A stretch of DNA of 64,000 nucleotides. Origin: Macrostomum lignano. Taxonomy: Eukaryota. The position numbers and the translations under genes were made by a program. The DNA lies in contig NIVC01002667.1 in the NCBI GenBank assembly GCA_002269645.1, forward strand, positions 1-64,000, written 5' to 3'. The first letter of the stretch is position 1. Every line of letters begins with the position of its first letter. Positions 1 to 64,000 of the stretch are shown piece by piece. The notes beneath the pieces were generated by a model that did not search any database, was not told the DNA's origin, and worked only from the letters and a program-made list of their open reading frames with translations.

Positions 1-2216
1 GTCCCTTTACTGATTACTAAGAGGAGCTGCTATTCCTGACAACTCAAATTACTGCAGCTAAAAAATAAATAAGCTCGCTACCACTCGAACGACTAACCGA
101 TGCAAACGAACTCTGCGACAAATTGCTGCTTTCGCTAGCTGCCTCAATTGAAGCCATCGCAGTCGACTTTGTCTTTTGCAGATTCAGCCGCTTCTTTGTC
201 TGCAACTTTAATGCCACCGGATTCGCTAGAAACGACTGGCGCAGTGACGGCTGCATAGAATTGTTAACTTTCGCAGTTTGACTCAGCAAAATCAGTGGCC
301 TCTTTGAAGTTGGACTGGTTGGAATTAGCGGCCTCTTTGAAGTTGGACTGGTTGGAATTTGCGGCACTTTTAACTTTAGGCTTGGCTAAGTTTGCAGCTT
401 TAGACAGAGGCACAGATGATTTTAATTTCAAACCAGTCTTGCCAGGGCTGGCAGCAGCCACAGCTTTGGAAGAGGACTCAGTGGTAGTGCTTACAGAGCT
501 CGCAGCATCATCAAAGGCTGGCAGCTTATGGCAATTGATTTTGATGCTGAAGGAGCCAGACCAACGCGCCTAGCTTGCAGACAGCGAAAGCCTGCAGAAA
601 AAAAGAAAATATAAACACTAAAAAATTATTCACAATACCAGCTCTCATTTTTATAAGTCAGGACAATTGAAAGAAATCATTAAACTGAAACAAAATTGAG
701 CAACAGAAAGAACTTTAAACTTAAAACTGAAACTCAAGTTAGATTGAAAAAAACAAAACAATTTCAAGTCACCAATAATAAAATAATGTTGATGTCATAA
801 TGATTTAAAAATGCAGTCACTTACGGTTTAACATTATAGAATTTTCTAAAAAAGCAGGTAAGAAGCTTAGTCAAAAAGAATTATTAATACAATAATATAA
901 TATATAAACTTGTCTTTAATTTATTATTTATATAAATACATAACTATTCTATTAACTTAAAATAAGTTAGATTAGGCACAATCCTTAAAAATTGTGCATT
1001 ATTTTTTGTTTAAAAACAACAATTTTAGAAATAAAAATTGATATTAAGAGTTAATATCTTACAAACAAAAACATACATAATATAGAGTTTATTATATAAA
1101 AGTAGATAGAACTTTATAATAGTAGACTAATAAAATAAATAATATATTTTGTATATAGCCATTGGATTTTTATGCAAGTAGATAGGTAGATATGCAAGTA
1201 ATCACATAAGGGCTTTTCCCTTGTTTGATTTTTGTAAGAACTTCTACATAAAATTAACCAAATATCTTAATATAATAGTATGTATAATGATACATATACC
1301 TACCAAATTAAATAGATATTTTTTTAAATGTATGTAGAGGATAGAGCATATTTTAGGAATCTATAAAAAATAGAATATCAATGCAACAACGTAAAAAAAC
1401 AAAATAAAATAGCCCAATCTTCTTCTTAGAAAATGAGTATGCTAATTTTAAGAGTATGTAATTAGTTTTGGCGCTATAACTACTTTATTCTAGCTCATTA
1501 ATTATCTTGCTTAAAATTTCCCTTAAAAAACAGTAGGCCTAACTGATTACCTTATCATACACACTTCTTAATGCCTCAATAAATGTAGCATATCACTGTT
1601 AGTGTTATCATTTCAAATGAAGCGTAGTAACAGCATTTAGTTTAACTTTGTATTTGACTCTGATATTTAAGTGATAGAGATATTAGATAAGACTGGAAAA
1701 AGACCAATATTTTGTTACATGGACTAAATAAGAATATACTCTTAGTTAATTACCTTAAAATAGTCGAGATCAGTTGTAAAATTCTTAACAAGTACTAAAC
1801 AGTAACTTCAGCGAACAATTAATTTTCAATGAAAAAGAGAGTGTGATGCAAAATCGAGGAATCCTCAGAGTCCTTTAAGTTCAGAGTTATAGTATTGAGC
1901 TCGTCGCATGAGGGGTTGCTTTTTAAAAATCACTCCTATATTACAGGTTGATGTGCATTAAGATATATTTATTTATATTTGAGCATAACAAAACACTTTT
2001 TTGACGCTTAGTAAAATACTTTTAACGAAAAAGTACTTTCATGTGAAAAATGTGTCTTGATTTGTTAATCTAAACACCGTTAACTTTTGTACGGTGTTTA
2101 GATTTAGAAATTTACATTTAACGCTTGCTTTAGTTTTTTTACTGACGGTTGGAAAAATAGAATTATTAATTTTCTCAAACTTCTTCAGTACGAGTATGAT
2201 TCTGGGTATGTGATTC

Positions 2217-3276
2217 CAAGGACTTCTAGACTAACAGGACGTAAAACTCAAAGATCGTGCAATTTTTTGGAGGCCACGATTTCCTAGAAAAAATACACTG
2301 CGAAGATAGGAAAAAATCAGTTTTTCGTCACAAAATCTATGACTGTATTTGATCTGGGGCAGTGAAGACTACCATTCTTTTAATTTAACATGCACAATAT
2401 GTTACTCTATTATATTTTCATATAGCTGTGTAGTGAAGTTTTCATTTTCATATTGTTTTCACTTTATTTCATAAGCCCAAAGTTGCAAACTCACAAGTGG
2501 CATTAGCCAAACTTTTTGTGTTGTTCTTTTTAAAATAAAGTATAAAAACATTGCATGTAGGTACTCTTAGTCTTAAGCTATTATTGTAGGTTTAGTAACT
2601 ATACTAATTCCTAGGCCTACTAGAACTAGACCTATCACTACACTATCTAGCCTAATAAGTAATTAAATTTAGACAATGACTTAGAGATTAGTATATTTAG
2701 ATTTTTTTATTATATATAGATTACCAATAAATAGTTTCATATGGTTGGTTACCTAGGCTTGAGAAAGCTGTATTATCAGTTTTTAAGCCAAGCCTATAAT
2801 GGCTATATTTAGGACTAAGATTTAAGAAGAATAGACTTAATCACAAAAATAGACCCTAACCATTTTTACTAGGTATCTATAAGAAAAAACATTGATTAGT
2901 CCTTTTATAACTTTTATTTTAAAGGCTAAAAATATTATTATATTACAAATTTGAATAGCTTTTCTTTTCTTGAATTTGATATTTGGCTAATGCCACTTGT
3001 GAGTTTGCAACTTTGGGCTTATGAAATAAAGTGAAAACAACATGAAAATGAAAACTTCACTACACAGCTATATGAAAATATAATAGAGTAACATATTGTG
3101 CATGTTAAATTAAAAGAATGGTAGTCTTCACTGCCCCAGATCAAATACAATCACAGATTTTGTGACGAAAAACTGATTTTTTCCTATCTTCGCAGTGTAT
3201 TTTTTCCAGGAAATCGTGGCCTCCAAAAAATTGCACGATCTTTGAGTTTTACGTCCTGTTAGTCTAGAAGTCCTTG
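2217..3276. mobile_element. Non-autonomous foldback DNA transposon (MITE) with 295-bp TIRs; P-like (CAAGG termini), hAT not excluded
   Basis: 2217-2511 is the reverse complement of 2982-3276 with 4 mismatches. The identical 8-bp TSD TGTGATTC lies at 2209-2216 and 3277-3284. No ORF inside. Confidence 0.9.
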
Positions 3277-3833
3277 TGTGATTCCGTATGATTCCTCTGT
3301 GACAAAGAATCCCCCAATACAAAAATCCGGACCCGTTTCAGCTGTTCAATTCATTGATTGCCTCTCGGCTCTCGCATTTTAAAGTCCTTAGATTGGTCAT
3401 GGTATTACTTGTATGAAGCACATGAAGCAGCACCTGCATGCATGCTGGGGGTACGGGTGTCCTGTATACATTTTCTGTGTCCTATATGTGTCCTGTATAC
3501 ATTGTTCAGTATACCTAATAAAAACCTAACCTAGAAATCTATCTGTGTGCTGTTTAAAAAATACGAGTATACTTCTTTTATATCGTTAACATGCAATTGC
3601 TACGCGCTTACGTGCTTGAAACATACACAACCATAAGAAGACGTATATAGGAGTATTAATATAGGTAGCAGTCAAAATTGATTGCAGTATGCAGTGGGAA
3701 ACTGTTCAGATATTGATTTGGAGTTGTCAAAAATGAAGCGGGATTTTTGGGTACACACAAACCATTTGAGTGTAAGTTTTGGAGCAACTCTGTGTCAAAA
3801 TAAAATCGGCCGGACTTTGCAGTCAACCTTGTA

Positions 3834-7664
<3,831 letters not shown>

Positions 7665-8483
7665 GTCAACCTTGTATAGTCAGCAGGCTTTTTTGGCCTA
7701 CGTGTGTCGTGTAAGAATGGAGAAAAATTATTTTTAGCAATACTTGTAGTTCCTAACAAGGACCACTGATAATAGCTATATACAGTGGTCCTTGCATGGT
7801 TCCCAAAAGCAAGGTCAGAATAAGCTGATTTTGCACAGATTACTTGCATTGAACACCGTTGTTAGGGCTTTCGTTTTGGATTACTTTACTGTTTATTTAT
7901 ATAGCTGTCTGCTTTTAACTGGCTAATGTTTTTGTTCTCGCTAGTCAGATGGCTTTGAGTGCTATAGCACGCGATTTTCAGCCGATTTGGGGAAGTCGCG
8001 ACCACTCGCGAACCCGCGGTGGCAGGAGCGGTGTCCGAACAGATTTCAAAGTGGGGCCTATTGGTTGGAGGGCACATTGCACATGATTTTGTTTTAATCT
8101 AAGGGCACACAAACTGCTGCTGTTATGTCAGTTTGTGACATTGCGACAACCGTGTAGGCAAATATTCAATTCTGTGTTGAAAGTGGCCAAAAGTCTGAAA
8201 ATGTTCGAATTTTCAACTAATTCAAACATTGCGCAACTGCACTGTACCATCAATTTATTAGTAAATATCTCAAATGAATAAAAATTGCCAGGGCAAGACC
8301 AGTAATTTTCTGGATCTCTAGGCTGCCTCCATCAGTTCCTCTCTCTTTTATTATTTTAGCTGACGGCATTTTAATGCATTTGGTTAATTTGCAGCGCCAG
8401 CAGCGGTTTATGTCCTGGGATTGCGGCGGACTTGGAATTTCGATCAGATCGAAATGCCAAAGTAAAAGGGCTGAATATTAAAA

Positions 8484-8540
8484 CAGGGCTTGGCAAACTC
8501 CGGCCTGAGGGCTAAATGTGGCCCGCAAAGCCTCTCTATC
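8484..8540 (+). mobile_element. Possible orphan hAT (Charlie-like) terminal sequence
   Basis: CAGGGCTTGGCAAACTCCGGCCTGAGGGCTAAATGTGGCCCGC resembles typical hAT/Charlie ends. No partner end was found. Confidence 0.35.
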
Positions 8541-9170
8541 TGGCCCTTGGCTTCTATGAATCTTCACAATAGCAATCCGGCCTGCTCGATGTTTGCATCT
8601 CTTCTCATCTCTCTTCCCTCACCTCTCTTCTCAAAATTCTCTTCTCAATTTTCAAAATTAATTTTACTACTTTTTTAAGGTTAACTTTTTCGTCTTAATC
8701 CTTTAAGCAATTTGTTGGTTTTATTGTAACATATTAAATTACGCGATTTTTCAAAATTACATAGACCAATTTGGAAAAAAAATTGTCGAGTTCTCTTCTG
8801 TAGTAAGTAGTGTAGTATTGTTTTAGCTTTTTGTAGGTGAAGTATTTAAGTTTTTAAAGCTCGTTACAGTCGGCTGTAACCCAGATTCTTTTGTTCAGAT
8901 ATAATTAGACCAATGTAAAAATATGCTAGTTTACTTTAGGCCTAGCTTGCTAATGAGTATTAGTTATGCTGTGCAAATTAGAACATTAAATTAGTTTGAC
9001 CTGCAGTAATTGCGAATAAAACTAGTCTGGAAAATTAAATTGGTTGGGCTAATCTTTCTGTAGGTGTTTGCACTTTTGAAACAATTTTGTTACTTTGTTA
9101 TAGTATCAGTGTTCATCAAGAAGTAAATTTACTTTTCTTAAAGTAGGCCTAATTTTTCAGCTTTTTAAGC

Positions 9171-12100
9171 ATGGCACCTATGAATGAAATTTCTGGCTCC
9201 ATTATGGATATAGCACAAACTTTACAAAAAATTAATATGTATCCATACTTTGATATAGCAAATTATATTCTAATGTGTTGTATTGTAAAGGAAGACTCTC
9301 CACAGATAGGTATGTGGTCATAACTCATTGATTGAGTTTTATTTTATTTTTTAATGTGTTATTATTTATTTTAATGTTAAATTTCAATGTTGATAATAAT
9401 TTTATTATATATTATTTTTTAGGGTAACAGTCCACTTTAGTAACAGTCACTTCAGTAACAAATGAGAATAATATAATATGTATTAATTGATATGCTCCAA
9501 AAGGATGTGCAAAAAACTTTAAAGAAAGAACAACAAAGCACATACATACCTGCATGTGTTTAACTTGTTTAAAAGTGTTTTAACTGATCCATTTTTATTT
9601 CCGGATAAGTCAGATTATATGCACCTAAGTCTAAGACATCCTGTAATTGACCAAATTTTGTGTACTATATACATTAGAATCTAAGTCACAGCAAATAGTG
9701 ACTTAAAATTACAGAATCTACTTTTTTCTTCATTAATTATTTAATTTTTTTTTCAACTTTAATGTATGTATGAAAGCTCACTTTTCTACATTTTCTTTGC
9801 CTTTGAATTTTTCACAAAGTTAATGCGCAAGTTTAAACAAAGTAATATAGTTTAACTAGAAAGTTAAATGATATGTGCAATAAGATATTTGAAATGTTAA
9901 TTGTTAAACTAATTACCATAAAAATAAAGTGTTGACAATTGTAAATCCGCTTTGTCACTGAAGTAGCTATTACCAAAATGGATTGTATTCATTTTTAGCA
10001 TTATTTATTTTATGGTATTGACAACAATGTTAATGTTAATATTTTGATATATTATTATTTTATTTATTATATCAAAAGATTAGGCATATACTTATAGAAT
10101 TAATATAGCTATAAATAGAATTAGAGTACCTATAATAGAAGTATATATAGCAAACAGTAAAAACTATTATTTTTGTATTTTTAATTATGATATAATATTT
10201 ATTTATTATGTAATTATAGTATATACCAGGTTGTAGATAGTATACATGTATGCTAGAACTTTCTTGCATACAAAATGGCAATCCTAAGTCCTTGGCATAC
10301 ACAACTAGCATATACTACCCCTAGCGCACTTTGTTGGCATATACTATTGGCATACACAAGTAACACAACCATGCGTACTTTTTGGTATACAAATTTTGGT
10401 GAATAAATTCATGCCATGCATGAAAAATTATAATGTAAATTAACTTTTTTATATAAAGTAAAATAAAGTTTGTATAGTCTAGAAAGTCAGTGATAAACTT
10501 GTTGTTATGTTAAATTGTTGTATTAAATTTTGTTATGAGAAATAAAAAATGTGAAAAAACAATTAAGGTGATACAAAGAATTTTATTTATTCTTTCTAAA
10601 ATAAAAATACATTTATATATTTTTCCAAACATTTTTCAATATCTATTTTTTGCATGTCTCTTTTAAAAGCAAAAAGGCCTCTCAACTAAGGCTCATAAAG
10701 TGGAACCCAAGTAACCTATGTATACAAATAATGTCATTCTGCTTATAGTGATACTAAGAAGCTAGATTTTGCAAAAAGTTACAAAAATTGACCTGGGATA
10801 AAAGAGAAAAAGCAATGGGATAATAAAAGACTTCTATGTAAAACTTAGCTCATAAGGTGGAGTCCCTAATTGTCCCCTTGCTTGTTCTCTCAAATCCTAG
10901 GCCTAATTTTTTGTATTTTTTTGCCAAGTCTAGCTTCCTGGTATCACTATCAGCACAATGACATATAATTTGTGTACATTATTTTTTGAAAGAAAAACAA
11001 AGCTTATATTTAACTACTTTTTACTTTATTAACTTTTTATTGGCTTATTGGACCCCTACCTATGTTCTAGAAATAAAAAGCCAAGTTAATCCTTGGAATT
11101 TTAGTAAAATTTTTATTGAACTAGTATTTTCTAAAAAACCAATATTGCTTAATATCATTTCATCTATTTTCTTTCACTTAGCAATTGCGTTTGGTTTCAA
11201 AAAAGTAAAATTTCTCTCTTGCTAAGCATATATATTTGAAAAAATACCCATGCTTAGTAAAACCCCAATATGCAGGTTAGAGCACAGAATATACACAGAA
11301 TGCCAATTCGAGCATTTTTGTTTAAAAAATTGGTGCAAGAATTGAAATCACACCAGCCTACTCTTGTTGTGAAGCTTTGATAAGTAGGGCTTGAGTTTTT
11401 GCCATAAACTATTCTAAGAGCGACTTTTATTCTTTGCTTTCAAATGAAAACTAAGTTCAGTCTGAGCTTTTCTGCACAGCATGGCTGGAAAATCCACTGT
11501 CAACCACTTGTTGGGCTGTCTATCGCAGACCAACAGCAACTGCGAGAACAATAACAGCACCTTGCTGACCAAGTTTCAGGCCAAAGTAATAGCAAGTGCA
11601 AGTGCACCCAGTCTTGGTCCACAGAGTGATGGTCTGATTTCAGCAGACTCCATTGAGGAAGCTCAAGACCTGCCTGCTGGCACAGTCGGCAGCATTGAGA
11701 ATGAGAAGTGCGCCTACATTGGAGGCAGGCTGCTTTTCAAGCTATTCAAATCTGAGGGAAAATGCGAGGAGTGCCAGCAGTTGTTAAAAGGCGATGGCTC
11801 GGGAGAGATGCGCTTCCTGCAGCTCAAGAACGGACAGGGCGGGACTGGAAATCTGATCATTCCCAACAAGGCAGTCATATCTGCAGTCTGTCAGATGGAG
11901 TGCTCCTTCACGACAATGGACAAAGAGCTGTTCATTCTAAAGGATGTGAGCAAATGGCTTCAGGCAAAGTTCTTTCCCATTGTTCTTGCAAATATTCAGA
12001 TGCACAGCTTGGATCACGGCAAATGCTGTGCTAAGGCAATGGCCAAGTTGTTTGCCAGACTTTGCCTGCATCACTGGTGCAACAGTCAGAGGATGCTCAC

Positions 12101-15100
12101 TTAGCAGAGAAAGCGGGGGCGTACGACAGGAATAAAGAGAGCTGAAGAGAGGAAGAAGCTGATGCGATTAAATGCTGTTTAACTGTAGTTTAACTGTGAT
12201 GCAAATGAATTTTGCTTAACTGGAGTTCTTCAGAGTGTTTGGTTTGTTTAGATAATAAAATATGAAAAAATGATAAAATTTTACATTTGGTCCTCCAGGT
12301 AGGATCTCTGACTACCTGCAAGACTTTGCTAAATTATTCTTTGCTAATTTATACTACTGGCCATAGACTTCACAACAAGAGTAGTGCATACAAATTTTAA
12401 TTTGGCTTCATGGAAATTGCTTGATTTGGCATTCTGTGTATATTCTGTGGGTTAGAGTCTGACTAACCAAGATTAGATTTTTGTTTTCAAGTGAGATCAA
12501 GCAAGAATTTTATAAAAAAATTGAGATTGAGATTAAGTCAATTGAGAATTAGAGATCTAGCTGAAATTGTAAATTTGTATAAGAAGAATAGTACTTATGA
12601 TAAGATATATATAAAATTTAACCTATATTATAAGTAAGTAGATAATAATATAGAAGAAATGGTTCAAATGTGCCATCACAATAATATATATATGCAGCAA
12701 TATGCAAAAATAAGCCACTAACTCTGGCTGTGCCACTGTATGCCACTGTAAGATACATAAATAGGTTGAAGGTTGGTAATGGCCTACCAGGTAAGCCATA
12801 GTCAAGATCATGGCACGCCTGTGCTAGAACAAATCCTATCAAAATAGTTTGATTGTGCTATGTGCTAGAACTTTTTTGCAAAAAAACAACAAAAGTCTGT
12901 ATTTTCCCTTTAAAAAGACTGGTAAAACTTGTATTTGAATCTGTTTCATAGAAATACAATGTTAACATATTTTAACTGAAAAAGCTGTCAATATACCAGC
13001 AAACAAAAAAGTGCTAATTATGCATTAGACAATGTGTTATTTGTTTTTTTATTTGGGGCTTCACAATATTTTTTAACACTTTCTGTATTAAATTCAATCT
13101 TGCTCGACTGTTCTCACATTCCAAGCCCATTCTTGAAATTTCAAGAATTTTTCAAAATGACCCAAAAAGGCTAAGTCTCAAAATTTTTAGATCAAGATCA
13201 AGATCTTGGTCTGACTCTAATTCAGGTTTCAATGGTTTTTTACTTTGCTTTCTTATATTTAACAATAAAAATATAAACATTGTTCTTATAAAAATTATAT
13301 CAAGATAGAAAATACAGGTTTTTGTTAGATATTTATGCTGTTATACTTGTAGCTAAGGGTCATTTTATGGGATATAATTAGGCATTAAATAGTTCTTTCA
13401 GTGCAATAGCAATTATTTGCACATAGGCTAGTGCACTTTTGTTTGCAATTCATATGGAATTCTTATATATTTATAAGAATTAGGTTATCTACATTACTTG
13501 GTTACCTAGACTTTTAACCTTTAAAAAAATTTAAGATATCACTAAATTTAGCTCATTTGAAGTTTTTCAAAATTATATTATATATTCAAAATCATGAAAT
13601 CAATGACAAAAATCATGAGTACAAATCTGCTTTAGAAATATTTGAAAATTTTCAACACAATTCGACAACAAACGCAGTACAGTGAGAAGTATTTGTCATT
13701 AATTTAAACAAAAACCCAAAAAAAAATTGTAGGCAGCCAGTCTTTCTCGAGGCGACATCCATTTGCTTGCTGGCTGGCCAGTATGCTCATGTGCTTTGCT
13801 GGCCCAATCATTGCCAACTGCCTGCTTGGCGAATCAATTGTTGCTCCATTCAGGAATAACCGCGACATTTTGTTAGCCACGGCTGTCTGGTGAGGCAGCG
13901 GTTTTTATTGTGATTTGTGTCTCACGGGCGACTGGGATGAATCTGCAAACTGATAATTGAATTGCTTGCACTTCTATTTTACTGTTGTCAGGTACATTAT
14001 CAACTACATGCCATGGGACCTGGCATACAGAGCCAGCAAGTTTGTGCCAGTGCACACCGTCATCTGCCTGATGAAGGAGCTGCAACGAGCCAGGAAAATT
14101 TCTGACGGAGTCGCTTTCGCTTACAAGCTGAACCCAAGAGCCTACCTGGTTGTGCTTGCTATCGGCGTTGTCAAGGGTGAGGGCGAGTTATGGAAGTATG
14201 GAACTCTGTGTCTGACTGTCTCTGTGTCTGACTGTCTCTGTGTCTGACTGTCTCTGTGTCTGTCTGTCTCTGTGTCTGACTGTCTCTGTGTCTGACTGTC
14301 TCTGTGTCTGTCTGTCTCTGTGTCTGACTGTCTCTGTGTCTGACTGTCTCTGTGTCTGACTGTCTCTGTGTCTGACTGTCTCTGTGTCTGACTGTCTCTG
14401 TGTCTGACTGTCTCTGTGTCTGACTGTCTCTGTGTCTGACTGTCTCTGTGTCTGACTGTCTCTGTGTCTGACTGTCTCTGTGTCTGACTGTCTCTGTGTC
14501 TGACTGTCTCTGTGTCTGACTGTCTCTGTGTCTGTCTGTCTCTGTGTCTGACTGTCTCTGTGTCTGACTGTCTCTGTGTCTGACTGTCTCTGTGTCTGAC
14601 TGTCTCTGTGTCTGACTGTCTCTGTGTCTGACTGTCTCTGTGTCTGTCTGTCTCTGTGTCTGACTGTCTCTGTGTCTGACTGTCTCTGTGTCTGACTGTC
14701 TCTGTGTCTGACTGTCTCTGTGTCTGTCTGTCTCTGTGTCTGACTGTCTCTGTGTCTGACTGTCTCTGTGTCTGACTGTCTCTGTGTCTGTCTGTCTCTG
14801 TCTGTCTGTCTCTGTGTCTGACTGTCTCTGTGTCTGACTGTCTCTGTGTCTGTCTGTCTCTGTGTCTGTCTGTCTCTGTGTCTGACTGTCTCTGTGTCTG
14901 ACTGTCTCTGTGTCTGTCTGTCTCTGTGTCTGACTGTCTCTGTGTCTGTCTGTCTCTGTGTCTGTCTGTCTCTGTGTCTGACTGTCTCTGTGTCTGACTG
15001 TCTCTGTGTCTGTCTGTCTCTGTGTCTGACTGTCTCTGTGTCTGTCTGTCTCTGTGTCTGTCTGTCTCTGTGTCTGACTGTCTCTGTGTCTGACTGTCTC

Positions 15101-16341
15101 TGTGTCTGACTGTCTTCCTACGTCTCCATATGTCTGTCTGTATGTCTGACATACCTAGTTTTGTTTATTTAGTATTTTATCCAGCTTCCATACGTCTTGG
15201 TTTGTGAGCCAATCTTCATTTGTTTGCAAATTTTACGTATTGCAGGTTCCGGCTACCTAGAGATGAAGCTATTCGAGAGGCTGGTCCGAGGCCTCTGGCT
15301 GCCCGCTTCTAACGAGTGCCTGAAGCCCTGCTTGTAAGTTAGAGTTTCTATTCCTCTACGGTATTGAAATATTAAACACTATTCATGTGCTTTTTTTCAT
15401 AATTTGGCCTGTTGGAAATGACCCATTTGTGTATTTTTTGTACTGCAGCACCACAAAGGCCAGCTGCCTCATTGCGGCCGCCTTTCTACTAGAGAAGCTT
15501 GGCCGGCTGCCCTGCTCACACGATGGCGCCTTTCTGGCCGCTGTGCTTTCTCTGTTCTGCTTCAAGTGAGCGACAAATGTTTTTAAAAGCGCTCTCTGTG
15601 CTTATATACCCAGCGGTAGTCTTGAACCTCCTCTGGTACTGTAATCCCTCTTGGTATTGAGAGGAATTCTCTTTGGTAGCCAAACGAATCCCGTTTTTAG
15701 TTGGGTAATCCACCCTCATTCGTACTAAAGGGGATACATATTGGTAGTCAGTGGAACGCCTATTAGTACATGGGGATTTTCATGGATAGTTAGGGAATTT
15801 CTATCTTGTTAGTCGAGGGAATACCATGGTAGTCGGGGATTCTTATTTGCATGGGGAGGGGAAATCCCAATTTTGGTCAAGGGAATCCCCATTGGTGGTT
15901 AAGTATTCCCCATTGGTGGTCAGGGCCGGAATCCTATTGGTGGTTAATGGAATCCCGATTGTTGATCTGGGAAATTCCCATTGGTGGTCAGGGAAATCTT
16001 ATTTTTTGTCATTTGAGGGAAGCATCATTGGCTATTCTAATCTTAACACGCAAGAAAAAAACTGCATCTTTTTAAAATTCTCCCTTCTTTCCAGGCTGGC
16101 CTCCAAACTGCTGCACATCCACGATCCTTTCCGGCCATTTGAGAGCGTCTTCTGCACCGTCCTCCTTGGCGGCCTGGTTGACGCCATACGCCGCGCAGCC
16201 GAGAGCTCCCCGGCTACGGCCGCGGTGCCTGCCACCGGAAAGACATCAGGCGGGCAGCAGCAGCACCAGCAGCAGAAAGATGTTAGCGATGGAACAGCTA
16301 ACGGCTTGGCCAGAGACAAGGAGCAGAAGAAGAACGATTAA
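9171..16341 (+). CDS. TMEM38: Trimeric intracellular cation (TRIC) channel, about 310 aa, 6 coding exons
   Basis: Exons 9171-9309, 13733-13889, 13992-14176, 15246-15333, 15449-15565 and 16095-16341; all junctions are GT-AG and phase-consistent (933 nt). Motifs [50 protein letters not shown] and DPFRPFE match TRIC channels. Confidence 0.93.
10226..10500 (+). mobile_element. Decayed partial copy of the hAT-like MITE at 34247-34822
   Basis: Colinear alignment over more than 200 bp with 34247-34470; the differences are mostly C-to-T and G-to-A. Confidence 0.8.
10718..10979. mobile_element. Old MITE-like element with about 85-bp degenerate inverted arms
   Basis: 10718-about 10798 aligns with the reverse complement of about 10894-10979. 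No clear TSD. Confidence 0.55.
11283..12449 (+). mobile_element. Internally deleted P-superfamily DNA transposon
   Basis: Perfect 24-bp TIRs CACAGAATATACACAGAATGCCAA. Perfect 8-bp TSD GGTTAGAG at 11275-11282 and 12450-12457. Internal ORF resembles the C-terminus of a P-type transposase. Confidence 0.85.
11481..12104 (+). CDS. P-element-type transposase C-terminal fragment (207 aa; no THAP or catalytic core)
   Basis: Motifs [27 protein letters not shown] and a terminal C-rich segment with LFARLCLHH are typical of P-type transposase C-termini (recalled, not searched). The ORF lies inside the TIRs. Confidence 0.6.
   Translation: MAGKSTVNHLLGCLSQTNSNCENNNSTLLTKFQAKVIASASAPSLGPQSDGLISADSIEEAQDLPAGTVGSIENEKCAYIGGRLLFKLFKSEGKCEECQQLLKGDGSGEMRFLQLKNGQGGTGNLIIPNKAVISAVCQMECSFTTMDKELFILKDVSKWLQAKFFPIVLANIQMHSLDHGKCCAKAMAKLFARLCLHHWCNSQRMLT
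14207..15113. repeat. 16-bp minisatellite (TGTCTGACTGTCTCTG)n in TMEM38 intron 3
   Basis: Direct inspection; about 55 copies. Confidence 0.95.
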
Positions 16342-16729
16342 GATGAGCAAATCGACTTCTCGGAAACTTTTTAACCGTTGTTATCTGTTGGTTATGTTCT
16401 GGTCTGTGAGAGTTAATTGGCCGGTCATCAGTGTTTAAACCAGCCCAATTTTTATTGGCTTTTGTCAGTAATTCTAGTCTAGTAGTCTGCAATGTATTTG
16501 TAGTATTGAATTCGACCTTCGCTAATGAATCTGCATAGCGGTATTATATTATTTGTATTGTTCGTCTGAAATGAACGAATAGATGCTTGTTAGCTTGGAA
16601 GCAAGCTCGGTACCATTTAACCTTCTTTCTGACTGCCGACTTTCAGCCCCTAATTTTTTTAGTCACCATACGAACACTTATGATTACGAATTTGCAAATC
16701 AAATCAGTCTCAATCATTTAAAGTCGAAT

Positions 16730-17153
16730 GCTCACCCCACTTCGTCTCTCTAACCTCTTGCGTACTCTACAGTCGCCCACTCCACTTCGTCTCTCTAACC
16801 CCTTGCGTACTCTACAGCCGCCCACCCCACTCCGCCTCTCTAACCCCTTGCGTACTCTACAGCCGCCCATCCCCACTTCGCCTCTAGCCCCTTGCGTACT
16901 CTACAGTAGCCCATCCCCACTCCGCCTCTCTAACCCCTTGCGCACTCTACAGCCACCCACCCCACTCCGCTTCTCTAACCCCTTGCGCACTCTACAGCCA
17001 CCCACCCCACTCCGCCTCTCTGACCCCTTGCGTACTCTACAGCCGCCCACTCCACTCCGCCTCTCTAACCCCCTGCGTACTCTACAGCCGCCCACTCCAC
17101 TCCGCCTCTCTAACCCCCTGCGTACTCTACAGCCGCCCACCCCACTCCGCCTC
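16730..17153. repeat. 45-bp minisatellite, about 9 copies
   Basis: Unit CCCCACTCCGCCTCTCTAACCCCTTGCGTACTCTACAGCCGCCCA. Confidence 0.93.
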
Positions 17154-17819
17154 AACCATTTTCGCCACTTATTGATCATGGCTAGCTCGTAACAGTGCAA
17201 ATTTCCTTGTTCATTTTTCAAGGCTACGCAATCGATCGTAGCGGGGCTAAAGTCCGAAATCTGGCCCAATTTGCCAGCAAGTTCGATCCTCGCATTATTT
17301 TCATGCAACATCTTGCTGCTTTCGATATTTATTGTTCGTTTCTTTTTTTCTAATCATTTTCTAGTTTAGCAGACCGCTGTTCATTGTTGTACTTTAAAAA
17401 TGAGTTTCGAATAAAAATTTTCGATAACATTTTTGACTAATTTTGTTAGTTATCGACCGAAGCTTCTAGTACTTTTAGTCAGTATGACCTCGCCACACCT
17501 GTTTTTGGGACATGCCTTTTGCTGTGTACACCTGTCGCTTTTGATCGCATTATGTTTGTGTGTGGGTGTGGTAGCTTTTTACCCGTGTTTTTTAGTCATA
17601 TCCTACAGCAGGCATATCAACCAGTATTAGTTTGCAGTATTAGACAGTCGCGCATGCAGTGCATCTACTTGCTTACCCGTCTATACTGTAGTTTGTGGCC
17701 TTGCTTATTCTTTTCTTCCGGTTTCCTATCAGAACAATAAAACCTTTTTTTACCCAAAGATTCTGCCGCTTTTTTGCTCATAGGCTTTGCGTTTTTATTC
17801 GCGATTACAGTGAAATAGA

Positions 17820-17844
17820 CTGTGTCTGTCTGTCTGTCTGTCTC

Positions 17845-17875
<31 letters not shown>

Positions 17876-17878
17876 GCC

Positions 17879-17947
<69 letters not shown>

Positions 17948-18050
17948 GCCTCTCTGTCTGTCTGCCTGTCTGTCTGTCTGCCTGTCCTTCCGTCTGTCTG
18001 TCTGCCTGTCTGTCTGTCTGTCCTTCCGTCTGTCTGTCTGTTTGTCTGTC
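17820..18050. repeat. (GTCT)n microsatellite
   Basis: Direct inspection. Confidence 0.95.
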
Positions 18051-18284
18051 TAGAATTCAGCAAGTCAGTATTCTCAGTTCCTCAGTTAATGTCAATGCTC
18101 CCACAGCTCTAGCATTTAACGGTCCCGTCTATTTGCATGCTGGTCAGATTCATTGCACCGCCGAGCTCCCCAGCGTCAGAGTGAGTAGACAACAGCCCGA
18201 CAGCACGGAGAGGAGAATCGCAGGACTCCGCCACCGCCTGATGCTCTTAATCAGCAGCAGTGGCAGCCGCCCAGCTCAGCCAGG

Positions 18285-21200
18285 ATGAAGCGGGCTGAAC
18301 CCAGCAGCAGCGGCGGCGGCGGCCCAGCCGCGGAGGAGTCGCTCATGACGGTAGTGCAGGACATGAGCCGCCAATTAGAAGAGAAAGCCGACCGATTAAA
18401 TCTGCGCTCGTCAAGCGTCAGACGAATCATCAAGGAGGTGCTGAGCGATCAGGACGTGGTAAGCATGTTTCGCGAGTACCTCAGCTGCGACAAGCCGCCC
18501 GCTGCGGCCTACGAGCCGAAGCTCACCCGCAGTCAGGTGAAGCGGATCTGCTTGGACTCGGCTGCGGCCGCTTCGTCAGCTTCAGCTGTTGAAGCCAACG
18601 CCGATCGCGAGGACGCCGCCCTCGACGATAACGACAACGACGACAATGACGATGAGGACGACGACGAAGAAGACGACGGAGATTATGTTGTGGCCGAGGA
18701 CGAGGAGGACGACAAAGACGACGAAGAAGAAGACGAAGATGAAGACGATGACGTCACTGTCGCAAATAAGTGCGGCGACAAGGACTTGCCAGCGACACCT
18801 GTCTCCGCTGCCGCCGACGACGACGCCGTCGCCGCCTCTGCGACCTACGCAACTCGTTCGCGCTGTCCGATTCCGGACTTCTCTTGGGAGAAATACGAAG
18901 AGGCCATACTGAAGAGCGACTTCTATTTGGGCGACTTTGCTGTGAGCGTCTCTGGGTCTTTGAGAGGCCTATGTTCAGAACCTAGTGTCCCATCCTGAGG
19001 ATCACCTGACAGGATCAAATAGGCGGTGTCCCATCCTGGGGATCACCTGACAGGATCAAATAGACGGTGTCCCATCCTGGGGATCACCTGACAGGATCAA
19101 ATGTCCAGCTCCAGAATCAGGTGTCTCATCCTGGGGATCACCTGACAGGATTAAATAGGCGGTGTCCCATCCTGAGGATCACCTGACAGGATCAAATAGG
19201 CGGTGTCCCATCCTGGGGATCACCTGACAGGATCAAATAGGCGGTGTCCCATCCTGGAGATCACCTGACAGGATCAAATAGGCGGTGTCCCATCCTGGGG
19301 ATCACCTGACAGGATCAAATAGGCGGTGTCCCATCCTGGAGATCACCTGACAGGATCAAATAGGCGGTGTCCCATCCTGAGGATCACCTGACAGGATCAA
19401 ATAGGCGGTGTCCCATCCTGGAGATCACCTGACAGGATAAAATAGGCGGTGTCCCATCCTGAGGATCACCTGACAGGATCAAATAGGCGGTGTCCCATCC
19501 TGGAGATCACCTGACAGGATCAAATAGACGGTGTCCCATCCTGGGGATCACCTGACAGGATCAAATGTCCAGCTTCAGAATCAGGTGTCCAATCCTGGGG
19601 ATCACCTGACAGGATCAAATAGACGGTGTCCCATCCTGGGGATCACCTGACAGGATCAAATGTCCAGCTCCAGAATCAGGTGTCCCATCCTGGGGATCAC
19701 CTGACATGATCAAATAGGCGGTGTCCCATCCTGGGGATCACCTGACAGGATCAAATAGGCGGTGTCCCATCCTGGGGATCACCTGACAGGATCAAATAGG
19801 CGGTGTCCCATCCTGGGGATCACCTGACAGGATCAAATAGGCGGTGTCCCATCCTGGGGATCACCTGACAGTATCAAATAGGCGGTGTCCCATCCTGGGG
19901 ATCACCTGACAGGATCAAATGTCCAGCTCCAGAATCAGGTGTCCCATCTTAAGGATCATCGCATTTCATCCAGCTCGACGACGTGGACTTGGACGCCGAT
20001 GCAGTGTCGGCTTCGATTCAGCCGTCCAGTCAGTCGCAGACGCAGCAGCAGCAGCCGCCGCCTCTGCTCTCGACGCCGCCGCCAAGCGGCGCGCCGTTGG
20101 ACGACATCGGCGCGGTCAAAGCCGAGGACGCCGCCATCTTTGATGAGGACGACGTGGAGTTTCGTAATTTCCTACGCGACATCTATCTGGACCGCATCGA
20201 GGTGGCCGACCCGCCCAATGAGGCCGAGGAGGACGCCGATTTTAACGTGATGGCCGAGCCGGAGGAGGCGTACCAGGAGGACTTCGTTGAGGATCTGCGC
20301 TACAACCGGGCGTCTAGGATTCCCAAGCGGGAGGTTCGGGATTTGCTTGACGAGATTTGCAGCGACCTGGTGAGCTGGACGCGAACTGAACTTGGGATGG
20401 GGTAGGTGGATTGCTAGTCTAGTCTATTTTAAAAGAATTATAGTGGATTGCTAATCTAGCCAACTTAAAGAAATACTGATTGCTGGGGTTGCTAGTCTAG
20501 CCATTTCTTAGAGAGGTATCATGTATTGCTAGCCTATCCAACTTGTAAGGATACCAGTGGATTGCTAGCCTATCCAACTTGTAAGGATATAACGGATTGC
20601 TAGCCTATCCAACTTGTAAGGATACCAATGGATTGCTAGCCTATCCAACTTGTAAGGATATAATGGATTGCTAGCCTATCCAACTTGTAAGGATATAATG
20701 GATTGCTAGACTATCCAACTTGTAAGGATATAATGGATTGCTAGCCTAGCCGACTTGTAAGGATATAATGGATTGCTAGCCTAGCCAACTTGTAAGGATA
20801 TAATGGATTGCTAGCCTAGCCGACTTGTAAGGATATAATGGATTGCTAGCCTAGCCGACTTGTAAGGATACAATGGATTGCTAGCCTACCTGCGCCACTC
20901 GCACTAGCTCCTCAAGCCTCTCTCATCCCCTCTTCCCCAACAGTTCGACTCGCAGCTGTCCGCCGGCCGCCATCTCCAGCAGCAGGCCGGCGCGTCCTCC
21001 CCGCCCCAGCCGCTGTCCCAGGACGATCAGGAGGAGGCGACAGCCGAACCGGAGTGTTTGCTGCAGCCCTGCGCGGTGGAAGACCTCAGCCAGGAGCAGC
21101 GAGTGGAGCTGAAAAAACAGCTCACAATGTACGTGCAGCTGTTATGCACCATGCGCATCACCTGCCATCAGCAGTCGCCTGAGCTGGCCGACTCGGCTAA

Positions 21201-24200
21201 GGTGCATCTCAACGAATTAAAGCTGCTAGCCGATGCTTACGAAGCCGCTAATCCGGCGAATACTTCGATCCTGCGCGTGGCCAATCTCGATGGCGCCGTT
21301 TCGCTGGCTGACAATTTTGCCGGGCTCAGCGACACCGATCTGCTAGTGTGCTACAGCCGCCCCAGTCGCTCCCTGAGCTCCCGGTCCGACTGTACAGCTG
21401 ATGAATTAGCGGAATCTACTTATCTAATGCCGCCTCAGCTGTGCAACCTGTTCCTGACCTCTTCCGTGTTCCCCTACGCCCAGCTGTTCCCGCCCGGCAT
21501 GTCCGCCTCTGTTTGCCGGTCAAAGCGGACCGTCTTCACGCCTAGCGAGGACCGCCTGCTGCTGCTCGGCCTCACTCAGTTCGGTCATCGAAGAGACGTG
21601 TTCCAACTGATTAGCAAGTACACCATGCCCTGGCGCAGCCAGGTTGCTATCAGCGCCAGGTGTGTCTATTTGAGCAAGCTGCAATCTTTGCTGTTTAGAG
21701 ATTCGCTCTGTCCGGCTCGAGTGCTGACCAGGTGAGAATTATCTTTTATAGGATCAGATATAATCATTGGTAGGACCATTATCAGTTGGATCAATGTCTA
21801 TGGGATCAGGACCTGTGGGATCAGGATCTGTGGGATCAGGACCTGTGGGATCAGGATCTGTGGGATCAGGACCTGTGGGATCAGGATCTGTGGGATCAGG
21901 ATCTGTGGGATCAGGACCTGTGGGATCAGGATCTGTGGGATCAGGATCTGTGGTATCAGGATCTGTGGGATCAGGATCTGTGGGATCAGAATCTGTGGGA
22001 TCAATGTCTATTGGATCAGAATCTGTGGGATCAATGTCTATTGGATCAGAATCTGTGGGATCAGGATCTGTGGGATCAGGATCTGTGGGATCAGGACCTG
22101 TGGGATCAGGATCTGTGGGATCAGGACCTGTGGGATCAGGATCTGTGGGATCAGGATCTGTGGGATCAGGATCTGTGGGATCAGGATCTGTGGTATCAGG
22201 ATCTGTGGGATCAGGATCTGTGGGATCAATGTCTATTGGATCAGAATCTGTGGGATCAGGATCTGTGGGATCAGGATCTGTGGGATCAGGATCTGTGGAA
22301 TCAGGATCTGTGGTATCAGGATCTGTGGGATCAGGCTCAGTGGGATCAATGTCTATGGGATCAGGACCTGTGGGATCAGGATCTGTGGGATCAGGATCTG
22401 TGGGATCAATGTCTATTGGATCGGAATCTGTGGGATCAGGATCTGTGGAATCAGGATCTGTGGGATCAGGATCAGTGGGATCAATGTCTATGGGATCAGA
22501 ATCTGTGGGATCAGAATCTGTGGGATCAATGTCTATGGGATCAGGATCTGTGGGATCAATGTCTATGGGATCAGGATCTGTGGGATCAATGTCTATGGGA
22601 TCAGAATCTGTGGGATCAGAATCTGTGGGATCAGGATCTGTGGGATCAATTTCTATGGGATCAGAATCTGTGGGATCAATTTCTATGGGATCAGAATCTG
22701 TGGGATCAATGTCTATGGGATCAGAATCTATGGGATCAGAATCTGTGGGATCAGGATCTGTGGGATTAATTTCTATGGGATCAGAATCTGTGGGATCAGA
22801 ATCTGTGGGATCAGAATCTGTGGGATCAGAATCTGTGGGATCAATGTCTATGGGATCAGAATCTGTGGAATCAATGTCTATGGGATCAGAATCTGTGGAA
22901 TCAATTTCTATGGGATCAGAATCTGTGGGATCAGAATCTGTGGGATCAGAATCTGTGGGATCAGAATCTGTGGGATCAATGTCTATGGGATCAGAATCTG
23001 TGGGATCAGGATCTGTGGGATCAATGTCTATTGGATCAGAATCTGTGGGATCAGGATCTGTGGTATCAGGATCTGTGTGATCAGGCTCAGTGGGATCAAT
23101 GTCTATGGGATCAGGACCTGTGGGATCAGGATCTGTGGGATCAGGATCTGTGGGATCAATGTCTATTGGATCAGAATCTGTGGGATCAGGATCTGTGGAA
23201 TCAGGATCTGTGGGATCAGGATCAGTGGGATCAATGTCTATGGGATCAGGACCTGTGGGATCAGGATCTGTGGAATCAGGATCTATGGGATCAGAATCTG
23301 TGGGATCAATGTCTATGGGATCAGAATCTATGGGATCAGAATCTGTGGGATCAATTTCTATGGGATCAGAATCTGTGGGATCAATGTCTATGGGATCAGG
23401 ATCTGTGGGATCAATGTCTATGGAATACCTTTGAGATCAAAATGAGTCACTGGGGATCAAAATAATCCACGCCAAATCAAACCCGAACAGATCCCTAATT
23501 ATCAGCTGCCTACGCCGGCGACAGCACCTGCTCTCAGCCGCATCCCAGCCCCAAGCGGGCAAGTCCGCGGCCCCAAGCTCACCGCCGCCCGACCCTAAGC
23601 AGTCTGAGCCGGACTCAATCGATTTGAACTTTTGCCAATCCAACTGGATCAACTCCGTGCCGATTCTAACCGACTGCGTGCTGGACCGACCAGCCGACTG
23701 GTGCCACCTACCGCAGCTGTTCCGCCAGCACCTGCTGCTTGAGCGGCCCCACCTTCGCGGCCAGCTGCTGAAACCAACGGAGCCGAACCCGCTGGAGCGG
23801 GACACCGCCAATGATCAGGCTAACAAGCTGTTCAAACGCTGCCGGATACTGTTTAAAGATATGCGACACGAACGGCTGCTAGGCGTGCGACTGCTCTGGC
23901 GCGATCCTCAGATGGCCGCGGTTGTTCCGGCGTCGTTGAATCCGCCGCCGCAGTCGCTGCCGCGCCGACGCCGCGGTCCGAAGAGGCGGCGGGTTTCCGG
24001 CCACCCTATGACCATTCGGCAGGCCCTGCTGGCCAGCGGTCGCCGGCCGCACGACCGCTCGCCGACTCGGCTGCTGATGCCACGGATTTCGTCCGTGTCG
24101 GGCTCGCAGCAGCCGCCAGCCCAGCTGCCCTCCCCGCCCATCTTAGACACCGCTTCTGCAGAGTGCGCCAATCAGGTTAAGAAGAAAGTCAAAGACTACT

Positions 24201-24432
24201 TGCTGAGTAGAATGCGGATGAAGTCGGGCAATTTCTCTTCATCTGACATGCCGCCGCAGCCTCCGCCACAGCCTCCACCGCCGCCGCCGCCACCGCCTGC
24301 CGTCATGGCGAAATCCTGCCGCTTAATTCTACCCAAGCCTCCGTCTGTGCAGGCGTCTACAGCCGACACTTGTCAAATTGCATCCGATTTGATCCTGTCC
24401 GAGCTGCGCTCCCGGCGCAGGGATCAGCAGGT

Positions 24433-24465
<33 letters not shown>

Positions 24466-27400
24466 TATGCCAGCCCTAGTTCTAGCCCTGCAGTCGTCGC
24501 AAGCGTCATCGGCGTCTTCATCGTTGTTGTCGTTTCTATCAGGTCTGCAGGCGACCAACTGCATGGAGACGTCGATTAGTCCGCCGGCCGGCTGCAACGC
24601 CGACCTTCCGACCGACGACGCTATTGCCATGGCGGCGCCAGCCGCGGCGGCTGACGACTATCAGATTCAGTCGCCGTTGCCGCCGCCTCCAGCGTCGATC
24701 GCTGCTGCAGAATTATCCGTTGACACTAACCAGCCGCCAGCGACACAACCAAAAATGGAATTGGACGATGATGCAGTTATAGACGATAAAGACGCTGTCG
24801 ATTTATCGCCGGAGACCATACCGACGCTTAGTTGCTTGCCGTATCTGTCCGAGTTTTTGCAGTCTAACACCTTTAGAGAGCTGCGGCGCGGTCGGTAAGT
24901 ATCCAGGGTGAGGAACGCTTCATAGGGATCAGGATTTGGGATCACAATCTGGGACCAGAATCCTGGGGATCAGAATTTGGGATCACAATCTAGGATCAGA
25001 ATCCTGGGATCAGGATTTGGGATCACAATCTGGGACCAGAATCCTGGGGATCAGAATTTGGGATCACAATCTAGGATCAGAATCCTGGAGATCAGAATCC
25101 TGGGGATCAGAATCCTGGGGATCAGAATCCTGGGGATCAGAATCCTGGGGATCAGAATCCTGAGGATCAGAATCCTGGGGATCAGAATCCTGGGGATCAG
25201 AATCCTGGGGATCAGAATCCTGGGGATCAGAATCCTGGGGATCAGAATCCTGGGGATCAGAATCCTGGGGATCAGAATCCTGGGGATCAGAATCCTAGGG
25301 ATCTTCTCGATCAGAATCCTGGGGATCAGAATCCTGGGGATCAGAATCCTAGGGATCTTCTCGATCAGAATCCTGGGGATCAGAATCCTGGGGATCAGAA
25401 TCCTGGGGATCAGAATCCTAGGGATCTTCTCGATCAGAATCGAGAAGATCAGAACCCAGGGACCAAGATCCATCCTACACATTAGGATGCAAGTGATCAG
25501 AATCCATTTGATAAGGATTTTACTGTTCTCATTACCTCAGAAGTTAGCATCATAATTCAGAGAAATAATGCATGAAGGCTATTGCTTTTAATCCTATGAA
25601 TAAAAATCCCTAACACGCGTTCATCTTCTCAGCTGGAAACCGGGCCGCAGCGGCCGCCTGGACCAGGAGAATCTGGATCAGCTGGTCACTGACGACCTGT
25701 GCGAATCCGGCGGCGCCGATGACGACCGCGACATCGAATTTGCGTCCGCCTTCCTGCGTTGCCTGCGCACAGAGCTGAGCTCGACGCCGGAGGCCTACTG
25801 GGAAGCGCTGCAGACAATTGGCCGGCTGGCGGAGACTCCCGACTTGGACCAGGTAGGGCGGCTGCTTGTGTTTGGTTTAACAAATCGCCCTTCTATAGCT
25901 TAGAAATTCGCCATTCAGTAGCTTAGAGATTCGCCATTCAGTAGCTTAGAGAATCGCCATTCAGTAGCCTAAAGAATCGCCATTCAGTAGCCTAGAGAAT
26001 CGCCATTCAGTAGCTTAGAGATTCGCCATTCAGTAGCTTAAAGAATCGCCATTCAGTAGCCTAAAGAATCGCCATTCAGTAGCCTAAAGAATCGCCATTC
26101 AGTAGCTTAGAGAATCGCCATTCAGTAGCCTAAAGAATCGCCATTCAGCAGCCTAAAGAATCGCCATTCAGCAGCTTAGAGATTCGCCATTCCGTTGCTT
26201 AGAGACTGGACTGAGGCTACTGAGATCGCCACTCCGCACACCCCTCCCTACTCAGGTGAGCTTCTACCGCTCCGCGCTGTCTGCTCTGCCCGCCCACGCC
26301 GGCTGCTCCCGCAGCATGCTGGCCGGTTTCGTCTCCGTGGAAACGGCGCTCCTCGTTGACGCCCTGCCGGACCACCTGAGCGTGTGGCGCAACCGCTGCC
26401 TTGTCCGCAAGATTCACCGCCAACTGCGGGAGCAGCGCTGCAAATCGCCCATTGTGCTGCACAGATTTGAAAAGTCCCTGGCCCGTTGGATGTCCACGGC
26501 CAGTTCAATCCCCGACGATAACCGACTAGCCAGGCTGATTGACGATTTGGACACTACGTTCAAGTACTTTCCCTACTGCTTGTCCGAGACTCTGTCCCAG
26601 TTTCCCGAGGTGCCCAACTTTGCCGAGTCCAGGGACGCGTTCGAGTATGTCGACTTGACGTCTTCGCAGCCTTCTGCCGCGACCACGGCATCGGCGGCGC
26701 CGTCCACTGAGGATTTCGCTCGGCGTCCCCGCGACAGCGTATTCGAATGCCTGCCGGAGAGCCTCGGCCTGCACGAGGATCGCTCGTTGAGCTGTTCGTG
26801 CGCCTGTCACGTGACTACTCCGACTAATCTAGCCGAGGCGCAGAAGTCCAAGGAGTCCGGTAGTTCGGCCGCGACCATTCCGGGTGAACGTCGGGTACTT
26901 CGCCACTGCGACAACTGCGCCCTGGTGTCCAGGCATCACATGCTGCTAGTTGAAAAGCTGGAGTCCCGCCGGCTGCGACACTATGACTACGCGTGCGTGC
27001 ACTTTCCGCCGGAGTTCCGTCCCAGATCGGATCTGCCACCGGCGCCTCAAGTGAGCTACACGAACTCTTGATCGTGTTCTTCCACCTCTGTGACCTCCAG
27101 GGATCTCGTAGCCTCATGACACCTTGGTCTCATGACCCCTTGACCTCATGACCCCTTGACCTCATGAGCCCTGACCTCATGACCCCTTGGTCTCATGACC
27201 CCTTGACCTCATGACCCCTTGACCTCATAACCCCTTGGTCTCATGAGCCCTGACCTCATGACCCCTTGTGCTCATGACCGATTGACATCATGACCCCTTG
27301 ACCTCATGACCCCTTGGTCTCATGAGCCTTGACCTCATGACCCCTTGACCTCTTGAGCCCTTGACCGCATGACCACTTGACCCCATGACCTACCTGTGTG

Positions 27401-28289
27401 ACGTCAAGTGGACGTCATGACTTTTCTCTCTATGACCTCGAGGCGTCGTCATAACCCCTTGCCTCCGGGCTCTCTATGACCTCGAAGTGATCTCGGGTCA
27501 TCTGTTCATCTTATAAATTATTTCATGACCCTTTAATCCAAAGTATGAGTAGATCTATGATCCTATGCACGTGTATAACGATGTCCGCTTCTTTAGGTGG
27601 ACGCCGAGGTGGTGGTCCCCGCCTACCGGCCGGCTTCTTCGATCCAGCAGCGACGCCAGCAACCCACTGGAGGCGTCGGCAGCGGCAGCAGCGGCGGTGG
27701 TGGCGGCGCTAGCGGCAGAGACAACACCGGAAGCGGCGGCGGCGTCGGCGGTGGCTGCGGCGGCCAGCCTCGGCATCGTCAGCAGCATCGAACCGCCGAG
27801 TCGGCCGCCCTACTCGAGGAGACCTTCGCCGTCACCATCCGGGCCGCGGCGCTGTACGCGGACGCCGAGGAAGACGACGACGAGATTTCCGCCGCCGGCG
27901 CTTCTTCCTCTGTTGACGCCGGCGCCGCCAACGCCGTCGTTGAGGTCGAATCCTCGACGACAACCCGGTGCGGCCCGGCGTCCGCCATGACACCGCACGA
28001 ATACGAGCTGGCCGAGCGTCGGCGGCCTCTGTTCGAACCGTCGGCGTCGAGGCGGCGCCTGGCTGACCGAGCCTGGACGGAGGCGGAGGACCGGGCGATC
28101 CTTCAGCACTGCCAGGCCAACGGCTTCTCCTCCGGCGCTTTCCGCTGCCTGAGCGAGCGCCTGCTGGACAATCGTACGGTTGAAAGCGTCCGGCAGCGCT
28201 TCCGCTTGCTGATGCGCTCCTACCTGGCCGCCCAGGGCGCCGAGTACTCCACCTCCGATATGGACGAATTGAGCGACTGCGACGAGTGA
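18285..28289 (+). CDS. GON4L: GON-4-like transcriptional co-regulator (PAH and C-terminal Myb/SANT domains), about 1645 aa, 7 coding exons
   Basis: Exons 18285-18941, 19974-20369, 20944-21731, 23506-24894, 25633-25852, 26256-27050 and 27597-28289; GT-AG, phase-consistent (4938 nt). GON4L-like motifs: [59 protein letters not shown]-like [12 protein letters not shown], and [27 protein letters not shown]. Confidence 0.85.
18985..19950. repeat. 41-bp minisatellite in GON4L intron 1
   Basis: Unit GTGTCCCATCCTGGGGATCACCTGACAGGATCAAATAGGCG, with a recurring variant linker. Confidence 0.95.
20525..20888. repeat. 35-bp minisatellite in GON4L intron 2
   Basis: Unit GGATTGCTAGCCTATCCAACTTGTAAGGATATAAT. 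Confidence 0.93.
21775..23420. repeat. 15-bp minisatellite in GON4L intron 3
   Basis: Unit GGGATCAGGATCTGT and variants, about 110 copies. Confidence 0.95.
24925..25440. repeat. 15-bp minisatellite in GON4L intron 4
   Basis: Unit TGGGGATCAGAATCC and variants. Confidence 0.93.
25900..26195. repeat. 23-bp minisatellite in GON4L intron 5
   Basis: Unit GAATCGCCATTCAGTAGCCTAAA. Confidence 0.93.
27110..27390. repeat. About 16-bp minisatellite in GON4L intron 6
   Basis: Unit GACCTCATGACCCCTT. Confidence 0.9.
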
Positions 28290-28379
28290 CCCGAGTCTCG
28301 GATACGAACTGTGACGTACTTTTATTGATGTACTTTCCGTTCTAATGGTCTGTTTCATCTGTGTCATCACTCTGTTTCA

Positions 28380-28880
28380 GGCCGATTTCAATCTAGTTTA
28401 TGAAGGCCGATTTCAATCTAGTTTATGAAGGCCGATTTCAATCTAGTTTATGAAGGCCGATTTCAATCTAGTTTATAAAGGCCGATTCCAATCTAGTTTA
28501 TAAAGGCCGATTTCAATCTAGTTTATAAAGGCCGATTTCAATCTAGTTTATAAAGGCCGATTTCAATCTAGTTTATAAAGGCCGATTTCAATCTAGTTTA
28601 TGAAGGCCGATTTCAATCTAGTTTATGAAGGCCGATTCCTAGCTAGTTATGAAAGCCGATTCCTAGCTAGTTATGAAGGCCGATTCCTAGCTAGTTATGA
28701 AAGCCGATTCCTAGCTAGTTATGAAGGCCGATTCCTAGCTAGTTATGAAAGCCGATTCCTAGCTAGTTATGAAGGCCGATTCCTAGCTAGTTATAACGGC
28801 TGATTCCTAGCTAGTTATGAAGGCCGATTCCTAGCTAGTTATGAAGGCCGATTCCTAGCTAGTTATGAAGGCCGATTTCT
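28380..28880. repeat. Compound 25/24-bp minisatellite downstream of GON4L
   Basis: GAAGGCCGATTTCAATCTAGTTTAT units switch to GAAGGCCGATTCCTAGCTAGTTAT near 28630. Confidence 0.93.
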
Positions 28881-29439
28881 GAAGTTTTTTTAAGGCTGAT
28901 TCCTAAAAATTTATTTAGGCCGATTTAAAAATCCTCAAAAGTTCTATTATTACTCTTGTAGTTTTGCGACCCCAAATCAAGCACTTCGGTTGATAATTGT
29001 GTTGCTGTGTCTGCTGCACTATTTACAGTTAAACTGAATGCGCCACTTAATATCGCGTTTGTTAAGTCACTCCGTGTGGTCTGTTAACATGCTGATAGCG
29101 CGAGTGCGAGACCGTTTATGCAATTTATAATCTTTTTGCCCTTATTGTTATTCAGGTTTAAATAGAAAGCATTTTTCTGCAATAGTAACGAGCAGCTCTT
29201 TGTGCATTGAGTCTGTCTGTGTGTGCTCAATTGTATCCAGCTGACGCTCCTCACTGAGTCCCAGAGTGCTGACTGATAATTCCGTCATATTCTTTTCGTT
29301 GTCAATACATTTTACATTGTTCATCCCTCTTGTACTCTGTTGCATATTGCATCTGTACAAGCGTCATTTCAATTCAGTTCTATTCAAAATAGAAAAAAGA
29401 CTCAAAAGGTGGAAAATACAGACACAAGAATTGATAAAA

Positions 29440-31775
29440 TTGACACAAGTATAGATGGAAAGGACAGACAAGTATGTCCTTGTCCTTGGAAAGGACAGAC
29501 ACAAGTATAGATGGAAAGCACAGACACAAGTATAGATGGAAAGCACAGACACAAGTATAGATGGAAAGGACAGACGAGTATAGATGGAAAGGACAGACAA
29601 GTATAGATGGAAAGGACAGACACAAGTATAGATGGAAAGGACAGACACAAGTATAGATGGAAAGGACAGACAAGTATAGATGGAAAGGACAGACAAGTAT
29701 AGATGGAAAGGACAGACAAGTATAGATGGAAAGGACAGACAAGTATAAATGGAAAGGACAGACACAAGTATAGATGGAAAGGACAGACAAGTATAGATGG
29801 AAAGGACAGACACAAGTATAGATGGAAAGGACAGACACAAGTATAGATGGAAAGGACAGACACAAGTATAGATGGAAAGCACAGACACAAGTATAGATGG
29901 AAAGGACAGACACAAGTATAGATGGAAAGGACAGACAAGTATAGATGGAAAGGACAGACAAGTATAGATGGAAAGGACAGACACAAGTATAGATGGAAAG
30001 GACAGACAAGTATAGATGGAAAGCACAGACACAAGTATAGATGGAAAGCACAGACACAAGTATAGATGGAAAGCACAGACACAAGTATAGATGGAAAGCA
30101 CAGACACAAGTATAGATGGAAAGCACAGACACAAGTATAGATGGAAAGGACAGACACAAGTATAGATGGAAAGCACAGACACAAGTATAGATGGAAAGCA
30201 CAGACACAAGTATAGATGGAAAGGACAGACAAGTATAGATGAAAAGCACAGACACAAGTATAGATGGAAAGGACAGACACAAGTATAGATGGAAAGGACA
30301 GACACAAGTATAGATGGAAAGGACAGACACAAGTATAGATGGAAAGCACAGACACAAGTATAGATGGAAAGCACAGACACAAGTATAGATGGAAAGGACA
30401 GACACAAGTATAGATGAAAAGCACAGACACAAGTATAGATGGAAAGCACAGACACAAGTATAGATGGAAAGCACAGACACAAGTATAGATGGAAAGGACA
30501 GACACAAGTATAGATGGAAAGCACAGACACAAGTATAGATGGAAAGCACAGACACAAGTATAGATGGAAAGGACAGACAAGTATAGATGGAAAGGACAGA
30601 CAAGTATAGATGGAAAGCACAGACAAGTATAGATGGAAAGGACAGACAAGTATAGATGGAAAGGACAGACAAGTATAGATGGAAAGCACAGACACAAGTA
30701 TAGATGGAAAGCACAGACACAAGTATAGATGGAAAGGACAGACGAGTATAGATGGAAAGGACAGACAAGTATAGATGGAAAGGACAGACACAAGTATAGA
30801 TGGAAAGGACAGACAAGTATAGATGGAAAGCACAGACACAAGTATAGATGGAAAGCACAGACACAAGTATAGATGGAAAGGACAGACGAGTATAGATGGA
30901 AAGGACAGACAAGTATAGATGGAAAGGACAGACACAAGTATAGATGGAAAGGACAGACACAAGTATAGATGAAAAGCACAGACACAAGTATAGATGGAAA
31001 GGACAGACGAGTATAGATGGAAAGGACAGACAAGTATAGATGGAAAGCACAGACACAAGTATAGATGGAAAGCACAGACACAAGTATAGATGGAAAGGAC
31101 AGACGGGTATAGATGGAAAGGACAGACAAGTATAGATGGAAAGGACAGACACAAGTATAGATGGAAAGGACAGACAAGTATAGATGGAAAGGACAGACAC
31201 AAGTATAGATGGAAAGGACAGACACAAGTATAGATGGAAAGGACAGACACAAGTATAGATGGAAAGGACAGACAAGTATAGATGGAAAGCACAGACACAA
31301 GTATAGATGGAAAGCACAGACACAAGTATAGATGGAAAGGACAGACGAGTATAGATGGAAAGGACAGACAAGTATAGATGGAAAGGACAGACAAGTATAG
31401 ATGGAAAGGACAGACACAAGTATAGATGGAAAGCACAGACACAAGTATAGATGGAAACCACAGACACAAGTATAGATGGAAAGGACAGACGAGTATAGAT
31501 GGAAAGGACAGACAAGTATAGATGGAAAGGACAGACACAAGTATAGATGGAAAGGACAGACAAGTATAGATGGAAAGCACAGACACAAGTATAGATGGAA
31601 AGCACAGACACAAGTATAGATGGAAAGCACAGACACAAGTATAGATGGAAAGGACAGACAAGTATAGATGGAAAGGACAGACACAAGTATAGATGGAAAG
31701 GACAGACGAGTATAGATGGAAAGGACAGACAAGTATAGATGGAAAGGACAGACACAAGTATAGATGGAAACGACA
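29440..31775. repeat. 23/25-bp minisatellite, about 2.3 kb
   Basis: Unit GAC(AC)AAGTATAGATGGAAAG(G/C)ACA; source of three spurious ORFs of about 800 aa. Confidence 0.97.
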
Positions 31776-32524
31776 GACACACAGTTCCCATGCGACCGCC
31801 CGCCCTCACCCAGCCAGTTCACTATAGATTTTCAAACTTATCTCCATGCAGTTTCAACGCAGCAGCCGTGTGAGGGATTGGGAGCGCGCACAGCTGGCTC
31901 TCCTATTCAGATTCCTAGGTTGAAAATCGAAATGTGCTGCTGCTGGGATGGAAGCGCTTAACTAAGGCTTGGAGAGAAAAATGGCTGCTGGCTCTCTCCC
32001 TGCTTGACCTTTTCTTCGCTACTACCGTGGAGGCAGAGCCCGCGGGCCTCCAGCCCGCCAGCCCTCTAGCTGTACACGGAAGTCGGGAAAGTTGATGACT
32101 TTAGAAGCTGTGTCATCCCTTGCCATTTTGTTCGCCTTAAACCCTGCCTTACGTGGAACGGTCGCGTTGTTAAAAAAGAATATAATAATAGTACATTGTG
32201 CACACGAGGGCGGAAAGCCTTCCAACTAACTTCTGCCAGGTGCGAAAGTGACTTCAGTAGGATTGGGTTTTGGGAACTGTGCTGGTATAGCTGACATTCT
32301 TCTGTGTTTATCTCGTTTCAAACGCAGCTCACACACAGGACTTTTCTCAACTTCGAAGAGTCCCCGAATGAGGCGTAGACATAGATCTTAGGTTGCAGGT
32401 CAAGGTCGTGCACCATCAGGCATATACGCTCGTACACGCTAAGGACCTTGGAAAGGTTGGTCTGAAAGCAGGCGAGGTTTGAAAATTGTTGCAGGAGCTC
32501 TGAGACTGGAGCTCCAAATTAAAG

Positions 32525-32606
32525 TGGCCCACGCGCGGAATCGAACCCGGGTACGTTAGGCGCAAGAGCCAAGCGCGTTTACGTCCGAACTGCTCCCAGC
32601 TGGGCC
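32525..32606 (-). ncRNA. tRNA-like / Pol III-type small RNA unit (degenerate tRNA, SINE head or other Pol III RNA)
   Basis: 82 nt with terminal stem GGCCCA/TGGGCC, an A-box-like TGGGAGCAGTTCGG and a perfect B box GGTTCGATTCC. The cloverleaf is imperfect. Confidence 0.4.
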
Positions 32607-34246
32607 CCTGCCGAGACACTATATAAAGGTAGTGTGAAAAATAGCTCCATTTTGCATTATGCTACTTTTTAGTAGCCGTAGTGAAATTTAAGTCTTAGCT
32701 CGTACCCGGTTTCGAAATTACATATGATATCTAATTCAAAACAAGTATTGGGTTGCGGCCTAGTGCAAATTAGGCGACTCATGCCTGACTGTAGCTTCCG
32801 TCAGAATTGGCTGAGGCAATAACAGCAGTTCTTCGATGGTCCTAGTCCTAGCCTCCACCTGCAGGGCCGAGCGGCCATGTAATGCTTATGGCTCAATAAG
32901 ACCAATAATATAGTCGATTCTGATTCCACAACCATTCCAGAACCATTTAGAAAAGCAAAACGTTTAACCGTTATCTGTTTATAACTTTTTAGAGGTGGAG
33001 ACGTACAGTATTGATTTCTTACTTCACCACGTACTTTTTATATGGCTAAAATACTGTATATTAGAACAGAAGCTGGTGCTGTTGTACTGATTATTCTTAG
33101 ATGATTCTGGTTCTGATAATCGCAACGTTTCGAAGATTCCGCAATTATTTGTCTTCTAGAACCGGTACTTAAAACAAAGTTACATGTATATTATACATTT
33201 ATTGCTATACAAACGCACACTCAATTAGACTCTGGGAGTAGAAAATACTATTTTTTATAAACAAGCATTATCTAAGTTGCTTAATTGGAGTTTATATTCG
33301 AATTTAGTGTACGCACACGCGTCACACAATTCGGAGCTTAAAATTCATATTGCTTGTTCCGTTTTCAGAACTGTGTTCTGGTTCTGGAATTGGGATCGGG
33401 AAATTTTCTCGATCCTTTGTCATGTTTTCACTGTAACATTAAATAATATTTAAAATCGTCTTCTTTTCACTATTATTATCAATATTTTTTGTCATATCTA
33501 GGAGTAAACAAAGTCAAAGAAAGACAAGGGGACAAGATTAAAATTACAACTGTAAAGACTGAAAAAACATTTAAAATAGGTTCGACACTCTTTATTTTCC
33601 TATCCTACTCAAGAACTAAGCCTAATCAAGTAAATTTTTGACTTTTTGAAAAGCATTTTATTTTTGTACCAGGCATAAAAATAAATTTCATTAGGTTTAA
33701 TAAAGTCAAAAATTTAGTATAAATAAATTCATTTTCAGTGAGAGAGAGCCCAGTCATTTTAAGCTTGGCTTGACTTCGAATTAGCATTGCAATTGAAAAA
33801 GAAGTGGCCAATGAGTTAAAAAATATCTAAAAAAGTATTCTCCAATTTGATTTATTTTATGATAGTAAAGTAGAAGGAACTGTGTGCTGTATATATTACT
33901 GATGTGATAAGTAGAGCATCTAATGAAAAAGAATACAAAGTAGATATGCATATTGCATAATAATATACATAGAATACAGAGGCCATGACCCTCTAATCTT
34001 GGGAATGCCCAGGACTAGAAGTAGGCCTAATATATGCAGTATGTATACTAGTAATAATAACAATATACTGCTTAGGCCATATTTAGGGGGCCTAAATATA
34101 TTGCTACTAGAACTAGTAAAAATGCTAGCAGCAGAATAATAATGCTACCAGTAAGAGATTTTCTTTTAAATTAGATAAGTTTTTTAATTCAAAGTAATTT
34201 TATAAAAAGCCTATAGCAATTAAAATGGCTAGATACTCGTACTCTA

Positions 34247-34822
34247 CCAGGTTGCGGATAGTATGCATGTACGCCGGAACTTTTCCGGCGTACAAAATGG
34301 CCACCCTCAGTCCTTGGCGTACACAATCGGCGTACACAACCCCTGGCGCACTTTGTTGGCGTACACTATTGGCGTACACAAGTAACACAGCCACGTATAC
34401 TTTTTTGGCGTACAAATTTTGGTGAATCAATTCATGCCATACATGAAAATTGTAATGTAAATTAATGTTTTTACGTAAAGTAAAGGAAAATTTATATCAT
34501 CAGTGATAAACTTTTTGCTTATTTTAAGTTAAAAAAAAATAAAATTAGTGTAAAATTTTGCTGAAAGTATTAACTTTGCATGATATTTTTTGTAGGTGTT
34601 ATTTAAGTTTGTTTAAACTGACAATATTCGTAATATTTTAGACACTTTTCATACGAAAGCCTTTCCTAGAAAACTCTACTCGTGAAAACCGAATGACCCT
34701 TTTTTTAGGAATTTTTGGTGTACATTTTAGTGCAACTTTTTGTTTTTGGCGTACACTGGCGTACAAAGTCCTTGACGCCCGAATTTTTTCCGGCATACAC
34801 GGGTACATGATCCGCACACTGG
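34247..34822. mobile_element. hAT-like MITE (576 bp)
   Basis: Imperfect TIRs of about 33-35 bp (CCAGGTTGCGGAT... and ...ATCCGCACACTGG). Perfect 8-bp TSD GTACTCTA at 34239-34246 and 34823-34830. Internal GGCGTACA repeats. Confidence 0.85.
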
Positions 34823-35888
34823 GTACTCTAATATTCTTAGTTGCTAAAAACTTAATATAATTATGCATTAATATTTTTGAGCTATAGTTTTATTTTTATT
34901 TAAAATGAGAATAATTCATATTATTTTAAGACATGTTTTGTAAGAAAGTTTTCTTAGGAAACTAACTTGCAAAGTCAAATGACTTTTTAAGGAGAAATTT
35001 CAGTGTACCAACTACCATTATTTTTTCTGGCATAATATATTGCACCATTTGGACTATAGACTCTGAGCTAAAAGAGCAAAGTATTAATATATACTTTAAA
35101 AAAAAGTCATGTTATGTTGCTAAAAATTGCTATTTCCATTAAAAAAGGCCACACAGATATGGGTCCTATAAAACTCTTTTATCTTAAGGCACTATGCTCT
35201 ATGGGCTTCTAGATAGGAAGCCACCAATGCTATATACCTCATTGCTATTTAGGTAAAAGATTTTGCAAGCTATTCTAATGAGGTGCAATATGCCTAAGGT
35301 AATTGGCAAAATGCCTATCTGGAAAAGTATATATAGAACTAACTGGCTAACAAGGCATTTAGAGTTAATAATATAGTTATAGTTACTCCTGCCATTTACC
35401 CAAAGTTATGTTAATTTTGCTTAGGTTTCTTTCATAGGTAAGTTGCATTTTTGGTTAATGTAAAAGTCCCATGGCTGATATAAATCAGGGGGTTTGCGCA
35501 TGTATACTGATTACCATATGCTCATAGCATGCAATGTTGTCACAATATTCACATTAAGTTCAGCTAATGGCTAGTCAAAATAAATTCATATTAATGAGTG
35601 ATTGCCTTGATAGTTTGTTAATTAAAAGGGATACAACCTAGGGACACCACATGGTGGAAATATGTATGTATATAAATATGTATACATATGTATGTATGAA
35701 GGCAACAAAATATCAACTTGTTAGTTAGTCAACCTGGTCTATTTCATCACTTGATTATGTATGGATACCTTAAATTAGGTCATTCTGCATAAGTTATGAT
35801 TTATAGACTAAAGAAGTTTCTGTAAAAGTCATTCAACATTCGTTCTCCATTCACACTGCAGTGCTAGTCCACCCCACACAACAACAAA

Positions 35889-36881
35889 ATGAACATCTTT
35901 CGCCTCATTGGCGACATGAGCCATCTGGCTGCTATTCTGATCTTGCTGGCCAAAATCTGGCAAACCAGATCTGTCAGCGGGATATCGGGCAAATCTCAAG
36001 TGCTGTTTGGTCTGGTGTTTCTAACTCGCTATCTGGATTTGTTCACCAGCTTTGTGTCCATCTACAACAGCGTTATGAAGGTGAGATTAGAGCAGTCAGG
36101 TGTGATCCTTAGCTCACTGCTGCCCCCTCCCTCAGCTCACTGTTATCCTCTCCTTCAGATCACTGCTATTCCCTCCTTCAGGTCACTGCTATCCCCTCCT
36201 TCAGGTCACTGTTATCCCCTCCTTCAGGTCACTGCTATCCCCTTCAGGTCACTGCTATCCCCTCCTTCAGGTCACTGCTATCCCCTCCCTCAGCTCACTG
36301 CTGCCCCCTCCCTCAGCTCACTGCTGCCCCCTCCCTCAGCTCACTGTTATCCACTCCTTCAGGTCACTGCAATCCCATTTTGGCTAAAATTCAAGAACTC
36401 AACCTTTTCTTACGCACCAAAATATCCCAAACAGATAGTGTTCATCTTCGCCACCTGGCTAACCGTGTCCCTAATCTATTGGAAATTCCGTTCCACTTAC
36501 GACGGCAATCACGACACGTTTCGAGCCGAACTACTAGTAGTAGTCTCCGCCGGCCTATCCGTGCTATTGAACCACCAGCTGGCCCCGCTGGAGGTGCTGT
36601 GGACTTTCAGCATCTACCTGGAGTCCGTGGCCATCCTGCCGCAGCTGTTTCTCATTAGCAAAACTGGGTCGGCAGACACCATCACGTCTCACTACCTGTT
36701 CGGCCTGGGCTCCTACCGGGCTTTCTACATACTGAACTGGATCTACCGCTACATGGTTGAGGACTTCTTCGATCCTATCGCCGTGGTGGCTGGCTGCGTT
36801 CAGACCATCCTGTATGCCGACTTCTTCTATATCTACGTGACCAAAGTGGTTCGCGGAAAATCCACTCAGATTGAAGTTTAG
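35889..36881 (+). CDS. KDELR: ER lumen protein-retaining (KDEL) receptor, 212 aa, 2 coding exons
   Basis: Exons 35889-36080 and 36435-36881. Motifs [44 protein letters not shown] and [10 protein letters not shown]. The spliced length equals the canonical 212 aa. Confidence 0.97.
36105..36370. repeat. About 23-bp minisatellite in the KDELR intron
   Basis: Unit TCACTGCTATCCCCTCCTTCAGG. Confidence 0.9.
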
Positions 36882-38439
36882 AGCGGGACAGATAATCTCA
36901 ACAATAAACTACCGAATTAAGGAGCAAATTAGACCGAAATTTCAATCGTATAAATTCGCTAATCGGATTCTTTTTTGTCTTCCCTGCTTAAGGTGTTGTC
37001 CGTACGTTTGACTCAAAAATCTTTATATATATTTCCTACTTGTTAGACTGCACTGAATTCTTAGAATCCAATACCCGAACTCGCTTTAATAGCAGTTGTG
37101 TCAAATATTGTTTTGTAATATGAGTTAAAACTAATAATATTCTTTTTATCATTAAATACACGATCAACTGTTTGTTTAAGTGCACTGGTTTCTTGGAAAG
37201 TATATTTATTCTTTTTCAAATTCCTCGCCGGTGTTAGCAGGCCAGTTTATCTCGCTAATCGCTGTGTAAAATACGAATGCGCTTCCCCTGTTTGCTCAGT
37301 TGGTGTCCAGTTGGTCTTTTCTCGATATAAGAAATTGGCTTTGATTTAATTTAGCTTCGCGCGGTCGCTCTACTCTTCCTTCCTCTGCGTTTCTAGTCCG
37401 TAATTGGAGTTTTTGTTTGTTTTTACAAATCCTGTTCGCTTCAGTCGCCTTATTATCTGCTCATTGATGGCATATCATTAGGCTTATATCGTCTCTTTAT
37501 TGTTTTGCCTGAGTCGCTTTAGGAATTTGAATTATTTTAAATCTCAGAAGGCTCCCATTATCCCCACAGTGAGTAGTATGCAGTGCAAATTTATTTATAT
37601 AGAATGGACAGAATTCTCATTTGTCAGTTGTCACCACGTTGGTTGGCCTTGTGCGGTAACTGCTGCTACTTGTTAAAAGATTTGACTTTTTTATTCTTCA
37701 AATTGGGTCGCTTGTTAACGATAGAACTACCCGAGGGTTAAATTGTGAATTGCACGACAACCCACCGTCCGATTTTCGAGCACAAGCCACAAATGAATGT
37801 TGCTGCGCGCGGGTCTAATTTATTTTTTTTTTGTGTCTTGGCGCTTGCACTCAAATGCCGGTTCTGGAATCCTGCATGTCCTGTGGCCAATTCAAAGCCG
37901 GTGCATACTACTTACTGATTTTAAGTAGAAAAATCCAGACATTGTCGCCGCAGCGGGGCCCGCTGGTCAGAGAGAGAGACAGTAAGCTTGAAAGCTTTGC
38001 AAGCAAGGTGCTTCAAGTCGCTATACTTAAATTCCGTTCATTCCATATTTTCTATATCTGGTAATCCTATCTGCGCCCCTTGGCGTTGCCTTGTTGCGAA
38101 TTCCCTTTGCCAGCGGAAACTCTCTCTCTCCGCCTCTCGGTTTGGTTTCCAAGGCGTTGCGGCGTCCGTCCAAGGAGACTTTGAAACTTGAACCAAGGTC
38201 TAGATTGCCAATTCTTCCCTAAAACTAAAAAATGACTGCAGTTTTCTGCCAAGTTTTAAAAGCCCTTCGAAGAAATTTCGATGTCACCACTTTTATTTTT
38301 TAGATTTGCGCAGTCTTGATGTGGTATAGTTTTTATTCAGACATTTGACGGTTTGTTGCCGGCATAATATTAGATGATTGCGGCTAAAATCTTAGGAGCT
38401 TCATAATTTCCCTTTGATATTTGCAAAATCTTTGTATGT

Positions 38440-38745
38440 GGCGCTAAATTGGCGCTGAAATCTTGTGTGTGGCGCTAAATTGACGCTAGAATCTTTGTCT
38501 GTGGCGCTAATTAGCGCTAAAATCTTGTATGTGGCGCTAAATTGATGCTAAAATCTTTGTCTGTGGCGCTAAATTGGCGCTAAAATCTTGTATATGGCGC
38601 TAAATTGACGCTAGAATCTTTGTCTGTGGCGCTAAATTAGCGCTAAAATATTGTATGTGGCGCTAAATTGACGCTAGAATCTTTGTCTGTGGCGCTAAAT
38701 TGGCGCTAAAATCTGTATGGGCGCTAAATTAGCGCTAAAATCTTC
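38440..38745. repeat. About 31-bp minisatellite
   Basis: Unit about GTGGCGCTAAATTGACGCTAGAATCTTTGTCT. Confidence 0.9.
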
Positions 38746-39754
38746 TGTGCTTGTAAAGTCTCACAGTCCAGAGAATATCAACTAAGAGTTGCATAAATGT
38801 TTCAGTTTTAATAACTAGAAGCGGAAGAGCTATCAATGGCACACCAGATTCTGGCTGAAGACCTCCTTGACTTGAAGCGGCGCGCAAAGCAAACAAGGCT
38901 CTGTTTGTTTAGAATGGGGGGAGGGGGGAAGCCGGGGCTCCGAAGCCAGGCCGAGAGACTGAGTGGAAACTTTCCCCGTCAAGTGACAACTTCAGCTTCC
39001 CAACTCTTTAAAGAATTCTATGCATCGTATAGAGACAGACAGACGGATAGAGTAGGTGGAAGGTATTAAGGAGCGATATAATATGTATATATATGAAATA
39101 ATTTGGGATTTCGCGGGCCCTGTCTTGCCTGCCTGCCCATCAGGCGCCGCATGGCTGAAGGAAAACAGGCGGCTCGGCGTGTGTCCGATCGAGGCCGGTG
39201 CAGCGGGGCCAGGGACCACCCTTAGCCTGGCTTCATGCTGCTGTTGCGTGTGTGGGATTCGGGATTGCCGAGTTGAAACTGCCGCTCAGCGGGGCGTCTT
39301 CATACCGCGTTCTGCGTCCCGCATTAAAGATCTTCCACGTTGCTCTCTTCGAATTTCTGCATCTCTCTCTCCATGCTTTCAGGGTGCTGCTCTGTCCTGC
39401 TGATATGGCAGAAAAGTGAAGTGGAGACAAACCTGGCTTGGAAGGATTAAGTGACTGATTATGAAGGTGCACCGATTTTTTATGTAGCGTCCTTAATTCG
39501 ATTCTGCGAAGATTGTCTGCCCTGTTGACTTGCTAAACTGCTCGATGCGCTGGAGTTGTAGCGAACATGGCTCGTGGCCCGAATTCTGTGTCGACTGCCT
39601 CCCGCAACTGTAGCAACATTTTTTCGCGCTTAGCTGATTAAATTGTTCGAATTTCATTGAAAAGAATATGCCGGTTTTTTACACTTAGCTCCCATTTTGT
39701 AGGGGATTCTGGTTGGAAATGTCTCGTCCCACTGCACATTAGTGAGTCTTAAGT

Positions 39755-40030
39755 ATGACTGACTGACTAACTAACTAGCTAACTAACTAACTAACTAACT
39801 GCCTAACTAGATAACTGACTAACTAACTAACTGCCTAACTAGATAACTGACTAACTAACTAACTAACTAACTAACTGACTGACTAACTAACTGACTAACT
39901 AACTAACTAACTAACTGCCTAACTAGATAACTGACTAACTAACTAACTAACTAACTAACTGACTAACTAACTGACTAACTAACTAACTAACTGCCTAACT
40001 AGATAACTAACTAACTGACTAACTAACTAG

Positions 40031-40072
<42 letters not shown>

Positions 40073-40135
40073 GACTAACTAACTATAGCTAGCTAACAAT
40101 CTAACTAACTAACTAACTAACTAGCTAACTAACTG

Positions 40136-40187
<52 letters not shown>

Positions 40188-40199
40188 GCTAACTAACTG

Positions 40200-40244
<45 letters not shown>

Positions 40245-40260
40245 TTAACTAACTAACCAA
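39755..40260. repeat. (TAAC)n microsatellite
   Basis: Direct inspection. Confidence 0.95.
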
Positions 40261-41176
40261 GGAACAAACTAAAAAATAACTAATTCACTCACTCGCTCTT
40301 ACTCACTCGCTATGTAAAGATTTACTGACATTCTCAAAAAATAGCGGAGCCTCAGTACAAAGAAAACAGCGACTATGTCATCAAAGGCAAGAAACCCAGC
40401 GGAGGGAACAGGTGGAGGCAGACATCCTGGAGGATTGAATGGGCGCCTCTCCAGAACACCTGAGGCCTCCTTCAGTTCAGAACAGAATCCGGAAGCATTG
40501 AGTAGCGCAGAGATTCTGAGAGCTGAGTCAGGGCTCGGCCGTTTGACAAGGGATCAGCCTGAGAATCCGGAAGAGTCAGTGCGTTCGACGGTGAGGGTCT
40601 GGGAGACTCGAGACAATCTTCCCACGCCTCCTGGTCACCCGGCAACAACACTGGGGAGTGGGGGGGGGGCTTTGAAACACTAGCCTCAGCCCGGCTTGAA
40701 TGTCCCAGTTCCGTGTTTATCCCTGTATTCGGTGAGTTGCCCCCCGCGCTGGGCAAGTTCCGCGGAGATTCGAATGGGAAGTGAGAAAGACAGGATATCG
40801 GATGGGGAGACTGGCAGGCAGGCCTTTTCAGCACGTGATGCCGAATATAAAGAGACTTCGTGCGAAGAAGGAGGTTCATGACAGGGCATGGATGGCGCAA
40901 GCTGCATTCCCTTGGCTTGGGTGGTCGCATCGCCCGCTAACTATGCCACTTAGCAAAGCTGAAGTCCCTGCATGGGGGGACTGCCCCCTGCTTTGATATT
41001 CTTCACCGTGTCTCTCATCTGCCTGTCTGTCTGTCCGAGTCTTTTTCTATCTTATAGAAATTCCTTTCCAACCGGCTTTATAATGCCGATTTTCTTGTGC
41101 TGGTCAAGCTTAAAACTGATGGCCGGAAAGCTTTCCGCCAGTTTTAGTAAGAGTTTTAAGCATAGATTAGTGCTAG

Positions 41177-41195
41177 TGTCTGTCTGTCTGTCTGC

Positions 41196-41235
<40 letters not shown>

Positions 41236-41338
41236 TTGTCTGTCTGCCTGTCTGTCTGTCTGCCTGTCTGTCTGCCTGTCTGTCTGTCTGTCTGTCTGTC
41301 TGCCTGTCTGTCTGTCTGCCTGTCTGTCTGCCTGTCTA

Positions 41339-41371
<33 letters not shown>

Positions 41372-41508
41372 TTGTCTGTCTGCCTGTCTGTCTGTCTGTC
41401 TGTCTGTCTGTCTGCCTGTCTGTCTGCCTGTCTGTCTGCCTGCCTGTCTGTCTGTCTGCCTGTCTGTCTGTCTGCCTGTCTGTCTGCCTGTCTATCTGTC
41501 TGTCTGCC

Positions 41509-41539
<31 letters not shown>

Positions 41540-41620
41540 GTCTGTCTGTCTGTCTGTCTGTCTGCCTGTGTCTGCCTGTCTGTCTGTCTTTGCGTCTGTC
41601 TGCCTGTGTCTGTCTGCCTG

Positions 41621-41679
<59 letters not shown>

Positions 41680-41680
41680 T
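41177..41680. repeat. (GTCT)n microsatellite
   Basis: Direct inspection. Confidence 0.95.
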
Positions 41681-42132
41681 TTACTGACATTCTGTCTGCC
41701 TGATTTACACAAACCGGTCTCCTCGCATTTCAAGAGTTGTGCAGCCACTTGAAACTTAAGACTCAGCCGTGCTGCGACCCCAGCTGATTCTGCACCATCA
41801 GGTTGCCAGAAGTTGCCGGCAGCTGCAAGCTACAAATACGCGTAAAAAGCTCTTGAAAAGATGACAATGGAAGCTGCTGGAGGTCCACAGAAATTTTTCC
41901 GATCCAAGCGTTTAAGAGAAGTGCTTGCGCAACAGCCTCAATCAGTGGTTGGAGAAAACTCTGAACCTTTTGACTCGGACACAGGACTTCAATATAGGCA
42001 GGGTATGAATGCTGTAGAGGTGTTTCAATTTCCAGCTTGAAAAGCGCACTTGAATTTTGATGATGAAACTCGAATTATTAGCTCGTGTTTATTGACCTCC
42101 GTCCTGTTTGAATCGCTGCATGAAAACCCACA

Positions 42133-42425
42133 GGCCAATTTTTGTGCACAAGCCCCAAATATCTTCGTGCAAAGCCAATTTTTGTGCACAAGCCCCAAAT
42201 ATCTTCGTGCAAAGCCAATTTTTGTGCACAAGCCCCAAATATCTTCGTGCAAAGCCAATTTTTGTGCACAAGCCCCAAATATCTTCGTGCAAAGCCAATT
42301 TTTGTGCACAAGCCCCAAATATCTTCGAGCAAAGCCAATTTTTGTGCACAAGCCCCAAATATCTTCGAGCAAAGCCAATTTTTGTGCACAAGCCCCAAAT
42401 ATCATCGTGCAACGCCGGTTTTTGT
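42133..42425. repeat. 40-bp minisatellite, about 7 copies
   Basis: Unit GCCAATTTTTGTGCACAAGCCCCAAATATCTTCGTGCAAA. Confidence 0.95.
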
Positions 42426-42814
42426 GCAAGGGATCACGGCGCGAGAGTCCAAGCTACTCCGGCCCCACCATCAGTCCCCGTTTACCCTCCCACTCTCCAG
42501 CCTTGTGAACTCTGAAGAAAAGAACTGAGGGAATACACGGAAGTGATACCTCTTGACAGAACTATAATATTTTTGCGGGGGCTATTAATTTCAATAAGCT
42601 GTTACACTTTCTCAAATAAAAAGCGTCGCAATATTACTTCTATGTATACCACATTCGCGCAAGTACTATGTATAGAAACATGGATTGGGGGTTTGTGCAT
42701 AGCTTGAACTGTTTTACAGTAATATTGAAACACTTGTACAGAGCAGCCTCGCTACCTGTACGAGTTCAACGCACACTGACAACGAAAATTATAGATAGAA
42801 ATCTGGGGGAAGGT

Positions 42815-43415
42815 CACACCCGGGTGGTGGGAGATCACACCAGGTGAGACATCAGGTGGGAGATCACACCAGGTGAGGCAAGCTGGGGGCAGGTGGGAGA
42901 TCACACCAGGTGAGGCATGGGCAGGTGGGAGATCACACCAGGTGAGGCAAGCTGGGGGCAGGTGGGAGATCACACCAGGTGAGGCATGGGCAGGTGGGAG
43001 ATCACACCAGGTGAGGCAAGCTGGGGGCAGGTGGGAGATCACACCAGGTGAGACATCAGGTGGGAGATCACACCAGGTGAGGCAAGCTGGGGGCAGGTGG
43101 GAGATCACACCAGGTGAGACATCAGGTGGGAGATCACACCAGGTGGGACATGGGAGCAGGTAGGAGATCACACCAGGTGAGACATGGGAGCAGGTGGGAG
43201 ATCACACCCGGTGAGACATGGGAGCAGGTGGGAGATCACACCAGGTGAGACATCGGGGCAGGTGGGAGATCACACCAGGTGGGACATGGGGGCAGGTGGG
43301 AGATCACACCAGGTGAGACATCAGGTGGGAGATCACACCAGGTGAGACATCAGGTGGGAGATCACACCAGGTGAGACATGGAGGCAGGTGGGAGATCACA
43401 CCAGGTGAGACATGT
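42815..43415. repeat. About 29-35-bp minisatellite downstream of Lhx2/9
   Basis: Core GGTGGGAGATCACACCAGGTGAG with variable linkers. Confidence 0.92.
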
Positions 43416-43528
43416 CCCAAGCCAATCCATTAAAAACAGCCATCAAAACAAAAGCAACGTTTAAAGGAAATTTCGGAAAGTTAACGTTGATTAGCCAGCC
43501 AGCTTGTCCTCATTTGACCTCGCGCTCC

Positions 43529-50485
<6,957 letters not shown>

Positions 50486-50809
50486 TCGAGCAGCGGTGTA
50501 TCTTTCTTGGAAAAGCGAACCGGTCAAGCTAGGATTTCTCAATGCGGGTATTGCAACAAGAAATTTATTCCCAGGATTTTTTGCGGCTTTGGTAGCCATT
50601 CCGACCCCCCGCGGCCCGCCTCATCCTTAGGGAAAAAATTGCTCAGCCAATGAAAAGCAAGCGAGTTCTCGGCCGACAGCCAATGGGAGTTTGAGAGCGG
50701 GAGGGGATTATTCAAATTTGGGAAAGTTTGATTCCTGTCCTAAATAGAGTTCCAGCGAAACTGTGAGACTTGACTGGGGTGGTTTCAAATGGATAGAATG
50801 GCAATGGCG

Positions 50810-51750
50810 GGTGTAGATTGCGAGCTTGGAGGGTGTGGATTGGTGGGTGTGGAGGGTGTGGATTGGTGGGTGTGGAGGGTGTAGATTGGCGGGTGTGGAG
50901 GGTGTGGATTGGTGGGTGTAGAGGGTGTAGATTGGCGGGTGTGGAGGGTGTGGATTGGTGGGTGTGGAGGGTGTGGATTGGTGGGTGTGGAGGGTGTAGA
51001 TTGGCGGGTGTGGAGGGTGTGGATTGGTGGGTGTGGAGGGTGTAGATTGGCAATTGTGGAGGGTGTGGAAGGTGTAGATTGGCGGGTGGGGAGGGTATAG
51101 ATTGGCGGGTGTGAAAGGTGTAGACTGTGGAAGGTGTAGACTGTGGAAGGTGTAGACTGTGGAAGGTGTAGACTGTGGAAGGTGTAGACTGTGGAAGGTG
51201 TAGACTGGCGGGTTTGTAGGGTGTAGATTGGCGGGTTTGGAAGGTGTAGATCGGCGGGTGTGGGGTGTAGATTTGCGGGTTTGGAGGGTGTAGACTGTAG
51301 GGTTTGGAGGGTGTAGACTGTAGGGTTTGGAGGGTGTAGACTGTAGGGTTTGGAGGGTGTAGACTGTAGGGTTTGGAGGGTGTAGACTGTAGGGTTTGGA
51401 GGGTGTAGACTGTAGGGTTTGGAGGGTGTAGACTGTAGGGTTTGGAGGGTGTAGACTGTAGGGTTTGGAGGGTGTAGACTGTAGGGTTTGGAGGGTGTAG
51501 ACTGTAGGGTTTGGAGGGTGTAGACTGTAGGGTTTGGAGGGTGTAGACTGTAGGGTTTGGAGGGTGTAGACTGTAGGGTTTGGAGGGTGTAGACTGTAGG
51601 GTTTGGAGGGTGTAGACTGTAGGGTTTGGAGGGTGTAGACTGTAGGGTTTGGAGGGTGTAGACTGTAGGGTTTGGAGGGTGTAGACTGTAGGGTTTGGAG
51701 GGTGTAGACTGTAGGGTTTGGAGGGTGTAGACTGTAGGGTTTGGAGGGTA
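50810..51750. repeat. G-rich about 23-bp minisatellite upstream of Lhx2/9
   Basis: Unit GAGGGTGTAGACTGTAGGGTTTG, grading into GAGGGTGTGGATTGGTGGGTGTG. Confidence 0.93.
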
Positions 51751-52364
51751 AAGTTTGGTGCGCATGAATGGTGCAAATAGGCTAGAAGATGAAGGTTAAG
51801 AATAAGCTGGTGATGGAGGTTGGAGTGGAGGCCTCATTAATTAAAAAACTGGACTTCACTGATCTATGAATCACAACCTCGTTGATATATAGAATCGCAA
51901 CCCCATTGATCTACAGAATCGGGCCCGCCCTCATTTATCTACGGAATCGAGCCCACCCTCATTGATCTATGGAATATATGGATCTATGAAATCGCACCTC
52001 ATTGATTTATATAACTGGGCCTCATTGATCTTTAGATTCGGACTTTACAAATCGCACTACTCATAAGTAGGATAGTTGGATTTGACAACCTGCATTAAGT
52101 AGCAATAATATATTTGTACTCATAGTAAAACACATCGAACGAAAGCGTAACATTTGGAGTGCAGGAATTTTCAGCATTGAATGCTGATCACAAATGAATA
52201 AAATTCTTAACGGCTCGTGAAATTTGCACAGAATTTTAAGCAATCACAAAAATAGAAACTTTTAAAGCATATTTATTATAGCAGAATCTCTGGCTACCGA
52301 TTTTGTTGCATTTTAACAAATTTTTCTTACAAAATCATTAAACAAGTACCATGGTACATCACAA

Positions 52365-52530
52365 GGGAGCCGTAGCCCAGCGGCCCAGGCTCGATTCCAA
52401 GTGCAGTCACATTAATTTGGGGCTGAATTGGAATCTCGGCTTGGCTCTGCTCGTGCAATTAACGCCATTTGAGGGCCAACCCCCCCAAGGCGCAGTGAAG
52501 TGTACATGCCTAACGATAAATAAAGTTAGG
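52365..52530 (+). mobile_element. Possible tRNA-derived SINE remnant
   Basis: A-box-like GTAGCCCAGCGG directly followed by B-box-like GGCTCGATTCC; an A-rich ATAAATAAA stretch lies near 52520. Confidence 0.25.
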
Positions 52531-52924
52531 GCCGCTGTACACCCCTGTGTGAGTGTGTGCCTGTGCGTATGACTGCGTACGTATCCGCGCGCTTGTGTGC
52601 CTGCTCAGGGGAGTCGGCGGAATGGGCAGCAATGCCTCTCGCCGGTTGTGCGACAATGTCGCTTAAAGTGCGCCAGGGTGCATACGGCTCCCTTGTTCCA
52701 AAATAAAAAGAAATGGTTTATAGCAAACTTAGCAAAACAACAGCAATAAATGAAAACACTGCACAAAGGCGAGAGGCAAGGGATAGGGGCAAACACAAGA
52801 CAGGCGTGAACAGGCTGGCAAACAGAAATTTACAGGCAAGATTAAACAGGCGCTACGCAATAATAAAAGACAAATTATTAATAGAAAAATTTCTAACAGT
52901 AACAGGCGAAAGAATTGTTAGGAG

Positions 52925-53545
52925 TTGCCATCTCATCACCCAGCCTCCATCTCATCACCCAGCCTCCTCCATCTCATCACCCAGCCTCCTCCATCTCATC
53001 ACACAGCCTCCATCTCATCACCCAGCCTCCTCCTCCATCTCATCACCCAGCCTCCTCCATCTCATCACACAGCCTCCATCTCATCACCCAGCCTCCTCCA
53101 TCTCATCACCCAGCCTACTCCATCTCATCACACAGCCTCCATCTCATCACCCAGCCTCCTCCATCTCATCACCCAGCCTCCTCCATCTCATCACACAGCC
53201 TCCATCTCATCACCCAGCCTCCTCCATCTCATCACCCAGCCTCCTCCATCTCATCACACAGCCTCCATCTCATCACCCAGCCTCCTCCATCTCATCACCC
53301 AGCCTCCTCCATCTCATCACCCAGCCTCCTCCATCTCATCACCCAGCCTCCTCCATCTCATCACACAGCCTCCTCCATCTCATCACCCAGCCTCCTCCAT
53401 CTTATCACCCAGCCTCCTCCATCTCATCACACAGCCTCCATCTCATCACCCAGCCTCCTCCATCTCATCACCCAGCCTCCTCCATCTCATCACACAGCCT
53501 CCATCTCATCACCCAGCCTCCTCCATCTCATCACCCAGCCTCCGC
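52925..53545. repeat. About 19-22-bp minisatellite overlapping the stop codon of the Cys-loop gene
   Basis: Unit CCATCTCATCACCCAGCCTCCT. Confidence 0.93.
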
Positions 53546-56500
53546 CATCATCCGGGCGCGATCCCTCGCCGCCCAGGCCAGATAGACTGTCCAATAGGCT
53601 GCCGCGGCCGCCGCGAAAGTCGACGCGAAGGCGACAAAAAAGACGACATCGGCGCACCGCCGCAGCCGCCGCTTCCTGTCGGCGTTGGGCGGCACCGCCG
53701 GGCCGATGTAGCGCCTGACGGCTCGGGCCCAGGCCGTCTCGGTGCTGCGGGCCAGCTGACTGCCGCTCAGCAGCTCCCGGCCGCTGCCGCCGCCGCCGCC
53801 GCTCTCAGTCGACAAGGATGCAGTCTCTTTCCCAGCCGCGTTGGAGAGCAGAGCGGCCACGGCGAGGGCCAGGGCTCGAGTCAGGCCGGCAAAGCAAAAT
53901 AGCAGGCACAGATAGAACCAGGTGTCCAAGGCTCTGCTGCCAGCTCCATAGGGTATCACCTGGTGACAATTTTGGGTCGGCTGATGATTGTGTCAGTTAC
54001 TTATGACGGTTACCTCAGGACAGGTTACCTCAGGACAGGTTACCTCAGGACAGGTTACCTCAGGACAGGTTACCTCAGGACAGGTTACCTCAGGACAGGT
54101 TACCTCAGGACAGGTTACCTCAGGACAGGTTACCTCAGGACAGGTTACCTCAGGACAGGTTACCTCAGGACAGGTTACCTCAGGACAGGTTACCTCAGGA
54201 CAGGTTACCTCAGGACAGGTTACCTCAGGACAGGTTACCTCAGGACAGGTTACCTCAGGACAGGTTACCTCAGGACAGGTTACCTCAGGACAGGTTACCT
54301 CAGGACAGGTTACCTCAGGACAGGTTACCTCAGGACAGGTTACCTCAGGACAGGTTACCTCAGGACAGGTTACCTCAGGACAGGTTACCTCAGGACAGGT
54401 TACCTCAGGACAGGTTACCTCAGGACAGGTTACCTCAGGACAGGTTACCTCAGGACAGGTTACCTCAGGACAGGTTACCTCAGGACAGGTTACCTCAGGA
54501 CAGGTTACCTCAGGACAGGTTACCTCAGGACAGGTTACCTCAGGACAGGTTACCTCAGGACAGGCTACCTCAGGACAGGTTACCTCAGGACAGGTTACCT
54601 CAGGACAGGTTACCTCAGGACAGGTTACCTCAGGACAGGTTACCTCAGGACAGGTTACCTCAGGACAGGTTACCTCAGGACAGGTTACCTCAGGACAGGT
54701 TACCTCAGGACAGGTTACCTCAGGACAGGTTACCTCAGGACAGGTTACCTCAGGACAGGTTACCTCAGGACAGGTTACCTCAGGACATGTTACCTCAGAA
54801 CAGGTTACCTCAGGACAGGTTACCTCAGGACAGGTTACCTCAGGACAGGTTACCTCAGGACAGGTTACCTCAGGACAGGTTACCTCAGGACAGGTTACCT
54901 AAGGACAGGTTACCTCAGGACAGGTTACCTCAGGACAGGTTACCTCAGAACAGGTTACCTCAGGACAGGTTACCTCAGGACAGGTTACCTCAGGACAGGT
55001 TACCTAAGGACAGGTTACCTCAGGACAGGTTACCTCAGGACAGGTTACCTCAGGACAGGTTACCTCAGAACAGGTTACCTCAGGACAGGTTACCTCAGGA
55101 CAGGTTACCTCAGGACAGGTTACCTAAGGACAGGTTACCTCAGGACAGGTTACCTCAGGACAGGTTACCTCAGAACAGGTTACCTCAGGACAGGTTACCT
55201 CAGGACAGGTTACCTCAGAACAGGTTACCTCAGGACAGGTTACCTAAGGACAGGTTACCTCAGGACAGGTTACCTCAGGACAGGTTACCTCAGAACAGGT
55301 TACCTCAGGACAGGTTACCTCAGGACAGGTTACCTCAGGACAGGTTACCTCAGGACAGGTTACCTCAGGACAGGTTACCTAAGGACAGGTTACCTCAGGA
55401 CAGGTTACCTCAGGACAGGTTACCTCAGAACAGGTTACCTCAGGACAGGTTACCTCAGGACAGGTTACCTCAGAACAGGTTACCTCAGGACAGGTTACCC
55501 AAGGACAGGTTACCTCAGGACAGGTTACCTCAGGACAGGTTACCTCAGAACAGGTTACCTCAGGACAGGTTACCTCAGGACAGGTTACCTCAGGACAGGT
55601 TACCCCAAGACTCATTGCCTAGGCCTTATTGAAGTCTTTCATTTAAAAAAAATAGCTAAGACAAAGAAATTTATTTTAATATTCAAGAAAACGTAAAGTA
55701 AACACCGGATTTTAATTAACTGTCGTCCCTTATTGGCAACTGCTCACCTCCCCTGCATCGAATTTCATCCCGCTGTGGGAGCAGATCTTGGCTCAACTTT
55801 TTGTCTAATCTGGCCAATTAAAAACTCTGTTTTAAGGAAGTTCCAGCTTGTAAACAAGTCGATCTCGAACCCGTGACTCGCTGTTTCGTCTTCAGGTTTT
55901 TCTACGAAGAACTTAAAGTTCATTCGCAATGTACAAGGAAGTCTGTTGCGATTGAAAATGCAGAAATTAGCAGATCTCCTAACTCATATTAAGTTCTGAC
56001 CAGAGACAGACTAATCGACAATTTTTACGCAGTATTGCTTGGATTTTAATACCCACCATATTTTAATAATCCCACCCACCATAGTAGGATAATCTCACCC
56101 ACTCTAGTTGGATAATCTCACCCAATATAGTTGGATAATCTCACCCAATATAGTTGGATAATCTCACCCAATATAGTTGGATAATCTCACCCAATATATC
56201 TAATAGTTGGATAATTTCACCCACCCTAGTTCGATAATCTCAACCAATATTGTTGGATAATCTCACCTAATATAGTTGGATAATCTCACCCAATATAGTT
56301 GGATAATCTCACCCATTATAGTTGGACAATCTCACCCAATATAGTTGGATAATCTCACCCATTATAGTTGGACAAACTCACCCAATATAGTTGGATAATC
56401 TCACCCAATATAGTTGGATAATCTCACCCAATATAGTTGGATAATCTCACCCATTATAGTTGGACAATCTCACCCAATATAGTTGGATAATCTCACCCAA

Positions 56501-59500
56501 TATAGTTGGATAATCTCACCCAATATAGTTGGATAATCTCACCCAATATAGTTGGATAATCTCACCCATTATAGTTGGACAATCTCACCCAATATAGTTG
56601 GATAATCTCACCCAATATAGTTGGATAATCTCACCCATTATAGTTGGATAATCTCACCCAATATAGTTGGATAATCTCACCCATTATAGTTGGATAATCT
56701 CACACACCCTTATAACCATGAGCTGAGCTGAACTGTGCGACCAATTCACCCAACAGACCCAAACAATAACTCAATATGCACCTAATAAGTACTCAAAATC
56801 AAAGTTCAAATTTGCTTTTAAACCGTTTCCATTTTAGGTAAAATGACAGATTCGTCCCGTTTTGAATAAAAAATCATTCTTCACAAGAGCAATCGACAAC
56901 TATAGTAAAACAATTTTAATAAAAAGCAGAGGCGCTTAAACAAAAAGGCGTTTGTTTCCCGAGAATTTGCTATTGAATGGCGGGTGAAAATATTCTATAT
57001 TTGGCCATACTGCTGGCTTGCCGGGCTGGAGGGTGAGAGGGAGAGAAGGAAGAGGCTGCAGATGGGACCGTGTCGATCCGTGCGGTCTAAAAATAGCGAC
57101 AAACCCTTCCACTTTTCTGCTCAGGCAGAAATTTCACTGAGACTGAAATTTAATCCAATTTCTCAGACTCTGGGTGAGGACTGGCTTAAGATTATTCCGG
57201 AGAGAAGTAACTGCAACTCTTCTGGTGAAAATCGGTCAGACACTCAGGTGAGACTGGGTCAGACACTCAGGTGAGACTGGGTCAGACACTCAGGTGAGAC
57301 TGGGTCAGACACTCAGGTGAGAGTGGGTCAGACACTCAGGTGAGAATGGGTCAGACACTCAGGTGAGTCTGGGTCAGACACTCAGGTGAGTCTGGGTCAG
57401 ACACTCAGGTGAGTCTGGGTCAGACACTCAGGTGAGTCTGGGTCAGACACTCAGGTGAGTCTGGGTCAGACACTCAGGTGAGTCTGGGTCAGACACTCAG
57501 GTGAGTCTGGGTCAGACACTCAGGTGAGTCTGGGTCAGACACTCAGGTGAGTCTGGGTCAGACACTCAGGTGAGTCTGGGTCAGACACTCAGGTGAGTCT
57601 GGGTCAGACACTCAGGTGAGAATCGGTGAGACACTCAGGTGAGAATGGGTCAGACACTCAGGTGAGAATCAGTGAGACACTCAGGTGAGAATCAGTGAGG
57701 CACTCAGGTGAGAATCAGTGAGACACTCAGGTGAGAATCAGTGAGACACTCAGGTGAGAATCAGTGAGACACTCAGGTGAGAATCAGTGAGACACTCAGG
57801 TGAGAATCAGTGAGACTCTCAGGTGAGAATCAGTGAGACACTCAGGTGAGAATCAGTGAGACTCTCAGGTGAGAATCAGTGAGACTCTCAGGTGAGAATC
57901 AGTGAGACTCTCAGGTGAGAATCGGAGACAGAGCCAAGCCACACTCACCAGGTTCACAATGGTCCACAAGAACATTTGCCCAGCCAGACACACCAGAGGC
58001 ACGGCTGTCTGCACAAGGGCGCTGCCGACTCCCAGCCTGACTGACAGCCACACAGTCAGCACCATAGCAGAAGTTGGGCCATAGACGGTGGTTACGTAAT
58101 AGGCTGCGTCTCGCTTCAGCAGCACCCACAGCACTGACTGACGCAGCTTCAGGCCGTTCAGCGCCCATTCTGTGCCAACACGGTCTCCAAGGCCAACCGC
58201 TCGGCTGCCGTTGCTTAGCAACCAACGACGCTGTGCAATAATAGCAGTGTCATTGCCAATCGGGTTTGGTATTCTCAAATTGCTCATGTTTACAGCGCAG
58301 AGCTCGGTGTCCAGGGGGAACAGATGCAGCTGTGGTCGGAGGGGGCAGCTGGATTGTGGAATTCAGTGCGTATAGTGGGGTACCCGCTTCTTTACCTGTC
58401 TCACCCATTGTCTGCCTCTCTCCCTCTCCCTCTCCCTGTCTCCTCTCCTCTCTCCCTCTCTCTCCCCCTCTCTCTCTGTCTCCCTCTCATATCCCTCTCT
58501 CCCTCTCTCTCCCTCTCTCCCTCTCTCCCTCTCTCCCTCTCTCCCTCTCTCCCTCTCTCCCTCTCATATCCCTCTCTCCCTCTCTCCCTCTCTCCCTCTC
58601 TCCCTCTCTCCCTCTCTCCCTCTCTCCCTCTCTCCCTCTCTCCCTCTCTCCCTCTCTCCCTCTCTCCCTCTCTCCCTCTCTCCCTCTCTCCCTCTCTCCC
58701 TCTCTCCCTCTCTCCCTCTCTCCCTCTCTCCCTCTCTCCCTCTCTCCCTCTCTCCCTCTCTCCCTCTCTCCCTCTCTCCCTCTCTCCCTCTCTCCCTGTC
58801 CCTCTCTCCCTGTCTCCTCTCCTCTCTCCCTCTCTCTCGCTCTCCCTCTCTTTCTCTCCCTCTCTCTCTGTCTCCCTCTCATATCCCTCTCTCCCTCTCT
58901 CCCTCTCTCCCTCTCTCCTCGTCTCCCTCTCATCTACATCTCTCTCTCTTTCTCTCTCTTTCTCCCTCTCTCTCTGTCTCCCTCTCATATCCCTCTCTCC
59001 CTTTGTCCCTCTCTCCCTGCCTCCCCCTCATTCCTCTCGCTTCCTTCTCATTCTCTTTCCTCTCACCTCTCCCATCCCACCCCTCTCCCTCTCTCACATC
59101 CAACTTCTCTCTCCCCCAACGGCCCCTTTCCCACACTCGGTTCCCTCACATTCAGGCGGCAGGCCACGGTGAGGCTGACAACTCCGGACCAGCTCGAACC
59201 GCCGGCTGCAGCAGCTGTCCAGCCTAGCCTCAGGCTAACGTTGATCGCGGTGAAATTCACTTTGTCCAAGGACTCCAGGCTAGCGACAATGCTGCCGCTG
59301 CTGACGAGGTTAACATGAAATTGCAATTATTTGAAGCAGGATTTCATAAGAAATTTATTTTCCTTAAAGTGCTCTGCTTGGCTATAAAAATACATAAATG
59401 AAGGTCGCATACAGCGATTGTCTCAGGATAGGGATATCCTTAGGCAGATTCTGACAGACCATGGATTTCAGCCCATCTTAGCTCTCTTCTCTCCTACTCT

Positions 59501-60544
59501 GCCCTCTCTTACCCTCCCCACTCTTACTCTCCCCCCTCTTACCCTCCCCTCTTACCCTCCCCTCTTAACCTCCCCTCTCTTACCCTCCCCTCTTACCCTC
59601 CCCTCTTAACCTCCCCTCTCTTACCCTCCCCTCTTACCCTCCCCTCTTAACCTCCCCTCTCTTACCCTCCCCTCTTACCCTCCCCTCTTACCCTCCCCTC
59701 TCTTACCCTCCCCTCTCTTACTCTCCCCTCTCTTACTCTCCCCTCTCTTACCCTCCCCTCTCTTACTCTCCCCTCTCTTACCCTCCCCTCTCTTACTCTC
59801 CCCTCTCTTACCCTCCCCTCTCTTATTCTCCCCTCTCTTACTCTCCCCTCTCTTACCCTCCCCTCTCTTACTCTCCCCTCTCTTACCCTCCCCTCTCTTA
59901 CCCTCCCCTCTCTTACTCTCCCCTCTCTTACCCTCCCCTCTTACCCTCCCCTCTTACCCTCCCCTCTTAACCTCCCCTCTCTTACCCTCCCCTCTCTTAC
60001 CCTCCCCTCTCTTACTCTCCCCTCTCTTACTCTCCCCTCTCTTACCCTCCCCTCTCTTACTCTCCCCTCTCTTACTCTCCCCTCTCTTACCCTCCCCTCT
60101 CTTACCCTCCCCTCTCTTACTCTCCCCTCTCTTACTCTCCCCTCTCTTACTCTCCCCTCTCTTACCCTCCCCTCTCTTACTCTCCCCTCTCTTACCCCCC
60201 CTCTTACCCTCCCCTCTTACCCTCCCCTCTTACCCTCCCCTCTTAACCTCCCCTCTCTTACTCTCCCCTCTCTTACCCTCCCCTCTCTTACTCTCCCCTC
60301 TCTTACTCTCCCCTCTCTTACTCTCCCCTCTTTTACTCTCCCCTCTCTTACCCTCCCCTCTCTTACCCTCCCCCCTCGGTCACACTCAGTGGTCACTGGA
60401 CTTTCTATTCTTATAAAAGTGCACACTCTCTGCCTTGGGGGGGGGTTGACTCTCCTTAATGACTTACTTTTCACCTGCAGAGCGGGCCACAGCAGCCGCA
60501 GCAAGCAGTTGCAGAAAAATTACCGCAGCCTGGGCGAGTCCCAT
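53531..60544 (-). CDS. Divergent pentameric ligand-gated ion channel (Cys-loop) subunit, GABA/glycine-like topology, about 345 aa, 4 coding exons
   Basis: Exons (minus strand) 60544-60468 (signal peptide), 59300-59150, 58329-57949 and 53959-53531; phase-consistent. The spliced Cys-loop [15 protein letters not shown] has C-x13-C spacing. Also present: pre-M1/M1 [21 protein letters not shown]2-M3 IP...[14 protein letters not shown] and M4 ..AYWTVYL. Family call is strong; the exon 1-2 model is less certain. Confidence 0.75.
53995..55610. repeat. 15-bp minisatellite (CAGGTTACCTCAGGA)n, about 107 copies
   Basis: Direct inspection; lies in intron 3 of the Cys-loop gene. Confidence 0.98.
56085..56710. 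repeat. 23-bp minisatellite
   Basis: Unit ATAGTTGGATAATCTCACCCAAT. Confidence 0.95.
57235..57920. repeat. 23-bp minisatellite
   Basis: Unit CACTCAGGTGAGTCTGGGTCAGA, changing to CACTCAGGTGAGAATCAGTGAGA. Confidence 0.95.
58420..59100. repeat. Polypyrimidine (CT-rich) low-complexity / short tandem repeat
   Basis: Direct inspection; lies in intron 2 of the Cys-loop gene. Confidence 0.95.
59490..60375. repeat. 15-17-bp minisatellite (CTTACCCTCCCCTCT)n
   Basis: Direct inspection; lies in intron 1 of the Cys-loop gene. Confidence 0.95.
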
Positions 60545-61314
60545 TGCATGCAGTGGCTGAGCGAGTGGCAGAAGCTGGCAGTTATCAATGCTAGTAATAT
60601 ATACATGTAAAGTGCAGACACTTGAATGAGCCTGACGAATTGCCTAAATAAGGCATGGCCAGAGGAGGGGCATAAGCAGCAGGGACTCTGCCCCATCCTC
60701 AGCCTCCTATACTCAAGCTGTTGAGCTCCTATTGGATCTCCTAGAGGTGGATCAGGGGATTCTGGGGCTGACTACTCAGCCCCCCGATTGGTCCGGACAA
60801 AACAGCCAGTGGGTATTCGGTCATATTTTTAAACTGCAGGACAGAATGGGAATCCAAAACCCATCTGCTCAGAGAGAGATTACCGGACAGCAGGGGAGGA
60901 TTAGCGGCCGCCGCTGCAGATGCGATGCGAAATTCGATATCACTAAATTGCCAGGTGTAGTGACAAAGGCTTTGTGAAGACTGGGGTGGTTCAATTATTA
61001 AAGCTACGAGGTATAACAGAAACATGAAATCTGAGTAAACACTGAGTTTATTTGACTCTTTGCTCAAAGAATGTTCCGGAATTGTCCTGATGTAGGATTT
61101 CTGTGAAGAGCGCATTGGCTGCGGGCTCTTGGCGGCAGGTCTATTTTTAAACAGGCGATACAACAAGAACAGAACAGCTTTAAGCAATTCAGCAGCAGAA
61201 TTATTTATGAACAATTTTAAACGTGCTTAAACATACATCAGGGTCAATCGTTTGTGCGGCTTGACGGCAAAATTTGAAATTTCACAACAGGATATTCTAG
61301 TCTCTCAAACTGAA

Positions 61315-63305
61315 TTATCCCCAGATTCCCAAACCGGACATCCCCAGATTCCCAAACCGGACATCCCCAGATTCCCAAACCGGACATACCAGAATACCAA
61401 ACCGGACATACCAGAATTCGAAACCGGACATCCCCAGATTCCCAAACCGGACATCCCCAGATTCCCAAACCGGATATCCCCAGATTCCCAAACCGGACAT
61501 CCCCAGGTTCCCAAACCGGACATCCCCAGATTCCCAAACCGGATATCCCCAGATTCCCAAACCGGACATCCCCAGATTCCCAAACCGGACATCCCCAGAT
61601 TCCCAAACCGGACATCCCAGATTTCCAAACCGGATATCCCCAGATTCCCAAACCGGACATCCCCAGGTTCCCAAACCGGACATCCCCAGATTCCCAAACC
61701 GGACATACCAGAATACCAAACCGGACATACCAGAATTCGAAACCGGACATCCCCAGATTCCCAAACCGGACATCCCCAGATTCCCAAACCGGATATCCCC
61801 AGATTCCCAAACCGGACATCCCCAGGTTCCCAAACCGGACATCCCCAGATTCCCAAACCGGATATCCCCAGATTCCCAAACCGGACATCCCCAGATTCCC
61901 AAACCGGACATCCCCAGATTCCCAAACCGGACATCCCAGATTTCCAAACCGGATATCCCAGATTCCCAAACCGGATATCCCCAGATTCCCAAACCGGACA
62001 TCCCCAGGTTCCCAAACCGGACATCCCCAGATTCCCAAACCGGACATCCCCAGATTCCCAAACCGGATATCCCCAGATTCCCAAACCGGACATCCCCAGA
62101 TTCCCAAACCGGACATCCCCAGGTTCCCAAACCGGACATCCCAGATTCCCAAACCGGACATCCCCAGATTTCCAAACCGGACATCCCCAGATTCCCAAAC
62201 CGGACATCCCCAGATTCCCAAACCGGATATCCCCAGATTCCCAAACCGGACATCCCAGATTCCCAAACCGGACATCCCCAGATTCCCAAACCGGACATCC
62301 CAGATTCCCAAACCGGACATCCCCAGATTCCCAAACCGGATATCCCCAGATTCCCAAACCGGACATCCCAGATTCCCAAACCGGATATCCCCAGATTCCC
62401 AAACCGGACATCCCCAGATTCCCAAACCGGATATCCCCAGATTCCCAAACCGGACATCCCCAGATTCCCAAACCGGACATCCCCAGATTCCCAAACCGGA
62501 CATCCCCAGGTTCCCAAACCGGACATCCCCAGATTCCCAAACCGGACATCCCCAGATTTCCAAACCGGACATCCCCAGATTCCCATACCGGATATCCCAG
62601 ATTCCCAAACCGGACATCCCCAGATTCCCAAACCGGACATCCCCAGGTTCCCAAACCGGACATCCCAGATTCCCAAACCGGGCATCCCCAGATTCCCAAA
62701 CCGGACATCCCAGATTCCCAAACCGGACATCCCCAGATTCCCAAACCGGATATCCCCAGATTCCCAAACCGGACATCCCAGATTCCCAAACCGGATATCC
62801 CCAGATTCCCAAACCGGACATCCCAGATTCCCAAACCGGATATCCTCAGATTCCCAAACCGGACATCCCCAGATTCCCAAACCGGACATCCCCAGATTCC
62901 CAAACCGGACATCCCCAGGTTCCCAAACCGGACATCCCCAGATTCCCAAACCGGACATCCCCAGATTTCCAAACCGGACATCCCCAGATTCCCATACCGG
63001 ATATCCCAGATTCCCAAACCGGACATCCCCAGATTCCCAAACCGGACATCCCCAGGTTCCCAAACCGGACATCCCAGATTCCCAAACCGGGCATCCCCAG
63101 ATTCCCATACCAGATATCCCAGATTTCCAAACCGGACATCCCCAGATTCCCATACCGGATATCCAAGATTCCCAAACGGGACATCCCCAGATTCCCAAAC
63201 CGGACATCCCCAGATTCCCAAAAAGGATATCCCCAGATTCACAAACTGGACATCCCAGATTCCCAAAAAGGATATCCCCAGATTCACAAACTGGACATCC
63301 CAGAT
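61315..63305. repeat. 21-23-bp minisatellite, about 2 kb
   Basis: Unit CCCCAGATTCCCAAACCGGACAT; source of the spurious 500-770 aa ORFs. Confidence 0.97.
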
Positions 63306-63345
63306 GCCTAGAAACCCGGTGCAGTCCAATTTCTGGCTTCCGGCT

Positions 63346-63497
63346 TCACTCCATATTCGAATAGCGAGTCGCCTTGCCGAGCCGGGTGACCAGGTAGCCG
63401 GCCACGATGATCACCATGCTGACCCCGATGACCCCGGCGATGGCCAGGGCGACGATGCCAGTGCGGTGCCGCCTGGAGTCCGCCTCGCACAGAAAGG
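63346..63497 (-). CDS. Last coding exon of a LAMP-family-like type I membrane protein (gene continues beyond the window)
   Basis: Acceptor CGCTCGCAG at 63498-63499. Translation xFLCEADSRRHRTGIVALAIAGVIGVSMVIIVAGYLVTRLGKATRYSNME* shows a juxtamembrane C-x-x-D, a TM helix and a short tail with a Y-x-x-hydrophobic sorting motif. Confidence 0.55.
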
Positions 63498-63519
63498 CTG
63501 CGAGCGGGGAGCGGGCGTC

Positions 63520-63960
63520 TGTATGAGATCTTGTGAGATCTATGTGAGATCTATGTAGGATCTATATGAGATCTATGTAAGATCTATGTGACATTTATGT
63601 GAGATCTATGTCAGATCTATATGAGATCTATATGAGATCTCTGTAGGATCTATATTAGATCTATGTAAGATCTATGTGAAATCTATGTGAGATCTATGTG
63701 AGATCTATCTGAGATCTATATGGGATCTCTGTGAGATCTATGTATGATCTCTGTGAGATCTATGTGAGATATATAAGAGATCTATATGAGATCTCTATGA
63801 GTATATGTGTGATCTATTTGATATATATGTGAGATCTTGTGAGATCTATGGGAGATCTAAATGAGATCTATGTAAGATCTATGTGAGATCTATGTGAGAT
63901 CTAAATGAGATCTATGTAAGATCTAAATGAGATCTATGTGAGATCTATATGATAAAATTG
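63520..63960. repeat. About 11-bp degenerate minisatellite (GAGATCTATGT)n
   Basis: Direct inspection; lies in the intron upstream of the LAMP-like exon. Confidence 0.9.
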
Positions 63961-64000
63961 CGATCTATATAACTCTCATAGTCAATCTACAGGTACATTG

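Follow-up and report, generated by a model that had tools for sequence, protein, structure and literature searches.

The product of the human gene CHRFAM7A (dup-alpha7) partners the full-length subunit, acting as a dominant negative or a modulator (PMC8998457). Prokaryotic GLIC and ELIC and the eukaryotic 'Pro-loop' receptors demonstrate that a pentameric channel can work without the N-terminal helix and without the canonical transmitter pocket, and very divergent members of the pentameric channels occur outside the classical families (PMC4795631). We analysed a locus of the flatworm Macrostomum lignano (contig NIVC01002667.1) whose predicted product can be set beside both of these systems. 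As in CHRFAM7A/dup-alpha7, the product would be a lineage-specific natural subunit that lacks the N-terminal ligand-binding part and keeps the Cys-loop and all membrane helices. Dup-alpha7 is an analogue rather than a homologue, however: it arose recently by partial duplication and is almost identical to alpha7, whereas the M. lignano gene has no close parent and its protein, unlike dup-alpha7, has a signal peptide, a beta1-beta2-like segment and a partly internal deletion. GLIC, ELIC and the 'Pro-loop' receptors retain all ten strands of the beta-sandwich, and their residue at the 9' position of M2 is usually hydrophobic. In contrast, the M. lignano protein keeps the cysteines, loses three to four strands and carries Ala at 9'.

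Our preferred reading, to which we give a probability of roughly one half, is that the gene is intact, restricted to its lineage and strongly derived, and that it belongs to the Cys-loop (pentameric ligand-gated ion channel) superfamily, stemming from the anion-selective GABA/Gly/GluCl-like branch.

Gene structure

The analysed window is a stretch of 64,000 nucleotides, and the gene occupies its minus strand, as do all features located below. Four exons join into an open frame of 1038 nt (345 codons) from an ATG at 60544 to a TGA at 53531-53533; the initial annotation had given the same span (53531-60544) and an open frame, both correctly. Exon 1 (60468-60544, 77 nt) encodes a signal-peptide-like segment plus 2 nt of the next codon, and residues 1-25 have a signal-peptide-like hydrophobic core (mean window hydropathy 2.0). 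Its ATG lies in the context GCAATGG (A at -3, G at +4), and a TATA-like TATATAT 59 nt upstream (60597-60603) may be the core promoter. The obvious donor after exon 1, G/GTGAAA, was rejected as out of frame; AAAA/GTAAGT, 7 nt further on, is the sole donor that closes the frame. Exon 2 (59150-59300, 151 nt; residues 26-76) codes for the stretch resembling beta1-beta2, then a short linker of Ala and Gly, the beta6 strand and the first of the two Cys-loop cysteines. Exon 3 (57949-58329, 381 nt; residues 77-203) continues with the second half of the Cys-loop, the beta7-beta10 region, the pre-M1 KRD, M1 and M2, and exon 4 (53531-53959, 429 nt; residues 204-345 and TGA) with the M2-M3 loop, M3, the intracellular loop, M4 and the tail.

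All three introns have GT-AG ends, and all six splice sites are canonical. Intron 1 (59301-60467, 1167 nt) consists mainly of a 15-nt minisatellite (59489-60377) and contains no coding-like open reading frame. Intron 2 (58330-59149, 820 nt) carries a CT-rich 8-nt repeat (58411-59095) and interrupts the Cys-loop in phase 0. Intron 3 (53960-57948, 3989 nt), at the boundary between M2 and the M2-M3 loop, holds three minisatellite arrays (54008-55604, 56066-56703 and 57224-57922). Minisatellites thus occupy every intron, and they also occupy both flanks of the gene; positions 61317-63305 are a pure 23-nt array, and 3.4 kb of the window lie upstream of the ATG. The final four codons and the stop sit inside the first unit of a 22-nt minisatellite.

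At the same composition, 345 stop-free codons are expected with P ~4e-5, and 1 of 20000 shuffles was stop-free. Exon GC content is 56-69%, compared with 38-41% in the unique parts of introns 1 and 3. In exon 4 the open frame is weak evidence of coding, since other reading frames are open there too at 68% GC. No stop, frameshift or broken splice site was found across the 345 codons, and judged by these properties the gene looks intact. Profile and tblastn scans of the whole 64-kb window in six frames found no further receptor-like open reading frame or exon.

Family membership and membrane domain

In a phmmer search against PDB chains, the best match was GlyR beta (E 9e-10), and many GABA-A, GlyR and GluCl chains were colinear with the protein over residues 66-231, from beta6 to M3 (E 9e-10 to 1e-4). 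GABA-A gamma2 aligned over residues 68-231, again beta6 to M3, with E ~1e-6. A six-sequence receptor profile built in this analysis aligned residues 66-229, in agreement with phmmer. Identity to any relative is ~22-26%. The protein shares with the anion-selective receptors (GlyR beta/alpha, GABA-A gamma2/beta/pi and GluCl alpha) the colinear order of beta6, Cys-loop, beta7-beta10 and M1-M3, as well as the motifs FPxD in the Cys-loop, Y-x-P...W in M1, L/I-P between M2 and M3, and A-(L/I)-D-x-W in M3. Its Cys-loop runs from C73 to C87 with FPLD, conforming to [FY]-P-x-D, and is the canonical C-x13-C loop that had been reported, split by intron 2. The comparison with the Pfam models proposed in the initial annotation was carried out, and both stayed below cut-off: Neur_chan_LBD (PF02931) reached 14.2 bits with the full protein and 16.4 bits with the ectodomain alone, against a gathering cut-off of 26, its match being confined to profile positions 115-145 (beta6 and Cys-loop), and Neur_chan_memb (PF02932) gave no match at E up to 10 with the full protein or with membrane-domain fragments. 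The colinear similarity from beta6 to M3 supports the assignment of the predicted protein to the Cys-loop receptor superfamily, and the gene would descend from the anion-selective GABA/Gly/GluCl-like branch. The best PDB matches are all anion-selective receptors, yet the P-A-R motif is absent from the protein.

From M1 to M3 (residues 146-240), the protein and GlyR beta align without gaps. The alignment places M1 at residues 153-175 and M2 from 0' Q183 to 20' L203, both in exon 3, and the M2-M3 loop VIPYGAGSR followed by M3 (ALDTWFYL...) in exon 4, which also encodes an intracellular loop of ~62 aa, M4 (residues 306-334, with a YW motif recognized by eye) and an 11-aa tail. Hydropathy peaks were found at residues 163-207 (windows that merge over most of M1 and M2), 216-245 and 304-328. 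Four membrane helices are therefore present, with Pro in M1 and in the M2-M3 loop, A-x-D-x-W in M3 and a C-terminal M4. In M2, the aligned residues are Leu at -2', Gln at 0', Ala at 2', Pro at 4', Val at 6', Ala at 9' (A192, 57982-57984), Phe at 13', Thr at 16' and Leu at 20'. Pro at 4' is odd for a pore helix. Across the family, 75% of members have Leu and 13% have Phe at position 9' (PMC4795631); here neither is found at that position, and no charge-selectivity motif (P-A-R or G-E-K/R) is present, -2'/-1' being Leu-Val. The gapless alignment confirms the previously noted 0' Gln, 4' Pro, 9' Ala and lack of P-A-R, and together with hydropathy it bears out the intact signal peptide, M1 Pro and Trp, M3 and M4 of the initial annotation.

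Among ~5.8 billion proteins searched, the sole relative was A0A1I8JQ25, an M. lignano model of the same gene. It begins after the Cys-loop, uses the same intron 3 junction (TIVNL/VIP) and is fused to the neighbouring LIM-homeobox gene; its public name is 'LIM zinc-binding domain-containing protein'. When exon 3 was used for an exhaustive HMMER scan, no other credible match appeared, and the exact 345-aa product is in no public protein collection. These searches support the description of the gene as an orphan, as had been claimed from the letters alone; the suggested search for relatives returned no orthologue.

The locus might also be a young pseudogene, i.e. a once-functional divergent receptor gene that underwent an in-frame deletion of ~150 nt in an ectodomain exon and minisatellite invasion at its 3' end, is under no selection and has yet to gain stops. 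M. lignano has many duplicated genes, a general background that would favour this view, as do the minisatellites in all introns and flanks with the stop codon in the first unit of an array, and the degenerate pore and binding-site residues. Moreover, no transcript-derived protein for the gene was found in the databases, and A0A1I8JQ25, the second known copy, has single-base indels in the intracellular loop that its gene model patches over. Against it stand the 345 codons without stop or frameshift and the six intact splice sites. The two cysteines, FPLD, M1 Pro, M2-M3 Pro, ALDxW and YW are kept in spite of ~22-26% identity, which requires long-term constraint. Five N-x-S/T sequons are present compared with 1.5 expected, all of them in the ectodomain, a number equalled by only 36 of 5000 shuffles. 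The databases contain no intact sister copy of full length, and without a close intact paralogue the gene is not a fresh duplicate. Taken together, we regard decay as unlikely.

The shortened ectodomain

From G24 to the first Cys of the Cys-loop, the protein spans 49 residues, compared with 137 in GlyR alpha1, 135 in GABA-A beta3, 129 in GluCl alpha and, by a sequence that we take to be correct, 127 in nAChR alpha7. At ~58% of the usual length, the ectodomain falls short by ~40% of a ligand-binding domain, compared with the 'about half' first estimated. Between the beta2-like Trp53 and Cys73 there are 19 residues compared with 69 in GlyR alpha1, a loss of ~50 residues within the 151-nt exon. 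The initial annotation placed this internal loss correctly and counted ~55. The N-terminal shortfall is a further ~38 residues and includes the alpha1 helix, whose absence had also been recognized; in total, ~88 ectodomain residues are missing. Unlike the anion-selective receptors, the protein lacks the N-terminal helix and everything from the beta2-beta3 loop through beta5', and with them loop A and most of loop E, as well as the loop B aromatic and P-A-R. A complete ten-strand ectodomain with binding loops A-F is not found, the loop A/beta3-beta5' region being absent. In the alignment to the six-sequence profile, no aromatic residue was found in loop B. Of the aromatics said to be missing from loops B and C, the former are indeed gone, but one Trp (W131) lies near loop C.

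The internal junction is TAAAAGG (residues 54-60, 59198-59218), which replaces ~50 canonical residues comprising the beta2-beta3 loop, beta3, beta4/loop A, beta5 and beta5'. The beta6 strand leading into the Cys-loop follows (residues 61-72, 59162-59197) and aligns with NVLYSIRITLTLA of GlyR alpha1 and LSITLS of GlyR beta. A linker of only the five residues TAAAA, as originally described, holds only if beta6 is taken to begin with GGSSWSG, a placement suggested by the alignment to GlyR alpha1.

Upstream of the junction, residues 30-53 (59219-59290, with sequons N41 and N46) are a candidate for beta1-loop-beta2 (loop D). Small anion-selective ectodomain profiles, whose reference sequences were checked as real, put residues 31-53 on beta1-loop-beta2 with scores near 0 bits that 1-32 of 2000 shuffles equalled, and MAFFT puts residues 30-53 at the same spot. 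In the pairwise alignment with GlyR alpha1, INVSLRLGW stands against VNIFLRQQW, but 219 of 500 shuffles equal that score. The Arg and Trp of the conserved L-R-x-x-W motif are present. Residues 24-65 had no significant match in Pfam or PDB searches. The beta2/loop D strand of the initial annotation is accordingly backed by profile and MAFFT placement, but not by Pfam, PDB or pairwise comparison, and the data hint that residues 31-53 may be beta1-beta2/loop D.

These same results could be read differently. Residues 24-60 might not be beta1-beta2 at all, with homology beginning at beta6, as in CHRFAM7A, and a new exon 1 and the 5' part of exon 2 supplying a signal peptide and filler. The blank database searches, the chance-level pairwise score and HMMER alignments that start at residues 59-67 point that way, but three methods agree on a colinear beta1-beta2 position for residues 31-53, the profile score is seldom reached by shuffles and the Arg and Trp of L-R-x-x-W are in place. 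An unrelated leader is thus improbable. It is more doubtful still that the genuine exons for a full ectodomain have vanished through collapse of the repeat arrays, or sit beyond the window, with the signal-peptide exon a chance open reading frame: collapse-prone minisatellites crowd the locus, the window stops 3.4 kb upstream of the ATG and the exon 1 model is based on sequence only, but missing exons cannot explain the shortening because the internal loss lies within one continuous exon, in unique, non-repetitive sequence, while exon 1 has its ATG context, hydrophobic core, in-phase GTAAGT donor and TATA-like motif at -59, the array at 61317-63305 is pure and the scans of the window revealed no other receptor-like frame.

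Proposed function and significance

If the gene is an intact, derived superfamily member, its product would keep the parts needed for secretory entry, folding and coupling of ectodomain to membrane. It would retain the signal peptide, a hairpin resembling beta1-beta2, beta6, the disulphide-bonded Cys-loop and its FPLD, beta7-beta10 and the Arg before M1; its membrane domain would still have Pro and Trp in M1, Pro between M2 and M3, ALDxW in M3 and YW in M4. The product would have lost the N-terminal helix, the region from the beta2-beta3 loop to beta5' together with loop A and the greater part of loop E, and the loop B aromatic. In the receptor fold, beta2 and beta6 are adjacent antiparallel strands of the inner sheet, so that a short hairpin linking them through TAAAAGG would excise the intervening part cleanly and, in the fold that we infer, leave a mini-sandwich of ~7 strands.

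Most likely, the canonical agonist pocket cannot form. With no such pocket, and with an M2 that has neither the 9' Leu gate nor a charge-selectivity ring, the protein is most likely not a classical transmitter-gated channel. It could instead be a non-binding modulatory subunit that co-assembles with others, or a channel that is gated, or leaks, by other means; the absent binding loops suggest that its role may be ligand-independent or accessory. A more specific proposal, which we advance tentatively, is that of an expressed, miniaturised subunit in which a beta2-beta6 hairpin takes the place of beta3-beta5' and a glycosylated ectodomain of ~125 residues and seven strands is coupled to a four-helix domain. 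Such a subunit would form a channel, with 9' Ala and without charge rings, that is ligand-independent or gated in another way, or it would serve as an obligatory non-binding partner of other subunits.

Should the locus prove to be a decaying copy, it would be one more casualty of a repeat-rich, duplicated flatworm genome, and it would mainly caution users of the public model A0A1I8JQ25, a chimera in which two genes are joined. If the miniaturised subunit is real, it would mark the minimal ectodomain tolerated by the fold. Expressed and folded, it would be a natural experiment on how much of a Cys-loop receptor ectodomain is removable, in which the agonist-binding half is gone and the membrane-contacting beta1-beta2 loop, Cys-loop, pre-M1 and M2-M3 loop remain. 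It would then be relevant to the engineering of minimal receptors, to the assembly of non-binding subunits and to the role of the 9' gate.

Gene structure and family membership

The minus-strand Cys-loop receptor-like gene (60544-53531) runs in an open frame from an ATG at 60544 through four exons: exon 1 (60544-60468), which ends at the donor AAAA/GTAAGT; exon 2 (59300-59150, 151 nt); exon 3 (58329-57949); and exon 4 (53959-53531), which ends in TGA. All three introns (1167, 820 and 3989 nt) are of the GT-AG type, and the CDS of 1038 nt encodes 345 aa. The donor at 60468 was taken because the nearer one, G/GTGAAA, gives a CDS of 1031 nt with a broken frame. GC content is 56-69% in the exons versus 38-41% in unique sequence of introns 1 and 3. 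A stop-free run of 345 codons has P ~4e-5 in random sequence of the same composition and occurred in 1 of 20000 shuffles. Exon 1 encodes a typical predicted signal peptide (hydropathy 2.0). The ATG is preceded, at a distance of 59 nt, by a TATA-like TATATAT (60597-60603, minus strand).

When the product was compared with all PDB chains by phmmer, the best match was GlyR beta (E 9e-10), ahead of dozens of GABA-A, GlyR and GluCl chains. GABA-A chains (gamma2, beta and pi) gave a single colinear alignment of residues 66-232, from beta6 to M3; similarity to GlyR chains lay mostly in M1-M3. A small six-sequence profile aligned residues 66-229 to beta6-M3 without rearrangement. Three of its six sequences were verified as real; those of GABA-A beta3 and GluCl alpha, 100% identical to PDB chains, had been added as references because a homologue search with GlyR alpha1 returned vertebrate GlyR alpha sequences only, too narrow a range for a deep profile. 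In the comparison with Pfam profiles proposed in the initial annotation, the product scored 14-16 bits for Neur_chan_LBD, below the cut-off of 26, and had no match to Neur_chan_memb. The Cys-loop spans C73 to C87, and identity to the reference receptors is 19-26%. Judged by colinear homology and motifs, the predicted product is a member of the Cys-loop receptor superfamily, yet an outlier. The short ectodomain described initially is a real feature of the sequence and not an artefact of exon finding.

Genomic surroundings

GC-rich exons are interspersed in the window with unique sequence that is AT-rich and with a great many minisatellites. At the receptor locus these arrays (54008-55604, 56066-56703, 57224-57922, 58411-59095, 59489-60377 and 61317-63305) occupy all introns and the upstream flank; they are long and near-perfect, with periods of 8, 15 and 23 nt and up to 106 copies. 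A LIM-homeobox gene (43532-50620) lies ~2.9 kb downstream on the same strand, with two LIM exons (50246-50620 and 46342-46932) and a homeodomain exon (44513-44794). On the other side, an ORF with a terminal stop codon (63349-63561, minus strand) encodes a stretch resembling a membrane helix (GIVALAIAGVIGVSMVIIVAGYLV), with a short basic tail; possibly this is the terminal exon of a gene lying upstream, in which case it would mark the 5' boundary of the receptor gene.

Further away, a non-LTR retrotransposon (4260-7861, minus strand) has long ORFs with endonuclease, reverse transcriptase and RNase H domains (Pfam E 6e-30, 7e-22 and 6e-14). A KDEL (ER lumen protein retaining) receptor has its first coding exon at 35868-36110 on the plus strand (Pfam E 4e-11), followed by a Pro/Ser-rich repeat within the same ORF. 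Long GC-rich ORFs of 269, 275, 487 and 304 aa (18189-28286, plus strand) probably represent one or more uncharacterised flatworm genes; those of 487 and 304 aa had no Pfam match. An M1-like ORF (1364-1441, minus strand; RRRLGYFILFFY) was rejected as AT-rich non-coding sequence with a chance-level E of 0.5-2.5.

Extent and origin of the short ectodomain

Between the predicted mature N-terminus and Cys1 (C73) there are 49 residues, versus 137 in GlyR alpha1, 135 in GABA-A beta3, 129 in GluCl alpha and 127 in alpha7 (the last from an unverified reference sequence). The distance from Cys2 (C87) to the pre-M1 Arg is near normal (~62 residues versus ~66 in GlyR alpha1). The shortfall of ~88 residues comprises ~38 at the N-terminus (the alpha1 helix and the start of beta1) and ~50 internal ones: 19 residues separate Trp53 from Cys73, versus 69 between Trp68 and Cys138 of GlyR alpha1. 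These lengths bear out the claim that the ectodomain is shortened inside the 151-nt exon. We hold it about as likely as not that this is a real derived gene, and its interpretation as a minimal-ectodomain receptor subunit is plausible. Literature searches turned up no account of the gene, nor of any receptor with an internally deleted ectodomain; a flatworm receptor census had chosen its candidates for their number of membrane helices and an F/YPxD motif (PMC6881066).

Alternatively, the locus could be a young pseudogene, which we consider unlikely. The exact 345-aa product is absent from public protein collections, and the sole match in word-index protein searches, with both the full product and a low-complexity-trimmed version, was the M. 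lignano protein model A0A1I8JQ25 (UniProt). This model from an older assembly is 99-100% identical to the receptor gene in exon 3 and in much of exon 4, begins at Met91 and thus does not include the short-ectodomain region. It bridges single-base indels by apparent micro-introns, as might be expected of decay, and then continues across the 3' minisatellite as far as the LIM-homeobox gene. Its public name is 'LIM zinc-binding domain-containing protein', and it is chimeric, with receptor exons 3-4 fused to the first LIM exon. Also consistent with decay, the receptor coding sequence ends, with its final four codons (AEAG) and TGA (53531-53545), within the first unit of a 22-nt minisatellite (52928-53549), through which the frame of the other known copy continues, so the C-terminus may have been remodelled by the repeat. 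Moreover, the open frame is less telling in exon 4, where GC is so high that the other frames also stay open. Against a pseudogene, landmarks are retained despite the low overall identity (both cysteines, FPLD, the pre-M1 KR, M1 Y-G-P...W, the M2-M3 Pro, ALDTW and M4 YW), and all five N-x-S/T sequons of the protein fall within the 126-residue ectodomain, where 1.5 are expected (36 of 5000 shuffles reach five). We read both features as signs of constraint. An exhaustive search with exon 3 returned A0A1I8JQ25 and two multi-stretch matches (rows P0002 and P0003), taken as spurious from the match table. The protein databases searched held no close intact paralogue; the gene is therefore not a fresh duplicate caught just after deletion.

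The N-terminal stretch might instead be a leader unrelated to beta1-beta2. Residues 24-65 had no match in Pfam or PDB searches, and a Smith-Waterman alignment with GlyR alpha1, which pairs INVSLRLGW with VNIFLRQQW, was equalled by 219 of 500 shuffles. However, ectodomain profiles of anion-selective receptors placed residues 31-53 at the end of beta1 and on the beta1-beta2 loop and beta2; this score was reached by only 1-32 of 2000 composition-preserving shuffles, with absolute scores of ~0 bits, and MAFFT gave the same placement. GGSSWSG prolongs the beta6 alignment (versus NGNVLYS of GlyR alpha1). Reading LRLGW...GGSSWSG (residues 47-65) as the loop E/beta5' strand was not adopted for residues 30-53, since HMMER extends beta6 back to residue 59 only, which is compatible with beta1-beta2 further upstream. 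The beta1-beta2 assignment, in line with the beta2/loop D identity proposed initially, is the weakest link of our reading and, as the best available, quite probably correct; an unrelated leader seems improbable. An assembly or gene-model artefact is very unlikely, because the internal loss lies in unique sequence of one continuous exon, where missing exons cannot restore it, and profile and tblastn scans of every window ORF of at least 15 aa revealed no other receptor-like exon.

Binding loops, pore and possible function

The deleted segment takes in loop A and most of loop E. Loop B and loop C aromatics had been reported as not evident; this holds for loop B, whose position reads MSNLRIP, but near loop C there is a single Trp, W131. 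The M1-M3 alignment to PDB chains (phmmer) is gapless and gives the M2 residues -2' L, -1' V, 0' Q, 2' A, 4' P, 6' V, 9' A, 13' F, 16' T, 19' N, 20' L and 23' P; a P-A-R motif, a -1' Glu and a charged ring are all absent. The non-canonical pore of the initial annotation (0' Gln, 4' Pro, 9' Ala, no PAR) is confirmed by this alignment. In the superfamily as a whole, 75% of sequences have Leu at 9' and 13% have Phe (PMC4795631).

Functionally, the nearest analogue is human dup-alpha7 (CHRFAM7A), in which the N-terminal binding region is absent and which damps alpha7 currents (PMC8998457); unlike the M. lignano product, dup-alpha7 has neither a signal peptide nor the beta1-beta2 loop. For a derived receptor gene, we propose the following mechanism. 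In the receptor fold, beta2 runs antiparallel next to beta6 on the complementary face. A short beta2-beta6 hairpin would cleanly drop beta3-beta5', while all elements in contact with the membrane domain would be retained. The resulting subunit would be incapable of canonical agonist binding. With Ala at 9' and no charge rings, it may act as a modulatory non-binding partner, or form a channel with unusual gating.
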